Below are positions 1 to 64,000 of a stretch of DNA of 64,000 nt, piece by piece. The translations under genes were made by a program, and so were the position numbers. Position 1 is the first letter of the stretch. Every line of letters starts with the position of its first letter. The notes under the pieces were generated by a model, which worked only from the letters and a program-made list of their open reading frames with translations, did not search any database and was not told the origin of the DNA. Source of the stretch: Haliovirga abyssi. Its GTDB lineage: Bacteria; Fusobacteriota; Fusobacteriia; Fusobacteriales; Haliovirgaceae. Location of the stretch: assembly GCF_030295325.1 (NCBI RefSeq), contig NZ_AP027059.1:1048637-1112636 (forward strand), read 5' to 3'.

Positions 1-1
1 A

Positions 2-400
2 AGTAATAATATAAAATTAGAATTAGATATTAGTAAAGATATTATATTTAATTTTGATAGAAATAGATTAAAACAAGTTTTTTTAAATTTAATAAAAAAT
101 AGTATAGAAGCTATTGCAGGAAATGATGGAATAATTAAAATAAAAACTAAAAAACTTGGAAAAATAGTTGAAGTAACATTTGAGGATAATGGAGTAGGAA
201 TTCCAGCTGAAAAGTTAGAAAGAATTTTTGAACCATTTGTAACAAATAAGGTACAAGGAACAGGTCTTGGATTAGCAATAGTATCAGATATAGTACAATC
301 ACATAATGGAAAAATAACAATTGAATCTGAAGAAGGAAAAGGAACAAAATTTATATTAATTTTTGAAATATACGAAGGAGGTAACAATAATAATGGATAA
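2..400 (+). CDS. sensor histidine kinase, C-terminal HATPase_c fragment (5' end outside window)
   Basis: Frame from nt 2 reads without stops: ...[10 protein letters not shown]...[20 protein letters not shown]...GTGLGLAIV...GKGTKF..., the N/G1/F/G2 boxes of a GHKL kinase ATPase domain; stop TAA 398-400 overlaps ileS start. Confidence 0.8.
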
Positions 401-3194
401 AAAAGATTATGGAAGTACACTAAATTTGCCGAAAACAGGATTTAAAATGAAAGCAAATTTACCTCATAAAGAGCCGGAGATATTAAAGTATTGGGAGAAT
501 GAAAAAATTTATGAAAAAAGTTTAGAAGGTAAGGAATTGGAATTCATATTACACGATGGGCCTCCATATGCTAATGGGAATATTCATATAGGTCATGCAC
601 TAAATAAAATTTTAAAAGATATTATTTTGAAATATAAAAGATTAAGAGGATATAAAGCTCCATATGTTCCTGGATGGGATACTCATGGATTGCCAATAGA
701 ATTACAAGTAACTAAAAAATTAGGGTCAAAAGTAAAAGATATGTCAGAATTAGAAATAAGAGATAAATGTAAAGATCACGCTCTTAAATTTGTAGATAAA
801 CAAAAAGAAGATTTCAAAAGATTAGGAGTGTTAGGAGAATGGGATGATCCATATTTAACTTTAAATCCTAAATTTGAAGCAAAACAATTAGAGGTATTTG
901 CTGATCTATATGAAAATAATTATATATTTAAAGGATTAAAACCTATACATTGGTGTCCTAGTTGTCAAACAGCATTAGCAGAAGCGGAGATAGAATATCA
1001 AGATATTGGTTCTCCATCTATTTATGTAAAATTTGAAGTAAAAGATGATTTAAACAGCAAATTTAATTTAGGATTATCAGAAGATGAAAAAGTATCAGTA
1101 GTTATATGGACTACAACTCCTTGGACATTACCAGGTAATATTGCAATATCGATACATCCTAGATTTGAATATGTTTTTGTAAAAACTTCAAAAGGTATTT
1201 TAATATTAGCAAAAGGTATGTTAGAACAATCAATGGCAGAAATGGAAATAAGCGACTATGAAATTATAAAAGAGGTAATTGGAAGTGAACTGGAATATGT
1301 AAAATGTGCACATCCATTTTTAGGAAGAGACTCTTTAGTAATATTAGGAGAACATGTAACATTAGAAGCTGGTACAGGTTGTGTACATACTGCTCCTGGA
1401 CATGGACAAGATGATTATGTAGTTGGTACGAAATATAAATTGCCAATAATATCACCTATAACAAATAAAGGAGTTTTAACTGAAGATGCTGGAGAATTTG
1501 CAGGGCTTTATTATTCAAAAGCAAATGTGGCAATAATAGAGCATTTAGAAAAAACAGGGCATTTATTAAAAACAAAAGAGATTGAACATTCATATCCACA
1601 TTGTTGGAGATGTAAAAATCCTGTAATATTTAGGGCAACAGAACAATGGTTTGTAAAAGTTGAAGATAGTGATTTAAGAGAAAAAGCTTTAAAAGCTTTA
1701 GATGATGTAGAATTTATCCCAGAATGGGGAAGAAATAGAATTACTTCAATGGTAGAAGGAAGACCTGACTGGTGTATCTCAAGACAAAGAATTTGGGGAG
1801 TTCCAATTCCAGCATTTTATTGCGAATCTTGTAATGAAGAGATTGTATCAAAAGAAACAGTCTTAAAAGTAGCTGAAAAAGTAAAAGAAGAGGGAACTAA
1901 TGCTTGGATAAAATATACTCCTGAAGAACTATTAGGAGATTTAGCTAAATGTCCTAAATGTGGTGGAACACATTTGAGAAAAGAGAGCAATATTATGGAT
2001 GTTTGGTTTGATTCTGGATCAAGTCATAGAGCGGTATTAGAAGTTAGAGATAATTTAAAATGGCCTGCTGATCTATATTTAGAAGGAAGTGACCAACATA
2101 GAGGATGGTTCCAAACTTCATTATTGACTTCTGTTGGGACAAAAGGCGCTGCACCATATAAAAAAGTTCTTACTCATGGATTTGTAAACGATGGAAAAGG
2201 GCTGAAAATGAGTAAATCAACAGGTAATGTTGTTGCACCACAGGAAATAATTAATAAATATGGCTCTGATATATTGAGATTATGGTGTGCTTCAGTTGAT
2301 TATAGAGATGATGTTAGAATCTCTGATAATATATTAAAACAAATGGCAGAATCTTATAGAAGAATTAGAAATACTGCAAGATATATTTTAGGAAATATTA
2401 ATGATTTTGAGCCTAGTACAGATAAAGTTGAATATTCTAATATGCCAGAAATCGATAAATGGGCATTGAATAAACTTGAAAGATTAAAAAGAAAAGTTAC
2501 AGAAAATTATGAAAAATATGAATTTTATAATTTATTTTATGACATTCATTATTTTGCATCAGTATATATGAGCTCGTTCTATTTAGATATATTAAAAGAT
2601 AGATTGTATGTATCATCTAAAAATTCAGAAGCAAGAAGAGCAGCTCAAACAGTGATGTTTGAAATATTAACTACATTAACTAAATTGATTTCTCCTGTAT
2701 TAACATTTACAGCAGAAGAAATCTGGAAAATATTGCCAGAAAATCTTAAAGAAAAAGAGAGTATATTACTTGAAGATTGGATTACAGAAAATGATATATA
2801 TTTAAATGATGAACTAGATGAAAAATGGGAAAAATTAATAGAATTAAGAGGAAGTGTAAATAAAGTATTAGAAGCAGCAAGAAGAGATAAAGTAATAGGA
2901 CATTCACTTAATGCAGAAGTTATACTATATAGTGATGATGAAAAATATAAAGAACTTCTAAAAGAAAATTATGATAGATTAGAAGATATATTTATAGTTT
3001 CAAAGGTTACTATAGTAGAATCAAAAATTGAAGGAATGACAAAAACAGAAGAAATAGAAAATTTATATGTTAAAGCAGATAAAGCCCCAGGAGAGAAATG
3101 TGAAAGATGTTGGAAATATTCTGAAGAATTAGGAAAAGATGAAGAACATCCAACGTTATGTCCAAGATGTACAGATGTTATTAATGAAGGGTAA
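393..3194 (+). CDS. ileS: isoleucine--tRNA ligase
   Basis: 934 aa; class I HIGH motif ([14 protein letters not shown]), KMSKS motif, C-terminal CxxC...CxxC zinc knuckle; SD AGGAGG 376-381 then ATG 393 (ORF-track start 363 has no SD). Confidence 0.95.
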
Positions 3195-3227
3195 TTCATT
3201 AGACAGGTAAAATTGTTTTTAGAGTAA

Positions 3228-3247
3228 GGGCAATTCATGAATTGCCC
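3228..3247 (+). terminator. perfect 20-bp palindrome GGGCAATTCATGAATTGCCC downstream of ileS (terminator or protein-binding site; no following T-run)
   Basis: Exact inverted repeat read from sequence, 34 nt after the ileS stop. Confidence 0.4.
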
Positions 3248-3313
3248 CTACTTGAGATAATGCAATTAATAGAATAGAATTAATTAAAAAATATAAAATA
3301 TAGAAGGTGAAAA

Positions 3314-3784
3314 ATGATTGTAAATGTTATTTTTATAATTTTAGCAGTATTATTAGATCAAATTACAAAATTTTTTGTTTTAACAAAAATGAAACCTGGA
3401 GAGTCTATTCCGATTATTAAAAATTTTTTTCACATAACATTTGTACAAAATAAAGGAGTAGCTTTTGGAATGCTTTATGGACATGTAGGGGTTTTGGTTT
3501 TTGTTGGATTAATTGCAATTGTTGGAATTATATTATATTTTCATAAAAAAGGTGAAGAATATTCTATACTTTCAAGGATAGGTTTTATATTCATAATGAG
3601 TGGAGCTATTGGGAATTTTATAGATAGAGTATTTAGAGGCTTTGTAATAGATTTTATTGATTTTAGAGGTATATGGGTCTATATATTTAATTTAGCAGAT
3701 GTATGGATAAATATTGGAGTATTTTTTATATTAATAGAATATTTTTTCGAAAAAGAAAAAGCAGAGAAGGAGGAAAGTAAATGA
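3314..3784 (+). CDS. lspA: lipoprotein signal peptidase (signal peptidase II)
   Basis: 156 aa, 4 TM segments, conserved [11 protein letters not shown] and NFIDR/FNLADV motifs; classic ileS-lspA linkage. Confidence 0.9.
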
Positions 3785-4653
3785 CTTTTCAAGAAATGAT
3801 ACTTGCTCTTCAAAAATATTGGAATAGCCAAGGATGTATAATTGGGAATCCATATGATATAGAAACAGGAGCAGGAACTTTTAATCCAAATACATTTTTA
3901 ATGTCACTTGGACCAGAACCATGGAATGCAGCATATGTAGAACCTTCACGTAGACCAAAAGATGGAAGATATGGTGAAAATCCAAATAGGGTTTATCAAC
4001 ATCATCAATTTCAAGTAATAATGAAGCCGTCGCCAGATAATATTCAAGATTTATATTTAGAAAGTTTAAGAGTATTAGGGATTGTTCCAGAAGAACATGA
4101 TATTAGATTTGTGGAAGATGACTGGGAATCGCCAACATTAGGAGCTTGGGGACTTGGATGGGAAGTATGGTTAGATGGAATGGAAATAACTCAATTTACA
4201 TATTTTCAACAAGTTGGAGGATTAGAATTAGATTTAATTCCAGTAGAAATTACATACGGTTTAGAAAGGCTAGCTTTATATATTCAAGAAAAAGATAGTG
4301 TTTATGATCTTTTGTGGACAGACAATGTGAAATATGGAGATATGAGATTTCAAAGTGAACTTGAATTTTCAAGATATAGTTTTGAAGTTGCAACTTTAGA
4401 ATCACATTTTAAATGGTTTGATATGTATGAAGAGGAAGCTTTAAAATGTTTAGATAATAGTTTAGTATTACCAGCATATGATTATGTTTTAAAATGTTCG
4501 CATGCTTTTAACGTGCTAGACTCGAGAGGGGCAATTAGTACAACTGAAAGAATGAGCTATATTCTAAAAGTTAGAAATTTAGCAAAAAGATGTGCTGAAA
4601 TTTTTGTAGAAGAAAGGGAAAAATTAGGTCATCCTCTTTTAGGAACGGATTAA
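3781..4653 (+). CDS. glyQ: glycine--tRNA ligase alpha subunit
   Basis: 290 aa, typical GlyQ N-terminus [14 protein letters not shown]; 4-nt overlap with lspA. Confidence 0.95.
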
Positions 4654-4678
4654 AAATAACCTTATAATTTTATTAGAA

Positions 4679-4706
4679 ATATAAGAACTTATTTTTTAAA
4701 CGTTCT
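4679..4706. repeat. copy a of ~35-bp AT-rich intergenic motif ATATAAGAA(A)CTTATTTTTTAAACGTTCT, in the glyQ-glyS spacer (extended similarity from 4640)
   Basis: Near-identical strings at 13137-13171 and 54749-54783, degenerate copy at 43055-43083. Confidence 0.7.
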
Positions 4707-4743
4707 AAAAAAATAGTAATTGCCATGAAAGGAGAGAAAACAG

Positions 4744-6813
4744 TTGGAAATTTTATTAGAAATTGGAGTGGAAGAATTACCAGCAAGATTTTTACAACCA
4801 GCATTAAAAAATTTAAAAAATATATTGCAAAAAGATTTAAAAAATTCAAGAATAAAATTTGAAGAGATATTAACATATGGAACGCCAAGAAGATTAATTT
4901 TAAATGTAAAAGGTGTTTCTGATATGCAAGAAGATTTAAGTGGAACAAGTATAGGACCGTCAAAAAAAGTTGCATATGATAATTTAGGTGAACCAACAAA
5001 AGCAGCAATTGGATTTGCTAAATCACAAGGAATAGATATAATTGATTTACAAATTGTAAAAACTGAAAAAGGTGAATATATTGCAGCTCAAAAATTTGAA
5101 AAAGGAAAAAGTACATTAGAGCTTTTACCAGAAATACTAAAAAATACAATACTTAATTTGAATTTTTCAAAATCTATGAGATGGGGAGAAAAAAAATTAA
5201 AATTTGCCAGACCTTTAAGATGGATATTGGCATTAGCTGATTCAAAGCTTATAAATTTTGAAATTGAAAATATAAAAACTGAAAAACTAAGTTATGGTCA
5301 TAGATTTTTTGGAGCAAAATCTTTTGAAGTGGAAGATATACAAGATTATTTTAACAAATTAGAAGAAAATTATGTTATTTATGATATAGAAAAAAGAAAA
5401 AACAAAATTTTAGAAAGTATAAAAGATAAATGTTCTACTGTAGGAGAAAAAGTTTTAATTGATGATGAACTATTAAATGAAGTTACAAATTTAATAGAAT
5501 ATCCATATCCAATAATAGGAACATTTAATGCAGAATTTTTAGAAGTTCCACAAGAAGTTTTGATTATAACAATGCAAACTCATCAAAGATATTTTCCTGT
5601 ATTGGATAATGAAGGGAAATTATTACCTAAGTTTGTATTAATTCGTAATGGAATAGAAAATTCTGAGAATGTAAAAAAAGGTAATGAAAAAGTTTTAAGT
5701 GCAAGATTGTCTGATGCGAGATTTTTCTATTATGAAGACTTGAAAAAATCATTAGATGAAAATGTAGAGAAATTAAAAACAGTTGTTTTTCAAAAAGATT
5801 TAGGAACAATTTATGATAAAATAGAAAGAACTGAAGAGATAGCAGAACAACTGATAAAAGCATTAAATATTGATGATAAAAAAAGTGATATATTAAGAAC
5901 TATTCATTTAGCAAAATCTGATTTAGTTACTAATATGATTTCTGAAAAAGAATATACAAAACTTCAGGGATTTATGGGAATGAAATATGCAGAGAAAGCT
6001 GGAGAAAAAGATACAGTAGCGAAAGGTATATTTGAGCATTATTTACCAAGATATCAAGGAGATATTCTTCCTGAAACTACTGAAGGAATTATTGCATCTA
6101 TTTCAGATAAGATTGATACAATAGTTGGGTGCTTTGGAGTAGGTCTTATACCAAGTGGATCACAAGATCCTTATGCATTAAGAAGAGCAGCACTGGGGAT
6201 TGTAAACATAATATTAAATAGCAATTTGAATATCTCTATTTTAGATATTATAAATACTTCTTTAAATATATATGAAGAGAAAAATATATTAAAATCAGAT
6301 AAAAAAGAGATTTTTGAAAATTTAAAAGGATTTTTTAAAAATAGAGTTATAAATGTACTAGTAGATATGGGATATAGAAAGGATATTGTCACATCAGTTG
6401 TAGAAATTGATTTTGATAATATTTATGAAACAAAAGAAAAAATAGAAGTTTTAACGAAAGTTTCAAAAGAAGAGGATTTTGAAGATATAGTTCTTTTGAT
6501 AAAAAGAGTTAAAAATATATTAAAAGATTTTAAAATTGTAGATATTTCAACTGAACTTTTTGAAAAAGAAGAAGAAAAGGAGTTATATGATTTCGCAATA
6601 TCTTTAGAAGAGAGAAATAGAACAAATTTAATAGATAAAAATTATGAAAAATATTTTATGGATATTCTTTCTGGGAAAAATATAATAAACAATTATTTTG
6701 ATAATGTAATGGTTATGGATAAAAAAGAAGATATAAAAAACAATAGAATATCATTGTTAAAAAAATTAGATGATTTGTTTAGTAAAGTTGCACAAATTAA
6801 AGATATAAATTAA
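4744..6813 (+). CDS. glyS: glycine--tRNA ligase beta subunit (TTG start)
   Basis: 689 aa, MEILLEIGVEELPARF N-terminus typical of GlyS; SD AAAGGAGAG 4727-4735; first in-frame start is TTG 4744. Confidence 0.9.
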   Translation: MEILLEIGVEELPARFLQPALKNLKNILQKDLKNSRIKFEEILTYGTPRRLILNVKGVSDMQEDLSGTSIGPSKKVAYDNLGEPTKAAIGFAKSQGIDIIDLQIVKTEKGEYIAAQKFEKGKSTLELLPEILKNTILNLNFSKSMRWGEKKLKFARPLRWILALADSKLINFEIENIKTEKLSYGHRFFGAKSFEVEDIQDYFNKLEENYVIYDIEKRKNKILESIKDKCSTVGEKVLIDDELLNEVTNLIEYPYPIIGTFNAEFLEVPQEVLIITMQTHQRYFPVLDNEGKLLPKFVLIRNGIENSENVKKGNEKVLSARLSDARFFYYEDLKKSLDENVEKLKTVVFQKDLGTIYDKIERTEEIAEQLIKALNIDDKKSDILRTIHLAKSDLVTNMISEKEYTKLQGFMGMKYAEKAGEKDTVAKGIFEHYLPRYQGDILPETTEGIIASISDKIDTIVGCFGVGLIPSGSQDPYALRRAALGIVNIILNSNLNISILDIINTSLNIYEEKNILKSDKKEIFENLKGFFKNRVINVLVDMGYRKDIVTSVVEIDFDNIYETKEKIEVLTKVSKEEDFEDIVLLIKRVKNILKDFKIVDISTELFEKEEEKELYDFAISLEERNRTNLIDKNYEKYFMDILSGKNIINNYFDNVMVMDKKEDIKNNRISLLKKLDDLFSKVAQIKDIN

Positions 6814-6825
6814 CTATAAAAAGTA

Positions 6826-6866
6826 GAAACAGAGAAAGCTAAAGTTTTCTCTGTTTTTACTTTTTG
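6826..6866 (+). terminator. rho-independent terminator after glyS
   Basis: GAAACAGAGAAA-gctaaag-TTTTCTCTGTTT stem-loop followed by TTACTTTTT. Confidence 0.8.
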
Positions 6867-6921
6867 TATAAAGATATAAACTTATTATATATAGGCTATA
6901 ATTAGAAAAGCCCTGATATAC

Positions 6922-6950
6922 TTGTAAAAAACAAGAAATTTTGATATAAT
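6922..6950 (+). promoter_or_regulatory. sigma70-type promoter for pcrA (TTGTAA-17-TATAAT)
   Basis: -35 TTGTAA 6922-6927, 17-nt spacer, -10 TATAAT 6945-6950; embeds CTTGT-AAAAA-ACAAG inverted repeat. Confidence 0.6.
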
Positions 6951-6981
6951 ATAAGTATCAAAATGAAGAGGTGTTTATATA

Positions 6982-9147
6982 ATGAGTATATTGGATGGAT
7001 TGAATGAAGAGCAACGAATGGCAGCAGAAACATTAGATGGACCTGTTTTGATTTTAGCAGGAGCAGGAAGTGGAAAAACTAGGACAATAACATATAGAGT
7101 TGCACATATGATAAAAGAAAAAAATATATCTCCATATGATATTCTAGCGGTAACATTTACTAATAAAGCAGCAAAAGAGATGCGAGAAAGGGTAGAATCT
7201 TTAGTTGGAGAAGATTCTGGAAAAATTCAAATTTCGACATTTCATGCTTTTGGTGTGAAATTACTTAGAATTTATGGAAAACACGTTGGATATGATAGCA
7301 ATTTTAATATTTATGATTCTGATGATCAAAAGAGAGTTATAAAAAGTATATTAAAGAAATTAAATATGGATAACGATGGATTGAAACCATCAGCAATATT
7401 ATCTAAAATATCAAAATTAAAAGAAGAAGGGATATTCCCTTTAGAATATGAAAAAATGGCAATTGATTATTATAGTAAAAAAATATTATCAATTTATATA
7501 GAATATCAAAAAGCATTAAAAGAAAATAACGCATTTGATTTTTCTGATATCTTGGTATACACAAATGAGTTATTAAATAACAAAGAAATATTAGAAAAAT
7601 TGCAAAATAGATACAAATATATTATGGTAGATGAATATCAAGATACAAATAAAACACAATATAATATTATAACAAAAATTGCTGCTAAAAATAAAAATTT
7701 ATGCGTAGTTGGAGATGAAGATCAAAGCATTTATGGATTTAGAGGAGCAGACATAAGAAATATATTAAATTTTGAAAAGGATTATAAAGACGCAACAGTT
7801 ATTAAGTTAGAAAAAAATTATAGATCTACAAATATAATATTAAGTACTGCAAATGCTTTAATAAAAAATAATGAAACTTCAAGAGGAAAAAACCTTTGGA
7901 CAGATAGAGAAGGCGGAGAATTAATTTCTGTATATGAAGCAGAAACTGCAGGAGAAGAAGCATATCATGTATCTAATGAAATAAAAAAAATAGTTGATGT
8001 GGTAGGTGGATATAAAAATATTGCAATATTATATAGAACAAATGCTCAATCAAGACTATTTGAAGAATCATTTATAAAAGCTAAAATACCATATAAAATT
8101 TTTGGTGGAGTTCAATTTTATCAAAGAAAAGAGATAAAAGATATAATATCTTATTTGAATGTGGTAAATAATACAGCTGACAATTTTAGTATTAGAAGAA
8201 TTATAAATGTTCCTTCAAGAGGTATTGGAGAAAAAACAATTAAAAGATTGGAAGAATATAGAGAAGATATGAATGTACCTCTATTTTATGCAATAAAAAA
8301 TGTGGATAATATTTCAACAATAACTCCAAAAGCAAGAATTGCATTAAAAAAACTTTATTCTATATTCGAAGATTTAATAAATTTATCTAAAGAAGAGACA
8401 GTTACTGATTTAATAGATACTTTATTAGAAAGAACAAAAATTTTAGATACTTTTAAATTAAATAATGAAGATGAAAGAGTTAAAAATATATATGAATTAA
8501 GAAATGGTATTCAAGAATTAGAAAAAGAAAATGGATATATTGGATTAGGAGATTATCTTGAAAATATAGCGTTGTCTGCAAATACAGATAATATGGATGA
8601 AAGTGATGACTATGTCAAATTAATGACTGTACACAATTCAAAAGGGTTAGAGTTCCCTGTTATCTTTATGGTTGGGGCAGAGGAAGAACTATTTCCATCT
8701 TTAAGAGAAAATACAGAAGAAGAGCTAGAAGAGGAAAGAAGGCTTTGTTATGTGGCAGTAACTAGAGCAAAAGATAGATTATATATAACTTACTCTAGGA
8801 CAAGAGCCACTTTTGGAAATTCAAGCTTTATGAGAGTTCCATCTAGATTTATAGGAGAAATGCCAGAGAAAAATCTAAATAATGAAAAAGTATATATGAA
8901 TTCTAATGGATATAAAAATGATAGTACAAAAGTTGCTTCTGAATTAAATGCTAAGATAGAAAAGAATAAGAAAAAGAAGAAAAAATTTAAAGGTGATTAT
9001 GCTGTTGGAGATTACGTTATTCATAAAAAATTTGGAGAAGGAAAAGTAAAAGGAATAGATATAAATAGAGTTGATATATATTTTCCAGGACATGGAGATA
9101 AGAAATTTCCAACAAAAATAGCTTCCAAATTTTTATCAAAATCTTAG
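6982..9147 (+). CDS. pcrA: ATP-dependent DNA helicase PcrA/UvrD family
   Basis: 721 aa; Walker A AGAGSGKTRT, UvrD motifs (TFTNKAA, VDEYQDTN, GDEDQSIYGFRGA), C-terminal Tudor-like tail. Confidence 0.9.
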   Translation: MSILDGLNEEQRMAAETLDGPVLILAGAGSGKTRTITYRVAHMIKEKNISPYDILAVTFTNKAAKEMRERVESLVGEDSGKIQISTFHAFGVKLLRIYGKHVGYDSNFNIYDSDDQKRVIKSILKKLNMDNDGLKPSAILSKISKLKEEGIFPLEYEKMAIDYYSKKILSIYIEYQKALKENNAFDFSDILVYTNELLNNKEILEKLQNRYKYIMVDEYQDTNKTQYNIITKIAAKNKNLCVVGDEDQSIYGFRGADIRNILNFEKDYKDATVIKLEKNYRSTNIILSTANALIKNNETSRGKNLWTDREGGELISVYEAETAGEEAYHVSNEIKKIVDVVGGYKNIAILYRTNAQSRLFEESFIKAKIPYKIFGGVQFYQRKEIKDIISYLNVVNNTADNFSIRRIINVPSRGIGEKTIKRLEEYREDMNVPLFYAIKNVDNISTITPKARIALKKLYSIFEDLINLSKEETVTDLIDTLLERTKILDTFKLNNEDERVKNIYELRNGIQELEKENGYIGLGDYLENIALSANTDNMDESDDYVKLMTVHNSKGLEFPVIFMVGAEEELFPSLRENTEEELEEERRLCYVAVTRAKDRLYITYSRTRATFGNSSFMRVPSRFIGEMPEKNLNNEKVYMNSNGYKNDSTKVASELNAKIEKNKKKKKKFKGDYAVGDYVIHKKFGEGKVKGIDINRVDIYFPGHGDKKFPTKIASKFLSKS

Positions 9148-9155
9148 GAGGTAAT

Positions 9156-10007
9156 ATGGGGAATAAAAGAAAAACTATAATGAAAGAAGTTAAATATGAA
9201 GGGATAGGTCTTCATAAAGGGCAAAATATAAAATTAAGACTTTTGCCAGCAGAATCTAAATCTGGAATTATTTTCAGAAGAGTTGATGTAGAAAAAGATA
9301 ATGAAATTGAATTAAAATTAGAAAATGTATTTAATCCCACAAGAGGAACAAATATTATAAATAAAAAAGGAGTGGCTGTATATACAATTGAGCATTTTTT
9401 ATCAGCATTATATGTCTATGGAATAACAGATATTTTTGTGGAAATAGATGGGAATGAAATGCCAATAGGAGATGGAAGTGCATTTCCTTTTATAGAGCTA
9501 GTAGATATTGCTGGAATAAAGGAATATAATGAAGATGCGGAAGTGATAGAAATATTAGAACCGGTATATATTGCAGAAGAAGATAAATATATAGTAGGAT
9601 TGCCACATGGAGATTATAAAATAACTTATGCAGTAAATTATAATCATAGTTATCTGAAATCTCAATTAGTTGAATTTGAGATAAATAAAGAAACTTTTAA
9701 AAATGATATTGCAAGAGCCAGAACTTTTGGATTTGATTATGAACTTGAGTATTTGAAATCAAATAATTTAGCATTAGGTGGGACTTTAGAAAATGCAATA
9801 GTTGTAACTAATGATGGAGTCTTAAATCCAGAAGGGTTAAGATTTGAAGATGAATTTGTTAGACATAAAGTCTTAGATTTAGTAGGAGATTTAAAAATAT
9901 TAAATAAAACAATAAAAGGACATATAATAGCAATAAAAGCAGGACATGCTTTAGATATGAAATTTGCTAAAAAACTTTCAAATATAATAGGAGGAGATAC
10001 AAAATGA
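9156..10007 (+). CDS. lpxC: UDP-3-O-acyl-N-acetylglucosamine deacetylase
   Basis: 283 aa; LpxC family signature; SD AGGAGG 9145-9150. Confidence 0.9.
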   Translation: MGNKRKTIMKEVKYEGIGLHKGQNIKLRLLPAESKSGIIFRRVDVEKDNEIELKLENVFNPTRGTNIINKKGVAVYTIEHFLSALYVYGITDIFVEIDGNEMPIGDGSAFPFIELVDIAGIKEYNEDAEVIEILEPVYIAEEDKYIVGLPHGDYKITYAVNYNHSYLKSQLVEFEINKETFKNDIARARTFGFDYELEYLKSNNLALGGTLENAIVVTNDGVLNPEGLRFEDEFVRHKVLDLVGDLKILNKTIKGHIIAIKAGHALDMKFAKKLSNIIGGDTK

Positions 10008-10426
10008 TGGATGTTATGGAAATAATGGAGGTTTTGCCTCACAGATACCCTTTTTTATTAGTAGATAGGGTATTGGAAGTAGTACCAAATGAAAAAATTA
10101 TTGCAATAAAAAATGTTACTATTAACGAAGGGTTTTTCCAAGGACATTTTCCTGGTCATCCAATAATGCCTGGAGTGTTAATAGTAGAAGCAATGGCTCA
10201 AGCAACAGGAGCTTTAATGATGGAAAAAGGTTCAGATAAAGTTCCTTATTTTATGGCTATTGAAAATGCAAAATTTAGAGCACCAGTAAGACCGGGGGAT
10301 CAATTAAGATTTGAATGCTCTATAATAAAGGTGAAAGGAAAAATATTGAAAGCAAAAGGAATAGCTACAGTTGATGGGAAAAAAGCAGCGGAAGCAACTT
10401 TAATGTTTTCAATAATGGATAAGTAG
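10004..10426 (+). CDS. fabZ: 3-hydroxyacyl-ACP dehydratase
   Basis: 140 aa; LPHRYPFLLVDRV...GHFPGHPIMPGVL hotdog signature; 4-nt overlap with lpxC. Confidence 0.95.
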   Translation: MMDVMEIMEVLPHRYPFLLVDRVLEVVPNEKIIAIKNVTINEGFFQGHFPGHPIMPGVLIVEAMAQATGALMMEKGSDKVPYFMAIENAKFRAPVRPGDQLRFECSIIKVKGKILKAKGIATVDGKKAAEATLMFSIMDK

Positions 10427-10435
10427 GTGATATAA

Positions 10436-11209
10436 ATGAGAATACATCCAACGGCAATAATTGCCAAGAATGCTAAAATAGATGAAAGCGTAAGTGTAGG
10501 AGCATATAGTGTTATTGGTGATAGCGTTGTAATAAAAAAAGGAACTAAAATTTCAGAACATGTTGTTATCTCAGGAGATACTTTAATTGGAGAAAATAAT
10601 GAAATTTTTCCTTTTGCCTCAATTGGGCAAGCTCCACAAGATTTAAAATATGATGGAGAAAATACTAAATTAATTATAGGAAATAATAATAAAATAAGAG
10701 AATTTGTAACTATTAACAAAGGAACTATTGCATCAGGAAAAACAGTTATTGGAGATAATAATCTGTTTATGGCATATGTTCATATTGCTCATGACTGTAT
10801 TGTTGGAAATAATTGTATTTTTGCAAATGCTGCTACGTTAGGCGGCCATGCTGAAATTGATGATTATGTGGTTATAGGTGGTCTAAGTGGAGTTCATCAA
10901 TTTGTAAAAATAGGTGCAAATGTTATGATCGGAGCTACTTCAGCAATAGTAAAAGATGTTTTACCATATGTAACAATAAAAGGTAGTGAAAATCCAAAAA
11001 TTAGAGGTTTAAATTTAATTGGATTGAAAAGAAGAGGAATTAGTAATGAAGATATAAAGAGTATAAAAGAAGCTTATAAAATGATTTATATGGGTAAAAA
11101 AACTTTGAAAGATTTATTAGTTGAATTAGAAGAAAAATATGAAGGAAATGAATATATAAAATATCTAATAAATTTTGCGAGAAAATCAGAAAGGGGAATT
11201 TATAGATAA
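10436..11209 (+). CDS. lpxA: acyl-ACP--UDP-N-acetylglucosamine O-acyltransferase
   Basis: 257 aa left-handed beta-helix hexapeptide repeats, MRIHPTAII N-terminus. Confidence 0.9.
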   Translation: MRIHPTAIIAKNAKIDESVSVGAYSVIGDSVVIKKGTKISEHVVISGDTLIGENNEIFPFASIGQAPQDLKYDGENTKLIIGNNNKIREFVTINKGTIASGKTVIGDNNLFMAYVHIAHDCIVGNNCIFANAATLGGHAEIDDYVVIGGLSGVHQFVKIGANVMIGATSAIVKDVLPYVTIKGSENPKIRGLNLIGLKRRGISNEDIKSIKEAYKMIYMGKKTLKDLLVELEEKYEGNEYIKYLINFARKSERGIYR

Positions 11210-12015
11210 TGGAAAAAATAGGAATTTTAGTAGGAAATGGAAATCTACCATATTTTTTTTATAAAGCTGCAATTAAATCTGGATATGATGTGTATCCAAT
11301 TGGATTATTTGATAGTGTAAGTTCTAAATTAAAAAAAGCCCCTAATTATATTCAAATTAATATAGGAGAATTAGGGAAATTATTAAGTTATCTGTTATTA
11401 AATAAAGTAGATAAATTGATAATGCTTGGTAAAGTTGAAAAAAGTATAATTTATCAAGATTTAAAATTAGATGAAATGTTTCAAAATTTAATTTCAAAAT
11501 TACCTGACAGAAAAGATGAAACACTTGTATTTGGAATTATGGCTATATTAAAAGAAAATGGTATTGATATTTTGCCACAAAATTTTTTATTAAATCATTT
11601 TGTAGCAGAAGAAAAACAATATACAACTTTAGGTATAGAAAATGAAGATGATAAAAAAAGCATTGAAATAGGAATAGAAGCTGCTAAAACATTGGGGAAA
11701 CTTGATGTAGGGCAAACAGTTGTTGTGAATAAAAAAGCTGTAGTAGCTCTTGAAGCAATAGAAGGAACTGATGAGACAATAAAAAGAGCTGGAGTCTTCT
11801 CTGGAAATAATTGTATAATAGTAAAAACTTCTAGACCACAACAAGATATGAGGGTAGATGTTCCTGCAATTGGTCTTAATACTCTTGAAGAAGCTATAAA
11901 AATAAAAGCAAAAGGTATTGTGATAGAAGCTGGGAAAGTGTTAATTTTAGATAAAGAGAAATTAATAAAAAAGGCTAATGAAAATAATATGTTTATAGTA
12001 GGAGTTGTTATTTAA
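11209..12015 (+). CDS. lpxI: LpxI-family (DUF1009) protein, putative UDP-2,3-diacylglucosamine hydrolase
   Basis: 268 aa between lpxA and lpxB, ATGA-coupled to both; sequence character and position match LpxI/DUF1009; no lpxH in the block. Confidence 0.6.
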   Translation: MEKIGILVGNGNLPYFFYKAAIKSGYDVYPIGLFDSVSSKLKKAPNYIQINIGELGKLLSYLLLNKVDKLIMLGKVEKSIIYQDLKLDEMFQNLISKLPDRKDETLVFGIMAILKENGIDILPQNFLLNHFVAEEKQYTTLGIENEDDKKSIEIGIEAAKTLGKLDVGQTVVVNKKAVVALEAIEGTDETIKRAGVFSGNNCIIVKTSRPQQDMRVDVPAIGLNTLEEAIKIKAKGIVIEAGKVLILDKEKLIKKANENNMFIVGVVI

Positions 12016-13097
12016 TGAATTTTTTTGTATCAGCAGGAGAAATTTCTGGAGATATTCATTTATCATATTTGGTAGAAGAGATAAAAAAAATTAATTTAAA
12101 TACTAAATTTTATGGAATGTGTGGAAAATATTCTGAAAAAGTTGGAGTAAATATTGTCGAGAATATCGACAATATTTCTATTATGGGGTTTGTAGATGTA
12201 ATTTTTAAATATAAAGAGTTAAAAAAAAGATTAAATAGATTTATAAATTTTATTGATGAAAATAATATTAAAAATATTATTTTAGTTGATTATGGTGGAT
12301 TTAATTTAGCTCTCCTAAAGAAACTAAAAGAAAGAGAAAAATCAACAAAAAAAAAGTATAAAGTTTTTTATTATATTCCTCCTAAACTATGGGTTTGGGG
12401 AGAAAAAAGAATAAAAAAACTTAATTTAGCTGATTTTATATTATCTATTTTACCTTGGGAAGAGGAGTTTTATAAAAAACATAATAGAGAAATAGTATAT
12501 TATGGGAATCCATTAGTAGATAAATTTAAATTTAATTATAATAAAAATGCTGATAAAATATTATTGTTACCAGGAAGTAGAAAGCAAGAAATTGTTTCTT
12601 TACTTCCTGAAATGCTAAAAATAGTAAAAATAAATAGTGAAAAAAAATTCATATTAAAATTGGCCAATAAAGAAAGTTTAGATTGGATAGAAATACCAAA
12701 ATATGATAATTTAGAAATAGTTATAGATGTAACTTTAATGGATGTTAGCAGAGATATAAAATTTGCAATTGCTGCATCTGGAACAGTTACTTTAGAACTA
12801 GCTTTGATAGGGATTCCAACTATAGTTGGTTATAAAATATCTATTTTAAATGAAATTATAGCAAAACTATTAATAGATTATAAATATGTTTCATTGCCAA
12901 ATATAACTTTAGATAAAGAAATTTTTCCAGAACTATTACAAAATAAATTTAATGTTAAAAATATAGAAAAAAGTATAGAATATATAGAAAATAATATAGA
13001 AAATATATTGGATGATTTAAAAAGTGTAAGAGAAAAATTAGGTAAAAGAGATATAGTAAAAAAATATGCTAAATTTATAATTGGAAAAATTGATTAG
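12015..13097 (+). CDS. lpxB: lipid-A-disaccharide synthase
   Basis: 360 aa; N-terminal FVSAGEISGD motif of LpxB glycosyltransferase. Confidence 0.9.
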   Translation: MNFFVSAGEISGDIHLSYLVEEIKKINLNTKFYGMCGKYSEKVGVNIVENIDNISIMGFVDVIFKYKELKKRLNRFINFIDENNIKNIILVDYGGFNLALLKKLKEREKSTKKKYKVFYYIPPKLWVWGEKRIKKLNLADFILSILPWEEEFYKKHNREIVYYGNPLVDKFKFNYNKNADKILLLPGSRKQEIVSLLPEMLKIVKINSEKKFILKLANKESLDWIEIPKYDNLEIVIDVTLMDVSRDIKFAIAASGTVTLELALIGIPTIVGYKISILNEIIAKLLIDYKYVSLPNITLDKEIFPELLQNKFNVKNIEKSIEYIENNIENILDDLKSVREKLGKRDIVKKYAKFIIGKID

Positions 13098-13110
13098 AAT
13101 ATGATTCTTA

Positions 13111-13181
13111 TTTAGGAATGGATTAAAAATAATAAAATATAAGAAACTTATTTTTTAAACGTTCTTTAGGAATGATTGATT
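13111..13181. repeat. copy b of the ~35-bp AT-rich motif (core 13137-13171) flanked by direct repeats TTTAGGAATGGATT / TTTAGGAATGATTGATT
   Basis: ATATAAGAAACTTATTTTTTAAACGTTCTTTAGGA identical to copy c; upstream TTAGGAA(T/C)GGATTAAAAATAA also matches copy a. Confidence 0.7.
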
Positions 13182-13263
13182 TTCTTTTTGTTGTTGTATG
13201 GCATTATTAACACATTATAAGATATGAGAAATTTATTTTTAAATATTTCTAAAAGGAGATAAT

Positions 13264-14103
13264 ATGAGAATAATTGAAACATCAAAAATAGTAGAAGAAG
13301 TTGAAAAATTATGTATAAATTCTAACTATTATTTAGGAGAGGATATAATTTTTAAATATAAAGAAGGAATAACAAAAGAAGAATCAGAAACTGGAAAAGA
13401 AATTTTCGAACAACTTTATGAAAATGCAAAGATAGCTAAAGATTTTAAAAAACCAATTTGTCAAGATACAGGAATGGCTGTAGTATTTGTTGAATTAGGC
13501 GAAGAAGTACATATTAATGGAAATTTAGAAACAGCTATAAATGAAGGTGTCGCAAAAGGATATAAAAAAGGATATTTGAGGAAATCGATTGTAAAAGACC
13601 CTCTTTTTAGAGAAAATACAAATGATAATACACCTGCAGTTATTCATATATCAATTGTAAAAGGTGATAAATTAAAAATAGTTGTAGCTCCTAAAGGTTT
13701 TGGAAGCGAAAATATGAGTCAAATAAAAATGTTTCCACCAGCAGCTGGAGTAGAAGGAATAAAAGAATTTGTATTAAAAGTAGTAGAAGAAGCTGGACCT
13801 AATCCATGCCCGCCAATTATAGTAGGAGTTGGAATTGGTGGAAATTTTGAACATAGTGCTTTGTTGGCTAAAAAAGCACTGTTAAGAAATATTGGGGACA
13901 GAAATAAGAATAGTTATTATTCAGAATTAGAAATTGAGTTATTAGAAAAAATTAACAGATTAGGAATTGGACCTCAAGGTTTTGGAGGGAAAATAACAGC
14001 ATTAGACCTATTTATAGAAACATATCCTACGCATATCGCAGGAATGCCTGTGGCAGTTAATATTGGATGTCATGTAAATAGACATAAGGAAGTGTTAATA
14101 TGA
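13264..14103 (+). CDS. Fe-S hydro-lyase alpha subunit (class I fumarate hydratase / L(+)-tartrate dehydratase family)
   Basis: 279 aa; CQDTGMAVVF and Cys-containing catalytic N-terminal domain of two-subunit class I fumarase. Confidence 0.85.
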   Translation: MRIIETSKIVEEVEKLCINSNYYLGEDIIFKYKEGITKEESETGKEIFEQLYENAKIAKDFKKPICQDTGMAVVFVELGEEVHINGNLETAINEGVAKGYKKGYLRKSIVKDPLFRENTNDNTPAVIHISIVKGDKLKIVVAPKGFGSENMSQIKMFPPAAGVEGIKEFVLKVVEEAGPNPCPPIIVGVGIGGNFEHSALLAKKALLRNIGDRNKNSYYSELEIELLEKINRLGIGPQGFGGKITALDLFIETYPTHIAGMPVAVNIGCHVNRHKEVLI

Positions 14104-14672
14104 ATGAAAAATCAGTAAAAAAAACGGTTAAATTAACTACACCATTAAAAAATGAAGATTTGGTAAATTTAAAAATTGGAGATAAAATTTTATTAACTGG
14201 AATTATTTATACTGGAAGAGATGCAGCACATCAAAAATTTATAGATACATTAAATAGAGGAGAAAAATTACCATTTGAAATAGAGGGCTCCGTGATATAC
14301 TATGTAGGACCTGCGCCAGCAAAACCAGGTGAAGTAATAGGTTCTGCTGGACCAACTACAAGCTATAGAATGGATAAATTTGCACCTGAATTAATAAAAT
14401 TAGGATTAAAAGGAATGATTGGAAAAGGAAAAAGAAGTAAAGAGGTCATTGAAGCTTGTAAAAAATATAAATCTGTTTATTTTGGAGCAACTGGTGGAGC
14501 AGCAGCATTAATTGCATCAAGAATAAAAAGCAGTAAAATTATTGCATATGAAGATCTAGGCCCTGAAGCAGTTAGAGAAATGTATGTGGAAGATTTTCCA
14601 ATGATAGTAGTAAATAATACATCTGGGGAAGACTTATATGAGGAGGGAAAAAGGAAATGGAAGGAATTATGA
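14100..14672 (+). CDS. Fe-S hydro-lyase beta subunit (class I fumarate hydratase family)
   Basis: 190 aa; ATGA-coupled to alpha subunit; typical beta-subunit sequence ([23 protein letters not shown]). Confidence 0.85.
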
Positions 14673-15406
14673 TAGAAAGAGATGACAAAAGAGCATTAAA
14701 TGAATTGAGGAATATAAAAATAACAACAAATTATATAAAATATCCAGAAGGTTCTGTTTTGATTGAATGTGGAGATACAAAGGTTATATGTAATGCAACA
14801 GTAAATGATAAGGTGCCACCATTTTTAAGAGGAAAAGGGAAAGGATGGATTACAGCAGAATATTCTATGCTTCCTAGAGCGACTGGAACAAGAAATATGA
14901 GAGAATCTGCAAAAGGTAAACTTAGTGGAAGAACTATGGAAATACAAAGATTAATAGGAAGAGCTTTGAGAACAGGAATTGATTTGGATAAATTGGGCGA
15001 AAAAACGATTATAGTTGATTGTGATGTTATTCAAGCCGATGGGGGAACAAGAACCGCTTCTATAACTGGAGGGTATATTGCACTTGCACTTGCAATAGAT
15101 AATCTTATGAAAAAAAATAGATTAAAAGAAAATCCTTTACTTGGAAATGTAGCAGCAATAAGTGTTGGAATAGTTAAAGGAGAACCTATGTTAGACCTTA
15201 AATATTCAGAAGATTCAGTTGCTGAGGTAGATATGAATGTGATTATGAATTCAAAAAATGAATTTGTAGAAGTGCAAGGAACTGGAGAAGAAGCAACTTT
15301 TGATAGAACTGAATTGAATAAAATGTTGGATTTGGCAGAAAAAGGGATTAAAGAATTAATAGATATACAAAATCAAGCTATTGGTGAGGGGATAAATGAA
15401 ATATAA
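14657..15406 (+). CDS. rph: ribonuclease PH
   Basis: 249 aa; RNase PH signature (RALNELR...GDTKVIC...[18 protein letters not shown]); alternative ATG at 14669 also possible. Confidence 0.9.
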
Positions 15407-16001
15407 AATTTTTCTTGCAACTAAAAACAGAGGGAAAATAGATGAATTTAAAGATATTTTTAAAAAATATAATAATATAGAACTGTTATCAATGTTAGAT
15501 GGATATGAATTTCATGATGTAATAGAAGATAAAGAGACTTTTGAAGAAAATAGTCAAAAAAAAGCATTGGAGATTGCAAAAGTTGTAAAAATGTTTGTGA
15601 TATCAGACGATTCCGGACTTGAAGTTAAAGCTTTAGATGGAAGACCTGGAGTTTATTCAGCAAGATATTCAGGTGAAAATGCTACAGATGAAACAAATAA
15701 TAAAAAGCTTTTGAAAGAGATGAAAGATAAAACAGAGCGAGAGGGGAAATATATTTCAGCAATAACAATTGCTTCTCCTAGTGGTAAATATAGAACATAT
15801 GTAGGAGAAATAAAAGGAAAAATATTAGATAAAGAAGTTGGAAATAAAGGTTTTGGATATGATCCGCTATTTTATGTGGAAGAATATAAAAAAACTTTTG
15901 GAGAATTAGATGAAAAATTAAAAAATAATATTAGCCATAGAGCAAATGCTATGAAAAAACTTGATAAAGAAATTTTAGAATTTTTAAAGGCAGGTGAATA
16001 A
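15396..16001 (+). CDS. rdgB: non-canonical purine NTP pyrophosphatase (XTP/dITP diphosphatase, RdgB/HAM1)
   Basis: 201 aa; [12 protein letters not shown]..., FGYDPLF motif; standard rph-rdgB pairing. Confidence 0.9.
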
Positions 16002-16003
16002 TT

Positions 16004-17476
16004 ATGAAATATATTAGTACAAGAGGTAATTATAAAAAAGTGAACTCTGCAGAAGCTATAAAACTTGGGATGGTACCAGAAGGTGGACTTTTTGTGCCAG
16101 AAAGTATACCAAAATTAAATTTGGAAGATTTAAAAAATATTTCAAAAGAAAATTATCAAGAGATAGCAAAAAAAATATTATCTTTATTTTTGACAGATTT
16201 TGATTCTAAAGAAATTAGCGAAATTGTAAATAATTCATATGGTGAAAATTTTGATACAAAAGATGTCACTCCATTAGTAAAGATTAAAGATAATTTGTAT
16301 ATATTAGAGCTTTGGCATGGTCCAACAGCTGCATTTAAAGATATGGCACTTCAAATGTTGCCACATTTAATGCTAAAATCAAAAGAAAAAGTTGGAACAG
16401 ACAAAACTACACTTATATTGGTGGCTACATCAGGGGATACAGGAAAAGCTGCTTTAGAAGGATTTAAAGATATAGATGGAATAGAGATAATAGTATTTTT
16501 CCCAGAAGAAGGTGTAAGCAAAGTTCAAGAATTACAAATGAGGACTACAACTGGAATAAATACAAAAGTTATTGGTATCAATGGTAATTTTGATGACTGT
16601 CAAACAGGAGTTAAAAATATTTTTTCGGATAAAATTTTAGCAACTGAGTTAGCTAAAAAAGGATATGAATTATCATCAGCTAATTCTATAAATTGGGGAA
16701 GACTTTTGCCACAAATAATATATTATTTTAAAGCATATTTTGAATTAGTAAATAACGATAAAATAAAAATTGGAGAAAAAGTAAATTTTTCTGTACCAAC
16801 TGGAAATTTTGGAAATATATTAGCAGGATATTATGCTAAAGAGATTGGGCTACCTGTTAATAAATTTATATGTGCTTCAAATAAAAATAAAGTGTTATCA
16901 GATTTTATTAATACAGGAGAATATAATAAAAATAGAGATTTTTATAAAACTATGTCTCCTTCAATGGATATTCTAATATCATCTAATTTAGAAAGATTTT
17001 TATTTGAAATAACAGGACATAATTCAGAAAAAATTGATAATTGGTATAAAGAATTAAATAAAACTGGAAAATTTAATGTAGATGATGAAACTAAAAACAA
17101 AATAAATAAAATTATGGTTGCTGGATTCGCAAGTGAAGATGAAACAGAAGAAACTATATCTAAAATTTATTCTGAAACAAATTATTTGTTAGATACACAT
17201 ACAGCAGTTGGAGTTAAAGTGGTAAATAATTATAATTTAGATGGAAAAACAATAGTTGATTCTACAGCTAATCCGTATAAATTTACAGGAAATGTATTAA
17301 AAGCATTAACTGGAGAAAGTGAAAAAGATGAATTTGTAGCAATAGATAAACTAAATGAAAAAACAAAAGTAGAAATACATAGAGCGGTAAAAGGGTTAGA
17401 TAAGAAAGAGATATTACATAATGAAACTATTAGAAAAGATGAGATGAAGGATGTAGTAGTGAAAAGTGTAAAATAA
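16004..17476 (+). CDS. thrC: threonine synthase (long form)
   Basis: 490 aa; PLP-lysine motif FKDMALQ and TSGDTGKAA. Confidence 0.9.
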   Translation: MKYISTRGNYKKVNSAEAIKLGMVPEGGLFVPESIPKLNLEDLKNISKENYQEIAKKILSLFLTDFDSKEISEIVNNSYGENFDTKDVTPLVKIKDNLYILELWHGPTAAFKDMALQMLPHLMLKSKEKVGTDKTTLILVATSGDTGKAALEGFKDIDGIEIIVFFPEEGVSKVQELQMRTTTGINTKVIGINGNFDDCQTGVKNIFSDKILATELAKKGYELSSANSINWGRLLPQIIYYFKAYFELVNNDKIKIGEKVNFSVPTGNFGNILAGYYAKEIGLPVNKFICASNKNKVLSDFINTGEYNKNRDFYKTMSPSMDILISSNLERFLFEITGHNSEKIDNWYKELNKTGKFNVDDETKNKINKIMVAGFASEDETEETISKIYSETNYLLDTHTAVGVKVVNNYNLDGKTIVDSTANPYKFTGNVLKALTGESEKDEFVAIDKLNEKTKVEIHRAVKGLDKKEILHNETIRKDEMKDVVVKSVK

Positions 17477-17539
17477 AATTAGGCGAAAAGAGCTCATTTC
17501 CAATGTGGTTAAGTATTGGATTTTGGTTTAGTGGCTTAT

Positions 17540-17645
17540 AGACCTCATCCCCCAACCCCTTCTCCTAACTTAGGAGAAGGGGAGTTAAATAACAAAAAAG
17601 TCCTCTCCTAAGTTAGGAGAGGATTTAGGTGATGCCTGAAAATGG
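17540..17645 (+). repeat. 106-nt GC-rich structured element, copy 1 (candidate ncRNA / REP-like element)
   Basis: Perfect 13-bp hairpin CCCCTTCTCCTAA-c-TTAGGAGAAGGGG, second 9-bp hairpin CCTCTCCTAAgTTAGGAGAGG, outer AGACCTCATC...GGTGATGCCT complementarity; ~85% identical to 59207-59312. Confidence 0.75.
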
Positions 17646-17662
17646 ATAGAATTATATTAAAG

Positions 17663-17707
17663 AAGTGTTTTTGAAGAAATTATTTTCTTTGGAAACACTT
17701 TTTTTAA
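17663..17707 (+). terminator. rho-independent terminator (17-bp interrupted stem, 4-nt loop, T7 run)
   Basis: AAGTGTTTTTGAAGAAA-ttat-TTTCTTTGGAAACACTT then TTTTTTT. Confidence 0.7.
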
Positions 17708-17750
17708 TACAATTTTTTATCATGTGGTAAAAAAGTTTTTATTATTACTG

Positions 17751-17779
17751 TTGACAATTCGTTCAAAAAGAGGTACTAT
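17751..17779 (+). promoter_or_regulatory. sigma70-type promoter (TTGACA-17-TACTAT) for the sigma54-type activator gene
   Basis: Consensus -35 and near-consensus -10 with 17-nt spacing, 32 nt upstream of ATG 17811. Confidence 0.55.
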
Positions 17780-17810
17780 TTTAACATACCAAAATAGGGC
17801 GGTGATCGAA

Positions 17811-19178
17811 ATGGATATATCGAAGAAAATATTAAATAGTATAAGTGAAGGAGTTTTTACAATAAATGATGAATGGAAAATAACTTCTTTTAATAAAGCA
17901 GCTGAAAAAATAACTGGTTATAAAAGAGAAGAAGTGATGGGAAAATATTGTAAAAATATATTTAAGAGTAATAAATGTAGTAAAGGTTGTCCTATGCTTG
18001 AAGTTATAGAGTATGATGAGCCAAAAGAAGAAAAAAGTGAAATGAATATAATTGACAAAGCAGGTAAAATAGTGCCAATAAGAGTTAAAAATTATTCTTT
18101 GAAAAATTCTGTTGGAGAAACCATTGGTGGAATTGAACTATTTGAAGATATACGAGAGATTATAGAACTGAAAAAGAGATTAAACGAAGAAAAAACTATT
18201 ATAAGAGAATCAGATAAAATGGAAAAAATAATCGAATTAGCTAATGTTGCTTCCAAGTCGGATTCTACAATATTAATAACTGGAGAGACTGGAACAGGTA
18301 AAGAAGTTATAGCTAATTATATTTATAAAAATAGTGAAAGAAAAAACAGACCTTTTATAAAATTAAATTGTGCAGCACTGCCAGGAAGTGTTTTAGAATC
18401 GGAGCTTTTTGGGTATGAAAAAGGAGCTTTTACAGGGGCTGTAAAAACTAAAAAAGGATATTTTGAATTAGCGGATAAAGGAACAATATTTTTGGATGAA
18501 ATAGGAGAATTAGAATATGGATTTCAAGCTAAGTTATTGAGAGTATTGCAAGAAGGAGAATTTTATAGAATTGGAGGGGAAAAGTTAGTAAAAGTAGATA
18601 TTAGAATTATAGCAGCTACAAATAAAGATTTAAAAAAAGAGGTTGTTGAGAAAAAATTTAGGGAGGATCTTTATTATAGATTGAATATATTTAATTTGCA
18701 TATGCCTGCATTAAGAGATAGAAAAGAAGATATATTACCTTTGGTGTATAGTTTTATAAATAAATTCAAAGTTAAATTTGAAAAAAATATAATGGGTATT
18801 TCAAAAGATGCTTTAAATGTTTTGGTTAATTATAGTTATCCTGGTAATATTCGGGAATTGGAAAATATTATTGAACATAGTTTTATAGTTGCTAAAAATA
18901 ATATGATTATGGTTGGAGACTGGCCAAATAATTTGGTAGAGAATAAATCTATTAAAAATAATGTGGAAAATGAAATTAAACAAAATGATAAGCTTGTCGA
19001 ATTGAATGAAAATATTGAAATAAAGCCTTTAGATGAATTTGAAAAAGAATATATTTTGGGAGTTCTTAAAAAATTTGAAGGAAATAAGGCAAAGACTGCA
19101 AGAGAATTAAAAATTGATATAAAAAAATTGTATAGGCGATTAGAAAAATGGAGAAAAAATAGTCAAAACGGCATGTAG
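17811..19178 (+). CDS. sigma-54-dependent transcriptional activator (PAS sensor with Cys cluster, AAA+ sigma54-interaction domain, Fis-type HTH)
   Basis: Walker A TGETGTGKE, GAFTGA motif (ESELFGYEKGAFTGA), C-terminal HTH KAKTARELKIDIKKLYRRL; N-terminal PAS with CKNIFKSNKCSKGCP; ORF-track start 17724 rejected because it overlaps the promoter. Confidence 0.85.
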   Translation: MDISKKILNSISEGVFTINDEWKITSFNKAAEKITGYKREEVMGKYCKNIFKSNKCSKGCPMLEVIEYDEPKEEKSEMNIIDKAGKIVPIRVKNYSLKNSVGETIGGIELFEDIREIIELKKRLNEEKTIIRESDKMEKIIELANVASKSDSTILITGETGTGKEVIANYIYKNSERKNRPFIKLNCAALPGSVLESELFGYEKGAFTGAVKTKKGYFELADKGTIFLDEIGELEYGFQAKLLRVLQEGEFYRIGGEKLVKVDIRIIAATNKDLKKEVVEKKFREDLYYRLNIFNLHMPALRDRKEDILPLVYSFINKFKVKFEKNIMGISKDALNVLVNYSYPGNIRELENIIEHSFIVAKNNMIMVGDWPNNLVENKSIKNNVENEIKQNDKLVELNENIEIKPLDEFEKEYILGVLKKFEGNKAKTARELKIDIKKLYRRLEKWRKNSQNGM

Positions 19179-19342
19179 GTGCATAAAGGTATGCTGTTTT
19201 GGGATGGTATCTATATAAAGAATGTTTTATTTCAAATTAATAATTGATATTTATGAAATAGAATTGCTATAAGTAAGTTATTAAGAAAGTAAGTAATTAA
19301 TTTAAATATAGTAAAAAATAAAATTAGGGAGGTTAAAAAAAT

Positions 19343-19825
19343 ATGATATTTTTATATATTTTGACTTTAGTTGCAGTGTTAATATCATTTTTAATTAATG
19401 CAAAGAAAACAAAGAAAGCTGTAATTATGGGAGTGAAAAAATTATGGAAAATAACTCCAGCATTTATTGCGATTATTATAGTGGTATCAATTGTTTTATA
19501 TTTAGTACCAAAGGAAATGATCGTTCATTATCTTGGTGGATCAAATACATATTTTGGAATGATTTTGGCTTTAATAATTGGGACAATAACAGTTTTACCA
19601 GGTCCTATAGTATATCCTCTTTGTGGAATACTTCTTGAGCAAGGAGTGTCATATGGTGTTATTGCTGCATTTTCAGTTTCTCTTATGCTTGTAGGAGTAT
19701 TATCGTTTCCGGTTGAAAGTGCTTATTTTGGTAAAAAATTTGCTGTTTTAAGAAATTTAACAAGTCTTTTTATTGCTGTTGTTGTAGCGTTGGTATTTGC
19801 ATTTTTAAATGGGAGGTTATCATGA
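19343..19825 (+). CDS. small integral membrane protein (4-5 TM), possible half of a split permease
   Basis: 160 aa hydrophobic, SD GGGAGG 19326-19331. Confidence 0.6.
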   Translation: MIFLYILTLVAVLISFLINAKKTKKAVIMGVKKLWKITPAFIAIIIVVSIVLYLVPKEMIVHYLGGSNTYFGMILALIIGTITVLPGPIVYPLCGILLEQGVSYGVIAAFSVSLMLVGVLSFPVESAYFGKKFAVLRNLTSLFIAVVVALVFAFLNGRLS

Positions 19826-20358
19826 AAAAATCAAAAAATAATAAGATTAAAAAAATTATTTTTGCTCTGTTTTTTATTTTTATATCTTTTTCTTATTTTA
19901 TAAAATTTACTCCAGGTGTTTTAGTAGGTAAAAATTTTATTGATTTTGCACTTCAAATGATTGAAATGTTACCACCGATATTTATATTAGTTGGGCTTTT
20001 TGATGTATGGGTAAAAAAAGAAACTATAGAAAAACATTTAGGTAAAGATGGTGGGTTTAAAAGCTATATTTTGGTTTTTATATTGGCAGCTCCAATGGCT
20101 GGAGGGCTTCTAGCAGCGTTTCCAATTGCATATGCTATCTATAAAAAAGGAGCAAGGCTTACAGTTATGCTTGTTTTTTTAGGTGCTGTTGGGATAGGAC
20201 GTGTTCCTATGGTTCTTTTTGAAGCTTCATTTTTGGGAATAAAGTTTAGTGCTATTCGTTTAATTGTATCTATTCCTCTTGTAATTATTACAGGAGTTAT
20301 GTTAGGAAGAGCATTGGAAAAAAGAGAATATAAATTACCTGAAAATAATCAAAATTAA
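19822..20358 (+). CDS. small integral membrane protein (about 5 TM), possible second half of split permease
   Basis: 178 aa, ATGA-coupled to preceding gene. Confidence 0.6.
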   Translation: MKKSKNNKIKKIIFALFFIFISFSYFIKFTPGVLVGKNFIDFALQMIEMLPPIFILVGLFDVWVKKETIEKHLGKDGGFKSYILVFILAAPMAGGLLAAFPIAYAIYKKGARLTVMLVFLGAVGIGRVPMVLFEASFLGIKFSAIRLIVSIPLVIITGVMLGRALEKREYKLPENNQN

Positions 20359-20414
20359 TATAAGTTAATATTTTTGAAACAAATTTGCTTATATTAATAT
20401 AGAGGGTGGTGGAA

Positions 20415-20780
20415 ATGAGAAATAGACATAGATGTGGGATGAGAATGAGTGCAAATAAATATTTGATGATGAAAGATTATGAAACTGCATATAATTTATA
20501 TAAGAATATGATTGATGAAAATGGAACCGTTAATGATTATTTAAAATATATATTTATTCTTGTTATGTTAAATAGAAGTTATGAAGCTGTAGAAATCGTA
20601 AATAAAATATTGCCATCTGCTATAAAATGTAAAGGATATGGGCTATTAAAAGAATTAATAAAAGATAATATTGATATAATTAGAGATAGAGGAGATATTA
20701 TAGGAGAAAAAATATTTAAACTTATTTTAGGAGATGGAAAAGATGGAAGTAACAGTTTTGATGGAAAACCTTGTATATAA
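20415..20780 (+). CDS. hypothetical small helical protein
   Basis: 121 aa ORF, ATG 20415 after AGAGGGTGG; no recognisable family. Confidence 0.4.
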   Translation: MRNRHRCGMRMSANKYLMMKDYETAYNLYKNMIDENGTVNDYLKYIFILVMLNRSYEAVEIVNKILPSAIKCKGYGLLKELIKDNIDIIRDRGDIIGEKIFKLILGDGKDGSNSFDGKPCI

Positions 20781-21567
20781 ACAAGGTTTAAAAAGTGAAC
20801 ATGGGTTATCTTTTTTATTAAAATCAGATGATTTGAAAATAATTTTTGATACAGGGCAAACAGGAGATTTTATATGTAACGCTATTGCATTAGGAGAAAA
20901 TTTAAAAAATGTTGATTATGTAGTTTTAAGTCATGGTCATTATGATCATACAGGTGGATTAAAAAGATTTTTAGATATAAATAAAACTGCAAAAATAATT
21001 ATGAAAAAAGAGGCGTTAGAAGAAAAATATTCGAATTCAACTGGGAAAATAAGACCAATAGGATTTGAATTAAAAGATAGTTATATGAATTATGATAATG
21101 AATTTATATTTGTAGATGGTTTTTATGATATTAATAAAAATATTAGAGTAATTGGAGATATAAAAAAATATACTGATTATGAAGATGATGAAAAAAAACT
21201 GTTTATAAAAAAAGATGAAGAATTTATAAAAGATAGTTTTAAAGATGAACTATTTTTAGTTGAAAAAAATGATAATAATAAAAAAATAGACATTATAACA
21301 GGATGTTCTCATAATGGGATTATAAATATTATAAAAACTGCAAAATATAATTTTGAGGATTATAAAATAAATTCAGTTATTGGAGGAACACATTTAAAAG
21401 GAAAATCAAGCGATAGAATAGAAAAAACTATAAAAGCATTAGAAAAATTAGAAATAAATAAAATTGGAGTTAATCATTGCACAGGTATTGATAGTTATAC
21501 AATTTTAAAATCAAAATTAGGCGATAATATTTTTTACGCATATACAGGATTAAAAATAAATTTATAG
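20743..21567 (+). CDS. MBL-fold metallo-hydrolase
   Basis: HGHYDHTGG (HxHxDH) metallo-beta-lactamase motif; ATG 20743 preferred over 20734 on SD spacing. Confidence 0.8.
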
Positions 21568-21577
21568 GAGGATTAAA

Positions 21578-22813
21578 ATGGCAGAACAACAAGTAAATAA
21601 TGATCAAGCAATGCAAGATATGAGATTAAAAGCAAATGTAGAAAAAATCAAACATAAAATTGTGGTAATGAGTGGAAAAGGTGGAGTTGGAAAATCTACT
21701 GTTGCTACAAATATAGCTTATGGATTAGCATTAGAAGGGAAAAAAGTTGGGCTTTTAGATGCAGATGTACATGGACCAAATATTCCATTAATGTTAGGTA
21801 TTGAAGGAAAAAAGATTGCTAATTTAGCAGAGCCATATCAAGTACATGAAAATTTAAAAGTTGTTTCTTTGAGCTTTTATGTGGGAAGTTCTGATGATCC
21901 GATTATTTGGAGAGGTCCTGCAAAAACAGGAGCAATAAAACAACTTTTAGCTGATGTAAATTGGGGCGACTTAGATTATATGGTAGTTGATTTGCCACCA
22001 GGAACAGGAGATGAACCATTAACAATAGCTCAAAATATTGGAAAAGTAGATGGAACTGTAATAGTAACAACACCACAAAATGTAGCATTACTTGATTCAA
22101 GAAAGTCAGTGAAATTTTCAAAATTATTAAATATGCCTATACTTGGTATAGTAGAAAATATGAGCGGATTTATTTGCCCTCATTGTGGAGAAAGAGTAGA
22201 TATATTTAAATCTGGTGGAGGAGAAGCTGCTGCAAAAGAGTTAGGTGTGAATTTCTTAGGGAAAATACCAATGGATCCAGCTATTGTTGAAGCAGGAGAT
22301 AGTGGGAAACCGTTTATCTATTTTAATAACGGAGGAATTGCAGCTGGTATATTTACAGGAATTGTAGATGAATTAATAACTAAATCTGAAGGAAAAACAA
22401 CTGAAAAGAAAGAAGAAGAAAAAACAGGAAATAGTGGAGGAGAAAAAATTATGAGAATAGCATTTCCAACAAATGATAGAGTTAATGTAGAAGAACATTT
22501 TGGACATTGTAAAGAGTTTGCTATATTTGAGGTAGAAGCTGGGAAAATATTAAAAACTGAATTTATAACACCACCACCACACGAACCTGGAGTGCTACCT
22601 AAATTTTTACATGAAGAGAAAGTTAATATAATAATTACTGGAGGAATGGGTCAAAGGGCTGTAGATATATTTCATTCTAATGAGATTGATGTTATATTGG
22701 GAGCAAGTGGAAGTATGGAAGATGTGTTAAATGAATATTTAGGCGGAGATCTATATTCTAAAGGATCGGCATGTAATCATGATCATGATGATGACCACGA
22801 ATGTAATCACTAA
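21578..22813 (+). CDS. Mrp/NBP35 (ApbC-like) Fe-S cluster carrier ATPase fused to a C-terminal NifX/NifB-like (FeMo-cofactor-binding fold) domain with His/Cys-rich tail
   Basis: N-terminal [16 protein letters not shown]-loop and CPHCG motif of Mrp; C-terminal [10 protein letters not shown]...[13 protein letters not shown]; tail [13 protein letters not shown]. Confidence 0.8.
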
Positions 22814-22833
22814 AATTAAGTTTAACTTATATG

Positions 22834-22851
22834 AAACCGAGAAATCGGTTT
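22834..22851 (+). terminator. short hairpin AAACCGA-gaaa-TCGGTTT after the Mrp-NifX gene (weak terminator)
   Basis: 7-bp stem followed by TATATAAG. Confidence 0.35.
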
Positions 22852-22853
22852 TA

Positions 22854-22898
22854 TATAAGTGCTGAAATTTTGCAAATCAAAATATTAGCACTTATAAT
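22854..22898 (+). promoter_or_regulatory. promoter TTGCAA-17-TATAAT (22870-22898) embedded in a 10-bp inverted repeat TATAAGTGCT...AGCACTTATA (candidate operator)
   Basis: Left arm 22854-22863, right arm 22887-22896 overlapping the -10 hexamer 22893-22898. Confidence 0.5.
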
Positions 22899-22951
22899 GA
22901 AATATTTGCCTGGTTTTAAGGGCAAAAACTATGAAATGGAGGTTGATTAAA

Positions 22952-23299
22952 ATGAGAGGAAACAGAAGAGGACCATTAAATGAAGGTCCAATGACAGGAA
23001 GAGGATTAGGATTATGTAGCGGGAGTGAAACTACTGGATATGTAAAAGAAGGCGGTAGATTGGGATTAGGATTAGGTAGAAGAAATGGAGCAGGAATGGT
23101 TGGAGGCTTTGGAAGAAGAGGCGGAAACGTTGGAGCAGGAAGAGGCTTTGGATTTAGAGGCAGAGGATATGGATATGAAAATTATTCTGCACCTGCTATT
23201 AATGAAACAGAATATTTAAAAGAAGAAGAAAAAGTTTTAAGAGCAAACTTAGATGCTATTTCTAAAAGATTGGAAGAATTAGAAAAAAATAGTAAATAA
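22952..23299 (+). CDS. DUF5320-like Gly/Arg-repeat protein with C-terminal coiled coil
   Basis: N-terminus MRGNRRGPLNEGPMTGRGLGLCSGS followed by GRG/GLG repeats; SD GGAGG 22937-22941 to ATG 22952; ORF-track start 22931 rejected. Confidence 0.65.
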   Translation: MRGNRRGPLNEGPMTGRGLGLCSGSETTGYVKEGGRLGLGLGRRNGAGMVGGFGRRGGNVGAGRGFGFRGRGYGYENYSAPAINETEYLKEEEKVLRANLDAISKRLEELEKNSK

Positions 23300-23333
23300 T
23301 TTAACTATGAAAATCAGTAAAACGTACCAGAAG

Positions 23334-23369
23334 ATTGGTGTGTTTGATATGAGATTCAAACACACCAAT
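23334..23369 (+). terminator. perfect 14-bp stem hairpin ATTGGTGTGTTTGA-tatgagat-TCAAACACACCAAT (terminator/attenuator or operator upstream of the TDT transporter)
   Basis: Read directly; 35 nt after the DUF5320 stop, 43 nt before the next ATG. Confidence 0.5.
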
Positions 23370-23411
23370 TATATTAATTAAAATGAAATATTAATTTGGA
23401 GGAAAAATAAA

Positions 23412-24482
23412 ATGGAGAAAAAAGTAATAAAGAATTTTAGCCCTTCTTGGTTTGCGGTGGTTATGAGTACAGGAATTATACCAATTGATTTATGTTTGGC
23501 AAAATCAAGCGTCCCTTTTTATTCTACTTTAGCAAAAATATTTTTTGTTTTATCAACATTAGTATTTGTTGCATTATTTATACCATGGATTATTAGATTT
23601 TTTACAAATATGGATGAGATAAAAAAAGATTTAAGACATCCTGTATTGGGGAGCTTTTTCCCAACAGTTGCAATAGCAACTTTGATATTAGCAATTGATT
23701 TTTTAAGAATAGGAGAATCCTTTTTAGGAAAAGAGTTAGCTTTAAAAATAGCATTAATTCTTTTTGTAATAGGTACAATCGGTGTATTTTTATTTGGATT
23801 TATTATATTACCACTAACTTATATTAGTGATAATATAAATTTACAACATGCTAATTTTGGCTGGTTTATACCGCCGGTTTCTCATCTTATAATTGCTGTT
23901 GTAGGGCTTGATTTAGTTCCACATTATAAAAATACAGTTTTAGGAAATAATATTTTTATAATATCTTTAATTGGAGCAGGAATAGGTATGTTTTTATATT
24001 TATTTGTGGGTGCAATTGTATATCATAGATATATTTATCATGAAATGCCAATGCCTAAATTGGCCTCAACATTTTTTATAGGCATGTCTCCAACAGCTAT
24101 TTTAACAATTATATTGGTAAAATTAGTTGCAGCTTCTAAATTTGTAAGTTATAATATAAATGTTGGAGCAATAAGTTCAGTTTCTAAAGTTTTGGGTATT
24201 GCATTTTGGGGATTTAGTATATGGTGGTTTATTATTTCGTTGATAGTTTTAGTTCATCATATTAAATCAAAACAATTACCTTATGCTTTAAGTTGGTGGG
24301 CTTTTATATTTCCAATTGGTGCTTTAGGTGTGTCTACTGGAGCGATTAATAAATTGGTGCATTTCAAATATTTTATATATTTTTTAAATGGGATAGATAT
24401 TGTACTGTTAGCAATGTGGCTATTTATAGGAATAAAAACCATAAAAGGCATAGTCAATGGAACTGTTTTTGAGGCGCATTAA
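23412..24482 (+). CDS. TDT-family (TehA/Mae1-like) C4-dicarboxylate/malic acid transporter
   Basis: 356 aa, about 10 TM; N-terminal SWFAVVMSTGII motif resembling the TDT signature. Confidence 0.6.
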   Translation: MEKKVIKNFSPSWFAVVMSTGIIPIDLCLAKSSVPFYSTLAKIFFVLSTLVFVALFIPWIIRFFTNMDEIKKDLRHPVLGSFFPTVAIATLILAIDFLRIGESFLGKELALKIALILFVIGTIGVFLFGFIILPLTYISDNINLQHANFGWFIPPVSHLIIAVVGLDLVPHYKNTVLGNNIFIISLIGAGIGMFLYLFVGAIVYHRYIYHEMPMPKLASTFFIGMSPTAILTIILVKLVAASKFVSYNINVGAISSVSKVLGIAFWGFSIWWFIISLIVLVHHIKSKQLPYALSWWAFIFPIGALGVSTGAINKLVHFKYFIYFLNGIDIVLLAMWLFIGIKTIKGIVNGTVFEAH

Positions 24483-24503
24483 ATAATAAAATAGGAGTGG
24501 ATT

Positions 24504-25379
24504 ATGAAAACATATGTAGAATGTATTCCGTGTATAATTAATCAAGGTATAAAAATAGGTAGAAGATTAGATATTAAAGATGAAAAAATAGAAGAGATGG
24601 TAAGAGAATTAATGGACCATTTAAAAGGAGAAAATTTTAATAAAACTCCGGCAGAATTAGCAAAATATTCATATAAGATAATAAACAAGTATATGATGAC
24701 AAATGACCCATATAAAGAGATAAAAAAATATTATAATGAAAGTATGTTAAAATTAGTTCCAGAAATAAAAAATATAATTAATAACTCTGGTAATAGATTT
24801 GAAATAGCTATGAAAATAGCTGTACTAGGAAATATAATAGATTTTGGTTCAAAGCATAAATTTTCTGAAAATGATATAATAAAAAAAGTTAGAGATATAG
24901 GAAATAGCTATTTTGCGATTGATGATAGTAAAAAGTTATATGATAAATTAAGAGTATCAAAAACTTTACTATATATTGGAGATAACTGTGGAGAAATAGT
25001 TTTTGATAAAATATTTATCGAATATATAAAATTTTCTTTTCCTAATTTAAAAATTTATTATGGAGTAAGAGGTGAACCTGTAATTAATGATGTTACTATA
25101 GTAGATGCAAAAGATGTAAATATGGAAGAAGTAGCAGAAGTTATAGACAATGGAGATAATTCTCCAGGAACAGTATTAAATAATATATCTGGAAAATTTA
25201 AAGATTTATTATTTAATTCAGATTTAGTAATTTCAAAAGGACAAGGCAATTATGAAACTTTAAATGAAATTAATAGAGATGATGTTTTTCTATTATTTAT
25301 GGCAAAATGTGATGTTGTGTCAAAAGAATTAGGGGTAAAGAATATGAGCTTTATTTGTAAAAAAATAGATAATATTTAA
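24504..25379 (+). CDS. DUF89/ARMT1-like (damage-control phosphatase family) protein
   Basis: 291 aa; N-terminal ECIPCIINQG Cys motif typical of DUF89 subfamily. Confidence 0.5.
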   Translation: MKTYVECIPCIINQGIKIGRRLDIKDEKIEEMVRELMDHLKGENFNKTPAELAKYSYKIINKYMMTNDPYKEIKKYYNESMLKLVPEIKNIINNSGNRFEIAMKIAVLGNIIDFGSKHKFSENDIIKKVRDIGNSYFAIDDSKKLYDKLRVSKTLLYIGDNCGEIVFDKIFIEYIKFSFPNLKIYYGVRGEPVINDVTIVDAKDVNMEEVAEVIDNGDNSPGTVLNNISGKFKDLLFNSDLVISKGQGNYETLNEINRDDVFLLFMAKCDVVSKELGVKNMSFICKKIDNI

Positions 25380-25454
25380 AAATAAAAAGCTTTTAATATA
25401 TATTAATATATGCTAATATATACGCATATAAAATAAAAATAGGAGGATTTAAAA

Positions 25455-25829
25455 ATGAGAATAGCAATAACAGCAAAAGGTGAAGGATTAAAATCAATGG
25501 TAGATGACAGATTTGGAAGATGTGAGAATTTTGTAATATTTGATACAGAAACAAAAGAAACAACTACAGTAGATAACGATGCAAAAAATGAAAGTGGAGG
25601 AGCAGGAGGAAAAGCTGTAAGAATTTTATCTTTAAATAAGGTGGATGTAGTTATAGCTCCTGAATTGGGACCAAAAGCAACTGAAGGATTAAAAGCTTTT
25701 GAAATAAAAGCCTATAAAAAAGGAAATAGTGCTACAGTAGAGGAAGCTATTAATAATTATAATGAAAATAAACTTGAAGAAATTAAATTTTCTACAGTAG
25801 AAGAACATAGTGGACTTAGAAAAGCTTAA
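25455..25829 (+). CDS. NifX/NifB-like (dinitrogenase FeMo-cofactor-binding fold) domain protein
   Basis: 124 aa; MRIAITAKGEGL...DDRFGRCENFVIFDTE core motif of the family. Confidence 0.75.
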   Translation: MRIAITAKGEGLKSMVDDRFGRCENFVIFDTETKETTTVDNDAKNESGGAGGKAVRILSLNKVDVVIAPELGPKATEGLKAFEIKAYKKGNSATVEEAINNYNENKLEEIKFSTVEEHSGLRKA

Positions 25830-25948
25830 AAGAAAGAATAATTGATAATAGAAAATTAATTATGAGGAAAATGAGAAGATAGAAATATAAAATTAGGTGC
25901 TTATAATTTTATATTTAATTAAGGGTCAGATAAACGAGTGCTTACTAT

Positions 25949-25991
25949 TTTCCTATAAAAAAATATCGTTTATGTATTTTTTTATAGGAAA
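25949..25991. promoter_or_regulatory. perfect 16-bp inverted repeat TTTCCTATAAAAAAAT-(11)-ATTTTTTTATAGGAAA upstream of the first MinD-ferredoxin ATPase gene
   Basis: Arms 25949-25964 and 25976-25991; 57 nt upstream of ATG 26048. Confidence 0.5.
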
Positions 25992-26047
25992 CCTTTAGTA
26001 AGCTATTGTTTTATGAGCGCTAAATTATAAAAGAGAGGTAGAAAAAA

Positions 26048-26887
26048 ATGAGAATAGCTGTTTTAAGTGGAAAAGGTGGAACAGGGAAAACAACAATATC
26101 TACTAATTTATCTATAAATATAGAAAATTCTATGTTGATTGATACTGATGTAGAGGAACCAAATTCACATATTTTTTTGAAACCAAATATAACTGAAACA
26201 AAAAGTGTGAAAGTTGAGTACCCTGTTGTAGATAATGAAAAATGTACTTTATGTGGAAAATGTGGAGATTTTTGTAATTTTAATGCAATAATACCAGCTA
26301 AAAATACAGTTTTAGTATTTCAAGAGAGTTGTCATTCATGTGGTGGATGCAAAATGGTTTGTCCAACTGGGGCGATAACATATTCTAAAAGAGAAATTGG
26401 TAAAATATATGAAGGCGATACTAAATTTGGTATTAAGATGAAATATGGAGAGCTAAATTTAGGTGAAATGTCAGGTGTAAAAATTATAGAAGAATTAAAA
26501 GAGATTACTAAAAATGAAGATATTGTAATAATTGATTCTCCACCTGGTACTTCTTGTTCAACTGTTGCTGCAGTAGAAGATGTTGATTATGCAATAGTGG
26601 TTACAGAGCCTACTCCTTTTGGTGTAAGTGATATGAAAATGGTAGTAGAAATGTTAAGAGAAATGAAAATTCCATTTAGTGTATTTATTAATAAAGCTGG
26701 TTTAGGTGATAATGAAGTTTATGAATATTGTGAAGATGAAAAAATTAAAATTATAGGCGAGGTACTTTTTGATAAGAAAATTGCTGAATATTATTCTGAA
26801 GGGATTCCGTTTTCAACAAAAATTCCTAAATATAAGAAGTTGTTTAATGATATTTTTGAAGAAATTTATATGGAATTTAGAAAATAA
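26048..26887 (+). CDS. MinD/ParA-superfamily P-loop ATPase with inserted 2x[4Fe-4S] ferredoxin domain (COG1149-like)
   Basis: MRIAVLSGKGGTGKTT deviant Walker A; CTLCGKCGDFC and CHSCGGCKMVCP ferredoxin motifs. Confidence 0.85.
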   Translation: MRIAVLSGKGGTGKTTISTNLSINIENSMLIDTDVEEPNSHIFLKPNITETKSVKVEYPVVDNEKCTLCGKCGDFCNFNAIIPAKNTVLVFQESCHSCGGCKMVCPTGAITYSKREIGKIYEGDTKFGIKMKYGELNLGEMSGVKIIEELKEITKNEDIVIIDSPPGTSCSTVAAVEDVDYAIVVTEPTPFGVSDMKMVVEMLREMKIPFSVFINKAGLGDNEVYEYCEDEKIKIIGEVLFDKKIAEYYSEGIPFSTKIPKYKKLFNDIFEEIYMEFRK

Positions 26888-27171
26888 TGGATATTTATAA
26901 AAAATATTTAGAAGCTATAAAAATACTTGAATTACCTTTGAAGTTTAATTTGAAAATTTTAAAGAAAAGATATAAAGATATGATTAAAATGTATCATCCT
27001 GATTTGAATAATGATGAAGAGATGGAATTGAAAATTCATGAAATAAAAGAAGCTTATGAAATTCTTTTGAGTTATTTTGAAAATTATAAATTAAATTTTG
27101 AAAAAGATAATTTTAAACTTTCTCCAAAAGAATTATATGAGAAAAAATTAATGAATGATTGGAAAATTTAA
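26887..27171 (+). CDS. stand-alone J-domain (DnaJ-like) protein
   Basis: 94 aa; J-domain helix II/III with invariant HPD (KMYHPDLNNDEE); ATGA-coupled to upstream ATPase. Confidence 0.7.
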   Translation: MDIYKKYLEAIKILELPLKFNLKILKKRYKDMIKMYHPDLNNDEEMELKIHEIKEAYEILLSYFENYKLNFEKDNFKLSPKELYEKKLMNDWKI

Positions 27172-27236
27172 AAATATTGTTTTTGAATTATTTTTTTAAA
27201 AACAGAAATGAGAAAATATAAAGGAAGGTTTTTAAA

Positions 27237-28097
27237 ATGGATATTAATGAAATAGTTATAATTTCAGGAAAAGGTGGGACAGGAAAGACAACATTAACAG
27301 CATCGTTAATACCTTATTTTGAAGAGTTAGTTGTTGGAGATTGTGATGTTGACGCTCCTGATTTAAAAATTCTTTTTGAAGGTGATAATATTACTAAAGA
27401 AGGATTTGTAGGTACTAAAAAAGCTATTATTAATGAAGAAAAATGTATAAAATGTGGAAAATGTTATAGAGCTTGTACTTTTGGAGCAATAACAAAAGAG
27501 ATAAAAATGAACACTCCTAAATGTGAAGGTTGTGGAGTTTGTGAATATGTTTGCCCAGTTGGAGCAATAGAATTAAAAGATGCTGTAGTAGGGAATTTGT
27601 TTGTTTCGAATACCAATTATGGAAAAATGGTTCATGCGAGATTAATACCTGGAGAGGAAACATCGGGAAAATTAGTTTCTGCAGTTAGAAAAAGAGCTAA
27701 AAAAATAGCTTTAGAAGAAAATAAAAAAAATATTATAATAGATGGAGCTCCTGGTGTGGCTTGTAACGTAATTTCATCAATAACAGGAGCAAAAAAAGTA
27801 GTAATTGTAACTGAACCAACTTTTTCAGGATTGCATGATTTAGAAAGAGTATATGAAGTGACTCAAAAATTTAGATTGCCAGTTTTAGTTGTTATTAATA
27901 AGTATGATCTGTCTATAGAAATGAGTAATAAAATAGAAGAATTTTGTAAAGAAAAGAATATAGAGTTAGGATTAAAAATACCTTTTAATAAAAAAATGGT
28001 AAAAGCGATTGTAGATAAAAAAATTCCTTCATTAGCTGAAAAAGAATTTTTTGACAGTTTCGGATTTGGAGAGTTTATTGAGAAGTTGAAAAAATAG
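27237..28097 (+). CDS. MinD/ParA-superfamily P-loop ATPase with inserted 2x[4Fe-4S] ferredoxin domain (second paralog)
   Basis: IISGKGGTGKTT; CIKCGKCYRAC and CEGCGVCEYVCP. Confidence 0.85.
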   Translation: MDINEIVIISGKGGTGKTTLTASLIPYFEELVVGDCDVDAPDLKILFEGDNITKEGFVGTKKAIINEEKCIKCGKCYRACTFGAITKEIKMNTPKCEGCGVCEYVCPVGAIELKDAVVGNLFVSNTNYGKMVHARLIPGEETSGKLVSAVRKRAKKIALEENKKNIIIDGAPGVACNVISSITGAKKVVIVTEPTFSGLHDLERVYEVTQKFRLPVLVVINKYDLSIEMSNKIEEFCKEKNIELGLKIPFNKKMVKAIVDKKIPSLAEKEFFDSFGFGEFIEKLKK

Positions 28098-28114
28098 AAA
28101 AAGGAGTGAAAAAA

Positions 28115-28414
28115 ATGCCTTGGATAAAAACAAATGAATGTAAAGGATGTGCTAAATGCATATCAGTATGTCCAGTTAATGCAATTTCAATGATAGATTC
28201 AAAAGCTGTAATAGATCAAAAAAAATGTATTAATTGTGGTGCTTGTTTAACTGTGTGCCCATTTGATATTATTAGACCAAATTCTGAAAATCCTGAATTG
28301 AAAGGTTTAGGAAATGGAAGAGGAGGCGGTCGTGGAAGAACTGGTGGCGGATTAGGCGGACAGGGTTCTGGACTTGGAAACGGCGGCGGAAGAGGTATGG
28401 GACGTGGCAGATAA
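28115..28414 (+). CDS. 2x[4Fe-4S] ferredoxin with C-terminal Gly/Arg-rich low-complexity tail
   Basis: CKGCAKCISVCP and CINCGACLTVCP; tail GNGRGGGRGRTGGGLGGQGSGLGNGGGRGMGRGR; SD AAGGAG 28101-28106, ATG 28115. Confidence 0.8.
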   Translation: MPWIKTNECKGCAKCISVCPVNAISMIDSKAVIDQKKCINCGACLTVCPFDIIRPNSENPELKGLGNGRGGGRGRTGGGLGGQGSGLGNGGGRGMGRGR

Positions 28415-29627
28415 AAAATCAATTAGATTAACTTATATTAGCTTTGGATGGCATAGTTTTTTTCTTGCGCTTACTATGTCAATGATAGATTTTAATACTG
28501 TTTTTCCATCATTGATTTCAGAATTATCTAAATCAAAACTTATATTTGGAGCATTATATGCAATTTTGCTAGGTGCTCCAAATATTTTCAATATGATTTT
28601 TAGTCATCATATGAGAAAACATCATTATAAAAAGAAATATTTGCTTTTAGGAATTTATATGAGAGGATTTTCCTTTTTAGGGATGTCTTTATCAGTAATA
28701 TTTTTTGCGAAAAGTAATCCAATGTTAGCTATTACTCTTTTTTTCTTGTGGATATTTATATTTTCAGCAAGTGCAGGATTTGCAGGAATAGCTTATTCTA
28801 ATTTAATAGCAAAACTATTATCTACGCATGAAAGAGGTCAATTTTATGCAACAAAACAATTTGTAGGAAGTACAGCAAGTATTATTGGTGGAATAGTTAT
28901 AGGAAAAATATTTAAAAATAGTGGTTTTGCGTATCCTTATAATTATGGGATAGCTTTATTCATAGGATTTGCGGGATTAGTAATTGCTTCTTTGGGGTTT
29001 TATGCTATAAAAGAACCGTCTTCAGAAATTGAAACAGATGATTATAATTTTTTAGAATTTTTAAAGCAAGTACCAGAGATTTTAAGAAATAATAGAAAAT
29101 TTTTAAATTTTATTATAGTAGAAAATATAAGTAGTTTCTCTTTGATGATATTACCATTTTATATGGTATTTGCTAAAGATAAATTAGGAGTTGGAAAAAA
29201 TTATATAGGAAAATATTTAATGTTTCAAATTTCAGGAATGGTAATTTCAAATTTGATTTGGGGATATTTCATTAAAAGAAAAGGTACAAAAAAGATGACT
29301 GGAGATTGTATTATTATAGGAGCAATATTACCAATTTTAGCAATTATATTATCAAATTTTGGAGCAAATATTTATTCATTTTTATTTTTCATAATAGGTT
29401 TCGTAATGAGTGGAAGAAGAATAACTTTTGAGCCATATTTATTAGATATAATTCCTTCAAATAGAAGAGTTACATTTTTAGGAATTAGAGGAACATTAAA
29501 TATTTTAATGATAATATTACCTTTAATTGGAGCAACTGTAATAAAATTCTTTGGATATTATACAGCATTTTTAATAGTATCTGGAGTTATGTTTTTTGCA
29601 TATTATTTATTGAGAAAGGAGAATTAA
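28374..29627 (+). CDS. MFS transporter (12 TM); true start probably downstream (GTG 28404) of the ORF-track ATG
   Basis: Hydrophobicity pattern and length; 5' end overlaps the ferredoxin tail in another frame. Confidence 0.7.
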   Translation: METAAEEVWDVADKKSIRLTYISFGWHSFFLALTMSMIDFNTVFPSLISELSKSKLIFGALYAILLGAPNIFNMIFSHHMRKHHYKKKYLLLGIYMRGFSFLGMSLSVIFFAKSNPMLAITLFFLWIFIFSASAGFAGIAYSNLIAKLLSTHERGQFYATKQFVGSTASIIGGIVIGKIFKNSGFAYPYNYGIALFIGFAGLVIASLGFYAIKEPSSEIETDDYNFLEFLKQVPEILRNNRKFLNFIIVENISSFSLMILPFYMVFAKDKLGVGKNYIGKYLMFQISGMVISNLIWGYFIKRKGTKKMTGDCIIIGAILPILAIILSNFGANIYSFLFFIIGFVMSGRRITFEPYLLDIIPSNRRVTFLGIRGTLNILMIILPLIGATVIKFFGYYTAFLIVSGVMFFAYYLLRKEN

Positions 29628-29628
29628 T

Positions 29629-30033
29629 ATGAATGAATTAATAATAGCGTGTGCTACAAATAATGGAGAAGAATTTGTAAATGATCATTTTGGTAGTGCA
29701 AATTATTTTGATATTTATAAAATGTCAAAAGAGAGCATTGAAAAAATAGATAGAGTAGATAATACAAGTGAAGAGGAAAAAGAGGATGATGGAATACATG
29801 GAGATCCAAATAAAGCCAAAGGAATATCTGGAATATTAAAAAAGAAAGATGTTCAAGTTGTAGTTGGTTATAAAATGGGACCAAATATCATTAGAATGAA
29901 GAAAAAATTTGTGCCTGTGATCGTTAGAAATATAAATATAAAAAATAGTTTAGAAATTGTAAAAAATAATTTTGATAAAATAGTTGAAGAATTAAATAAT
30001 GGTGAAAATAGAAAACATATAGTATTAGAATAG
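29629..30033 (+). CDS. NifX/NifB-like (FeMo-cofactor-binding fold) domain protein, third copy
   Basis: 134 aa; DHFGSANYFDIYK core motif. Confidence 0.7.
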   Translation: MNELIIACATNNGEEFVNDHFGSANYFDIYKMSKESIEKIDRVDNTSEEEKEDDGIHGDPNKAKGISGILKKKDVQVVVGYKMGPNIIRMKKKFVPVIVRNINIKNSLEIVKNNFDKIVEELNNGENRKHIVLE

Positions 30034-30057
30034 GACCTTTAGGGGTCCTATTTTTTT
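30031..30057 (+). terminator. rho-independent terminator TAGGACC-tttag-GGGTCCTA + T7
   Basis: Hairpin overlapping the stop codon of the NifX-like gene, followed by TTTTTTT. Confidence 0.8.
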
Positions 30058-30069
30058 AGGATAAAAAAA

Positions 30070-30098
30070 TTGATTTTTTATCCATGGTGTGATATAAT
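30070..30098 (+). promoter_or_regulatory. strong sigma70 promoter with extended -10 (TTGATT-17-TGaTATAAT) driving the NfeD/flotillin/giant ATPase operon through a ~220-nt leader
   Basis: -35 30070-30075, TG 30090-30091, -10 30093-30098. Confidence 0.65.
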
Positions 30099-30319
30099 GC
30101 AATGCATATTAACATTGGTATGAAATGGTTGAAAGAATATCTACTTAAGAATAAATTATAAATTTATTCAGGAAGTAAGTAATGCTATTTTTTTAACATT
30201 ATTTAGTAACAAATATCCAAACATTCTAATTTTTTTATAATCTTAATTTAATATAAAATTCTATTGATTAAAAAAATTAGGTGAAATAAAATATTAATTT
30301 TTAGAAAGGAGGTAAATAA

Positions 30320-30964
30320 ATGAACTATATAAAATACGCTTTTACTGGTATTAATATATTGCCATCAATATTTTTACTTATTATAATTTTTTATTGGTTA
30401 ATGACTATACTAGGATTTTTTTCAATTGATTCGGGACTGGATATTAATACAGATGCAAATTCTGATTTAGAGCTTAATTCTGAATTAGAAGGTGATATTA
30501 ATTTAGGAAATCTTTCAATAGCTAGTAAAATTTTTGAATTTTCAAATATGGGAGCAATGCCATTTATGGTCTATTCAACTTTCTATGTTATTGTCTTGTG
30601 GACATTATCAATGTTGACTTATTACATAAAAATATCGCAAAATATATTTATATCTTTAATAATTTTTATTATCAATTTCATCTTAACTTTTTTCTTAACT
30701 AAAATAATAACTCTTCCCTTAGTTAAATTTTTTAAATCTTTTAATATTGATGAAAAAAATAAGATAATTGGCTCTATATGTACATTAAAATCAACTATTG
30801 AAGGAGAACATATAGGATTAGCTGAAGTAGAAAATGATAAATATCCAATAGTAATAAATGTAAAAAGCCCAAATAAGAAAATAGAAAAAGGAGAACAGGC
30901 TATTGTAATATCAGAAGAAAATAACAATAATTTATATATAGTAGAAAAAAATAATTTTTTTTAG
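30320..30964 (+). CDS. NfeD-like (YqiJ/YuaF-type) membrane protein with C-terminal OB-fold-like domain
   Basis: 214 aa; N-terminal TM helices, acidic linker, C-terminal beta-rich soluble domain; immediately upstream of a flotillin gene. Confidence 0.6.
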   Translation: MNYIKYAFTGINILPSIFLLIIIFYWLMTILGFFSIDSGLDINTDANSDLELNSELEGDINLGNLSIASKIFEFSNMGAMPFMVYSTFYVIVLWTLSMLTYYIKISQNIFISLIIFIINFILTFFLTKIITLPLVKFFKSFNIDEKNKIIGSICTLKSTIEGEHIGLAEVENDKYPIVINVKSPNKKIEKGEQAIVISEENNNNLYIVEKNNFF

Positions 30965-30982
30965 AAAGGAGAATGGTTAGAA

Positions 30983-33019
30983 ATGATTGAGTTTATTTTG
31001 TATGTGGTAGGTATTGTAGTTTTTTTGTTATTCATTGGAATACCAATGATTTTAAGTATGTTTTATAAGAAGGTAGTTCAAGGGAAAACCATAGTTAGAA
31101 ATGGAATAGGAGGTTCAAAAGTTTCTTTTTCTGGAATATGGGTAATTCCTATATTGCATAAATTTGAAAAAATGGACATTTGTGTTAAAAGAGTAGAAAT
31201 TGCTAGAGAAGGTAAAGAGGGTTTGATTTGCAAGGATAATTTAAGGGCAGACATAAGAGTAGCTTTTTTTGTAAAAGTAAATCATACTGAAGAGGATGTT
31301 TTGAGGGTTGCTAAATCTTTAGGAACAGAAAAAGCGTCTGATACTGTAACTTTAATGGAGTTTTTTGATGCTAAATTTTCAGAAGCATTAAAAACAGTGG
31401 GTAAAAAATTTGATTTTGTGCAATTATATACTGAAAGAGATAAATTTAAAGATGAAATTTTACAAGTTATAGGTACTGACTTAAATGGATATATTTTGGA
31501 AGATGCTGCAATTGATTATTTGGAACAAACAGATATTAATTTATTAAATCCTGATAATGTGTTAGATGCAGAAGGGATTAAAAAAATAACAGATTTAACA
31601 GCGAAACAACTTGTAATGGCAAATCAAATAAAAAGAGACAAAGAAAAAACTATTGTAGAACAAGATGTAACTGCAAGAGAGGCTATATTAGAATTAGAAA
31701 AACAAAAATCTGAAGCAGAAGAAAAACAAAATAGAGAAATAGAAAATATTAAATCAAGAGAAAATGCTCAAATAAAAATAATTCAAGAAGAGGAAAAATT
31801 AAAATCAGAAAATGCAAGAATTAAAGTAGAGGAAGAATTAATGATTGCAGAAGAAAATAAAAATAGACAAATTATAATAGCACAAAAATCAAAAGAAGCT
31901 ACAGAAGCTGTAGAAACAGAAAGAGTTGAGAAACAAAGATTATTAGAAGCTACAGAAAAAGAAAAATTAGTTTCTTTAGCTCAAATTGAAAAAGATAAAA
32001 AGATAGAGACTGAAAATAAAAATATTAAAGAGATAATAAAAGATAGAGTTATAGTTGAAAAAAGTGTAGTAGAAGAAGAAGAAAAAATAAAGGATACTAA
32101 AGAACTAGCTGAAGCTAAAAGAAAAAAAGGTGTTAGCATTACTGCAGCAGAAGCTGATGCAGAGGTTCAAGGCATAGAAAAAGTAAAATCAGCAGAAGCA
32201 GAAAAAGAAAGTGCTACAATTTTAGCAGAAAAAGAAATTATAGTTGCAGATACAGAACTAAAAACGTCACATAAAAAAGCTGAAGCTACTAAAATATTAG
32301 CAGATGCTAAATCAGAAGAAGCAGCAATAGTAGGAATATCAGAAGCAAGAGTATTAAAAGCAAAAGCGGAAGCATATACAGCTGAAGGGCAATCAAAAGC
32401 TACAGTTATAAAATTAGAAGCTGAAGCTACAGCAAAATCGATAGAATTAAAAGGATTAGCTGAAGCTAAAACTACAAAAGAAAAAGCATTAGCTGAAGCA
32501 GAAGGGATAACTAAAAAAGCTGAAGCAATGAAAAAACTTGATTCTGTTGGAAAAGAACATGAAGAATTTAAATTAAAACTTAATAAGGAAAAAGAGGTAG
32601 AACTTGCTGAAATAAATATTCAAAAAGATGTTGCTGTATCACAAGCGGAAGTTGTAAAAGAAGGACTTAAAAATTCTAATATTGATATAGTTGGAGGAGA
32701 TACTATATTCTTTGATAAATTAGTAAAATCAATTACTTTAGGAAAACAAGTTGATAGAGTGATAGATAATTCGGATGTTTTAAAAAATATAAACGATACT
32801 TTTTTTGATGGAGATGCTGAAAATTTTAAAAAACAATTAAAATCATTTGTTTCTAATTTTAATTTAAATACAGAAGATGTTAAGAATCTTACTATATCAA
32901 GCGCTATATCTAAAATGATGAAAAATTCTCCAAATAAAAATGATTTTTTTAATGGTATTTTAGATAAAGTTAATAAAATAGGAATTGGAGATAAACTTGT
33001 CTCAACAATAATGGATTAG
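30983..33019 (+). CDS. flotillin-like SPFH/band-7 protein (YqiK/FloT family) with long Ala/Glu/Lys-rich coiled coil
   Basis: 678 aa; N-terminal TM, SPFH core (ICVKRVEIAREGKEGLICKDNLRADIRVAFFVKV), then ~350 aa EA/KA repeats. Confidence 0.85.
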   Translation: MIEFILYVVGIVVFLLFIGIPMILSMFYKKVVQGKTIVRNGIGGSKVSFSGIWVIPILHKFEKMDICVKRVEIAREGKEGLICKDNLRADIRVAFFVKVNHTEEDVLRVAKSLGTEKASDTVTLMEFFDAKFSEALKTVGKKFDFVQLYTERDKFKDEILQVIGTDLNGYILEDAAIDYLEQTDINLLNPDNVLDAEGIKKITDLTAKQLVMANQIKRDKEKTIVEQDVTAREAILELEKQKSEAEEKQNREIENIKSRENAQIKIIQEEEKLKSENARIKVEEELMIAEENKNRQIIIAQKSKEATEAVETERVEKQRLLEATEKEKLVSLAQIEKDKKIETENKNIKEIIKDRVIVEKSVVEEEEKIKDTKELAEAKRKKGVSITAAEADAEVQGIEKVKSAEAEKESATILAEKEIIVADTELKTSHKKAEATKILADAKSEEAAIVGISEARVLKAKAEAYTAEGQSKATVIKLEAEATAKSIELKGLAEAKTTKEKALAEAEGITKKAEAMKKLDSVGKEHEEFKLKLNKEKEVELAEINIQKDVAVSQAEVVKEGLKNSNIDIVGGDTIFFDKLVKSITLGKQVDRVIDNSDVLKNINDTFFDGDAENFKKQLKSFVSNFNLNTEDVKNLTISSAISKMMKNSPNKNDFFNGILDKVNKIGIGDKLVSTIMD

Positions 33020-33029
33020 GGTGATTAAA

Positions 33030-36000
33030 ATGGGAAATGTGGAAACTATAGAAAAAACAGAAGAAAAAAAAGGTTCTAAATTTGAAGCATATAATGTAAT
33101 TAGAAAAAGATTAGTAGAACAATCTAATGTTTTAAAAGATAAAATTGACAAATTGAATGTAGATAGAATTAAAATATTTGGAAAAATAGAAAATGGGATA
33201 AAAAAAACAGAGATGATTGTAACTGAAAATAGTTGTATTCCACGTGACATTGTTCCTATACAAAACAAATTAATTTTAGGATACAATGTTCAAATGGGAT
33301 TAAAAACAACAACAGATATTTCTGATATTTTTTCTATATATGAGTATAATGAAGACAGTTTAAAAAAAGTAGGATATGAATTAATAGATGACGATAAATT
33401 TAAAAAAGATTTAAAAGATTTATATAAGTATTATAAAGAGAGTTTCTTTGCAAAATTTTTTGAAAAAGAAAATATTTTACATATGGTTTTTCAAAATGGG
33501 AAAAATGAAGAGGATATAAAAAGTTTTAAATGGATTTTAACTTCTGAGAATAAATTTGTGTATCTTGGAAATAGATTTAGTCACGAAGTAGAATTTCCTA
33601 AACAGCAAGAATTAAATTGGATAAAAACTAAAAGAGAAGACCAGATATCTGGTCTTCACCCTCATATTTCGATAAACGATAAAATTTTTGTAGAGACCAT
33701 TGAAGGAGATTTAACTTTAAAAATAGAAAATAATACTGAAACAGGTAAAGGGATATACTCTGAAGAAGTTGAAAATTTAGATCAAAATTTAGATGATTCA
33801 GAAATATATTATGCTGAGGTAGGAAATTTAATATTATTAAAAATAAAACCTTATCAAGAGAAAACATTTAGAAATCTTGTCTTTAATGAAAAGACAAAAG
33901 AAGTCATTAAAGTTGATGGAATAGAAGAAGCTTGTGTTTTATTACCAGAAAATCAAGGAATAATTTTTCCAAATGGAAGTGTATTGCAATCTGGTGGTGG
34001 GAAAATATTTGATATTAATCATAAAAATATGGTGTTTGAAATTAAAAAATCTTCAAATAATGGAGAAGATTATCAATATATTTTTTATAATAAATCAAAC
34101 GGGGAATATTATATTTATAATTATAATATAATAAATCAAGAAATTATAAAGCCTGTAATTTGTAATGGATATTCTCATTTTAAAAATGGTGATATGATAG
34201 TTTTTAAAGAGGATAGTGAACCTAAAAGGAGTCACACAATACAAATATGGAAAACATCTTTTAGTGATGATAATAACATAGTTGATGAAGAAAATAAAAA
34301 TAATTTTTTATATAATCTTGGAAATAAAGAGATTGTAAAATTAATGGCAGATTGTCACTCTTTATATAAATTGATAAAAAAAGATGATAGTTATTATGGC
34401 TTATATATAGATATAAATAAAGAATCTGAAAAGATTAAAAACAATTATTTTTGGATTAATAAAAAAGAAGCTTATGGTATAAATTCTGTATTAGAAGATA
34501 TAAAAAAAGCTGCAGCAGTAGCAATAAATGAATTTGATAAAGTAGATAAAGAGAAAGAAAATAATAAAAACAGATTTAATTTGGTAAAAAGTAATGTTGA
34601 AAATATAATAAAAAACATAAAATATTCATCTTTTGAAACTATTTATGATTTTGTAAATATTTTAAATGACTTAAGAAAATCAAGAGGAGAAATTTCTAGT
34701 TTAAAAGAATTAAAATTTATAGAGATAAGCTCAATAAATAATTTAGAGAATGAAGTAAAAGAAAATAATTTGAAAATAGCAGAAAAATGTGTTGATTTCC
34801 TTATGGGAAAAGATAGTTTAAATCCTTATGTAGATAGTGTAAAAGAGATAGAAGAAAAATTAGATGATGTAAAAAAAGCAATTACAGGAAAAGAATTAAG
34901 TGAAAAAATAAATGAAGTTTCAGAAGAATTAGAGATTTTAATTAATGTAGTAAATAACTTAAAAATAGAAGATACTACAAAGAGCTCTGAAATTTTGGAT
35001 AAAATTTCTCTTTTATTTTCAAGATTAAATCAAAGTAAATCAAAACTGAATGGAATAGTAAAAAATCTTGGGAGTAAAGAAAAAAAAGGAGAATTTTTTT
35101 CTAAACTTAATTTATTAAGTCAATCAGTTTCTAATTTTTTAGAGATAGCAGATACTTCTGAAAAATTAAATAATTATCTTACTAAATTAATTGTTCAGCT
35201 AGATGAACTAGAGAGTAACTTTTCTGAATTTGAAGAGTTTATTCCTCAAATTACAGAAAAAAGAGAAGAGATAATATCAAGTTTTGAAACTAAGAAACAA
35301 CAAATAGTAGATAAAAAAAATAGAAAGATTGATTCTCTTTTTAAGGCATCAGAGAGAGTTTTGAAGGGTATAGAAAATAGAGTAAATGCTTTAGATAAGA
35401 TAGAAGATATTAATGAAATTTTCTCAGCTGATTTAATGATAGAAAAATTAAGAGATATAATTGATAAATTAACAGATTTAGGAGAAGGAAATAAAGCTGA
35501 CGGTTTAGAAAATAAAATTAAGGTTTTAAAAGAAAATAGTATAAAACAATTAAAAGACAAAAAAGAACTGTTTTTAGATAAAAATACTATTAAATTAGGT
35601 AATAATAATTTCTTGATTAATGATCAAAAAATAGAATTAGCTTTATTAAAAAAAGATGATGGCTTCTATTTTAATATTTCAGGAACAGATTTTTATGAAA
35701 AAATAGATAGTTCAAAAATTGAAAAATATAGAGATGTTTGGGAACAAGAGGTAATATCAGAAAACAAAGAAGTTTATAGAGCAGAATTTTTAGCGTATAA
35801 AATATTAAAAAAATATAAAATTAATGGTGAATTAGAAAAATTATATGCTATTCCAGAAGAAGATTTGAAAGATATAATTAAAAATTATATTTTAGATAAC
35901 TTTAAAGAATATTATGTTAAAGGAGTTCATGATGTTGATGGATTTTTAATTTTGAAAGAACTCTTAATTAAAGAGAAGGAGCTTGAACTAGGAGCATTTG

Positions 36001-37952
36001 ATCCAATTACTAGAGGCGCTGGAAATTTATTTTGGGAATATGGATTAGATAATAAGAATAAAGAAAAACTTTTAAAAAGATTAAAATCTATAAATCTAAT
36101 TAATAAATTTTCAAATAAGAATATTGAAAATGGATTTTTACCTGAATTAGAAGAAAGAATCGGAAAATTTGTTGAAGATAAAAAATGGATAAAATATAAT
36201 AATATAAAAGATATTGCTAATTATATTGCTAAAGAGATAGGCGCAAATAAATATTTTGTAATGAGTTTAGAAGCGAAAGATTTATATGAAGAGTTTATAA
36301 ATCATTTGAAAACTATAGGTGCAAAAAATATTTTTGATAAATCTTTAGAGGATTTAAAAGAGGATATCGAAGGTAAATATATTGTAATAAAAGAATGGAT
36401 AAATTCTTTTATTTTAAACACAGAAAAAAGTTTTGATAGTTTTATTTATGAGTTAATATCGATAATTATATTGGATAATTTTTCAAAAAGAAGAGTTTTA
36501 AAATTAGATACAGCAATAAAAATAAAAGGGTTAGTTGGACAACATAAATTTATAAATCAAACTAAATATGAGATTAATTATAATGATTTTATGTTAAAAT
36601 TAGAAAAATTTAATTCTATAAATGTACCTAAATTTATAGAATTTCAAAAATTAAAACAAGAAGAAATATCCCAAATGAAAGAAAAGTTAAAATTTGAAGA
36701 ATTTATGCCGAAGGTTTTACTTTCTTTTGTTAGAAATAAACTGATCGATAATGTTTATTTGCCATTAATAGGAAATAATTTAGCGAAACAAATAGGAGCG
36801 GCAGGAGCAAATAAAAGAACAGATAACATGGGAGTTTTATTATTAATATCTCCTCCTGGATATGGAAAAACTACATTAGTAGAATATATATCAAATAGAT
36901 TAAATATGTTAATGGTTAAGGTTAATTGTCCAACTATTGGAAATAGTGTAACTTCACTTGATCCAGAACAGGCAGATAATATAAATGCAAAAGAAGAGTT
37001 ACTAAAACTAAATATGGCGTTCGAAATAGGGAATAATATTATGATATATTTAGATGACATACAACATTCTAATCCTGAATTTTTGCAAAAATTTATATCT
37101 CTTTGCGATGGACAAAGGAAAATTGATGGAGTTTATAAAGGAAGAAGTAAAACTTATGATTTTAGAGGTAAAAAAGTTGCTGTAGTTATGGCAGGAAATC
37201 CATATACAGAAAGTGGAGCAAAATTTCAAATACCAGATATGCTTTCTAATAGAGCTGATGTTTATAATCTTGGAGATATGTTGAAAGAAAATGAAGAAGC
37301 GTTTAAATTAAGTTATGTAGAAAATGCAGTGACTTCTAATGTATATTTAAATAAAATTTATATGAAAGATTCTTCAAATATTTATAAATTAATAAAAGTA
37401 ATCGAAACAGGCAACAGAGATAATATAGAATTTAATGGAAATTATACAGAACAAGATATATCAGAAGCTTTAGAAGTTATGAAAAAAATGTTAAAAGTAA
37501 GAGATGAAGTTTTAAATGTAAATATGGAATATATATATTCTGCTTCACAAAGTGAAGAATATAGAGTAGAGCCATCTTTTAAATTACAAGGTTCTTATAG
37601 AAATATGAATAAAATTTCTGAGAAAATTATTCCAATAATGAATAATGATGAATTAAGAAAACTAATTGAAATAAGCTATGAAAATGATTCTCAAACATTA
37701 GCAACTGATTCTGAAGCGAGTATTTTAAAATTTAAAGAAATTACAGAAAGACTGAATGAAGATTCAAGTAGACGTTGGACAGAAATAAAGAATATGTATA
37801 TTAAAAATAAAACTAATGATGGCAGCGATAAAATTATATCTTTAACTAAAGCTATTCGTTCAATAGGTAGAAGTATTGACAGGTTAAAAAAAAATAAAAA
37901 ATATTCTAATGATTATAACAAGAAAAAAGATGACAGCAAAAATATAAGATAA
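33030..37952 (+). CDS. giant (1640 aa) protein with C-terminal AAA_5 (MoxR/McrB-like) ATPase domain, function unknown
   Basis: Walker A ISPPGYGKTTL, Walker B IMIYLDDIQH, sensor/Arg-finger VVMAGNPYTESGAKFQIPDMLSNRADVY around residues 1240-1420; preceding ~1200 aa not recognisable; SD in flotillin 3' end, ATG 33030 eleven nt after the flotillin stop. Confidence 0.75.
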   Translation: MGNVETIEKTEEKKGSKFEAYNVIRKRLVEQSNVLKDKIDKLNVDRIKIFGKIENGIKKTEMIVTENSCIPRDIVPIQNKLILGYNVQMGLKTTTDISDIFSIYEYNEDSLKKVGYELIDDDKFKKDLKDLYKYYKESFFAKFFEKENILHMVFQNGKNEEDIKSFKWILTSENKFVYLGNRFSHEVEFPKQQELNWIKTKREDQISGLHPHISINDKIFVETIEGDLTLKIENNTETGKGIYSEEVENLDQNLDDSEIYYAEVGNLILLKIKPYQEKTFRNLVFNEKTKEVIKVDGIEEACVLLPENQGIIFPNGSVLQSGGGKIFDINHKNMVFEIKKSSNNGEDYQYIFYNKSNGEYYIYNYNIINQEIIKPVICNGYSHFKNGDMIVFKEDSEPKRSHTIQIWKTSFSDDNNIVDEENKNNFLYNLGNKEIVKLMADCHSLYKLIKKDDSYYGLYIDINKESEKIKNNYFWINKKEAYGINSVLEDIKKAAAVAINEFDKVDKEKENNKNRFNLVKSNVENIIKNIKYSSFETIYDFVNILNDLRKSRGEISSLKELKFIEISSINNLENEVKENNLKIAEKCVDFLMGKDSLNPYVDSVKEIEEKLDDVKKAITGKELSEKINEVSEELEILINVVNNLKIEDTTKSSEILDKISLLFSRLNQSKSKLNGIVKNLGSKEKKGEFFSKLNLLSQSVSNFLEIADTSEKLNNYLTKLIVQLDELESNFSEFEEFIPQITEKREEIISSFETKKQQIVDKKNRKIDSLFKASERVLKGIENRVNALDKIEDINEIFSADLMIEKLRDIIDKLTDLGEGNKADGLENKIKVLKENSIKQLKDKKELFLDKNTIKLGNNNFLINDQKIELALLKKDDGFYFNISGTDFYEKIDSSKIEKYRDVWEQEVISENKEVYRAEFLAYKILKKYKINGELEKLYAIPEEDLKDIIKNYILDNFKEYYVKGVHDVDGFLILKELLIKEKELELGAFDPITRGAGNLFWEYGLDNKNKEKLLKRLKSINLINKFSNKNIENGFLPELEERIGKFVEDKKWIKYNNIKDIANYIAKEIGANKYFVMSLEAKDLYEEFINHLKTIGAKNIFDKSLEDLKEDIEGKYIVIKEWINSFILNTEKSFDSFIYELISIIILDNFSKRRVLKLDTAIKIKGLVGQHKFINQTKYEINYNDFMLKLEKFNSINVPKFIEFQKLKQEEISQMKEKLKFEEFMPKVLLSFVRNKLIDNVYLPLIGNNLAKQIGAAGANKRTDNMGVLLLISPPGYGKTTLVEYISNRLNMLMVKVNCPTIGNSVTSLDPEQADNINAKEELLKLNMAFEIGNNIMIYLDDIQHSNPEFLQKFISLCDGQRKIDGVYKGRSKTYDFRGKKVAVVMAGNPYTESGAKFQIPDMLSNRADVYNLGDMLKENEEAFKLSYVENAVTSNVYLNKIYMKDSSNIYKLIKVIETGNRDNIEFNGNYTEQDISEALEVMKKMLKVRDEVLNVNMEYIYSASQSEEYRVEPSFKLQGSYRNMNKISEKIIPIMNNDELRKLIEISYENDSQTLATDSEASILKFKEITERLNEDSSRRWTEIKNMYIKNKTNDGSDKIISLTKAIRSIGRSIDRLKKNKKYSNDYNKKKDDSKNIR

Positions 37953-37986
37953 ATATCTTTAATTATCAAATTTCAAAAATACCTAT

Positions 37987-38024
37987 CTCATAAAATAGTA
38001 ATAAATTTCTTGCTATTTTATGAG
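37987..38024 (+). terminator. 12-bp stem hairpin CTCATAAAATAG-(14)-CTATTTTATGAG after the giant ATPase gene
   Basis: Read directly, 35 nt downstream of stop. Confidence 0.55.
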
Positions 38025-38227
38025 GTAAAAATTGCTAAAAGACGGGTTTTCAATTTTATTTTTAAATACGTAATAGTTTAAGTTTTTTTATAAGAAAATA
38101 TGAGAAACATATCTTTCGAATATTCAGGATTGGTAACTTTTTCTAAATATATGGATAAATTTTTTAGTATCTCAATAGAAAATTTTATATACTTAATTAA
38201 TTGAAAACTATATATTAGTTTTAACAA

Positions 38228-38295
38228 TTGACATTTTAAAATCTATTGACATATTACTTCAATTATGATATACTTTGATTATCAAAGTAAAAGAT
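38228..38295 (+). promoter_or_regulatory. feo promoter: tandem TTGACA hexamers (38228, 38246), 17-nt spacer, TGaTATACT -10 (38266-38274), then near-palindrome CTTTGATTATCAAAG (Fur-box-like) at +1
   Basis: Hexamers and spacing read from sequence; TGATTATCA resembles the Fur-box GATAATGATAATCATTATC hexamer repeat. Confidence 0.55.
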
Positions 38296-38316
38296 ATCAG
38301 AATGGAGGAATATAAA

Positions 38317-38613
38317 ATGACAATATATCTAAACGAGCTGTTACCGGGTCAGTCTGCTTTCATAGTTGGAATTGAAGAAAATTCAACTTTAAGACAAAGA
38401 TTAATGGAACTTGGAGTTAGAGAAGGAAAGCAAGTTTTTATGAGAAGAAGAGCTCCGTTAGGAGATCCTATGGAAGTTAATGTTATGGGAACAAATCTAT
38501 CTATTAGAAAATCAGAAGCTAGATATGTAATGATAGATAAAGTGGTAACTTGCCCTGGAAATGGAAAAATGAGAGGGTTAGGCAAAGGATTAGGAAGGAG
38601 ACATAATAAATGA
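38317..38613 (+). CDS. feoA: ferrous iron transport protein A with Gly/Lys/Arg-rich C-terminal extension
   Basis: FeoA SH3-like motif LGVREGKQVFMRRRAPLGDPMEV; SD GGAGG 38304-38308; ATGA-coupled to feoB. Confidence 0.85.
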   Translation: MTIYLNELLPGQSAFIVGIEENSTLRQRLMELGVREGKQVFMRRRAPLGDPMEVNVMGTNLSIRKSEARYVMIDKVVTCPGNGKMRGLGKGLGRRHNK

Positions 38614-40724
38614 AAAAATTAAATGTAGCTTTATTAGGAAATCCTAATTGTGGGAAAACAACTTTATTTAATGCTCTAACAGGTGGGAAACAGCATGTAG
38701 GGAATTGGGCAGGAGTTACAGTAGAAAAAAAAGAAGGAGAATTTGAATATAATGGGCAACAAATTAATATAATAGATTTACCTGGAATTTATAGTTTATC
38801 AACAAAGACTATTGAAGAGAAAGTATCAAGAAATTATCTAATAGAAGAAAAACCAGATTTAGTAATAAATATAATTGATGGGACTAATCTTGAAAAAAGT
38901 CTTTATTTAACGACGCAATTAATGGAATTAGGTATAAAATTTATATTAGCTATAAATATGTATGATGAAGTAAAAAGCAAAGGAATAAAAATAGATATAA
39001 AAAAATTGTCAAAATTTTTAAATGTTCCTGTTATTCCAATAATTGCTAGGAATGAAACTGGAATAGATTTATTAAAAAGCAATATAACTTCTGAATCAAC
39101 CCTAAGTAAAGCCAAAGTAGGTTATGATGAAGATATAGAAAATGCAATAGAAAGCCTGTTAAAAATAATAAAAAAAGATAAAAAAATAGAAGAAAAAATT
39201 AATATAAGATGGCTAATTATAGAACTGTTAGAAGGAGATCCTAAAGCATTTGAAATGCTAAAAAATAGTATAGTATATGATGAAGTAAAAAATACATTAG
39301 ATGATAAGATTGAGTATGTAAAAAAAATATATAATGAAGAAATAAAAATTGTTATAATGGAAAAAAGATTTGGATTTATATTAGGATTGATAAAAGAGTG
39401 TGTAATTATTAGAAAAATGGATTTTTCAAAATTAGATATAACTGAAAAAATTGATAATATTATACTGAATAAATGGGTAGGATTGCCTCTGTTTTTATTT
39501 ATACTTTGGGGGACATTTAATCTAACATTTGTTTTTGGAAATTTTTTTAGTTCTTATATTAATGATGGAATAGTGTTACTTGGAAATTTTGTATCAAATG
39601 TATTGCCAAATGGAATATTAAAAGATATGCTAATAGATGGTGCAATTGGAGGAATGGGAGGAATTTTAGTATTTTTACCTCAAATTTTAATTTTATTTTT
39701 AGTTATAGCTTTATTAGAAGATTCAGGATATATGGCAAGAGTTGCATTTATAATGGATAAACTTATGCATTATTTAGGTTTGCATGGAAAATCCTTTATT
39801 TCGCTATTCATGGGATTTGGATGTAATGTACCAGGAATAATGGCTGCAAGAATACTAGAAAATGAAGATGATAGAATTGTAACTGCTTTAGTAAATCCAT
39901 TTATGAGTTGTTCTGCAAGACTGCCAATTTATATATTAGTAACAGGAATGTTTTTCAAAAAAAATGCAGGAAATGTTATTTTTTCTATATATCTTATTGG
40001 GATTATAGTAGCTATTTTTACTGCAAAGATGTTGAAAAAATTCTTTTTTAAAGGGTTATCAGTTCCTTTTGTAATGGAATTGCCGCCATATAGAGCTCCA
40101 ACTTTGAAATCTTTAATGATACATATGTGGGATAGAGCTTCAATGTTTTTGAAAAAAATGGGTGGAGTAATTTTAATAGGGGCATTAATAGTTTGGGCAT
40201 TAGGGTATTTTCCTATTAATAAAAATTATTCAAATAATATTGTTAAATTAGAGACTCAAGCTAGCAAAATTACAGATATTCAAAAAAAGAATGATTTATC
40301 AATGAAAATAGAGGATATGAAAAAAGTTGAAGATATGGAAAATAGTTATATGGGGAAAATTGGAAAAACAATAGAACCAGTATTTAAACCATTAGGAATA
40401 ACGTGGAGAGAAGGAGTTGCATTAATTGCAGGAATAACTGCAAAGGAAATTTTTGTTAGTACAATTTCTGTATTATATGGAGTAGGAGATGAAAATGCCA
40501 CTGGATTAAAGAGAAAAATGTTGAAAGATGGAATAACTCCAATAGCGGCTTATGGTTTAATGGTGTTTGTGCTGCTGTATATACCTTGTGTTGCAACAAT
40601 TGCAGCAATAAGAAGAGAAACTAATTCATTAAAATGGACTATATTCTCTGTTATATATGGTATTTCAATTGCATATGCACTTAGTTTTTTAATAAATACA
40701 ATTGGAAAATCTATATTTTATTAA
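38610..40724 (+). CDS. feoB: ferrous iron transporter B
   Basis: 704 aa; N-terminal G-protein domain LLGNPNCGKTTLFNALTG, gate motifs, C-terminal polytopic membrane domain. Confidence 0.95.
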   Translation: MKKLNVALLGNPNCGKTTLFNALTGGKQHVGNWAGVTVEKKEGEFEYNGQQINIIDLPGIYSLSTKTIEEKVSRNYLIEEKPDLVINIIDGTNLEKSLYLTTQLMELGIKFILAINMYDEVKSKGIKIDIKKLSKFLNVPVIPIIARNETGIDLLKSNITSESTLSKAKVGYDEDIENAIESLLKIIKKDKKIEEKINIRWLIIELLEGDPKAFEMLKNSIVYDEVKNTLDDKIEYVKKIYNEEIKIVIMEKRFGFILGLIKECVIIRKMDFSKLDITEKIDNIILNKWVGLPLFLFILWGTFNLTFVFGNFFSSYINDGIVLLGNFVSNVLPNGILKDMLIDGAIGGMGGILVFLPQILILFLVIALLEDSGYMARVAFIMDKLMHYLGLHGKSFISLFMGFGCNVPGIMAARILENEDDRIVTALVNPFMSCSARLPIYILVTGMFFKKNAGNVIFSIYLIGIIVAIFTAKMLKKFFFKGLSVPFVMELPPYRAPTLKSLMIHMWDRASMFLKKMGGVILIGALIVWALGYFPINKNYSNNIVKLETQASKITDIQKKNDLSMKIEDMKKVEDMENSYMGKIGKTIEPVFKPLGITWREGVALIAGITAKEIFVSTISVLYGVGDENATGLKRKMLKDGITPIAAYGLMVFVLLYIPCVATIAAIRRETNSLKWTIFSVIYGISIAYALSFLINTIGKSIFY

Positions 40725-40762
40725 AAGATGATTTTTGAACGTTTATTAATGGAGGTGTTTAA

Positions 40763-40928
40763 AATGATACAAGAAATAATAGTCGGAATTATAATGGTTA
40801 TAGTAATATATATAGCTTTTAAAAAAATGTATGAATCTTTTAAAAATGCAGAGAGTGGGACTTGTTCTTCATGTACACATAAAAGTTCATGCAATATATA
40901 TAGCGAAAAAAATGTTATAAAAAAATAA
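40763..40928 (+). CDS. FeoB-associated Cys-rich small membrane protein
   Basis: 55 aa from ATG 40763 (SD GGAGGTG); one TM helix then CSSCTHKSSC motif; directly downstream of feoB. Confidence 0.6.
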
Positions 40929-41052
40929 TTAAAATAGTTAAGGGGAAACATACAAAAAAACTTATACTACCATAAATAAAAAAAGCTTGAAATTAATCAA
41001 CTGATATAGTAGAATAGTAAATAGAACAAATAAAAAATAGGAGGTAATTGTT

Positions 41053-42063
41053 ATGAAAAAAGTGGTTTTATTATTGGTAGTCTTATTAGGTATTTTTGGT
41101 TGTACAGGAAAAAATGTATCTTCAGGGACAAAAGTTAAAAAGGTAGTGAAAGAAGCTCCAGTAAAGCCTATAAAGGTAGGATTATTAGTAGAAGGGTTGG
41201 GGGATAAGGGCTTTAACGATTCTGCTTTCATTGGGCTAAAACAAGCTGAAAAAAAATTAGGAATAAAATTTAATTATGTTGAACCAGCTTCTGAAGAAGC
41301 AGTAGATTACTTTTTAAAAAAATATGCAGAAAGTGATTATGATTTAATAGTGGTTGTAGGATATAGAATGAAAGCAGCAACTGAAAAAGCAGCAATAGAT
41401 CATCCAAATGCAAAATTTGCAATAGTTGATGCTAGAATAGATTTACCAAATGTAGCTTCTTTGCTTTTTAAAGAAGATGAAGGGTCGTTTTTAGTGGGGG
41501 CATTATCTGGAATGATGACTAGAACTGGAGTAATAGGATTTATAGGTGGAATAGATATTCCTTTGATTAGAAAATTTCAAGAGGGATATTCTAGTGGTGC
41601 AAAATATGTAAATCAAAATGTTATGACTGTTGATACATATATAGGAGGAGCTAACCCTTTTTATTCTCCAGGGACAGGAAGAAGAAAGGCAGAAGATATG
41701 ATAAAAAAAGGAGCTGATATATTATATAGTGCTGCAGGTAGAACAGGCTTGGGTGTTATAGATGCAGCAAAAGATGCAGGGATATATGCAATAGGAGTAG
41801 ATTCTGATCAAGATGGGTTAGCTCCAGGAACAGTTCTAACTAGCATGGTAAAACATGTGGATGTTGCTGTATATAATACTGTAAAAATTACAGCACAAGG
41901 GAATTTTAAACCTGGAATAAACTTATTTGGATTAAAAGAAGGTGGAGTTGGAATAACTGATCTAACATATACAAAAGATAAAATACCAACATATATGTTA
42001 GCAAAATTAAAAAAAATAGAAATAGGAATAATAGATGGCAGTATAGATATACATGCTAGATAA
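41053..42063 (+). CDS. BMP-family (PnrA/TmpC/Med-like) ABC transporter substrate-binding lipoprotein
   Basis: 336 aa; signal peptide with lipobox LGIFGC; BMP family motifs (GFIGG, DSDQ). Confidence 0.85.
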   Translation: MKKVVLLLVVLLGIFGCTGKNVSSGTKVKKVVKEAPVKPIKVGLLVEGLGDKGFNDSAFIGLKQAEKKLGIKFNYVEPASEEAVDYFLKKYAESDYDLIVVVGYRMKAATEKAAIDHPNAKFAIVDARIDLPNVASLLFKEDEGSFLVGALSGMMTRTGVIGFIGGIDIPLIRKFQEGYSSGAKYVNQNVMTVDTYIGGANPFYSPGTGRRKAEDMIKKGADILYSAAGRTGLGVIDAAKDAGIYAIGVDSDQDGLAPGTVLTSMVKHVDVAVYNTVKITAQGNFKPGINLFGLKEGGVGITDLTYTKDKIPTYMLAKLKKIEIGIIDGSIDIHAR

Positions 42064-42181
42064 TTAAATTAAGAATATATTATATTTTTTTTCGAGTTTA
42101 TCTATAATTATAATGTATAAAAATAAAACTAAATAATATTTATATATTTTTATCTGAAAAAGCGTAGAACAAACAAAACAC

Positions 42182-42210
42182 TTGACAAAAAATAGGATAT
42201 AAAGTATAAT
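42182..42210 (+). promoter_or_regulatory. consensus sigma70 promoter TTGACA-17-TATAAT for the yceD-rpmF-plsX-fab cluster
   Basis: -35 42182-42187, -10 42205-42210. Confidence 0.65.
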
Positions 42211-42237
42211 AAGTTGCTAATTTATGAGGTGATAGTA

Positions 42238-42738
42238 ATGAAAATAAACGTAGCAGAATTAAAAAGACAAAAAACAGATATAACAAATTTTTCAGGTGAA
42301 TTACTGTTGGATAATCTGTATGAGGATTCTGCATTGGTAAAGTATAACTTAAATTTAAAGGTTGTAGGAAATGAAGTTATAGCAACAGGAAGAATAATAA
42401 CGAAAGTAAAGTTAAAATGTGTTAGATGTCTTAAAAATTTTTATCAAGATGTAGATACCGAATTTGAAACTTCATATCTTGAAGAAGAAGATTATAATGA
42501 GTATTTAAAGTTAGAGGAAGCAGAACATTTTTTTAACAGTGATGAAATTGTAAGAGAAAAAATATCAGGAAATGAAATTGATATTGATAAGTTGTTCAGG
42601 GAATATATCCTTCTTGAAATTACAGAATATCCTATTTGTGATGTTAATTGTAATGGAATAGAAGAGATTGAGCTTTATTCTAAAAATGAAGAGATAGATC
42701 CCCGATGGAATCAACTTTTAAATATAACAAAGAAGTAA
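42238..42738 (+). CDS. yceD: YceD/DUF177 family protein (23S rRNA accumulation protein)
   Basis: 166 aa from ATG 42238 (SD GAGGTGA); CVRCL and ICDVNC Cys pairs; precedes rpmF as in most bacteria. Confidence 0.8.
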   Translation: MKINVAELKRQKTDITNFSGELLLDNLYEDSALVKYNLNLKVVGNEVIATGRIITKVKLKCVRCLKNFYQDVDTEFETSYLEEEDYNEYLKLEEAEHFFNSDEIVREKISGNEIDIDKLFREYILLEITEYPICDVNCNGIEEIELYSKNEEIDPRWNQLLNITKK

Positions 42739-42762
42739 GAAATAGGAGGTGGAATACAGAAA

Positions 42763-42963
42763 ATGGCAGTATCTCCAAAAAAAACATCAAAAGCAAAAAG
42801 AGATATGAGAAGATCGCATCATGCTTTAAAAGCCACAGGTTTATCAGTATGTCCTAGTTGTGGAGCTCCAAAGAGACCACATAGAATATGCTTAGAATGC
42901 GGTGTTTATGGTGATAAACAAGTTTTAAATGCAGGAGAAGAAGTAGTTGCAAACGCAGAATAG
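42763..42963 (+). CDS. rpmF: 50S ribosomal protein L32
   Basis: 66 aa; [24 protein letters not shown]-terminus, CPSCG...CLECG zinc ribbon. Confidence 0.95.
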
Positions 42964-43082
42964 TTAAATCTACTAAGGGATGGGTTAAAAATAATTTGCA
43001 CATTTGATAATAATATAATGTTTTGATCATTTTTATTATTAAATGTATAATAAAAATAATTTTTTAAACATTCTTAACTGAG

Positions 43083-43115
43083 AAAAGCAAGATATAATTA
43101 TCTTGCTTTTTCTTT
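43083..43115 (+). terminator. hairpin AAAAGCAAGATA-taat-TATCTTGCTTTT with T-run, between rpmF and plsX (terminator/attenuator)
   Basis: 12-bp stem, 4-nt loop, followed by TCTTTAT; 18 nt upstream of plsX SD. Confidence 0.6.
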
Positions 43116-43132
43116 ATAGTATAGGAGGAATT

Positions 43133-44125
43133 ATGATAGTAGCATTAGATGCAATGGGTGGAGATTTTGCTCCAGTAGAAACAGTAAAGGGAGCTGTTTT
43201 AGCATTGGATGAAATAAAATCTTTAGAAATAATCCTAGTTGGAGATGAAAAATTAATAAAAGAAGAATTAAAAAAATATAGCTATGATAAAAAGAGAATA
43301 AAAATAGAGCATACAACTGAATTTATAAAAATGAAAGAAGAAAGTTCACCAGCTATGGCTGTAAGGAAAAAGAAAAAGGCTTCGATGAATATTTCTTTAG
43401 AACTTGTAAAAGAAGGAAAAGCTAATGCAAGCGTTTCTGCTGGTAATACAGGAGCTTTAATGAGTGCAAGTTTATTAAAATTAAAGCGTATAAAAGGAGT
43501 ATTAAGACCTGCTATAACAACAATTATGCCATCTAAAAGAGGGAATATAGTTCTTATGGATGTAGGTGCAAATGCTAATTGTAAACCAGAATATTTAGAA
43601 CAATTTGCTATTATGGGATCATATTATGCAAAACTGTTTCTTAAAAAAGATAATCCTAAAATTGGTTTGATTAATATAGGAGAAGAAACAGGAAAAGGAA
43701 ATGAATTAGCAGTAGCTTCATATGAACTTTTAGAAAAAAATAAAAAAATAAATTTTGTTGGAAATATAGAGCCTAGAGATATAGTAGACACTGATATAGA
43801 TGTGGCTGTTACAGATGGATTTACTGGAAATGTAATATTAAAAACAGCAGAAGGTGTAGGAAGTTTTATAACAGGAATATTAAAAGATGAAATAAAAAAA
43901 TCTTTTATGGCAAAATTAGGTGCAATATTTTTAAAAAATGTATTTAAAACATTAAAATCTAAAATGGATTCTTCAGAATATGGAGGAGCTATTTTTCTTG
44001 GAGTAGATGGTATTTCAATAAAAGCTCATGGGAATTCAAATTCAACAGCAATAAAAAATGCGATTAAAGTTGCTAATTTTTTTGCAGAAGCTAATTTTAT
44101 TGAAAACTTAAAAGAAAATTTTTAA
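43133..44125 (+). CDS. plsX: phosphate acyltransferase PlsX
   Basis: MIVALDAMGGDFAP N-terminus; SD AGGAGG 43124-43129. Confidence 0.9.
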   Translation: MIVALDAMGGDFAPVETVKGAVLALDEIKSLEIILVGDEKLIKEELKKYSYDKKRIKIEHTTEFIKMKEESSPAMAVRKKKKASMNISLELVKEGKANASVSAGNTGALMSASLLKLKRIKGVLRPAITTIMPSKRGNIVLMDVGANANCKPEYLEQFAIMGSYYAKLFLKKDNPKIGLINIGEETGKGNELAVASYELLEKNKKINFVGNIEPRDIVDTDIDVAVTDGFTGNVILKTAEGVGSFITGILKDEIKKSFMAKLGAIFLKNVFKTLKSKMDSSEYGGAIFLGVDGISIKAHGNSNSTAIKNAIKVANFFAEANFIENLKENF

Positions 44126-44158
44126 GAATAATAATTTTTATAAACTGGAGGATATAAT

Positions 44159-45154
44159 ATGAAAAAGTTAAAAAGTGTAGGGATAGTTGGCTTAGGTTCT
44201 TATCTACCTGAAAAAGTTTTAACAAATAAAGATTTAGAAAAAATAGTAGATACTACTGATGAGTGGATAAAAAGCCGTACTGGAATAGAAGAAAGAAGAA
44301 TTGCAGCTAAAGAAGAAGCTACTTCTGATTTAGCTATAAAAGCTGCTAAAAAAGCATTAGAGGATGCAAATGTATCTCCTGAAGAGATTGATTTGGTTAT
44401 AGTCTCAACTATAACACCTGATTTTGCATTTCCAGCAACAGCAGCTATAGTACAAGATAAAATAGGAGCATCAAATGCTGCAGCATTTGATTTGGAAGCA
44501 GCGTGTACAGGATTTGTTTATGGATTAGCAGTAGGTGGGAATTTTATTGCTACAGGTATGTATAAAAAAGTATTAGTTATAGGCTCAGAAGCTCTTTCTA
44601 GAATTATGGATTGGGAAGATAGAAATACATGTGTACTATTTGGAGATGGAGCATCAGCAGCAGTACTTGGAGAAGTAGAAGATGGATATGGATTATTATC
44701 TTATGATTTAGGAGCTGATGGAAGTGGTGGACATACATTGGATCAACCAGGCGGTGGATCTAGAAATCCAGCAAGTGATGAAACTGTAAATAAAAAAATG
44801 CATTATTTGAGAATGAAAGGAAAAGAAGTTTTTAAATTTGCTGTTACTGCTTTACCTAAGACTACATTAAAAACATTAGAAAATCTTAATATGACTCCAG
44901 ATGATGTTGATTTATATGTCCCACATCAAGCAAATGTAAGAATAATAGAAGCGGCAGCAAAAAAATTAAAACAACCTGTTTCTAAATTTCATATGAATAT
45001 GAATAAATTTGGGAATACTTCATCTGCATCTATAGGAATAGCTTTAGATGAATTGTATAAAAATGATAAGTTAAAAAAAGGCGATAACATAGTATTAGTA
45101 GGTTTTGGAGCAGGTTTAACATATGGTTCTTGTTTAATTAAATGGTCAAAATAG
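44159..45154 (+). CDS. fabH: 3-oxoacyl-ACP synthase III
   Basis: 331 aa; active-site Cys context AACTGF, HQAN and GNTSSAS motifs. Confidence 0.9.
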
Positions 45155-45179
45155 TAATTCTAAAAGTAGGAGGACAAAA

Positions 45180-46124
45180 ATGATAAAAACTGAAATTTGT
45201 GATTTATTAAAAATAAAATATCCAATATTTCAAGGAGCAATGGCATGGATAGCTGAAGGTAATTTAGCAGGACATGTTTCAAAAGCTGGAGGACTTGGAA
45301 TTATTGCAGGTGGTGGAATGCCATCAGAATTGTTAAGAGAAGAGATAAGAAAAGTTAGAAAAATTACAGACAATCCATTTGCAGTAAATTTAATGTTGAT
45401 GATGGATAATGTAGAAAAACAGATAGAAGTTTGTATAGAGGAAAAAGTTCCTGTTGTTACAACTGGAGCTGGAAATCCTGGAGCATTTATAAAAAAATTA
45501 AAAAAAGCTAAAATAAAAGTTATACCAATTGTTCCATCAGTTGCATTAGCTAAAAGAATGGAAAAATCTGGTGCAGATGCAATAATAGTAGAAGGGGTAG
45601 AAGCAGGAGGTCATGTTGGAGAATTAACAACAATGGCTTTATTACCTCAAATAACAGCAGCAGTGGATATTCCTGTTATTGGAGCAGGAGGAATAGCTAC
45701 AGGGAAACAATTTGTAGCAGCATTAGCATTAGGAGCTAAAGGTGTACAAGTTGGGACAAGATTTTTAATTGCTGAAGAATGTACTGTTCATGAAAATTAT
45801 AAAAAAGCAATATTAAAAGCTAAAGATAGGAGTACTGTTGTTACTGGAAGAAAAACAGGACATCCAGTTCGAATTATTAATAATAAACTTGCAAAAGAGT
45901 TTATTAAACTTGAAGAATCAGGTGCTTCAAATGAAGAATTGGAAAAAATGGGAGCAGGAAGATTAAGAGCAGCAGCAAAAGATGGAGATATTAATTTTGG
46001 AAGTGTTATGTCAGGACAAGTTGCAGCAATGGTTAATAAAGAGGAAACTTGCGAAGATATAATATTAGACTTAATTAATTCTGCAGAAAATGAACTAAAC
46101 AATTTGAAAAACTTATATCTTTAA
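45180..46124 (+). CDS. fabK: enoyl-ACP reductase II (FabK, FMN-dependent nitronate monooxygenase fold)
   Basis: 314 aa; [10 protein letters not shown]...[11 protein letters not shown]; located between fabH and fabD as in FabK-type clusters. Confidence 0.8.
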
Positions 46125-46253
46125 AATAATCAAAGAATGTTTAAAAAATAATTTTCTTATATTTTGTTATAAAAACGCTAAAATCGTGCGTATTTTAAAA
46201 CAAAATGGAAATGTTATTTTTAAGCCGTTCATAATTTATAATTGGAGGTAAAA

Positions 46254-47165
46254 ATGTCAAAAGTTGCATTTGTTTTTCCAGGACAAGGAGCTCAATATGT
46301 TGGAATGGGAAAAGAATTATATGAAAATAGTAATAAAGCAAAAGAGATATTTGATAATATATTTAGTGATTTAGAAATAAACTTGGAAAATATTATGTTT
46401 GATGGTCCAGAAGAAAAGCTGAAAGAAACAAAATATACTCAACCAGCAATAGTGGCGTTTAGTTCTGTTTTAACAGAATTATTAAAAGAAAAAAATATAA
46501 AAGCGGATTACGTTGCAGGACATAGCTTAGGAGAATATAGTGCACTTAATGCAGCAGAAGTACTTTCTATAGAAGATACTGTTAAATTAGCAGAATTAAG
46601 AGGAAGTATAATGAATGATATTACAGAAAATATAAATGGAACAATGGCAGCTATATTAGGAGTTCCTGCAGAAAAAATTATAGAAATTTGTAATGGAATT
46701 TCAGAAGTGGTTGAAGCAGTTAATTTTAATGAACCAAAACAAACTGTAATAGCTGGAACAAAAGAAGGAATAGAAAAAGCAGTAGAAGAATTAAAAAAAG
46801 CTGGAGCCAGAAGAGCGGTAATTCTAGATGTATCAGGTCCATTTCACTCATCATTAATGAAGCCAGCAGGAGAAAAATTAAAAGAAAATTTAGAAAATTT
46901 TAATTTTGAAAATGCAGAAATAAAAATAGTTGCAAACACTACAGGAAAAATTATAGATAGTGTAAAAGATATAAAAATAGAACTGTACAATCAAACATTT
47001 GGACCTGTAAAATGGGTTGATATAGTTAACGTATTAAAAGAAGAAGGGGTTACAAAAATTTATGAAATAGGTCCTGGAAAAGTATTAAAAGGATTAATCA
47101 GAAAAATTGACAGAGGATTAGAAGTGATAAATATAGAGAAGATAGAAGATATAGAAAAACTTTAA
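46254..47165 (+). CDS. fabD: malonyl CoA-ACP transacylase
   Basis: FVFPGQGAQYVGMG and GHSLGEYSAL active-site motifs; ATG 46254 after SD GGAGGT. Confidence 0.9.
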   Translation: MSKVAFVFPGQGAQYVGMGKELYENSNKAKEIFDNIFSDLEINLENIMFDGPEEKLKETKYTQPAIVAFSSVLTELLKEKNIKADYVAGHSLGEYSALNAAEVLSIEDTVKLAELRGSIMNDITENINGTMAAILGVPAEKIIEICNGISEVVEAVNFNEPKQTVIAGTKEGIEKAVEELKKAGARRAVILDVSGPFHSSLMKPAGEKLKENLENFNFENAEIKIVANTTGKIIDSVKDIKIELYNQTFGPVKWVDIVNVLKEEGVTKIYEIGPGKVLKGLIRKIDRGLEVINIEKIEDIEKL

Positions 47166-47193
47166 AATATATTAAAGATATTAGGAGGTTATT

Positions 47194-47937
47194 ATGATAA
47201 ATTTAAAAGATCAAATAGCAGTAGTAACAGGTTCTGCAAGAGGTATAGGAAGAGCAATGGCAGAAAAATTTGCAGAAGCAGGAGCAAAAGTAGTAATTAC
47301 GGATATACTAGAAGATGGAGAAAAAACAGCACAAGAAATAGCTGAAAAATATGGTGTTGAAACAAAATTTATAGTATCAAATGTTACTGATTATGAAAGT
47401 GCAAAAAATTTGGTAAAAACTACATTAGAGGTTTTTGGTAAAATAGATATTTTTGTAAATAATGCTGGGATAACAAGAGATGGATTATTCTTAAGAATGA
47501 AAGAAGATGATTTTGATAGAGTTATATCTGTAAATTTGAAAGGTGTATTTAATTGTACACAAGCAGTTTTTAAAGCTATGGTAAAGCAAAGAAGTGGTTC
47601 TATAATAAATATATCATCTGTAATTGGATTAATAGGGAATGTTGGGCAAACTAATTATGCTGCTTCAAAAGCAGGGATATTAGGAATAACAAAATCTGTA
47701 GCTAGAGAAGGGGCGAGAAGAGGAATAAGAGTCAATGCCATAGCACCTGGATTTATCAAGACAGACATGACTCATATATTAAAAGAAGAAGTTCAAAAAC
47801 AAATATTATCTCAAATTCCAATGGGGGAAATGGGGACTCCAGAAGATATTGCTAATACAGCGTTATTCCTTGCATCTGATTTGTCAAAATACATAACAGG
47901 ACAAGTAATTACAATTGATGGTGGAATGGTAATGTAG
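47194..47937 (+). CDS. fabG: 3-oxoacyl-ACP reductase
   Basis: 247 aa SDR; TGSARGIG, NNAG, YAASK motifs. Confidence 0.9.
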   Translation: MINLKDQIAVVTGSARGIGRAMAEKFAEAGAKVVITDILEDGEKTAQEIAEKYGVETKFIVSNVTDYESAKNLVKTTLEVFGKIDIFVNNAGITRDGLFLRMKEDDFDRVISVNLKGVFNCTQAVFKAMVKQRSGSIINISSVIGLIGNVGQTNYAASKAGILGITKSVAREGARRGIRVNAIAPGFIKTDMTHILKEEVQKQILSQIPMGEMGTPEDIANTALFLASDLSKYITGQVITIDGGMVM

Positions 47938-47949
47938 GTAAAATAAAAC

Positions 47950-47978
47950 TTGAAAAAACAAGAAAAATTTGTTATAGT
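47950..47978 (+). promoter_or_regulatory. promoter TTGAAA-17-TATAGT upstream of acpP, sharing CTTG(T)AAAAAACAAGAAA with the pcrA promoter
   Basis: -35 47950-47955, -10 47973-47978. Confidence 0.5.
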
Positions 47979-48003
47979 TAATTTGAGAGGAGGTGAATTA
48001 TTA

Positions 48004-48237
48004 ATGGCAGAATTATTTGAAAAAGTTAAAGAAGTTATAATTGAACAATTAGGCGTAGATGGAGAATCAGTTGTAGCTGAAGCATCTTTCGTAGATGATT
48101 TAGGAGCAGATTCTTTAGATACAGTTGAATTAATTATGGCATTTGAAGAAGAATTTGGTGTAGAGATTCCTGATGAAGAGGCTGAGAAAATTAAAACAGT
48201 TCAAAACGTTTTAGATTATATTAAAGCTAACGCATAA
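48004..48237 (+). CDS. acpP: acyl carrier protein
   Basis: 77 aa; [12 protein letters not shown] phosphopantetheine site; SD GAGGAGGTG, ATG 48004 (ORF-track 47950 start rejected). Confidence 0.95.
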
Positions 48238-48239
48238 AC

Positions 48240-48264
48240 TATAGGGGTAATAATTACCCCTATA
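48240..48264 (+). terminator. perfect 12-bp-arm palindrome TATAGGGGTAAT-a-ATTACCCCTATA immediately after acpP
   Basis: Read directly; 3 nt after the acpP stop. Confidence 0.55.
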
Positions 48265-48379
48265 GCAAATCAATTATATTATATTGCTTATAGTATGATT
48301 GATTTGCAAAAAGTGTTTTTTAATACTTTTTGTTTTTGAATCGAAGCTTTTAATATATTAAGGAGAGGTGAAATAAAAA

Positions 48380-49321
48380 ATGAATTTTCCAAAATTAAAA
48401 ATAGGCAATCTAACACCTAAATTTCCTATTATACAAGGTGGAATGGCTATAAGAGTATCTATGGCTAAATTAGCAGCAGCAGTTGCTAATGAAGGTGGAG
48501 TAGGAGTTATTGCAGGTACAGGATTAAAATTAGAAGAATTAGCCAATGAAATAAAAAAAGCTAAGGAGATGACTAAAGGAATTATTGGTGTAAATATAAT
48601 GTTTGCAGCAACTGATTTTGTAGAATTAGTAAAAACATCTATAGAAAGTGGAATTGATTTAATAATTTCAGGTGCTGGCTTTTCAAGAGATGTATTTGCA
48701 ATGGCAAAAGAAGCTAAAATCCCATTTTTACCAATAGTATCATCTGTAAAATTGGCTAAAATATCAGAAAGATTAGGGGCTAGTGCAATAATAGTTGAAG
48801 GTGGTAATGCAGGAGGACATCTTGGAACAGATAAAGATAGTTGGGATATTGTAAAAGATATAAAAGAAGCAGTAAAAATTCCAGTTATTGGAGCAGGAGG
48901 AGTTGTAACTCCAGAAGATGCACAAAGAATGTTTGATTTAGGATTAGATGGAGTACAAATGGGAACTAGATTTGTAGCAAGTAAAGAAGTAGAAATATCA
49001 GATGTATTTAAAGAATTATATATAAAATCTAAAAAAGAAGATGTTGTTGAGATAATGAGTTCTGCAGGATTACCTGCGAATGCAATAAAGACAAAATTTA
49101 CAAATTTAGTATTAGCAGGAAAAGCTCCAAAACCAGAAAACTGTACAAATTGTTTAAAGCATTGTAGTAGAAAATTTTGTATAAAAGATGCTTTGAATAG
49201 AGGTCATGATGGAGATTTAGAAAGAGGGGTATTTTTTACTGGAAAAGATGTTTGGAAAATACATGATATACTTTCGGTAAAAGAAATATTCCAACAATTT
49301 ATAAATTATAAGGCACAATAA
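48380..49321 (+). CDS. nitronate monooxygenase-family / FabK-like enoyl-ACP reductase paralog
   Basis: 313 aa; FPIIQGGMA...GGVGVIAGTG; second NMO-fold gene inside the fab cluster. Confidence 0.7.
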   Translation: MNFPKLKIGNLTPKFPIIQGGMAIRVSMAKLAAAVANEGGVGVIAGTGLKLEELANEIKKAKEMTKGIIGVNIMFAATDFVELVKTSIESGIDLIISGAGFSRDVFAMAKEAKIPFLPIVSSVKLAKISERLGASAIIVEGGNAGGHLGTDKDSWDIVKDIKEAVKIPVIGAGGVVTPEDAQRMFDLGLDGVQMGTRFVASKEVEISDVFKELYIKSKKEDVVEIMSSAGLPANAIKTKFTNLVLAGKAPKPENCTNCLKHCSRKFCIKDALNRGHDGDLERGVFFTGKDVWKIHDILSVKEIFQQFINYKAQ

Positions 49322-49352
49322 TAAAATATAACTTTAGAAAGAGGTGGATGAA

Positions 49353-50594
49353 TTGAAAAGAGTAGTAATAACAGGAATAGGATTAATAACAGCTCTTGGG
49401 ACAGGAAAAGAAAAAACTTGGACAAATCTTTTAGAAGGTAAAACAGGGATTTCTAATATAAAATCATTTGATGCAACTGGATTCGCATCGACTGTAGCAG
49501 GAGAAGTAAAAGATTTTGATGCATCAGAATTTATAGAAAAAAAAGAATTGAAAAAATTAGCCAGATATACTCAATTTGCAGTAGTTGCTTCGAAAATGGC
49601 ATTAGAAGATGCAAAATTAGAAATAACTGAAGAAAATGCAGAAAATATAGGAGTAATAGTTAGTTCTGGTATTGGTGGAATTGAAATAATGGAAAAACAA
49701 TATTCTATATTGGAAAAAAGAGGACCTAGAAAATTATCTCCATTTACAATACCTGCCATGATCGAAAATATGGCTGCTGGGAATGTTTCTATTTATACAG
49801 GAGCAAAAGGACCAAATAAAAGTATTGTAACAGCATGTGCTTCTGGAACTCATTCGGTAGGAGATGCTTTTGAAATGATTAAAAGCGGAAGAGTTGAAGC
49901 TATGATTGCAGGTGGGACAGAAGCTTGTATCACTCCTCTTGCAGTAGGAGGATTTTGTGCATTAAAAGCTTTATCTACTAAATATAATGAAACTCCTGAA
50001 AAATCTTCTAGACCATTTAACGTAGATAGAGATGGTTTTGTAATGGGAGAAGGAGCAGGAATATTAATTTTAGAAGAGTTAGAATCAGCAAAAAAAAGAG
50101 GAGCAAAAATATATGCTGAAATAGTAGGATATGGAGAAACAGGAGATGCATATCATATGACATCACCAGCACCAGGAGGAACAGGTGCAGCAAGAGCTTT
50201 TAAAATGGCATTAAAAGAAGGAAATATCAAACTAGAAGATGTGGATTATATTAATGCTCACGGGACTTCAACTGCAGCAAATGATAGATTAGAAACAGCT
50301 GCAATTAAATCAGTATTTGGGGAACAAGCATATAAATTAGCTGTTAGTTCTACAAAAGGAGCTACAGGACATGCTTTAGGTGGAGCAGGAGGGGTAGAAG
50401 CTGCATTTTTAGCTTTGGCTGTATCAGAAGGTATAATGCCTCCAACAATAAATTATGAAAACCCAGATCCTGAATGTGATTTAGATTATATACCAAATAA
50501 AGCAGAAAAAAGAGATATAAAAGTAGCTATGTCAAGTTCTCTTGGATTTGGTGGGCATAATGCTGTAATAGCATTCAAAAAATATTCAAATTAG
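49353..50594 (+). CDS. fabF: 3-oxoacyl-ACP synthase II (probable TTG start)
   Basis: KRVVITGIGLIT N-terminus, active-site Cys (ACASGTHS), His-His-Lys motifs; TTG 49353 after SD AGAGGTGGA (in-frame GTG 49344 lies inside the SD). Confidence 0.9.
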   Translation: MKRVVITGIGLITALGTGKEKTWTNLLEGKTGISNIKSFDATGFASTVAGEVKDFDASEFIEKKELKKLARYTQFAVVASKMALEDAKLEITEENAENIGVIVSSGIGGIEIMEKQYSILEKRGPRKLSPFTIPAMIENMAAGNVSIYTGAKGPNKSIVTACASGTHSVGDAFEMIKSGRVEAMIAGGTEACITPLAVGGFCALKALSTKYNETPEKSSRPFNVDRDGFVMGEGAGILILEELESAKKRGAKIYAEIVGYGETGDAYHMTSPAPGGTGAARAFKMALKEGNIKLEDVDYINAHGTSTAANDRLETAAIKSVFGEQAYKLAVSSTKGATGHALGGAGGVEAAFLALAVSEGIMPPTINYENPDPECDLDYIPNKAEKRDIKVAMSSSLGFGGHNAVIAFKKYSN

Positions 50595-50599
50595 AAGAG

Positions 50600-51325
50600 G
50601 TGATATGGTTGTTATCAGATAAAAAAATATGTGAATTCGAAAAAAAAATTAATTATACTTTTTTAGATAAATCTTTATTAACAAAAGCTTTAATCCATAG
50701 ATCATATGGAAATGAACATAGAGATTTTAAAAATATAAATAATGAAAAATTGGAATTACTTGGTGATGCTGTTTTAGATTTAATTATAACGGAATATATA
50801 TATATAAAGTTTAGTAATGCAACTGAAGGAGAACTCGCTAAATTAAAAGCTATGATTGTTAGTGAGCCTCTCCTTGCAGAGGTTTCTACTGAAATAGGAA
50901 TTGGAAGTTATATGTTTTTAAGTAAAGGAGAAGAGCTAACTGGTGGGCGAGAAAGAAATTCTATTTTAGGAGATGTTTTTGAAGCCTTATTAGGAGGGAT
51001 TTACTTAGATTCTGGGTTTGAAAATGCCAAAGAATTTGTTTTAAAATATTTTGTAGATAGAATTGTTCATATTGATGAAAATCTTGATTTAGTAGATTAT
51101 AAAACAATATTACAAGAATTTACTCAAAAAGAATATAAAAAGATACCAAAATATATTGTATTAGAAGAGTTAGGACCAGATCATAATAAACAATTTAAAG
51201 TTGGTGTTAAAGTTAAAAATAGTATTGTAGGAGAAGGTTTAGGCAGAAATAAAAAATCAGCAGAACAAATGGCTGCAAGAAATGCTTGTGGTAGATTAGA
51301 GGTAAAATTGCATGAAACATTATAA
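50600..51325 (+). CDS. rnc: ribonuclease III (non-ATG start, GTG 50600 or TTG 50609)
   Basis: RNase III signature ELLGDAVLDL, dsRBD at C-terminus. Confidence 0.9.
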   Translation: MIWLLSDKKICEFEKKINYTFLDKSLLTKALIHRSYGNEHRDFKNINNEKLELLGDAVLDLIITEYIYIKFSNATEGELAKLKAMIVSEPLLAEVSTEIGIGSYMFLSKGEELTGGRERNSILGDVFEALLGGIYLDSGFENAKEFVLKYFVDRIVHIDENLDLVDYKTILQEFTQKEYKKIPKYIVLEELGPDHNKQFKVGVKVKNSIVGEGLGRNKKSAEQMAARNACGRLEVKLHETL

Positions 51326-52346
51326 TATTCCAATTTTTATAGTACATTACGGCTGTCCACATATGTGTGTGTTTTGCAATCAACAAAATATAACTGGAGT
51401 TATTACTAATATACAGCCTAATGAAATAAGAGCTATTATAGAGGAAACTTTAAAAACTTTACCTAAAAATTCTGAAAAAGAGATAGCATTTTTTGGTGGT
51501 ACTTTCACTGGACTACCTATAAAATTACAAACTGAATTTTTAGAAGTGGCAAATGAATATATAAAAAAAGGGTTAGTCAATGGGATTAGAATGTCAACTA
51601 GACCAGATTATATTAATAGAGAAATTTTAGATAATTTATCAAAATATAATGTTACTACAATTGAATTAGGAGTTCAATCGTTTAATACTGAAGTTTTAAA
51701 GCTATCTGAAAGAGGTCATTCAAGAGAAGATGTCTTTAATGCTTCAGAATTAATTAAAGAATATGGAATAACATTAGGATTGCAAATAATGCCAGGATTA
51801 CCAGGCTCTACAATTGAAAGCGATATTGCTGGAATAGAAGATATTTTAAAAATAATGCCTTCATTAATTAGAATTTATCCTACATTAGTACTTGAAAATA
51901 CAAAATTAAATTCAATGTATAAAAATGAAGAGTATCAACCCTTATCAATAAGTGATGCTGTAAAAATAACATTACCTATGATAATTAAATTAGAATTAAA
52001 TGGAATTAAAATTATACGTGTAGGGTTACAACCAGCAGATGATTTAAGAAAAGAAGGAGTAATTACAGCTGGACCATTCCACTCATCCTTTAGAGAAGTT
52101 GTGGAAAGCGAAATTTATTACGAATTTTTAAATATAATATTAAAAAAAGAAAAAGAATTAAATGTTATAACTAATCAAAGTAATATTTCTAGAATAGTTG
52201 GAATGAATAAAGTTAATTTAAAAAAATTTAATGGGAAATTAAATTTTAATATTGATAATTCATTAGAAAAAGAGCTTATTTTAGTAAATAAAAAATCCTA
52301 TAAAAGAAAAAATATACTAATGGCTTTGGAGATGAATAATATATGA
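51312..52346 (+). CDS. radical SAM protein (ELP3/TIGR01212-like)
   Basis: N-terminal IPIFIVHYGCPHMCVFCNQ with CxxxCxxC SAM-cluster motif. Confidence 0.75.
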   Translation: MKHYNIPIFIVHYGCPHMCVFCNQQNITGVITNIQPNEIRAIIEETLKTLPKNSEKEIAFFGGTFTGLPIKLQTEFLEVANEYIKKGLVNGIRMSTRPDYINREILDNLSKYNVTTIELGVQSFNTEVLKLSERGHSREDVFNASELIKEYGITLGLQIMPGLPGSTIESDIAGIEDILKIMPSLIRIYPTLVLENTKLNSMYKNEEYQPLSISDAVKITLPMIIKLELNGIKIIRVGLQPADDLRKEGVITAGPFHSSFREVVESEIYYEFLNIILKKEKELNVITNQSNISRIVGMNKVNLKKFNGKLNFNIDNSLEKELILVNKKSYKRKNILMALEMNNI

Positions 52347-53809
52347 AACAGATAATAATTACTTCTACAGAATATGAAATAAAAGCAGCTTTACTTGAAG
52401 ATGGGGTTTTAACAGAATTTTTTATTGAGAGAGATGATAAAAAAAGAATAGTTGGAAATATCTATAAAGGAAAAGTTGCAAATGTTTTGCCAGGAATGGA
52501 ATCTGCTTTTGTAGATATAGGATTGAAAAAGAACTCTTTTTTATATGTAAAAGATTTAAGAGAGTTTGAAGAAAAATATCTTGATGGAATAGAACATAGT
52601 AAAAAACCAATAGAAGAAATTTTAAATGTGAATGATAATGTTATAGTTCAAATACTAAAAGAACCAACAGGGACAAAAGGGGCTAGGGTAACGACTCACT
52701 ATACAATTCCTGGTAAATATCTAGTTTTAATGCCAAACAATGATTATATTGCAATTTCTAAAAAAATAGGTAATGAGGAAGAAAGAGAAAGATTAAAAAA
52801 TATATTACAAGATATAAAGCCTGATGGCGTTGGAGTTATAATAAGAACAGATGCACAAGGAAAAGATGAAAAATATTTTATAAAAGAGATTGAATATCTA
52901 ACAAAGCAATGGAAAGAAGTAGAACATAAATCTTATAATGCTCAAATTGGAGATCTTATATATAAAGATAGCACTTTAGTAGAAAGAGTATTAAGAGATA
53001 TATTTTCATCAGAAATAGATCATTTAGTTGTAGATTCAGAAGATAATTATTGGAAAGTAATAGATTATATCTCTACATTTTCTGATTCAAATTTAAAACT
53101 AAAAGTTCAGCTATATCATGAGAGCGAACCAATTTTTGAACATTATGGAATTAATAGTGAATTAAAAAAAGTTCTTCAAAAAAAAGTATGGCTTGATTGT
53201 GGAGGATATCTAATTATTGAAAAAACAGAAGCTTTGGTAAGTATTGATGTAAATACAGGAAAAAACACAGGAACTTATGATTTGGAAAGTACTGTTTTTC
53301 AAACAAATATGGAAGCTGCAAAAGAAATTCCAAAACAGTTGCGTTTAAGGAATTTAGGTGGTATAATTATAATTGATTTTATAGATATGAAACTAGAAGA
53401 AGATCAGAAAAAAGTTGTAGAAATTTTAGAGGAAAATCTATCAAAAGATAGAATAAAGAATAATATAGTAAGATTTACAGAACTTGGACTTGTGGAAATG
53501 ACAAGAAAAAGAACTGGGAAAGAACTTTCTAAATATTTTTTAGAGAAATGTCCACATTGTAATGGAACTGGAATGATAAAAAGTAGCGAATTTATTATTG
53601 ATGATATTATTATGGAAATTAGATTTCTATCAGTAGATGAAGATATTAAAAGAATAAAATTAAAAGTTAGTAATCAATTATACGCAAAAGTACAAAGTTT
53701 ATATTTAGATTTTATAGAAAAATATTTAAAAGATTATAATAAAGAATTTGAAGTGTTGTTAGATAGATCACTTGAAAGAGATAAATATGAGATTGTGCTT
53801 GAAAATTAG
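52343..53809 (+). CDS. rng: ribonuclease E/G family protein (RNase G-like)
   Basis: 488 aa; S1 domain N-terminus (NIYKGKVANVLPGMESAFVDIG), DNase I-like catalytic region; ATGA-coupled. Confidence 0.85.
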   Translation: MKQIIITSTEYEIKAALLEDGVLTEFFIERDDKKRIVGNIYKGKVANVLPGMESAFVDIGLKKNSFLYVKDLREFEEKYLDGIEHSKKPIEEILNVNDNVIVQILKEPTGTKGARVTTHYTIPGKYLVLMPNNDYIAISKKIGNEEERERLKNILQDIKPDGVGVIIRTDAQGKDEKYFIKEIEYLTKQWKEVEHKSYNAQIGDLIYKDSTLVERVLRDIFSSEIDHLVVDSEDNYWKVIDYISTFSDSNLKLKVQLYHESEPIFEHYGINSELKKVLQKKVWLDCGGYLIIEKTEALVSIDVNTGKNTGTYDLESTVFQTNMEAAKEIPKQLRLRNLGGIIIIDFIDMKLEEDQKKVVEILEENLSKDRIKNNIVRFTELGLVEMTRKRTGKELSKYFLEKCPHCNGTGMIKSSEFIIDDIIMEIRFLSVDEDIKRIKLKVSNQLYAKVQSLYLDFIEKYLKDYNKEFEVLLDRSLERDKYEIVLEN

Positions 53810-53817
53810 GAGGACAA

Positions 53818-54315
53818 ATGAACAAAAATGCAATTTATCCAGGAAGTTTTGATCCAATAAGCAATGGACACATTGATATAATAAATAGAGCTTTAAATAT
53901 ATTTGATAACTTAGTTATTGCAGTTTTGAATAATTCAGAAAAAAAATCTTGGTTTTCTGTAGAAGAAAGAGTTAATATGATAAAAGAACTTTATGGAAAC
54001 AATAAAAAAATACAGATAAAAAGTTTTGATGGACTTTTAGTTGATTTTATGGAAAAAGAGAATTTGAAAATTGCTATTAGAGGATTACGTGCGGTGTCTG
54101 ATTATGAATATGAATTGCAACTAGCACTTTTTAATAGTCAATTATCTAAAGGAAAGTTTGAAACTATATTTTTACCAGCATCAAGAGAAAATTTATATTT
54201 AAGTTCAACTGTAATAAAAGAGATTGCTATTAATAATGGGCAATTAGAAGAGTATGTTGATAAAACAATTTTAAATAAAATAAGAGAAAAAGCAAAAATA
54301 AAAAGGGGTGAATAA
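53818..54315 (+). CDS. coaD: phosphopantetheine adenylyltransferase
   Basis: AIYPGSFDPISNGHIDII HxGH-type motif. Confidence 0.95.
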   Translation: MNKNAIYPGSFDPISNGHIDIINRALNIFDNLVIAVLNNSEKKSWFSVEERVNMIKELYGNNKKIQIKSFDGLLVDFMEKENLKIAIRGLRAVSDYEYELQLALFNSQLSKGKFETIFLPASRENLYLSSTVIKEIAINNGQLEEYVDKTILNKIREKAKIKRGE

Positions 54316-54317
54316 TT

Positions 54318-54677
54318 ATGATAAAATTATTAGTTGTGGATGATTCATTATTTATGAGACAAATGTTAAAAAATATTTTGCCAAGAGATAAATTTGAAGT
54401 TGTAGGAGAAGCTTCAACTGGAAAAGAAGCGATTTCTAAATTTAAAGAATTGGAACCAGATTTAATCACTATGGATATAACTATGCCTGATATGGATGGA
54501 ATTACTGCTGTAAAGGAGATTAGAAGAATATCTCCAGAGGCAAAAGTTATTATGTGTAGTGCCATGGGACAAAAGCCAATGATAAGAGAAGCTTTAGAAG
54601 CAGGAGCTATTGATTTTATAATAAAACCATTTGATAAAGATAAAGCAATAAAAATTTTAGAAGCAATGTCTTTATAG
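54318..54677 (+). CDS. single-domain response regulator (CheY-like receiver)
   Basis: LLVVDDS...MDITMPDMDG...KP receiver motifs. Confidence 0.85.
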   Translation: MIKLLVVDDSLFMRQMLKNILPRDKFEVVGEASTGKEAISKFKELEPDLITMDITMPDMDGITAVKEIRRISPEAKVIMCSAMGQKPMIREALEAGAIDFIIKPFDKDKAIKILEAMSL

Positions 54678-54678
54678 G

Positions 54679-54707
54679 CAGATATAGCTTAGGCTATATC
54701 TGTTTTT
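54679..54707 (+). terminator. rho-independent terminator CAGATATAGC-ttag-GCTATATCTG + TTTTT
   Basis: 10-bp stem directly after the response-regulator stop. Confidence 0.8.
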
Positions 54708-54748
54708 GTATAATTAAATATGAATTAAAATTTATATTTGATTATACA

Positions 54749-54783
54749 ATATAAGAAACTTATTTTTTAAACGTTCTTTAGGA
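54749..54783. repeat. copy c of the ~35-bp AT-rich motif; its 3' TTTAGGAG serves as the radA SD
   Basis: ATATAAGAAACTTATTTTTTAAACGTTCTTTAGGA identical to copy b. Confidence 0.7.
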
Positions 54784-54792
54784 GAAAAAAAC

Positions 54793-56136
54793 ATGAAAAA
54801 AAAAGAATATTATGTGTGTACAAATTGTGGGTATAAAACTAATAAATGGATAGGAAAATGTCCAGAGTGTGAATCTTGGAATAGTTTTGAAGAAGAGACA
54901 GAAGCACCTATAAAGATAAAAACAGAAAAATCAATAAAAGCTATTACAATAAATGAAGTAGAATTGTTAAAAGATTATAGATATAAAACAAATTTTAATG
55001 AATTTGATAGAGTTCTTGGTGGTGGATTGGTAAGAGGGGAAGTAGTTTTATTAACGGGGAACCCTGGTGTAGGAAAATCTACTTTATTACTTCAAATTTT
55101 AAAAGATTATACTAAATATGGAGATGTCTTATATATTTCTGGAGAGGAATCTGCTGAACAAATAAAGCATAGAGCTAAAAGATTAAAAATAAATAGCGAT
55201 AAACTATTTTTAGTATCTGAAACAGAAATCGAAGCTATAAAAAAATATATTTTAGAGAATAAACCAAAAGTAGTTGGAGTTGATTCTATACAAACATTAT
55301 ATTCAAACGAATATAATGCAATACCAGGAACTGTTACACAAATTAGAGAATCTACATTAAAGATAGTAGAAATGGCAAAAAAACATGGAATATCATTTTT
55401 TATTGTGGGGCATATTACAAAAGATGGTAAAGTTGCAGGTCCGAAATTATTGGAACATATGGTTGATGCTGTAATGAGTTTTGAAGGAGAAGAGAATTAT
55501 TTATATAGAATTTTAAGAAATAGTAAAAATAGATTTGGTTCTATTAATGAAGTGGGAATATTTAATCTTGAAGATGATGGGATTAGTGAAATAAGAAATC
55601 CTTCTGAATTCTTTTTAGGTGAAAGAGATGAAAAAAATATAGGAAGTATTGTAGTTCCAGTCTTAGAAGGGACAAAAGTATTTTTATTAGAGATACAATC
55701 TTTAACATCAACTACAAATTTTGGAATGGCTAGAAGAGTTGCTCAAGGAATTGATTATAATAGAATGCAAATATTATTAGCAATATTAGAAAAAAAATTC
55801 TCTTTAAATTTAACTACACAAGATATATTTATTAATATTCCTGGAGGGTTGTCAGTAAAAGAGACAACTATTGATTTAGCTATAGCTCTTTCGATATTAT
55901 CTAGTATTAGGGATATACCTGTAAATAATGATGTAGCTGCATTGGGAGAACTTGGACTTAGAGGAGAAGTGAGAAAAGTATCTTTTATAACAAAAAGATT
56001 AAATGAACTAAAAAAAATGGGATTTAAAAAAATTTATTTGCCAGAGGGGAATAGAAAAGAAGTAGAAAAATCTAGTATTAATTTAAAATTTTATTATTTA
56101 AAAAATTTATATGAATTATTGGAAAGGATGAAATAA
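54793..56136 (+). CDS. radA: DNA repair protein RadA (Sms)
   Basis: N-terminal CxxC...CxxC zinc finger, RecA-like Walker A GNPGVGKST, KNRFG motif, Lon-like C-terminal domain. Confidence 0.95.
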   Translation: MKKKEYYVCTNCGYKTNKWIGKCPECESWNSFEEETEAPIKIKTEKSIKAITINEVELLKDYRYKTNFNEFDRVLGGGLVRGEVVLLTGNPGVGKSTLLLQILKDYTKYGDVLYISGEESAEQIKHRAKRLKINSDKLFLVSETEIEAIKKYILENKPKVVGVDSIQTLYSNEYNAIPGTVTQIRESTLKIVEMAKKHGISFFIVGHITKDGKVAGPKLLEHMVDAVMSFEGEENYLYRILRNSKNRFGSINEVGIFNLEDDGISEIRNPSEFFLGERDEKNIGSIVVPVLEGTKVFLLEIQSLTSTTNFGMARRVAQGIDYNRMQILLAILEKKFSLNLTTQDIFINIPGGLSVKETTIDLAIALSILSSIRDIPVNNDVAALGELGLRGEVRKVSFITKRLNELKKMGFKKIYLPEGNRKEVEKSSINLKFYYLKNLYELLERMK

Positions 56137-56137
56137 A

Positions 56138-57205
56138 ATGAAAGATAATAGTGCAATTTTAAAAATGTTAGCATTAGCATCTCCAGGGACAGATCTAAGA
56201 AAAGGTTTAGATAATATATTAGATGCAGAGACAGGAGCTCTCATTGTTGTAAGTGGGTCTTCAGAAATATTAAGTATTTCTGATGGTGGATTTGAAATAA
56301 ATTGTAATTATGAACCTGAAAAAATATATGAACTTGCAAAAATGGATGGAGCAATAATTATAGATAAAGAAGTGAAAAAAATATTGATGGCAAATGTTCA
56401 CTTGCAGCCTAATTCTAAAATTACGACTATTGAAAGTGGAACAAGGCATAGAACTGCAGAACGTGTAGCAAAACAAACAGGAGAATTAGTTGTATCTATT
56501 TCTGAAAGAAGAAAAAGGATTACACTTTATCAAAATGATGAAAGATACATGATAAGAAATATTACAGATATAATGAGTGAAGCAAACCAAGGTATAAAAA
56601 CATTAGAAAGATATAAAACGGTATTAGATAAAGAACTTAAATATTTAACTATTATGGAATTTGATGAAATGGTAACATTATATGAAGTTACACATGTAAT
56701 ACAACGTTTCGAAATGTTATTTAAAATAGCTGACGAGATAAAAAAATATATAGTAGAATTAGGAGTAGAGGGAAGATTAATAAATATGCAATTGGATGAA
56801 CTATTAATGGGAACTCAAGAAGAATTTGAATCATTATTAAAAGATTATTATAATGAAGAAAGCCAATTAAGTATGGAAGATATTATAGCAGGATTAAATA
56901 GATTAAATCAAGAAGAGATATTAATAATAGAAAATATATCATATTTACTTGGATATTCTAAAAATTACAAAACATTAGATGATAAAATAGTTCCAAAAGG
57001 ATATAGAGTTTTAGGGAAAATATTAAAATTAACAAAAAGAGATATATTAAAAATAGTGGAAACATTTATAGATTTAACAAGTATTTTAAATGCAACAATA
57101 GATGATATTTCAGAGATAAAAGGAATTAGTAAATTTAAAGCTAAGTCAATACAAAATGGATTAAAAAGATTAAAAGCTACTATTTTATTAGAGAAAGAGA
57201 TCTAA
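56138..57205 (+). CDS. disA: DNA integrity scanning protein DisA (diadenylate cyclase)
   Basis: DAC domain (DGAIIID, TRHRTA) and C-terminal HhH; classic radA-disA pairing. Confidence 0.9.
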   Translation: MKDNSAILKMLALASPGTDLRKGLDNILDAETGALIVVSGSSEILSISDGGFEINCNYEPEKIYELAKMDGAIIIDKEVKKILMANVHLQPNSKITTIESGTRHRTAERVAKQTGELVVSISERRKRITLYQNDERYMIRNITDIMSEANQGIKTLERYKTVLDKELKYLTIMEFDEMVTLYEVTHVIQRFEMLFKIADEIKKYIVELGVEGRLINMQLDELLMGTQEEFESLLKDYYNEESQLSMEDIIAGLNRLNQEEILIIENISYLLGYSKNYKTLDDKIVPKGYRVLGKILKLTKRDILKIVETFIDLTSILNATIDDISEIKGISKFKAKSIQNGLKRLKATILLEKEI

Positions 57206-57279
57206 AATTATAAGAAATATAAATGAATTATTTATAGATTTAAAGATACAAAAAATAAAAAATTATGGAGGTTATTGTT

Positions 57280-58245
57280 ATGGCAGAAAATGATTTAAAT
57301 CAAAATGTTAATAATTTTTTAAAATTTGTAAAAGGGCTGGGAATATTTGGAGTACTAATCGTACTTGGATTGTATTTAGCAACAGGTATCTATGTAGTTC
57401 AACCTGATGAACAAGCAGTAATACTAAGATTTGGTAAATATGTTGAAACAACTGGACCAGGAGTGCATTGGCATACACCATCACCAGTTGCTGCTGTTTA
57501 TAAAGCTAAAACAACAGCAGTTCATAGAATTGAAATAGGATTTAGAACCATAAATCCAGGACCACCTGCAAGATATAGAGATATTCCAGAAGAGGCTCTT
57601 ATGCTTACAGGAGATGAAAATATATTATCAGTAGATGCAATTGTACAGTATAAAATTAAAGATATTAAGCAATATATTTTTAATTTAAAACAACCGTATA
57701 AGATGCTAAAAGATGCGGCAGAAGCCTCTTTGAGACAAATAGTAGGGAAAAATTTAGTAGAAGAAGTTTTAACAGTGGGTAAAGAAAAAATTCAAAGAGA
57801 AACTAAAGATAGATTGCAAGAGATATTAGATAAATATGAAACAGGAGTTTATGTATTGAATGTGCAATTGCAAGATGTACAGCCGCCTAAAGAGGTAATA
57901 GGAGCTTTTAAAGATGTGGCTAGTGCAAAAGAAGATAAAATTCGTTATATAAATGAAGCAAATGGATATAGAAATGATATGATTCCAAAAGCAAGAGGAG
58001 AGGCGGAAAAAGCTTTAAATGATGCAGCAGCATACAAATCAAAAAGAATAAACGAAGCACAAGGAGACGTAGCAAGATTTACAAAATTATATGATAAATA
58101 TAAATTAGGGAAAACTGTAACTAAAACAAGAATGTACCTTGAAACAATGGAAGGAATTTTGCCTAATGTTGATAAAATAATTGTAGATAAAAATTTAGAA
58201 GGCAAATTATTAAATATTATCGGAAAAGAAGGTGATATCAAATGA
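57280..58245 (+). CDS. hflK: FtsH protease modulator HflK (SPFH family)
   Basis: N-terminal TM, SPFH core, ATGA overlap with hflC; ATG 57280 preferred (57265 ATG lies inside the SD TGGAGGT). Confidence 0.85.
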   Translation: MAENDLNQNVNNFLKFVKGLGIFGVLIVLGLYLATGIYVVQPDEQAVILRFGKYVETTGPGVHWHTPSPVAAVYKAKTTAVHRIEIGFRTINPGPPARYRDIPEEALMLTGDENILSVDAIVQYKIKDIKQYIFNLKQPYKMLKDAAEASLRQIVGKNLVEEVLTVGKEKIQRETKDRLQEILDKYETGVYVLNVQLQDVQPPKEVIGAFKDVASAKEDKIRYINEANGYRNDMIPKARGEAEKALNDAAAYKSKRINEAQGDVARFTKLYDKYKLGKTVTKTRMYLETMEGILPNVDKIIVDKNLEGKLLNIIGKEGDIK

Positions 58246-59099
58246 AAAAAATATTAGGAGTAGTAGCGATAATAGCAATAGCTATATTTTATACAGGAGT
58301 GTTTTATGTTACAGAAATAGAAGAAGCTATAGTAGTTAGAATGGGACAACCAGTTAGAAAACCTATTATGAAAGCAGGGCTTAATTTTAAAATACCATTT
58401 ATAGAAAAAGTTGATAAATTTGATAAAAGATTATTAGAATACGATGCAGAACCTAAAGAAATAATTACAAAAGACAAAAAAAATATAGTAATCGATAACT
58501 ATGCTAGATTTAAAATAAGCAATCCATTGCTTTTTTTACAAACAGTACATGATGAAGCTGGAGCTCAAGTAAGATTAGATGATATAATATATTCTGAGTT
58601 AAGACAAAATATAGGTAGATATACATTAACAGAGATATTGTCTTCTAAAAGAGAAGATATTATGAGAACTGTAACTAAAAATTCTGATGAAAAAGCTAGA
58701 GAATTTGGAATAGTTATTGTAGATGTAAGAATAAAGAGAGCAGATTTACCACAACAAAATGAATTGAATGTATATAAAAGGATGCAAACAGAAAGAGCTC
58801 AACAAGCTAAAAAATATAGAGCAGAAGGAAAAGAGCAAGCATTACAAATAGAATCAAAAGCAGATCAAGAAAAAACAACAATTTTAGCAGAAGCATATAG
58901 AAAAGCAGAAGAGATAAAAGGAGAAGGAGATGCAAAAGCTCTACAAATATATGCAGATGCTTATAATAAAGATCCTGACTTCTATAAATTCACAAGAAGT
59001 TTAGACGCATATAAAAAGATTTTTTCTCAAAAAAATAAAAACAGAATTATTATATCAACTGATTCAGATTTGTTTAATCTTTTTGGTGGTGTAAAATAA
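58242..59099 (+). CDS. hflC: FtsH protease modulator HflC (SPFH family)
   Basis: 285 aa SPFH protein, typical HflC N-terminus. Confidence 0.85.
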   Translation: MKKILGVVAIIAIAIFYTGVFYVTEIEEAIVVRMGQPVRKPIMKAGLNFKIPFIEKVDKFDKRLLEYDAEPKEIITKDKKNIVIDNYARFKISNPLLFLQTVHDEAGAQVRLDDIIYSELRQNIGRYTLTEILSSKREDIMRTVTKNSDEKAREFGIVIVDVRIKRADLPQQNELNVYKRMQTERAQQAKKYRAEGKEQALQIESKADQEKTTILAEAYRKAEEIKGEGDAKALQIYADAYNKDPDFYKFTRSLDAYKKIFSQKNKNRIIISTDSDLFNLFGGVK

Positions 59100-59115
59100 A
59101 AAATATATATAAAAT

Positions 59116-59147
59116 TTCCCCTTCTTAGATTTTTTTGAGAAGGGGAA
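59116..59147 (+). terminator. GC-rich hairpin TTCCCCTTCT-(12)-AGAAGGGGAA after hflC, sharing the CCCCTTCT motif with the 106-nt element
   Basis: 10-bp stem, T6 run inside the loop. Confidence 0.5.
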
Positions 59148-59206
59148 AGCTTTATAAGAGGGACAATAGAGGGCACACTTACCCAACTTCAAAGGCATCA
59201 GGGAAT

Positions 59207-59312
59207 AGACCTCATCCCCCGACCCCTTCTCCTAATTTAGGAGAAGGGGAGTAAAAATAAAAAAATTCTATCCTAAGATAAGAGAGGATTCAGGTGAGGT
59301 CTGAAAAATGGG
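59207..59312 (+). repeat. 106-nt GC-rich structured element, copy 2 (candidate ncRNA / REP-like element) upstream of pyrB
   Basis: ~85% identity to 17540-17645; perfect 13-bp hairpin CCCCTTCTCCTAA-t-TTAGGAGAAGGGG; 10-bp closing helix AGACCTCATC/GGTGAGGTCT with one G-U pair. Confidence 0.75.
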
Positions 59313-59363
59313 AAAAAAAATAATAAAATAAAAGAACAATAAAATAGAGGAGGAAACTATTAG

Positions 59364-60287
59364 ATGTTATTAAAAAATAGAAATCTATTTGGAATCAAAG
59401 ATTTATCAGTAGAAGATATTATGGCTATATTTGAAAAAGCCAAAGAATTTAAAGCTTTATCAAGAAGTAAAATAAAAAAAAATAGTTTATTAAGAGGAAA
59501 AACAGTAGTTAATCTTTTTTTTGAAAATAGTACTAGAACAAGAAGTTCATTTGAAATAGCAGGGAAAAGGCTTGGAGCAGATGTTATAAATATGAGTGTT
59601 AGTACTTCATCTATAAAAAAGGGAGAATCGCTTATTGATACAGCAAAAACATTAGATGCTATGAAGGCTGACTTGTATGTAATAAGGCATTCTCAAGCTG
59701 GAGCACCTAAAATGTTTTCTAAATATGTAAGTGGTCAAGTAATAAATGCAGGAGATGGAGTTCATGAACATCCTACGCAAGCATTATTAGATGGATTTAC
59801 AATATATGAAACAGGGAAGAAATTTAAAGATTTGAATGTAGCTATTATTGGAGATATTCTTCATTCAAGGGTTGCACGTTCAGATATATATTTATTAAAA
59901 AAATTAGGTGCAAATGTAACATTAGTTGGTCCTGCTACACTTATTCCAGATGAATTCAAAAGTTTTGGAGTTGAAATCGAAAATAATTTAGATAATATTT
60001 TAGGAAAAATGGATGTAATTAATCTTTTGAGAATTCAATTAGAAAGGCAAGGTGATAGTTTATTCCCTAGTTTGGATGAATATCATAATTTTTTTGGGTT
60101 AAATGATGAAAGATTAAAAAAAATGAAAGAAGATGCAATAATAATGCATCCAGGACCAATGAATAGAGGTGTCGAAATTTCATTTGATGTAGCTGATTGT
60201 AAACAACAAGTGATACTTGACCAAGTAGAAAATGGAGTTGCTATTAGAATGGCATTATTAGCTTTAATTATTGAAGGGAGTGAATAA
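59364..60287 (+). CDS. pyrB: aspartate carbamoyltransferase catalytic subunit
   Basis: STRTR and HPxQ motifs (FENSTRTRSSFE, HEHPTQALLD). Confidence 0.95.
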   Translation: MLLKNRNLFGIKDLSVEDIMAIFEKAKEFKALSRSKIKKNSLLRGKTVVNLFFENSTRTRSSFEIAGKRLGADVINMSVSTSSIKKGESLIDTAKTLDAMKADLYVIRHSQAGAPKMFSKYVSGQVINAGDGVHEHPTQALLDGFTIYETGKKFKDLNVAIIGDILHSRVARSDIYLLKKLGANVTLVGPATLIPDEFKSFGVEIENNLDNILGKMDVINLLRIQLERQGDSLFPSLDEYHNFFGLNDERLKKMKEDAIIMHPGPMNRGVEISFDVADCKQQVILDQVENGVAIRMALLALIIEGSE

Positions 60288-60288
60288 A

Positions 60289-61761
60289 ATGAGGATATAT
60301 CCTGATTATAATGAAATAGAAAAAGCATCAAAACAAGGGAATGTAATTCAAATTTATACAAAAATATTAGCAGATGTAGAAACTCCAATATCTGCTTATT
60401 TGAAATTAGCTAAAGATGAAGAATATTCATTTTTACTAGAGAGTATTTCTGGAGAGGATAAATTTGCAAGATATACATTTTTGGGAGTAAATCCATCTAT
60501 TAAAATTTCTGCAACAGATGACAATGTAGAAATAATAGAACATGAAAAAACTACTGAATTCAAATTAAAAACTGGTGAAAATCCTTTGGATTATTTAAAA
60601 AATATAATGAGTAAATATAAAATGGTAAAAAATGAAAAATTACCAAGTTTTGTTGGTGGGGCTGTTGGATATTTTGGGTATGATACTGTAAAATATTTTG
60701 AAAAAATAGAGAAAAAAAATAGAGCTGAAATTAACGTTCCTGATATGTATTTTATGATCACAGATACAATCTTAGCATTTGATAGATTTAAACAAGAGCT
60801 ATTAATTATTTGTAATATGTTTATAGAAGAAGATAGAGATTTGAAATCAATTTATGATGAAAGTGTTGAAAAGATAAAAAATATTTATGAAAAATTGACA
60901 AATGAAGTTAAATTAAATTTTCAAATAAGCGAAGTAAAAGAAGAAATTAAAATCAGTTCTAATTTCAAAAAAGAGGAATTTTATAAAGCTGTAGAGAGTT
61001 CAAAAGAATATATAAAGTCAGGAGATATATTCCAAGTTGTATTATCGCAAAGATTTATGGCAGAATACAAACATAATCCATTTGACGTATATAGAAGACT
61101 AAGAAGCATAAATCCTTCACCATATATGTTTTATCTCAACTTTAAGGATTTTAAAATAGCAGGGGCATCACCTGAAATTTTAGTGAAATTAGAGGGAGAT
61201 ACAATTACTTTGAGACCAATAGCAGGGACTAGAAAAAGAGGAAAAGATGTAGAAGAGGATATTGCATTGGAAAAAGAACTTTTGAGTGATGAAAAGGAGA
61301 TTGCAGAACATATAATGCTTGTAGATTTAGGTAGAAATGATGTAGGAAAAATCTCAAAATATGGAACTGTAAAAGTCACAGAAAAAATGGTAATAGAAAG
61401 ATATTCTCATGTAATGCACATTGTGTCTAGTGTACAAGGTAAAATTGAAGAAGATAAAGATGGATTTGATCTATTGCAAGCAGTATTTCCAGCAGGGACA
61501 TTAACAGGAGCTCCAAAAATAAGAGCAATGGAAATTATAGAGGATTTGGAACCAGTTAAGAGAGAAATATATGGTGGAGCTATTGGATATTTTAGTTTTA
61601 ATGGAGATTTGGATAGCTGTATAACAATTAGAACAATGGTATTTAAAGATAATAAAGCATTTATGCAAGCAGGAGCAGGAATTGTATATGATTCTATTCC
61701 TGAAAATGAATATAAAGAAACAGAGAATAAGATTGCTCCAGTTATTAGGGCTTTGGGGTAG
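60289..61761 (+). CDS. anthranilate synthase component I family protein (TrpE/PabB-like chorismate-binding enzyme)
   Basis: C-terminal chorismate-binding motifs ([22 protein letters not shown]); no trpG/trpD partner in window, so TrpE vs PabB unresolved. Confidence 0.8.
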
Positions 61762-61792
61762 GGCGTTAATAGTAGGAATTAGAGATAAAGTT

Positions 61793-61827
61793 TTCGCATA
61801 TACAATCTTTATGGAAGGATATGCGAA
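61793..61827 (+). terminator. hairpin TTCGCATAT-(17)-ATATGCGAA followed by GGTTTTATG (weak terminator)
   Basis: 9-bp stem 32 nt after the preceding stop. Confidence 0.35.
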
Positions 61828-61951
61828 GGTTTTATGCGTGTATAAACGAGTTAGGTGCAATTGTAATTTTTATATAAATTAATATTTTGAGATAAATTCA
61901 GTCATAAGAGATAAATAAGATGATTATTAATTAAAATAAGGAGAAGAAAAA

Positions 61952-62890
61952 ATGTTTCCAGATATAAATGACTTTGATAAGAATGATTTTAGACAATTGA
62001 TATTATATTCATGGAAATTTGAATTAAATGCAATTGAAAGTTTAATAGAGATAACGAGTAAGGACATGGAAGAAAAAAGAAAAGAATTACATGATTTGTC
62101 GGTAGAAAATTTAGATAATTATATTCATGAAGAGTGTATGAAAAATATTATTTATTTGCATGAAACAGAAATGCTTGCATTTCAATCTTTTTTTTTAACG
62201 ATATATTCAGTAGTAGAAGCTTCTTTAGATAGATATTGTGAAATTTGTAAAAGAAAATTTGAATTAAAGATAGGGCTTGAAGATTTAAAAGATAAGGGAA
62301 TAACAAGAGCAATTAACTATTTAGAAAAAGTTGTAGACATGGAAGAAATTAAATACAATGATATGTATAGAAAAATGAAACTAATAAATAAACTAAGAAA
62401 TGATATTATTCATAAAGCGGGTTATATATCTGAAAAAGGAAAAATTGAAATATATAAAGAAGAATTAGAATTAGAAGTGATTGATGGAAAGATAAAATTT
62501 ATTTGTGAAGATATTAAAAGGTTATATAAATATATGGATGATTTTATTAAATTAATATTTAGCAAAAAAATAAAATCATATGATGAAAATTTTAATAGTG
62601 AAGAATTTGAAATTGTAGAATCAATAGGAGAATTTTATAAGGAAAATAGAGTAGTTATATTGAAATTGAAAGATCAAGAAATAAAAATTGGTGATTTTAT
62701 GTATATAAAAAGAAATGAAGAATTAATAAAATTAGAAATACTTGAAATTCAGCTAAACGGGAAAACAGTTACTGATATAAAGGATGAAGAGGTAGGAATA
62801 AGGTTTAAAGATAAATTAAAAAATACAGATTTATTTTATTTAAAGAATAAAAGCAATATACAAAATATGATAAAAGGAGAGAAAATATGA
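61952..62890 (+). CDS. hypothetical Lys/Glu-rich protein with possible HEPN-like Rx4H motif (LRNDIIHKAGY)
   Basis: 312 aa ORF with SD AAGGAG 61939-61944; no family recognised beyond the short motif. Confidence 0.5.
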   Translation: MFPDINDFDKNDFRQLILYSWKFELNAIESLIEITSKDMEEKRKELHDLSVENLDNYIHEECMKNIIYLHETEMLAFQSFFLTIYSVVEASLDRYCEICKRKFELKIGLEDLKDKGITRAINYLEKVVDMEEIKYNDMYRKMKLINKLRNDIIHKAGYISEKGKIEIYKEELELEVIDGKIKFICEDIKRLYKYMDDFIKLIFSKKIKSYDENFNSEEFEIVESIGEFYKENRVVILKLKDQEIKIGDFMYIKRNEELIKLEILEIQLNGKTVTDIKDEEVGIRFKDKLKNTDLFYLKNKSNIQNMIKGEKI

Positions 62891-63579
62891 AATGGGAAAT
62901 AGATGTAAATAAAGAGAGAAATGAGATTTTACTTTTTGATAAGAAAGGAATTAATGGTAGATATAAATTTTATTATGATGAAACAAATAATTTTAGAAAA
63001 TTTTGGATAAAGGAAAATAAATTTAATGCATCTACGAATAAGAACTTTGTTTTAGCAGGTTTAGTGCATGAAGATGTAGAAGTTTTACCTAATATAGAAG
63101 ATTTATTTGGAAAATTGAAATTACAATCAAATGTGAAGGAATTGAAGTTTAAAATGATATCAAAGGGTAAATTTCTCGAGTGTTGTAAATCTCAAAAATT
63201 GAATATAATATTAAAATATATTTATGAAAATAAAATATATTTACATTATGTAAAACTTGATCCATTTTATTACTCGATAGTGGACATAATAGATTCGATA
63301 TTAGAAAATGAGTATATGGATTTTTCTTTTGAATTAAAGAATTGCTTATATAAAATAATGTATGCGGATATAGAAAAGACTACAGAATTATTTTTAAAAC
63401 ATGATTATCCAAATATAAAAAAAGATATAAAAAATGAATTTATTGATGATCTTTTAGATATGATAAATGAAAGTGAAGTTAAAAATATGATGAAAAATTT
63501 TCTAATAGAGTTGTTAAAAAAATCAAGAGAAAAAGAAGAATTACCATTTATAATGGACAATTTAAACAATAATAAATGA
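62887..63579 (+). CDS. hypothetical protein (possible N-terminal part of a DUF3800-like protein; YYDETNNF motif)
   Basis: 230 aa ORF, ATGA-coupled to upstream gene. Confidence 0.45.
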   Translation: MKWEIDVNKERNEILLFDKKGINGRYKFYYDETNNFRKFWIKENKFNASTNKNFVLAGLVHEDVEVLPNIEDLFGKLKLQSNVKELKFKMISKGKFLECCKSQKLNIILKYIYENKIYLHYVKLDPFYYSIVDIIDSILENEYMDFSFELKNCLYKIMYADIEKTTELFLKHDYPNIKKDIKNEFIDDLLDMINESEVKNMMKNFLIELLKKSREKEELPFIMDNLNNNK

Positions 63580-63586
63580 TTTATTA

Positions 63587-64000
63587 TTGTTTTATATTTC
63601 ACCATTAAAGTTATTTAAAAATTCAATACATATTTTTGATGAAGAGAAAGAAATAGAAAAATTGATAAGCAATTTAAAATTTATAGATGATGAAAAAGAA
63701 TTATTGCATTATGTTTTTAAAAAGTCAGAAGAAGATAAAATGATACAATTATCAGATGTAATTGCAGGTTTATTAGGAAAATATTTTGATTATATAAAAG
63801 GAGGATCGTTTATAGAGATAGAAAAAGATATAAAAAAATTAAAAGAACATGAAATAGAATATGAAAATTTAATATTATTACATAAGATATTGAAAAAATC
63901 AGAAGATAAATGTATTGGATTTTTACATAATACTTGCTGTATTGAAGAACAGAAAAAAATTTCTTATATTTTTGAAATGCTTGAGGAAGATTTATATTAG
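63587..64000 (+). CDS. hypothetical protein, 3' end outside window (TTG start; IQLSDVIAGLLG motif; may be the +1-frame continuation of the preceding gene)
   Basis: Open frame to window end. Confidence 0.4.
   Translation: MFYISPLKLFKNSIHIFDEEKEIEKLISNLKFIDDEKELLHYVFKKSEEDKMIQLSDVIAGLLGKYFDYIKGGSFIEIEKDIKKLKEHEIEYENLILLHKILKKSEDKCIGFLHNTCCIEEQKKISYIFEMLEEDLY

Follow-up and report, generated by a model that had tools for sequence, protein, structure and literature searches.

BoxC repeats, also described as potential intrastrand triplex (PIT) elements and now as triplex motifs (TM; TMECO in Escherichia coli), are among the most widely distributed repeats of bacteria and are linked to local genome instability. 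In a TM unit, a pyrimidine block is followed by a loop and a purine block, and beyond a second, short loop lies a G/T block mirroring the purine block, as in CCCTCTCCCTTGAGGGAGAGGGTTAGGGTGAGGGT (Holder et al. 2015, PMC4666352; earlier BoxC and PIT work by Bergler, Bachellier and Hoyne/Maher is cited there). Such units have been reported from more than 260 genomes and are very abundant in cyanobacteria; E. coli K-12 harbors 23 copies, all intergenic, and five of its TM sites are inverted pairs that always join a type A to a type B unit (PMC4666352).

Single-stranded E. coli TM oligonucleotides, the only ones so studied, form a stable triple helix in vitro, as seen by CD and NMR; a stable triplex was not detected in vivo in E. 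coli (PMC4666352). TM units have neither promoter nor terminator activity and leave RNA polymerase unaffected, TM loci are rearranged more than control sites among E. coli strains, and 30 years of work have found no host function (PMC4666352). The 2015 study reports no associated gene and no known mobility factor, and mentions neither ycjD nor nucleases (PMC4666352).

Here we describe two copies of a 106-nt element in a 64-kb stretch of the Haliovirga abyssi genome (hereafter, the window). Each is a head-to-head inverted pair of two BoxC/PIT/TM units, and together they are a new member, in an AT-rich representative of the Fusobacteriota, of a family that was itself already known. A first-pass annotation had offered a small structured RNA, a REP/MITE-like element or a protein-recognised DNA hairpin as candidates, and had taken a match to a known element family as grounds for refutation; such a match exists, to the BoxC/PIT/triplex-motif family (PMC4666352). 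We consider the element a non-coding BoxC/PIT/TM repeat of a DUF559-associated family, present at the DNA level as a passive and partly decayed passenger, with a probability of roughly 0.8 for its identity and DNA-level nature.

Two paired repeats and their triplex-motif units

Copy 1 is flanked by the threonine synthase gene thrC (whose protein is 100% identical to the H. abyssi entry) and a sigma-54 activator gene, copy 2 by an SPFH-domain gene and pyrB, in the upstream region of the latter (Table 1). Both are intergenic (n = 2 in 64 kb). Sequence and coordinates of copy 1 agree with the first-pass annotation, as does the presence of a second copy on the same strand; the two are 87% identical over ~106 nt, with ATAGACC as the left and GAAAA(A)TGG as the right limit of similarity. 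Their description as GC-rich islands also holds, with a GC fraction of 0.42-0.45 in the element versus 0.21-0.32 in the window, a stretch of 27% GC. The plus strand contains only 12 occurrences of CCCC, seven in the two copies and one in an isolated hairpin at 59118.

Table 1. Repeat units and associated features in the window
Feature	Position	Strand	Remarks
Copy 1, head-to-head inverted BoxC/TM pair	17540..17645	+	Between thrC stop (17476) and terminator; 88.4 bits
Copy 1 unit 1, hairpin-1 type TM, intact	17542..17582	-	TM finder; mirror rule 11/13
Copy 1 unit 1, hairpin CCCCTTCTCCT / AGGAGAAGGGG	17556-17582	-	Read on minus strand
Copy 1 unit 1, third block GGGGATGAGGT (after loop TTG)	17542-17552	-	Read on minus strand
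Copy 1, A-rich spacer between units	17583..17600	.	
Copy 1 unit 2, hairpin-2 type TM	17601..17638	+	Mirror rule, TM finder
Copy 1 unit 2, hairpin TCCTCTCCTAA-g-TTAGGAGAGGA	17601-17623		Followed by loop and third block GGTGATGCCT, partly decayed (6/10)
Long hairpin and U-run, probable intrinsic terminator of thrC transcript	17655..17710	+	Outside repeat; -21.4 kcal/mol
Isolated hairpin CCCCTTCT..AGAAGGGG	59118..59145	.	One of only 3 CCCCTTCT in window; either a hairpin-1 unit relic or a plain terminator
Copy 2, same pair type, SPFH-gene/pyrB intergenic region	59207..59312	+	78.7 bits
Copy 2 unit 1, hairpin-1 type TM, intact	59209..59249	-	TM finder; mirror rule 11/13
Copy 2 unit 2	59267..59302	+	Hairpin decayed (TCTATCCTAAGATAAGAGAGGA); third block AGGTGAGGTCT intact

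The first hairpin noted earlier, CCCCTTCTCCTAA-N-TTAGGAGAAGGGG (27 nt), is real, occurring exactly twice in 64 kb where 100 shuffles lead one to expect none. A second hairpin likewise exists in copy 1, with a stem of 10-11 bp instead of the 9 bp first assigned to it; in copy 2 it has decayed to TCTATCCTAAGATAAGAGAGGA. The right outer arm is decayed in copy 1 (GGTGATGCCT) and reads GGTGAGGTCT in copy 2. Predicted folding energies are -44.1 kcal/mol for copy 1 (z = -5.4) and -38.7 kcal/mol for copy 2 (z = -3.8).

A covariance model built from 33 family members (pairs) and run on both strands of the window recovers the two copies with 88.4 and 78.7 bits on the plus strand and with 53 and 38 bits on the minus strand, and finds no further full copy. 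The sole additional match, a marginal one (E = 1.5), is the hairpin-1-like isolated hairpin at 59118-59145, which is either a relic of a hairpin-1 unit that lacks a third block or a plain terminator of the upstream gene. A strict TM finder applied to the whole 64 kb marks the two elements only.

A unit is thus a hairpin with an all-pyrimidine 5' arm and an all-purine 3' arm, followed across a loop of 2-5 nt by a third block of G, T and A that mirrors the purine arm. Because of this mirroring, one strand can fold back twice into a purine-motif triple helix, and the window units may do so, by analogy with the E. coli units folded in vitro (Holder et al. 2015). The mirror rule was scored by setting the third block against the purine arm, with G on G and A or T on A, across a short loop of 1-6 nt. 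Unit 1 scores 11/13 in both copies, a value matched by 1 of 2000 shuffles for copy 1 and by none of 2000 for copy 2. Unit 2, decayed in both, scores 6/10 in copy 1 and 8/10 in copy 2 (8/10 also in a metagenomic relative, L124), and cyanobacterial and E. coli units range from 9/9 to 11/11. The third block changes with the purine arm across four divergent arm types (GGGAGAGGG/GGGTGAGGG, GGGAGAAGGGG/GGGGATGAGGG, AAGGAGGGG/GGGGAGGTT and AAGGAGGGGG/GGGGGAGGTT); over unit 1 of the window copies and these four types, the observed scores are reached by at most 6 of 2000 shuffles.

The same rule gives a different meaning to the ‘outer complementarity’ that had been described as enclosing both hairpins. 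This complementarity is genuine but secondary: the outer blocks serve as third blocks, each to its own hairpin, and they complement one another only through the likeness of the two hairpins. A conserved T/C difference separates the outer blocks and had suggested a T:G mismatch for a Vsr-like enzyme, an idea that was dropped in favor of the mirror rule, which accounts better for the difference because each outer block follows its own hairpin.

Alignment of the window copies end to end with 30 cyanobacterial and other pairs brings out their resemblance to the published units, CCCTCTCCC..GGGAGAGGG-TTA-GGGTGAGGG; the cyanobacterial pairs themselves, and the E. coli unit proximal to ycjD, match Table 1 of PMC4666352 (e.g., TMECO unit CCCTCGCCCCTCTGGGGAGAGGGTTAGGGTGAGGGG). 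The window shares with BoxC/TM the pyrimidine arm, the purine arm and the mirrored G/T third block, with an almost identical core sequence (CC(C)TCTCC..GGAGAGG(G)-(A)TTTA-GG(G)TGAGG). Further shared features are inverted pairs of two unit types and variable loops between conserved blocks; BoxC/TM units are intergenic and dispersed in many copies across genomes, and this window has two intergenic copies. In contrast to E. coli BoxC, the host is a member of the Fusobacteriota with 27% GC, TAA/TTA stands in place of the loops and stem tops, the third blocks lie outermost in a head-to-head pair (E. coli pairs in Table 1 of PMC4666352 being tail-to-tail), and each copy contains one decayed unit.

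In the window, the three triplex blocks alone are still GC-rich, the loops and spacer having drifted to A/T; that only these blocks outlasted the drift amounts to a natural experiment on which parts of the repeat matter. By the mirror test one unit is decayed in each copy, which argues against current selection, and both copies look like passive, partly decayed passengers. The element is probably a dispersed, selfish or at least non-genic repeat, and was apparently acquired horizontally by this deep-branching, AT-rich member of the Fusobacteriota.

Relatives in other genomes and the case for a DNA-level repeat

A scan of one genome per species with the pattern CCCCTTCTCC-N7-GGAGAAGGGG retrieved at least 120 loci, mostly from cyanobacteria, but also from Roseiflexus and other Chloroflexi, Rhizobiales, Peribacteria (CPR), Chitinophagaceae (Bacteroidota) and Turneriella (Leptospirae); among those listed, CCCTCATCCCC precedes the hairpin in most. 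The cyanobacterial architecture, gCCCTCATCCCCCAG-(CCCCTTCTCCC..GGGAGAAGGGG)-AGC..AAAGT-(CCCTCTCCC..GGGAGAGGG)-ATTTAGGGTGAGGGC with the hairpins in parentheses, is that of the window, and among the matches listed 42 loci contain the full window arrangement (CCCTCATCCCCCAG, hairpin 1, AGC..AAAGT, hairpin 2, ATTTAGGGTGAGGGC). In these 42 pairs and in both copies of the window, a CCCCTTCTCC unit is paired with a CCCTCTCC unit, an arrangement that the search pattern itself required. A metagenome scan for the AT-type hairpin gave 10 loci: a near-identical pair lies on a contig of 24% GC (L124:7419-7509), and among the rest are tail-to-tail pairs and units standing alone. The arrangements seen overall comprise lone units, inverted pairs of both kinds, tandem arrays and small nested insertions. 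A scan of viral contigs gave three matches, on high-GC contigs and with no DUF559 gene, and thus no evidence for a phage vector; a literature search with sequence strings of the element returned no relevant match.

The possibility that the element acts as RNA, either as a structured small RNA or in cis, in the form of a three-way junction that is transcribed with thrC or pyrB and stabilises, terminates or regulates the mRNA, draws on the strong predicted fold (z = -5.4 and -3.8), on the sense orientation of both window copies relative to neighboring genes, with copy 1 placed just before a terminator, and on a U-G wobble kept in the outer stem on this strand. We consider this reading highly improbable. 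Rfam yields no match to the window at the gathering score, only sub-threshold, microRNA-like noise in an E-value scan of the locus, and no family for 14 related loci from other phyla. The consensus fold contains 27 pairs with a covariation term of only -0.81; stems are almost invariant, beyond what structure alone requires, and it is the loops and spacer that vary. Covariance among the copies, proposed at the outset as a check on an RNA, is therefore too weak to support one. In related genomes the pairs are intergenic, with 1 of 37 inside an ORF, and they occur between same-direction, convergent and divergent genes alike. Between same-direction genes a mild orientation bias is seen (11 co-oriented versus 4 anti-oriented), as an RNA would have it, but copies between divergent or convergent genes, and the existence of single units, tail-to-tail pairs and tandem arrays, speak against a transcribed junction. 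So do the good minus-strand score of the covariance model (53 bits) and the published lack of promoter activity, terminator activity or any effect on RNA polymerase (PMC4666352). Taken together, the lack of an Rfam match, the weak covariation, the invariant stems and the varied contexts and arrangements favor a DNA-level repeat over a small RNA. The window thus loses a candidate small RNA, and its two GC-rich islands are explained by a known repeat family.

The strong terminator placed downstream of copy 1 is plausible, with a hairpin of -21.4 kcal/mol followed by a U run; a simple scanner missed it, probably because its stem of ~25 pairs exceeds the scanner maximum of 20. Copy 1 is probably co-transcribed in the thrC 3' UTR. 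On the minus strand, the hairpin of its unit 2 together with a T-run was scored as terminator-like by the scanner. GTG micro-ORFs are present in both copies as had been described, but their peptides are not conserved (MPENG versus RSEKWEKK) and, because of an indel, their frames differ. They are a by-product of the conserved GGTGAGG block, and a Shine-Dalgarno/micro-ORF interpretation was rejected on the differing frames and on the absence of counterparts elsewhere. A pyr attenuator or PyrR site was also considered for copy 2 and set aside, the only Rfam match being one of 19 bits, on the wrong strand and at copy 1.

DUF559 genes beside the units

In contrast to the published BoxC work, which reports no gene partner, units of this family were found beside genes of the DUF559 family (PF04480), a predicted Vsr-like PD-(D/E)XK nuclease for which a structure has been solved (3HRL) and which is otherwise uncharacterised. 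In locus L121 (31% GC), whose hairpin is identical to that of the window, a 119-aa DUF559 ORF (Pfam E = 1e-31) lies between a hairpin-2 and a hairpin-1 unit, and two neighboring ORF-less copies still contain the 5' leader and the terminal 69 nt of the DUF559 ORF. The A-rich spacer of copy 1 (Table 1) occupies the position of the DUF559 ORF in such full-length relatives (e.g., L121 and L167). A DUF559 gene also abuts units in Pelatocladus (L066) and Mesorhizobium (L003), so that loci chosen by hairpin include three adjoining DUF559 genes in ~140 hairpins, against a chance expectation of well under one.

The association also appears when loci are chosen by protein. Eight DUF559 families were fetched by exact-protein look-up, irrespective of any hairpin; five have a TM unit within ~50 nt of a gene end (L131, L140, L150, L156 and L167), and over the eight families TM units are enriched roughly 36-fold near DUF559 gene ends. 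Among the exceptions, units lie 580-960 nt away in L165, the nearest are at 383 and 612 nt in L154, and no TM unit was found near the DUF559 gene of L166. Both arm and third block are non-canonical in L150 and L156, and still obey the mirror rule. Of 120 cyanobacterial-type DUF559 homologs among the matches listed, 61 end in a C-terminal tail that is a translated unit (e.g., PHPPAPSPxLGEGE or PSPLVGEGAGGEG); the same patterns occur in none of 120 ThrC controls.

A DUF559 gene between or directly beside the units, the cassette proposed here, is present in L121, L167, L066, L003, L131, L140, L150 and L156, and at E. coli ycjD. A pair encloses the ORF in L121 and L167, and outward-facing units border it in L066, L131, L140 and L150; either unit type, in either orientation, may follow it (four configurations), a variability less expected of a fixed transposon than of a gene with its own repeats at its flanks. 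One DUF559 gene lies, together with its units, within a diversity-generating retroelement, where it separates the target gene from bAvd/RT. No DUF559 gene was found in the 64-kb window, nor any from H. abyssi among the homologs listed; a literature search found no report linking DUF559 with BoxC or TM.

The ycjD gene of E. coli K-12 reads into a degenerate unit; a duplicated remnant of the gene's own 3' end comes next, and then TMECO #9. Only 1 of the 23 K-12 units adjoins ycjD. Of 5426 complete E. coli genomes, 3378 contain the ycjD 3' end and 3374 the full TM#9 locus. The ~38% of strains without ycjD keep a median of 16 units per genome, and the repeats therefore persist without the gene. 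Remnants of the ycjD 3' end were found at no other E. coli TM sites, the sequence being confined to one or two places per genome. In strains that lack ycjD, a different island (TetR and RND efflux genes) occupies the interval from fabI to sapF, which leaves no clean empty site to read there, and neither a target-site duplication nor a clean empty site was found.

These observations could also be accommodated by a host-maintained structural DNA motif, a transient triplex or hairpin serving as a replication or recombination hotspot or as a protein site, in which the DUF559 link is secondary and DUF559 is a homing-type gene, small and selfish, that inserts within or next to TM units and is not the agent of their spread. 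Persistence of the units without ycjD favors such a motif, variable ORF position and orientation fits insertion of a gene beside pre-existing units, the presence of one DUF559 with units in a diversity-generating retroelement points the same way, and TM loci are indeed more rearranged among E. coli strains (PMC4666352). We nevertheless regard this explanation as unlikely, given that no host function has emerged in 30 years (PMC4666352), that the window units are decaying, and that third block and arm change with the DUF559 lineage (the L150 and L156 types). Moreover, parts of the DUF559 3' end occur in the ORF-less copies of L121 and in the remnant beside ycjD, which means that units and ORF have been duplicated together, at least locally.

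Possible spread by a nuclease, and comparison with known systems

DUF559 adjacency, together with the ORF remnants in ORF-less copies, leads us to place the window elements in this family as partly decayed members that lack the ORF. Full-length relatives carry the DUF559 ORF between, or directly beside, two units, and the window copies correspond to the ORF-less form, comparable to a REPIN or MITE. In the proposed scheme, the DUF559 nuclease would recognise and cut the unit, either folded or as a duplex, and units would then spread or be lost through host repair or recombination. To our knowledge, a PD-(D/E)XK nuclease alone cannot perform strand transfer. We infer a part for the nuclease in cutting and spreading the units and go no further, because the position of the ORF varies, units persist in strains lacking ycjD, the window has no DUF559 gene, and neither target-site duplication nor empty site came to light.

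A bolder proposal, which we advance only tentatively and with the odds somewhat against it, is that DUF559 is the agent behind the spread of the family and that BoxC/PIT/TM units are the cis-acting ends or targets of a new class of selfish element. The unit-DUF559-unit cassette would be the autonomous form, and ORF-less single units and pairs, which number in the thousands and include both H. abyssi copies, its non-autonomous derivatives; that all three blocks keep their nucleotide sequence across phyla would stem from a structure-specific nuclease that recognises the folded hairpin or triplex. If true, this would be a parallel to the REP-RAYT system that uses another nuclease fold, and it would account for a repeat family without a settled origin since the early 1990s. 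At the least, DUF559 adjacency supplies a concrete, cheap hypothesis for the spread of the repeat, and a proposed function for a large uncharacterised family of ‘endonuclease domain-containing’ proteins that includes E. coli YcjD.

Two of the candidates put forward in the first-pass annotation survive in spirit, since the element is a dispersed palindromic DNA repeat: the protein-recognised DNA hairpin, and the REP/MITE-like element with terminal inverted repeats. To a classical REP or REPIN moved by a RAYT (HUH Y1), or a MITE moved by the DDE transposase of a cognate IS, we give almost no weight. Inverted pairs, intergenic sites and unit mosaics do resemble REPINs and BIMEs, and terminal inverted repeats (AGACCTCA...TGAGGTCT) are present. 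However, RAYT-associated REPs are defined by GT[AG]G or CGTC at the foot of the hairpin (PMC6006769, PMC3733652), and the feet here carry CCAA, CCGA, CCAG or CTAA on one strand and AGT or AGC on the other; membership of the REP/RAYT family was ruled out on this missing tag. A MITE is contradicted by the lack of flanking target-site duplications at the window copies and L124, and of any IS with these ends when the ORFs of the 120 loci listed were clustered. The clustering yielded no recurrent transposase, the gene abutting units being DUF559; its large clusters comprise kinases, ABC transporters and similar proteins. An AAA_35 domain was seen in 7 cyanobacterial loci and probably represents a common paralogue family.

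As a system of units and gene, the BoxC/TM-DUF559 association can be compared with REP/REPIN-RAYT. In both, the short palindromic units may stand alone, be joined in inverted pairs or form mosaics, and a low-copy gene of nuclease type is flanked by its own repeats, with ORFs that read into them. They differ in that no GTAG/CGTC tag is present here, in that the gene encodes a PD-(D/E)XK (Vsr-like) DUF559 protein and not an HUH Y1 transposase, and in the BoxC/TM unit itself, with its mirrored third block and its nucleotide conservation across phyla, where REPs are species-specific. A second comparison is with the Vsr-like (EDxHD) homing endonucleases, such as I-Bth0305I and the free-standing enzymes of ‘fractured genes’, which share with DUF559 a small PD-(D/E)XK domain of the Vsr branch and the character of a selfish gene (PMC3239194, PMC2677866). 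Those enzymes home into introns, inteins or specific host genes (PMC3239194, PMC2677866), whereas DUF559 is a separate Pfam family of predicted nucleases that is tied to a dispersed repeat.

Sequences flanking the window copies

Each of the two GC-rich 106-nt elements in the window is a head-to-head pair of TM units (BoxC/PIT/triplex motifs, comprising a pyrimidine arm, a purine arm and a third block mirroring the latter). In many cyanobacteria (L016, L036, L037, L042, L090, L109, L120), the TM pair is enclosed by a longer palindrome, GGGTGCATCCCACTTTTGCAA ... TACAAAAGTGGGATGCACCC. GAAAA(A)TGG is kept after both window copies and CCCAACTTCAAAGG precedes copy 2; these look like remnants of outer palindrome arms of the cyanobacterial type. 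The isolated hairpin upstream of copy 2, which contains one of only three CCCCTTCT occurrences in the window, is either a relic TM unit devoid of its third block or a terminator of the SPFH gene.

Features in the window and at related loci
Feature	Location	Remark
43-nt AT-rich segment ATAATAAAATATAAGAAACTTATTTTTTAAACGTTCTTTAGGA	13129-13171, 13214-13256, 54741-54783	
Isolated hairpin CCCCTTCTTAGATTTTTTTGAGAAGGGG	59118-59145	60 nt upstream of copy 2
Region before copy 2, with CCCAACTTCAAAGG	59168-59206	
Region with GAAAA(A)TGG, copy 2	59303-59312	
ycjD with TM unit	L163, E. coli K-12 1351040-1351760	see also L164
Roseiflexus tandem TM arrays	L010:5157-5400; L031:7595-7980	

Other features of the window

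The AT-rich segment is repeated upstream of the fumarase genes, and a copy with 95% identity, extending into the ribosome-binding site, lies directly upstream of radA-disA; this common upstream sequence may represent a shared promoter or operator. A very strong, uniform GC skew (0.25-0.51) runs through the whole window (positions 1-64000). Two regions, 14-21 kb and 55-63 kb, were examined for long ORFs, nearly all of which lie on the + strand. The 64-kb window yielded no tRNA or rRNA.

Variation and gene neighborhoods of TM loci in other genomes

Cyanobacterial TM pairs harbor nested insertions of 20-30 nt, in loops or between blocks (L014, L115, L022, L048, L068, L038, L061), including GCGATGCCCTGAGCTGGTCGAAGG, CCTAAAGCCTTCGGCATACATGAAAA and the hairpin CCCCCCCTTTCAAAGGGGGG, which look like very small mobile repeats that have landed in the pairs. 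In Roseiflexus, single TM units form head-to-tail tandem arrays whose repeat periods are 72 and 108 nt.

At seven cyanobacterial loci (L004, L015, L034, L044, L047, L087, L115), TM units have AAA_35 (PF14516) genes no more than a few kb away, some of which include a protein kinase fusion; the large size of this paralogue family may simply explain the proximity. Genes for DUF559 (PF04480), a predicted Vsr-like PD-(D/E)XK endonuclease, also adjoin TM units. Within a diversity-generating retroelement (L140-L149; e.g. L140:1700-2560), the DUF559 gene has full TM pairs on either side, with the variable target gene beyond them in one direction and bAvd/RT in the other, an arrangement identical on 16 contigs. 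The E. coli DUF559 member, ycjD, is present with its TM unit in only ∼62% of complete E. coli genomes; in O157-type strains, the fabI-sapF interval contains a TetR and RND efflux island in its place.

Follow-up and report, generated by a model that had tools for sequence, protein, structure and literature searches.

An ORP-type ("orange protein") gene cluster of Haliovirga abyssi with additional components that hint at inorganic iron-sulfur storage or trafficking

Results

Gene content and extent of the cluster

The window analysed here is a 64,000-nucleotide stretch of the Haliovirga abyssi (Fusobacteriota) chromosome, to which all coordinates refer. An original prediction had described a unit of eleven plus-strand genes at 21578-30033; all of these ORFs are present and each domain assignment was reproduced with Pfam. 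The unit so drawn omitted an OrpR-like regulator and three further conserved upstream genes. The conserved unit extends upstream through a sigma-54 activator, a split ArsP_1 permease, a small conserved ORF and an MBL-fold gene (17808-21567), and as the activator is of the OrpR redox-sensor type we place the start of the cluster near 17808 and not at 21578. Its features are listed below, where L088 denotes the closest of the related loci, which also carries the closest homolog of the regulator.

17808-19178, +, OrpR-like sigma-54 enhancer-binding protein (EBP), PAS-AAA+-HTH_8 (Pfam Sigma54_activat 1.1e-71, PAS_9, HTH_8)
19169-19206, +, block conserved with L088, just 3' of the regulator stop codon
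19343-19825 and 19822-20358, +, two half-size ArsP_1-family permease genes with a 4-nt overlap (Pfam PF03773 1.5e-08, 8.1e-13)
20374-20389, +, conserved promoter-like motif TTGAAA-N5-TTGCT, 25 nt 5' of the small ORF ATG
20415-20780, +, small conserved protein, 121 aa, 37% identical (E 5e-24) to an L088 ORF at the equivalent position
20734-21567, +, MBL-fold protein, COG1237 type (Pfam Lactamase_B 1.6e-16)
21578-22813, +, MrpORP (Orp9 homolog), Mrp/NBP35 Fe-S carrier ATPase with a Di-Nase (NifX-like) domain (Pfam ParA/Mrp 7.6e-97, Nitro_FeMo-Co 8.3e-21)
22828-22857 and 22854-22896, +, two consecutive hairpins 3' of MrpORP (dG -15.1, z -7.8; dG -17.9, z -6.2)
22931-23299, +, DUF5320 protein, cationic Gly/Arg/aromatic region followed by a C-terminal coiled-coil helix (Pfam 1.5e-17)
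23333-23370, +, perfect 15-bp stem-loop 3' of the DUF5320 gene, terminator- or attenuator-like (dG -22.0, z -7.9)
23412-24482, +, TDT/SLAC1-family anion transporter in a "transporter slot" (Pfam 2.6e-54)
24504-25379, +, DUF89/ARMT1-like metal-dependent phosphatase (Pfam 4.7e-70; PDB 2G8L 9.9e-44)
25455-25829, +, NifXa, single-domain Di-Nase protein, orange-protein-like (Orp8-like) (Pfam Nitro_FeMo-Co 5.4e-23)
25934-26009, +, long A/T-rich hairpin between the NifX and MinD-ferredoxin genes (dG -29.1, z -8.3)
26048-26887, +, MinD-type ATPase copy 1 with inserted 2x[4Fe-4S] ferredoxin motifs, Orp3/Orp4-like (CbiA/ParA P-loop, two Fer4); identity of 100% with a Haliovirga abyssi protein
26887-27171, +, J-domain-only protein, 94 aa, HPD motif (Pfam DnaJ 1.3e-10)
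27237-28097, +, MinD-type ATPase copy 2 with 2x[4Fe-4S] motifs, Orp3/Orp4-like (CbiA/ParA P-loop, two Fer4)
28106-28414, +, 2x[4Fe-4S] ferredoxin with a Gly/Arg tail (Pfam Fer4 2.8e-15); start likely the ATG at 28115
28374-29627, +, MFS transporter (Pfam MFS_1 7.4e-20); true start probably near 28400
29629-30033, +, NifXb, divergent Di-Nase (NifX-like) protein with an acidic insert (Pfam Nitro_FeMo-Co 2.3e-11)
30032-30058, +, terminator-like hairpin followed by a U-run (UUUUUUU), end of the unit (dG -10.2)

The small ORF at 20415-20780 has no known domain, almost no relatives beyond L088 among 1.84 billion representatives, and an AF2 model that is unusable (pLDDT 43.8). The MBL-fold protein matches PDB 2P4Z (2.1e-56) and TM1679. 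Base composition is uniform across the window (GC 0.21-0.32), so there is no island in the sense of horizontal transfer.

The core genes correspond to the ORP system

NCBIfam NF041136 (iron-sulfur cluster carrier protein MrpORP), an equivalog model with a cutoff of 450, recognises the product of 21578-22813 at 498 bits. The protein's motifs GKGGhGK[ST], CXXC, HFGHC and TPPPHXPGXXP, together with a C-terminal CNHDH..HECNH, agree with the published MrpORP motif list (PMC6345978). The D. vulgaris ORP complex cluster comprises MrpORP, two MinD-ferredoxin ATPases and single-domain NifX-like proteins (PMC6345978, PMC8359166), and this core set is common to the H. abyssi cluster, where the two MinD-ferredoxin paralogs share 32% identity and compare with the description of Orp3/Orp4 (PMC6345978). 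The equivalog match and the core gene set thus give an identity to an ensemble that had been thought to lack any assigned role, and we read 17808-30058 as the H. abyssi version of the ORP system of strict anaerobes, on balance favouring for it a role as an Fe-S storage and movement module.

MrpORP of Desulfovibrio localises to the cell pole, and altered cell morphology or division is the only in vivo ORP phenotype reported. This raises the question as to whether MrpORP and the two MinD-like ATPases act to place some target, for example a protein assembly or the division site, at a pole or at the septum, with Fe-S clusters serving only as redox switches. Morphological defects in DvH orp and OrpR mutants, the putative involvement of orp genes in septum positioning and the C-terminal amphipathic helices reported for Orp3/Orp4 are in keeping with such a device; however, the 80 loci compared below show no recurrent division genes (minC, minE, fts or others), none is linked to the cluster here, and the partners linked throughout are Fe-S biogenesis genes and small proteins of the NifX fold that bind cofactors. 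We therefore regard a spatial or cell-division device as distinctly unlikely.

Conservation across related loci

In order to assess co-conservation we compared 80 related loci of anaerobes, both bacterial and archaeal, spanning Fusobacteriota, Clostridia, Spirochaetes, Dehalococcoidia, Desulfobacterales, Thermotogae, Bathyarchaeia and others. The eleven genes are not kept together as a set and only the core is universal. An adjacent MinD-ferredoxin pair occurs in 80/80 loci, a NifX-like gene in 75/80 (in most loci immediately 5' of the pair), an Mrp-type ATPase in at least 35 and DUF5320 in 29/80. Within a sub-lineage, DUF5320, DUF89, MBL and the transporter slot come up repeatedly; the J-domain, MFS and third NifX genes are shared with a single sister lineage only. 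The order in L088 is EBP, small ORF, MBL, MrpORP, DUF5320, transporter, DUF89, NifX and MinD-ferredoxin pair. MBL is found in 20/80 loci and also in L081, L083, L085, L086 and L088, and DUF89 precedes NifX and the MinD-ferredoxin pair at the equivalent position in L002, L085, L086 and L088. The J-domain gene, whose start codon overlaps the stop of MinD-ferredoxin copy 1, has an ortholog of 57% identity in the equivalent place in L083/L084 and was not found in the other loci examined. NifXb is 66% identical to its L083 ortholog and 36% identical to an ORF of L088. Recurrent neighbours include IscU/NifU_N (20 loci, always co-directional), Fur (9), radical SAM (16), DUF134 (26) and DUF364/DUF4213 (5).

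It is possible, if doubtful, that the region is not one unit and that unrelated passengers (the ArsP pair, TDT and possibly MFS) have settled among a core of MBL, MrpORP, DUF5320, DUF89, NifX and the MinD-ferredoxin pair, the co-operonic look being due only to all genes of the region lying on the leading strand. All credible genes of the 64-kb window are on the plus strand, so same-strand contiguity is uninformative here. In addition, none of the related loci has a counterpart of TDT, the ArsP pair breaks an otherwise conserved regulator-to-small-ORF junction, and strong hairpins divide the region into at least four segments. Against this, gaps inside the segments are 0-75 nt with some start and stop codons overlapping, and the same slot holds a transporter in four relatives. 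In L088 the position of TDT, between DUF5320 and DUF89, is taken by an SBF-family transporter; L081 and L083 have neither DUF5320 nor DUF89, and their SBF transporter is encoded between MrpORP and the NifX gene. The MFS protein is 85% identical to that of L083 and is encoded between MinD-ferredoxin copy 2 and NifXb in both, and ArsP_1 is found near orp clusters in L002 (Ilyobacter; the same split pair) and L085 (an unsplit gene).

Regulator, promoter-like elements and hairpins

The regulator carries a GAFTGA motif and a Cys-PAS motif, CKNIFKSNKCSKGC, of the form C-X8-C-X3-C, the same spacing as C52/C61/C65 of OrpR. In D. vulgaris OrpR this three-cysteine motif holds a redox-sensing [4Fe-4S] cluster. 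The motif is common to EBPs adjoining orp modules (L040, L056, L057, L069), and the closest homolog (58% identity) stands at the head of the syntenic cluster in L088. Within the block at 19169-19206 there is a near-miss -24/-12 element, cGGCATgtagGTGCat, its spacing one base short. TTGAAA-N5-TTGCT recurs in L088 with identical motif, spacing and position and, being without GG, is not a canonical sigma-54 element. A canonical sigma-54 promoter or OrpR-type palindrome is present in relatives that have an OrpR-like regulator, whereas the intergenic regions of the window yielded neither a canonical GG-N10-GC promoter nor such a palindrome, and for this reason the link from the regulator to its orp targets is only putative.

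Inverted repeats at 22854-22898, 23334-23369 and 25949-25991 had been put forward as candidate operators. The repeats are indeed strong, but they may more simply be read as intercistronic RNA hairpins or terminators. The hairpin at 22854-22896 overlaps a good sigma-70-like promoter (TTGCAA-17-TATAAT, 22870-22898), and in L088 a hairpin also lies directly 3' of MrpORP.

NifX-like proteins and possible metal cofactors

NifXa matches PDB entries 1RDU (1.5e-18), 2WFB (the D. gigas orange protein, 2.2e-15) and MTH1175 (1e-12); NifXb has no sequence match in PDB. Pfam places all three small domains in Nitro_FeMo-Co, as would suit maturation of a NifB-co/FeMo-co-type cofactor whose recipient, a nitrogenase or an enzyme like it, would be encoded at some other site of the genome. 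The curated NifX model, however, scores them at 21.8-28.2 bits against a cutoff of 112, and their best structural relatives are ORP, TM1290 and MTH1175 and not NifX or NafY. The absence of nitrogenase noted originally holds for the whole 64 kb (all plus-strand ORFs of at least 90 aa scanned), with no nif genes in the window. The module is spread over many lineages and, to our knowledge, many of those with an ORP module are not known as diazotrophs. Taking the sub-cutoff scores, the lack of nif genes and the closer ORP-type relatives together, we disfavour nitrogenase-cofactor maturation as very improbable.

What the orange protein binds when isolated is a Mo-Cu-S cluster and not Fe-S, a point against the Fe-S reading, and the homology of NifXa to the D. 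gigas/D. vulgaris protein with its non-covalent [S2MoS2CuS2MoS2] cluster brings in thiometallate (Mo/W, possibly Cu) handling or detoxification. Molybdate or tungstate becomes thiomolybdate or thiotungstate in sulfidic cells; on this reading NifX-like proteins would sequester Mo-Cu-S clusters, cationic Gly/Arg proteins would bind the anionic thiometallate, and anion-type transporters (TDT/SBF, ArsP-like, MFS) would move the oxyanion or its products. The slot does hold non-orthologous anion-type carriers (TDT in the window, SBF in L081, L083 and L088), and an ArsP_1 half-permease weakly resembles the SO_0444 Cu/Zn efflux family. We nevertheless consider thiometallate handling unlikely: no mod, tup, Moco-biosynthesis or Mo/W-enzyme genes and no Moco riboswitch were found in the window, and at the other loci it is Fe-S genes (IscU, Fur) and not Mo genes that recur alongside.

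DUF5320 and the link to IssA

Residues 8-88 of the DUF5320 protein contain 27 Gly, 13 Arg+Lys and 7 aromatic residues (pI 11.4), and the 41-residue tail of the ferredoxin contains 21 Gly and 7 Arg+Lys (pI 12.0); an L002 homolog of the ferredoxin is without the tail. Both regions resemble the tail of IssA in composition (PMC5524996). Seven of the loci encode proteins in which Nitro_FeMo-Co and DUF5320 are fused, each domain passing its Pfam cutoff; judged by domain content this is the architecture of the archaeal thioferrate-storage protein IssA, a correspondence that is new here. Gly/Arg-rich ORFs are enriched near the MinD-ferredoxin pair (18/859 near ORFs vs 3/561 far ORFs) and by a looser test occur in 29/80 loci. 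The analogy of the module with IssA is a putative one, drawn from composition and domain fusions.

Discussion

The original prediction of a metallocluster route for some client stands in so far as the genes make up an Fe-S assembly or trafficking set unrelated to nitrogenase. Under the Fe-S storage and movement reading, and going by published biochemistry of the Desulfovibrio homologs, the CXXC motif of MrpORP would be the assembly site of a bridging [4Fe-4S] cluster, which would then be handed to the two MinD-ferredoxin ATPases. As the least certain step, we infer that the module stores or moves anionic inorganic iron-sulfide species, and does not serve one enzyme client. Such species would be bound by the acidic NifX-like domains; the cationic Gly/Arg-rich DUF5320 protein and ferredoxin tail would do in trans what the cationic tail of IssA does in cis, with loading or release by the redox-active ATPases. 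It counts against this reading that the NifX-like proteins of the window themselves have no cationic tails. The J-domain protein may recruit DnaK in the manner of HscB, and the transporters (TDT, MFS, ArsP), DUF89 and MBL would be lineage-specific accessories outside the proposed mechanism.

In Methanococcus voltae grown on pyrite, cells accumulate thioferrate-like particles, and the IssA-like IPR003731 proteins Mvol_0689 and Mvol_0693 are up 2.3- to 5-fold, as are Mvol_0691 and Mvol_0692, encoded between them, up on pyrite (PMC8516115). The latter two are FeS-motif "CbiA-family" ATPases that by description only can be likened to the MinD-ferredoxin proteins (PMC8516115). This response provides an experimental hint from the literature for an Fe-S handling reading. 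The most likely role of the H. abyssi ORP cluster is the handling of inorganic Fe-S material, and the cluster would represent a variant of an already known system whose extra parts hint at inorganic Fe-S storage or trafficking.

Identification of an orange protein cluster

The Fe-S genes of the Haliovirga abyssi window very probably form a cluster of the orange protein (ORP) type, and the unit is larger than first reported, with a sigma-54 activator upstream. Its genes are as follows.

Genes of the cluster
17808-19178, + strand, sigma-54 activator (regulator)
19343-19825 and 19822-20358, + strand, ArsP_1 permease half-genes
20415-20780, + strand, small ORF
20734-21567, + strand, MBL protein
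21578-22813, + strand, MrpORP
22931-23299, + strand, DUF5320 protein
23412-24482, + strand, TDT transporter
24504-25379, + strand, DUF89 protein
25455-25829, + strand, NifX-like protein (NifXa)
26048-26887, + strand, MinD-Fd ATPase, copy 1
26887-27171, + strand, J-domain protein
27237-28097, + strand, MinD-Fd ATPase, copy 2
28106-28414, + strand, ferredoxin with Gly/Arg tail
28374-29627, + strand, MFS transporter
29629-30033, + strand, divergent NifX-like protein (NifXb)

The eleven ORFs from MrpORP to NifXb had been named in the original prediction. All were found where it had placed them and Pfam recovered every one of its domain calls, namely Mrp/ParA fused to Nitro_FeMo-Co, DUF5320, SLAC1/TDT, ARMT1/DUF89, two CbiA/ParA P-loop proteins, a J-domain protein, a 2x[4Fe-4S] ferredoxin, an MFS transporter and three NifX-like (Di-Nase, IPR003731) modules in all. 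Its metallocluster theme is borne out, while the view of an ensemble lacking any assigned role gives way to membership of a described, functionally unsolved system. In D. vulgaris the ORP complex contains MrpORP (Orp9/DVU2109), the MinD-like proteins Orp3/DVU2103 and Orp4/DVU2104 with two [4Fe-4S] motifs each, and the Di-Nase/NifX-like proteins Orp5/DVU2105 and Orp8/DVU2108, of which Orp8 is the orange protein carrying a Mo-Cu-S cluster; the orp genes, orp7 among them, form two divergent operons. Assembly into a multiprotein complex, passage of Fe-S from MrpORP to Orp3/Orp4 and the Mo-Cu cluster of Orp8 have been reported for Desulfovibrio only. A D. vulgaris RB-TnSeq paper makes no mention of the orp genes.

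The product of 21578-22813 scores 498 bits against the NCBIfam equivalog model NF041136, 'iron-sulfur cluster carrier protein MrpORP' (cutoff 450 bits), and has the two-domain fusion of the D. vulgaris protein (Pfam ParA 7.6e-97, Nitro_FeMo-Co 8.3e-21) with the same motifs. The P-loop motif GKGGhGK[ST] reads GKGGVGKST, the CXXC motif reads CPHC, and the Di-Nase motifs CXHFGHCE (its first Cys replaced by Val), TPPPHXPGXXP and the C-terminal CNHDH...HECNH are present. The best PDB matches are 2PH1, Cfd1 (6G2G) and 8ZKC at approximately 1e-60. The deviant Walker motif and the CXXC bridging-cluster motif are shared with the Mrp/NBP35/ApbC and Cfd1-Nbp35 carriers, from which the window protein differs by its added C-terminal Di-Nase domain, and its linkage points to a dedicated partner set and not to general Fe-S delivery. 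As in D. vulgaris there are two MinD-type ATPases, each with SGKGGTGKTT and two CX2CX2CX3C ferredoxin motifs (CTLCGKCGDFC and CHSCGGCKMVCP in copy 1, CIKCGKCYRAC and CEGCGVCEYVCP in copy 2). These paralogs are 32% identical to one another and reach 40-56 bits against the MinD models TIGR01968 and TIGR01969, whose cutoffs exceed 200. Copy 1 shows 100% identity to a Haliovirga abyssi protein. Both systems likewise have several Di-Nase proteins of a single domain, an orange-protein homologue among them: NifXa hits 2WFB, the structure of D. gigas ORP, at 2.2e-15 and also TM1290 and MTH1175, and the divergent Di-Nase protein at 29629-30033 is the third Nitro_FeMo-Co gene found by Pfam. A linked Cys-PAS sigma-54 activator and restriction to anaerobes complete the likeness.

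The layout differs, with approximately 16 genes in one co-directional array in the window against two divergent three-gene operons flanking the regulator in D. vulgaris. Relative to the latter the window has conserved extras (small ORF, MBL, DUF5320, DUF89 and a transporter slot) and lineage-specific ones (J-domain protein, Gly/Arg-tailed ferredoxin, MFS and split ArsP permease); neither a canonical sigma-54 promoter nor the GC-rich OrpR palindrome was detected in it, and its host belongs to the Fusobacteriota. The Haliovirga cluster is an ORP cluster in a new phylum, with distinct and partly conserved extra genes.

Conservation across anaerobic lineages

Scanning one genome per species with a MinD-Fd protein alignment gave 80 loci from Fusobacteriota, Spirochaetes, Clostridia, Izemoplasma, Dehalococcoidia, Desulfobacterales, Thermotogae, Omnitrophota, Caldisericota, NC10, Bathyarchaeia and others, all of them lineages generally known as anaerobic. 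Across these loci the ORP genes keep together as a cluster and are conserved with one another, and their range is limited to anaerobes. Window proteins were compared with the ORFs of the 80 loci and the ORFs were then clustered into families.

Families at the 80 loci (counts for the window families are lower bounds because many contigs are short)
Adjacent MinD-Fd pair: 80/80
NifX-like gene: 75/80
Mrp-type ATPase with deviant Walker A: at least 35/80
DUF5320: 29/80
MBL: 20/80
DUF89: 4-5/80
OrpR-like regulator: 4-6/80
TDT: 0/80 credible
J-domain gene: 0/80 credible
Neighbours absent from the window: DUF134, 26 loci; IscU/NifU_N, 20 loci, always co-directional; radical SAM, 16 loci; AsnC, 16 loci; Fur, 9 loci; AhpC, 7 loci; DUF364/DUF4213, 5 loci

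The eleven genes are not a single co-conserved set; together with closer relatives the 80 loci reveal a universal core, a sub-lineage shell and local additions. The closest homologue of the regulator (58% identity) heads a syntenic cluster on the metagenome contigs L088/L089, where the order in L088 is regulator, small ORF, MBL, MrpORP, DUF5320, SBF transporter, DUF89, C_GCAxxG protein, two NifX genes and two MinD-Fd genes. Compared with L088 the window has the split ArsP_1 permease inserted after the regulator, TDT in place of SBF, the J-domain gene between the ATPase genes, and a tail module of ferredoxin, MFS and NifX after them. In the related loci L083/L084 the order is MrpORP, SBF, NifX, MinD-Fd, J-domain, MinD-Fd, MFS, NifX and MBL, with 57% identity to the window for the J-domain protein (the L083 orthologue being found through synteny), 85% for MFS and 66% for the third NifX. 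Hypnocyclicus (L081) is without the J-domain, MFS and third NifX genes, and a further locus (L085) reads Mrp, DUF1858, NifX, DUF5320, DUF89, NifX, MinD-Fd pair and NifU_N, with ArsR, ArsP_1 and MBL genes nearby.

The gene content also bears on a cell-division or positioning role for the ORP ATPases. Such a role takes its sole footing from Desulfovibrio, where altered morphology is the one ORP phenotype reported, and we consider it very unlikely, as min and fts genes neither occur in the window nor recur in the 80 loci.

An OrpR-like regulator and its candidate targets

OrpR (DVU2106) is a redox-sensing sigma-54 activator with a [4Fe-4S]-PAS domain which the literature restricts to Deltaproteobacteria. 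The window regulator shares its PAS-AAA+-HTH_8 architecture, the GAFTGA motif and adjacency to orp genes, and its PAS domain carries CKNIFKSNKCSKGC, a C-X8-C-X3-C motif whose spacing is that of OrpR and whose position is almost the same. The motif is also found in activators adjoining orp modules on contigs labelled Ignavibacteriales, NC10, Desulfobacula and delta proteobacterium, whose PAS domains align well, and in 113 of the 120 regulator homologues listed (P0122-P0241). Many homologues of approximately 795 aa have two C-X8-C-X3-C PAS domains in tandem. Judged by these motifs, OrpR-type Cys-PAS activators are not confined to Deltaproteobacteria, with predicted members in Fusobacteriota and orp-adjoining ones in Ignavibacteriales and NC10. 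In OrpR the second residue past the first Cys is a conserved Asp/Glu, a candidate fourth ligand, and Asp or Glu is also present in the orp-adjoining relatives, whereas the window regulator has Asn (CKN...) in this place. The loci of the regulator survey were L040, L056, L057, L069, L088 and L092.

A second difference from OrpR is that a -24/-12 target promoter was not found. All intergenic regions of the window were scanned with the sigma-54 consensus allowing mismatches, a weighted scan and GG-N9-11-GC; none contains a GG-N10-GC promoter, and the sole element to come close, cGGCATgtagGTGCat at 19169-19184, is one base short in its spacing. Run in the same form on other loci, the scan returned canonical promoters upstream of orp genes in L040, L056, L057, L069 and L092 and none in L088, and since it works on relatives the negative result for the window is meaningful. 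Two non-coding blocks are common to the window and L088, CTGTTTTGGGrTG just past the regulator stop codon and TTGAAA-N5-TTGCT approximately 25 nt upstream of the small-ORF start codon. The orp genes may be targets of the window regulator, a link which we regard as putative.

Three candidate operators had been placed inside the cluster. All three are strong inverted repeats. A further hairpin lies directly 3' of MrpORP, with an L088 hairpin at the same position, and a terminator-like hairpin with U-run (30032-30058) marks the end of the unit. Stem-loops in the intercistronic RNA are the simplest reading of these elements; the repeat at 22854-22896, which shares bases with a good sigma-70-like promoter, could still be an operator. 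L088 has no copy of the inverted repeat ATAAGTGCT...AGCACTTAT. An Rfam scan of 17000-31000 (E<=1) gave no riboswitch, the sole match being a spurious miRNA on a hairpin.

Cationic Gly/Arg-rich proteins and comparison with IssA

In IssA of Pyrococcus furiosus a NifX-like (IPR003731) domain precedes a cationic tail of Gly/Arg/aromatic composition, which has been proposed to wrap anionic thioferrate (PMC5524996). The window shares the domain family, and it has cationic Gly/Arg/aromatic disordered segments resembling the tail, as it is described in print, in size, composition and pI.

Cationic segments of IssA and of window proteins
IssA tail (PMC5524996): 70 aa; Gly 15, cationic 7, aromatic 14, Cys 1, pI 10.7
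Window DUF5320, residues 8-88: 81 aa; Gly 27, cationic 13, aromatic 7, Cys 1, pI 11.4
Window ferredoxin tail, residues 62-102: 41 aa; Gly 21, cationic 7, aromatic 0, Cys 0, pI 12.0

Whereas IssA fuses domain and cationic segment, the window splits them over separate polypeptides. None of its proteins joins IPR003731 to a cationic Gly-rich tail; its NifX-like proteins are acidic (pI 5.0-6.0) and tail-less, and the cationic segments are on DUF5320 and the ferredoxin instead. DUF5320 differs further from the IssA tail in an additional C-terminal coiled-coil helix, and thioferrate nanoparticles are a property of IssA, while the bacterial modules are known here from their genes.

In related loci we found seven Nitro_FeMo-Co+DUF5320 fusion ORFs with both domains above Pfam cutoffs (L065:8835-9446, L038:2024-2662, L014:12179-12772(-), L023:17278-17874(-), L028:4158-4742, L048:1926-2486 and L064:4330-5181), on contigs from Chloroflexota/Dehalococcoidales, Acidobacteriota, Bathyarchaeia and Nitrososphaeria. 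These predicted fusions tie DUF5320 functionally to NifX-fold domains and recreate an IssA-like architecture. Approximately 13 NifX-like ORFs of related loci have Gly/Arg tails, and Gly/Arg-rich ORFs make up 18 of 859 near the MinD-Fd pair against 3 of 561 far from it, being present by the pair in 29 of the 80 loci under a looser criterion. The fusions, the tailed NifX ORFs and the Gly/Arg-rich ORFs near the pair together support a link between ORP and IssA. Proteomics of Methanococcus voltae point the same way: in pyrite-grown cells with thioferrate-like particles two clustered IssA-like proteins rise, as do two FeS-motif CbiA-family ATPases between them, which we liken to the MinD-Fd pair by description (PMC8516115).

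Small ORFs with a Gly/Arg-rich N-terminus also lie directly 5' of the first MinD-Fd gene at L040:9681-9989, L052:9742-9990, L049:9730-9996, L051:5559-5846 and L054:306-581. None matches a Pfam family above cutoff, and the two inspected (L040 and L052) have a Cys-rich zinc-ribbon-like end, C.C..C...CPQCG.

Accessory genes and transporters

The J-domain protein (94 aa, HPD motif) gives generic DnaJ matches, with no match to an HscB model and no C-terminal IscU-binding domain. Like HscB/Jac1 of the ISC system it is an HPD J-domain protein inside an Fe-S cluster-handling operon; it differs in being without the IscU-binding domain, so that the analogy is one of logic and homology is limited to the J domain. 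By this analogy its presence in the operon suggests Hsp70-assisted cluster release. The small ORF at 20415-20780, always between the regulator and the MBL gene, is 37% identical to its L088 counterpart (E 5e-24) and is almost an orphan in an exhaustive search of 1.84 billion representative proteins. Single-sequence AF2 predicts it as all-helical at an unusable confidence (pLDDT 43.8).

A transporter slot downstream of MrpORP is filled by TDT in the window (23412-24482) and by SBF in L081 (8407-9396), L083 (8087-9121) and L088 (7079-8077). In the window and L088 the slot separates DUF5320 from DUF89, and in L081 and L083 it separates MrpORP from NifX. Such non-homologous carriers in one slot suggest that small anion flux matters to the ORP system. 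The ArsP_1 half-genes share a 4-nt overlap, and both match one and the same half of the Pfam profile; an Ilyobacter MAG (L002:18478-19500) has this split pair as well, and we therefore take the predicted pair to be a heterodimeric design and not a broken gene. It is plausible that the unit is smaller in this respect, with TDT and the ArsP pair as passengers.

The interchangeable anion-type transporters, together with the Mo-Cu cluster of the orange protein, keep alive the reading that the system handles thiometallates. Against it, no Mo-related gene is linked to the cluster in the 64-kb window and no Mo-related riboswitch was found by Rfam in 17000-31000.

Genomic surroundings

The window has a GC content of 27% and every credible gene is on the + strand. 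GC skew is positive over 1-64000 (0.25-0.51 per 2 kb), as is AT skew throughout, which makes the window one long leading-strand stretch; co-directionality is thus no evidence for operons. The uniform composition led us to reject a horizontally acquired 'island'. In a Pfam scan the remaining + strand ORFs (90 aa or longer) were housekeeping genes, FeoAB (38275-40724) and a class I fumarase, with no Moco, hydrogenase or CODH genes among them. The original statement that nitrogenase is absent also held for the + strand ORFs of this length. Nitrogenase cofactor maturation was rejected, with no nif genes in the window and scores of 21.8, 26.8 and 28.2 bits against the NifX model TIGR02663 (cutoff 112).

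The ferrous iron transporter genes FeoA and FeoB follow 8 kb after the cluster, also on the + strand. Directly downstream of the cluster three co-directional genes (30320-37952) code for a membrane protein of 214 aa, a Glu/Lys-rich protein of 678 aa that matches no Pfam family and a DUF3686/DUF7902/AAA ATPase of 1643 aa. A defence system was considered here and rejected, as PADLOC gave no hits; NCBIfam gave no match for any of the three either. A G+C-rich palindrome with the core CTCCTAAsTTAGGAG occurs twice at 17555-17623, in the interval between thrC and the regulator, and once at 59229-59243. No copies are expected by chance, and the element looks like a REP-like intergenic repeat.

A possible role in iron-sulfur storage

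Strict anaerobes rely heavily on Fe-S enzymes, and the storage and distribution of Fe-S in them are poorly known. Work on ORP itself dates back to 2011 and has yet to settle its function. Published biochemistry of a MrpORP homologue describes a bridging [4Fe-4S] cluster on CXXC that is transferred to Orp3/Orp4, and by analogy with the Desulfovibrio proteins the window MrpORP would pass such a cluster to the MinD-Fd pair. OrpR is published as switching on the orp genes at low redox potential, and the window regulator may likewise activate them through a [4Fe-4S] PAS domain. The J-domain protein, not itself an HscB homologue, could play an HscB-like recruiting role by analogy.

Given the observations that link ORP to IssA and the IscU and Fur neighbours, our best reading, put forward tentatively, is that the module holds and moves inorganic Fe-S material. 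A broader proposition, that ORP serves bacteria and archaea widely as a machine for the storage and mobilisation of inorganic iron-sulfide (thioferrate-like) material, seems to us unlikely at present. In that picture DUF5320 and the ferredoxin's Gly/Arg tail would stand in, as separate molecules, for the cationic tail of IssA and wrap an anionic Fe-S polymer to which the NifX-like domains hold on. Deposition or release of this polymer would be driven by the two redox-active MinD-type ATPases, and the dedicated J-protein would couple release to DnaK in this lineage.

The ORP module and a predicted OrpR-type Fe-S redox sensor now extend to Fusobacteriota, with additional conserved members absent from the Desulfovibrio description (MBL, DUF5320, DUF89, the transporter slot and the small ORF). 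The NifX+DUF5320 fusions and Gly/Arg-rich proteins provide a concrete hypothesis tying ORP to IssA-type iron-sulfide storage. Should this hypothesis fail, the locus would still belong to a known family and have its annotation corrected; if it is true, DUF5320 would gain a function, ORP and IssA would be brought together, and the role of the orange protein complex, so long unknown, would be explained.

Follow-up and report, generated by a model that had tools for sequence, protein, structure and literature searches.

Three co-oriented, closely packed genes at 30320-37952 (+) of the 64-kb stretch of Haliovirga abyssi (Fusobacteriota) DNA analysed here (the window) form a real operon that is kept across many bacterial phyla and encodes a small membrane protein, a flotillin scaffold and a 1640-residue ATPase. 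The locus is probably, with a likelihood put at about 0.55, a shortened, three-gene version of a widespread envelope-stress module built around a flotillin, in which the ATPase remodels the scaffold. A reading of the sequence alone (the sequence-only reading) had taken the system to be undescribed, but the operon was described explicitly, with and without CesT/PspA, by Ravi et al. in 2024 (mSystems, PMC11237479), and phenotypes and transcripts have been examined for its Pseudomonas aeruginosa counterpart, bacABCDEF (PMC10948618). The window locus is thus another case of a known system, not a new kind. The description by Ravi et al. (PMC11237479), which covers a PspA-associated operon of band-7/flotillin, YqiJ/YuaF and AAA+ genes and notes abbreviated forms lacking CesT and PspA, is based purely on comparative genomics; the window adds a case from the Fusobacteriota that lies among housekeeping genes. 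New here are a minimal example from a deep-sea member of this phylum, PspA-less within the 64-kb window, and a connection, made at the level of sequence, between the bac operon and the comparative-genomics description, with BacE as the DUF3686 ATPase.

Organization and boundaries of the operon

The three genes encode a 214-aa YqiJ-family (NfeD-like) multi-pass inner-membrane protein (30320..30964, +), a 678-aa YqiK-type flotillin of the SPFH family (30983..33019, +) and a soluble 1640-aa DUF3686/DUF7902/AAA+ protein (33030..37952, +), in agreement with the three tightly coupled ORFs of the sequence-only reading. Gene 1 and the flotillin gene are separated by 18 nt, close to the median of 15 nt in the loci compared. 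The flotillin stop codon (TAG, 33017-33019) and the ATG of the giant gene at 33030 are separated by 10 nt, the median for this gap in the loci compared being 122 nt. A Shine-Dalgarno-like run, GGGTGA, overlaps the flotillin stop codon ahead of this ATG, in line with the ribosome-binding site that the sequence-only reading placed within the 3' end of the flotillin gene. An alternative GTG at 33021 would yield a protein of 1643 aa; the NCBI protein record has 1640 aa and is 100% identical to the product of the ATG start.

The 5' boundary of the unit is set by a canonical intrinsic terminator of the upstream gene (30030..30058, +), recognized from fold and sequence as a 9-bp GC-rich stem followed by U7. 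It is followed by a sigma-70-like promoter candidate (30070..30098, +; TTGATT-17-TATAAT, a 10/12 match) with an upstream TG forming an extended -10. The site exists as claimed, but this AT-rich region shows no enrichment of promoter-like sites (78 versus 63±8 expected), and the promoter is therefore plausible rather than proven. The AT-rich 5' leader of ∼220 nt (30105..30319, +) contained no recognizable RNA element: there was no Rfam match, the fold was not significant (z = -0.69) and no small ORF was found. At the other end, an AT-rich hairpin (37984..38027, +) begins 32 nt past the stop codon of the giant gene. The hairpin claimed earlier is real, its stem being larger (18 bp rather than 12 bp at 37987-38024), and its fold was equalled by 0 of 200 shuffles (z = -4.96); it has no U tract and is the probable 3' end or stabilizer of the transcript. 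Genes for an Fe-S protein, an MFS transporter and a Nitro_FeMo-Co protein lie upstream of the trio, and FeoA and FeoB are encoded downstream.

Domain architecture of the three proteins

Gene 1 was assigned from its TM segments (13-31, 82-100 and 109-138; three to four overall) and from orthologue-profile homology to YqiJ. The profile matched E. coli YqiJ in hhalign with a probability of 96.2% (E = 2e-9, 189 columns), in line with the YqiJ-like identity first proposed. Pfam YqiJ_N matched 10 of 27 gene 1 orthologues. For an NfeD-type OB fold at the C terminus, Pfam NfeD matched one of the 27 (E = 0.005) and did not match the window copy.

The flotillin, named "flotillin family protein" by NCBI, consists of an N-terminal anchor (a single TM segment at 5-23, followed by Lys residues), an SPFH domain, a long Ala/Glu/Lys helical region and a C-terminal tail. 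Its identity as a flotillin, also proposed earlier, is strongly supported by comparison with E. coli YqiK, both by BLASTP (29% identity over 440 aa, E = 3e-46) and by hhalign (probability 100%, E = 2e-40), the latter aligning the helical region up to column 432. The NCBIfam FloT model gave a weak match at residues 415-520; Pfam Band_7 left the window flotillin unscored and scored 5 of 28 orthologues, with a best value of 3e-13. The protein exceeds YqiK by 125 aa, and within its subfamily this additional C-terminal stretch stays conserved as far as about residue 600. Genes 1 and 2 are therefore homologous to E. coli YqiJ and YqiK and are paired as tightly as in the YqiJ-YqiK operon or the YuaF-FloT operon of Bacillus subtilis. 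Neither of these operons includes a giant ATPase, whereas the window has one; in E. coli K-12, sibD/ibsD come next after yqiK.

The giant protein, for which no TM segment was predicted, carries three recognizable regions. DUF3686 (PF12458; 33132..34451, +; aa 35-474) matched with a Pfam E value of 7e-163 and was modelled as a long N-terminal helix and C-terminal helices bundled around a beta-propeller-like core (aa ∼56-408), the propeller and helix bundle being a confident prediction. DUF7902 (PF25472; 34812..35054, +; aa 595-675; E = 1e-21) lies inside the Lys/Glu-rich helical middle region. The AAA+ core (36825..37289, +; aa ∼1266-1420) was delimited from matches to Pfam AAA, AAA_5 and AAA_22 (E ∼1e-5) and from invariant columns. 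The sequence-only reading was right about an AAA_5-type P-loop module but not in calling it the sole recognizable one, nor in leaving the N-terminal ∼450 aa without a match; of the helical middle, which it had also described as matching nothing, residues 595-675 are now accounted for. The protein could be assigned to a named family in this way, though not to one with a known function.

Conservation within the giant protein was highest in the AAA+ core, at ∼80% identity across phyla. Its Walker A (SPPGYGKTT), Walker B (YLDDIQH) and AGNPYTE...NRAD motifs, the last comprising the AGNP sensor-1 and the NRAD arginine, were invariant in 16 homologues. Fold searches on the giant protein returned generic AAA+ and propeller matches only, with Skd3/ClpB, ClpA, RuvB, ClpX, Lon and MCM found for the AAA+ core by Foldseek at E ∼1e-4.

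Conserved linkage and the bac operon

Full-length homologues of the giant protein number in the thousands. The DUF3686-DUF7902-AAA+ architecture was common to the best 120; the full-length members listed were 1541-2036 aa long, with DUF3686 beginning within the first ∼50 residues, and identity between phyla was 40-60% over 1600 aa. Of the 80 loci compared, 68 had a flotillin gene just upstream in the same orientation, with at least seven phyla represented (Bacillota, Bacteroidota, Planctomycetota, Verrucomicrobiota, Desulfobacterota, Omnitrophota and Kiritimatiellota), and a gene 1 counterpart preceded the flotillin gene in 51 of the 80. Among loci with ∼8 kb of upstream sequence, only three (L028, L040 and L069) had the giant gene with no flotillin gene nearby. 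The same order of flotillin and giant gene was also found on Pseudomonas and Streptomyces plasmids. This conservation across phyla supports the earlier proposal that the three genes form one unit.

In other lineages, genes for CesT/YjfI-like proteins and PspA (ESCRT-III superfamily), and sometimes for a PLD hydrolase, are added to the trio. CesT_Tir and PspA_IM30 lay directly upstream in about 20 Bacteroidota loci, and PspA, DUF4178 and PLD recurred among the other neighbours. PspA and CesT homologues were absent from the 64-kb window (tblastn, best E = 0.076), and the genes upstream of the trio are unrelated, which marks the window locus as an abbreviated form. The downstream PLD (HKD) hydrolase of the proteobacterial variant was likewise absent at this locus.

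The P. aeruginosa counterpart is the bacABCDEF operon (PA3732-PA3727; Mace 2008, PMC2587700; PMC10948618, 2024), in which the trio has the same order and orientation as in the window. Nine of ten published bac RT-PCR primers mapped to the expected gene junctions on the P. aeruginosa contig L083, showing that the counterparts of the window trio are BacC-BacD-BacE (PA3730-PA3728): a 213-aa TM protein, a 688-aa flotillin-like protein and a 1746-aa DUF3686 AAA+ protein. As judged by full-length alignment, the giant protein is the orthologue of BacE (PA3728; 35.4% identity over 1629 aa) and the window flotillin that of BacD (41.9% identity, E = 3e-157). Gene 1 is the positional counterpart of BacC from position, size and family profile only, BLASTP similarity between the two not being detectable at E ≤ 1e-3. 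The window lacks BacA (DUF2170/YjfI, CesT-like), BacB (PspA) and BacF (PLD), and its candidate promoter is sigma-70-like, whereas that of the bac operon was proposed to be of the sigma-54 type.

The bac operon has been linked to envelope stress, biofilm and phage infection, and its genes are co-transcribed, co-regulated and induced by envelope insults. In a bacA mutant, BacB-F were upregulated 6- to 13-fold together (PMC10948618). Osmotic shock and staphylococcal PSM cytotoxins both lead to accumulation of PA3731 (BacB), and PA3728-PA3732 were induced in all phage-infected P. aeruginosa samples. The biofilm, rhamnolipid and virulence phenotypes come from bacA and bacB mutants, not from bacE.

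Proposed role of the ATPase and alternative readings

The actual role of bacterial flotillins is still debated. One flotillin subfamily is tied to a very large, very conserved ATPase over much of the bacterial tree, often together with PspA, and this ATPase is therefore the obvious handle for mechanistic study of flotillin-dependent membrane repair. If the ATPase remodels the scaffold, the single TM helix at the N terminus of the flotillin would serve as its anchor, most of the protein would lie in the cytoplasm, and a large oligomeric scaffold would be built from it on the inner membrane face around the YqiJ-type partner. An AAA+ ring, presumably hexameric, would be formed by the soluble giant protein, each subunit holding its N-terminal beta-propeller at the tip of a long helical arm. 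The propellers would engage the flotillin assembly, as well as PspA polymers in lineages that have them, and ATP hydrolysis would assemble, remodel or disassemble the scaffold during membrane damage and repair.

Functional analogies may be seen in Vps4 acting on ESCRT-III and in FtsH inside the HflK/C cage, where, as proposed here, a ring-shaped AAA+ ATPase works with a polymeric scaffold on the membrane, be it ESCRT-III/PspA or an SPFH cage; PspA adjoins the trio in many lineages. However, the giant protein is not related to Vps4 or FtsH in sequence or by any specific similarity of fold and, unlike those systems, has no MIT or protease domain, while its N-terminal propeller and ∼700-aa helical arm have no counterpart in either of them. 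Between Walker A and Walker B of the AAA+ core there was no obvious aromatic pore loop, and its Walker B is DD rather than DE; substrate threading of the Vps4/Clp type is therefore not assured. It is possible, and is put forward tentatively, that the trio alone is a self-sufficient ATP-driven flotillin machine, in which the propeller-armed ring would build or strip the cage independently of PspA. If true, no dedicated remodeller that spends energy on an SPFH scaffold would precede it, and bacteria would have a system that parallels ESCRT-III/Vps4 in its logic.

A rather unlikely alternative to scaffold remodelling is that the AAA+ giant acts as a MoxR-like chaperone for the assembly or quality control of client membrane proteins or complexes in flotillin microdomains, modelled on FtsH inside HflK/C and on MoxR ATPases that mature complexes. 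Its AAA_5 match covers nearly the whole profile (positions 2-126 of 139) and exceeds the gathering score (25.7 bits versus a cut-off of 22); PF00004 and AAA_22 scored similarly, and the top Foldseek matches for the core were other AAA+ families rather than MoxR. The DDIQH...AGNPYTE...NRAD pattern, which we take to resemble that of MoxR-type ATPases, would fit such a chaperone, as would the propeller, beta-propellers being typical client- or peptide-binding platforms. The band-7, CesT and AAA+ partners were also read as chaperone-like assembly factors by Ravi et al. (PMC11237479). However, a VWA/MIDAS partner, typical of MoxR systems, was not among the recurrent conserved neighbours, and no client was identifiable. 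The strict pairing with one flotillin subfamily, and not with any enzyme, suggests instead that the scaffold itself is the partner.

The combination of a scaffold with a large NTPase is also an architecture found in defence systems, and the sequence-only reading had raised such a module. The membrane scaffold would then sense phage infection and the large NTPase would execute an anti-phage or abortive-infection response, which appears improbable. The phage induction of PA3728-PA3732 is consistent with it, but this is also the defining trait of phage-shock (envelope-stress) genes. Copies on megaplasmids and a few neighbours matching defence models (a TIR protein, Mko and Dpd) point the same way; however, PADLOC matched none of the three proteins, and the matches around the 80 loci were scattered, with fewer than about 10 of the 131 immediate neighbours matching any defence model and several of these being generic PLD or cysteine-desulfurase folds. 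The window locus is not within a defence island, its neighbours being housekeeping genes (FeoAB, MFS, Fe-S proteins and Bmp). The identity of the giant protein between phyla is unusually high for defence genes, and the P. aeruginosa copy belongs to a single cluster of 3222 sequences at 90% identity, which is what a core gene would show.

That the giant protein is a DNA repair ATPase lying beside the flotillin gene incidentally is very improbable: the NCBI name "DNA repair ATPase", the Pfam DUF3686 text ("ATPase involved in DNA repair"), RuvB as the best PDB sequence match and recJ two genes downstream in P. aeruginosa speak for it, but the linkage to flotillin and YqiJ across many phyla is incompatible with chance adjacency. 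Similarity to RuvB was limited to ∼45-70 residues around the P-loop, within ∼1241-1316 (E ≥ 0.003), NCBIfam RuvB scored 21 bits against a cut-off of 282, Pfam and NCBIfam placed no DNA-binding or nuclease domain in the protein, and the literature searched gave no paper containing "DUF3686" or "PF12458". The DNA repair name thus rests only on P-loop similarity, and its widespread use is probably misleading, the reading itself being largely refuted by synteny.

Correspondence of the trio to described operons

The trio consists of three genes on the forward strand, encoding a YqiJ-family transmembrane (TM) protein of 214 aa (30320-30964), a YqiK-type flotillin of 678 aa (30983-33019; NCBI "flotillin family protein [Haliovirga abyssi]") and a giant DUF3686 AAA+ ATPase of 1640 aa when counted from the ATG (33030-37952), with an in-frame GTG also present at 33021. 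The giant product was 100% identical to the NCBI entry "DNA repair ATPase [Haliovirga abyssi]", located on a 2.43-Mb contig.

For the TM protein, 3 to 4 TM segments were predicted. A profile built from 27 orthologues aligned with E. coli YqiJ over nearly the full length (hhalign probability 96.2%, E=2e-9), and Pfam YqiJ_N matched 10 of the 27, the window copy being unmatched. Pfam NfeD matched 1 of the 27 orthologues (E=0.005) and not the window copy, leaving a C-terminal NfeD OB-fold putative at most. No relative of this protein emerged from the PDB, whether searched by sequence or by profile. The flotillin has a single N-terminal TM helix at residues 5 to 23 followed by Lys residues, which implies that the bulk of the protein is in the cytoplasm. 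BLASTP (29% identity over 440 aa, E=3e-46) and hhalign (probability 100%) both showed its homology with E. coli YqiK. Pfam Band_7 scored 5/28 flotillin orthologues, not including the window copy; the PDB sequence search returned no relative at E≤1, and the profile search gave QmcA at E=0.54.

The sequence-only reading assigned these genes rightly and proposed an undescribed system. The trio, however, matches both an operon described by Ravi et al. 2024 (PMC11237479) and the bacABCDEF operon of Pseudomonas aeruginosa (PMC10948618). The former combines CesT/Tir, PspA and, among other parts, a 3TM YqiJ/YuaF-type protein; abbreviated operons of flotillin and YqiJ/YuaF protein, sometimes with the ATPase, were reported to be more widely distributed (PMC11237479). 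The authors of PMC10948618 equate bacABCDEF with the six-gene operon of Ravi et al. The P. aeruginosa "DNA repair ATPase" (P0123) represented a cluster of 3222 sequences, and the gene order at its locus (L083) was DUF2170, PspA, a 213-aa protein, a 688-aa protein, the DUF3686 giant, PLDc_2, YaeQ, RecJ and an M4 peptidase. When the published bac RT-PCR primers (Table S1, PMC10948618) were compared with this contig, which represents one strain, 9/10 mapped exactly to the expected junctions, and primer 16180/90_R had no exact match. Gene order and these nine primers identify BacE (PA14_16190), on sequence grounds, as the DUF3686 ATPase; PA14_16190 was taken to be PA3728 from gene order. The amplicons computed from the primer positions were about 176 to 670 bp, unlike the sizes tabulated in the same Table S1. 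Over their full lengths, BacD was 42% identical to the window flotillin and BacE 35% identical to the window giant protein. The window locus thus belongs to an already described, mechanistically uncharacterised kind of system, to which it adds a minimal Fusobacteriota example and an explicit sequence link from the trio to BacC, BacD and BacE.

In P. aeruginosa, the six bac genes are co-transcribed, and BacB to BacF were upregulated together 6- to 13-fold in a bacA mutant (PMC10948618). PA3731 (BacB) builds up following osmotic shock, staphylococcal PSM cytotoxins also induce it, and the corresponding mutant has defects in biofilm formation and virulence. Only 17 genes were induced in every phage-infected sample, PA3728 to PA3732 among them (PMC12041424), and recurrent mutation of PA3728 in cystic fibrosis isolates is listed from three independent studies (PMC8190622). 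An eLife 2022 paper on Arc that mentions PA3729 was set aside as not relevant, the protein appearing there only as immunoprecipitation background. The literature search found no paper on the biochemical activity of the giant ATPase, and none naming DUF3686 or PF12458 or pairing a flotillin with a DNA repair ATPase.

Linkage and extended forms across bacteria

Homologues of the giant protein numbered in the thousands at full length, with a shared domain architecture. In the first homologue search, at least 2056 of the first 8000 scored candidates reached E≤1e-3, and a second search, seeded with a Pseudomonas homologue, gave 5870 proteins at E≤1e-10. At 50% identity the family comprised only a few hundred clusters, with 320 reaching E≤1e-30 in a set of 1.84 billion representatives. 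For the listed full-length members (1541 to 2036 aa), the domain begins at or before about residue 50.

When one genome per species was scanned, at least 594 stretches encoding a relative were detected, and 80 loci were retained. A flotillin gene lay upstream of the giant gene on the same strand in 68/80. Of the 12 loci without one, 9 offer at most about 1.5 kb of sequence upstream, and the only true exceptions were L028, L040 and L069 (Desulfobacteraceae, Cytophagaceae and Bacteroidia). These carry a full-length giant gene with ~8 kb upstream and no flotillin or YqiJ gene nearby; they are orphans, and any partners they have are encoded elsewhere. A YqiJ-like gene was found 5' of the flotillin gene in 51/80 loci by tblastn and in 53 by clustering. 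Plasmids from Pseudomonas fluorescens (pQBR103) and from Streptomyces also carry the trio in this order. The linkage of the giant gene to flotillin, whose absence would have refuted the earlier proposal, was therefore clearly conserved over loci and plasmids, and the trio genes are one unit.

The TM and flotillin genes lay a median of 15 nt apart, and the flotillin and giant genes a median of 122 nt. Small ORFs intervened at the latter junction in 23/63 loci, mostly in Bacteroidota; they were non-homologous and 60 to 290 aa long (L024:6594-7680, L055:6504-7928, L044:6603-7769). Insertions seem to be tolerated at this junction, or attracted to it, whereas the one between YqiJ and flotillin remains tight. 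Since the inserted ORFs are not conserved, they were rejected as a fourth component of the system. A Rubripirellula MAG (L060:8001-12881) has the giant gene in two pieces, ORFs of 776 and 887 aa, which is a frameshift, pseudogene or assembly error.

About 20 Bacteroidota loci extended the cassette upstream by three genes, encoding a divergently transcribed HTH_3 and Peptidase_S24 regulator, a CesT_Tir_1/YbjN-like protein (E=4e-54) and a PspA/IM30 protein (E=4e-41). This gene order exactly matches the Dokdonia entry in Table S3 of Ravi et al. 2024 (PMC11237479). The regulator gene, LexA/phage-repressor-like, adjoins the CesT-PspA-YqiJ-flotillin-ATPase cassette at L013:1920-2717 on the reverse strand and in about 20 other Bacteroidota loci, which suggests control by a self-cleaving repressor; for the P. 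aeruginosa counterpart, by contrast, a sigma-54 promoter has been proposed. On pQBR103, a 425-kb megaplasmid of P. fluorescens SBW25 (L081, 84461-105326), the trio closes one co-oriented gene block and is preceded by YjfI, PspA, rhomboid, DUF2491, DUF350, DUF1190 and glutathionylspermidine synthase (polyamine-related) genes. This block joins two PspA contexts that were kept separate by Ravi et al. (PMC11237479).

Among 131 immediate non-core neighbours at the 80 loci, the only recurrent Pfam families were DUF4178, PspA_IM30, Phage_CP76 and PLDc_2. PADLOC matches among these neighbours were scattered and mostly to generic folds, and PADLOC gave no match to the trio proteins.

The giant ATPase and a possible mechanism

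The giant protein had been described as recognisable only in a C-terminal AAA_5 module, but most of it could be assigned. Pfam matched DUF3686 (PF12458) at residues 35 to 474 (E=7e-163), DUF7902 (PF25472) at 595 to 675 (E=1e-21) and AAA, AAA_5 and AAA_22 at 1266 to 1394, each at or just above threshold. No TM segment was predicted. Across phyla, the AAA+ core was the most conserved part (~80% identity), followed by the propeller, and residues 921 to 1200 were the least conserved. The predicted structure of residues 850 to 1640, of only moderate confidence (pLDDT 75.8, pTM 0.44), comprised a small beta domain, a helical domain and an AAA+ module. The nearest solved folds found with Foldseek were Skd3/ClpB, ClpA, RuvB, ClpX, Lon and MCM, at only E~1e-4, all generic AAA+ hits. 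PDB profile searches matched only ~70 residues around the P-loop, and in that stretch RuvB, NVL, Rix7, p97 and Rpt3 all scored E≥0.003.

Homology, synteny and, in Pseudomonas, co-transcription and envelope-stress induction of the operon are shown; the most likely mechanism, a scaffold-remodelling model, goes beyond them. The flotillin would form a membrane-bound oligomeric scaffold around its YqiJ-type partner, at the cytoplasmic face. The soluble giant protein may form an AAA+ ring with propeller-tipped helical arms, which would engage the flotillin scaffold, and PspA where present, and its use of ATP might assemble, remodel or dismantle the scaffold during membrane damage. Against this model, the Walker B motif reads DD instead of DE, no aromatic pore loop is evident, the structural matches are generic, the giant gene is an orphan in three loci, and no PspA is encoded nearby, neither a PspA nor a CesT homologue being found anywhere in the 64-kb window.

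A MoxR-like chaperone whose clients are proteins in the flotillin microdomain would be a reasonable, if somewhat unlikely, alternative to scaffold remodelling. That the trio is an anti-phage system is quite unlikely, because its proteins are very highly conserved, it belongs to the core genome of P. aeruginosa and no defence context surrounds it. A role of the giant protein in DNA repair is highly improbable, with nothing beyond the annotated name to support it; from sequence comparison, that name appears to derive only from a RuvB-like P-loop similarity over ~70 residues. Since every contextual signal for the giant ATPase points to the membrane, the family-wide naming (P0001 to P0240; Pfam "ATPase involved in DNA repair") has probably spread as a misannotation, and the locus thereby provides an argument that the annotation is unfounded.

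Transcription signals and flanking genes in the window

The trio genes are separated by 18 nt (genes 1 and 2) and 10 nt (genes 2 and 3). Each start is preceded by a Shine-Dalgarno-like run, that of the giant gene overlapping the flotillin stop codon. Folding placed a canonical terminator of the preceding gene at 30030-30058, and the candidate promoter, TTGATT-17-TATAAT with an upstream TG, lies 3' of it at 30070-30098. Promoter-like sites were not enriched in this AT-rich region (78 observed against 63±8 expected), and the promoter is for that reason plausible but unproven. The ~220-nt leader matched no Rfam family, contained no small ORF and did not fold significantly. On re-derivation of the ORFs, starts, promoter site, terminator and hairpin, the coordinates and motifs of the sequence-only reading were essentially correct; the promoter site was present, its function being the unproven part, and the hairpin 3' of the giant gene was found with a stem of 18 bp rather than 12 bp (37984-38027; z=-4.96), without a U tract.

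The neighbours of the trio were housekeeping genes, with matches to Fe-S/MinD-like, MFS, Nitro_FeMo-Co, FeoA, FeoB and Bmp. As the first three lie upstream and feoA-feoB downstream, the flanks were classed as metal and redox housekeeping. The next transcription unit, feoA-feoB with its promoter-like sites, spans 38228-38274 and 38275-40724, and two promoter-like sites (TTGACA-17-TATACT with TG), near-consensus and overlapping each other, were located 5' of the two genes.
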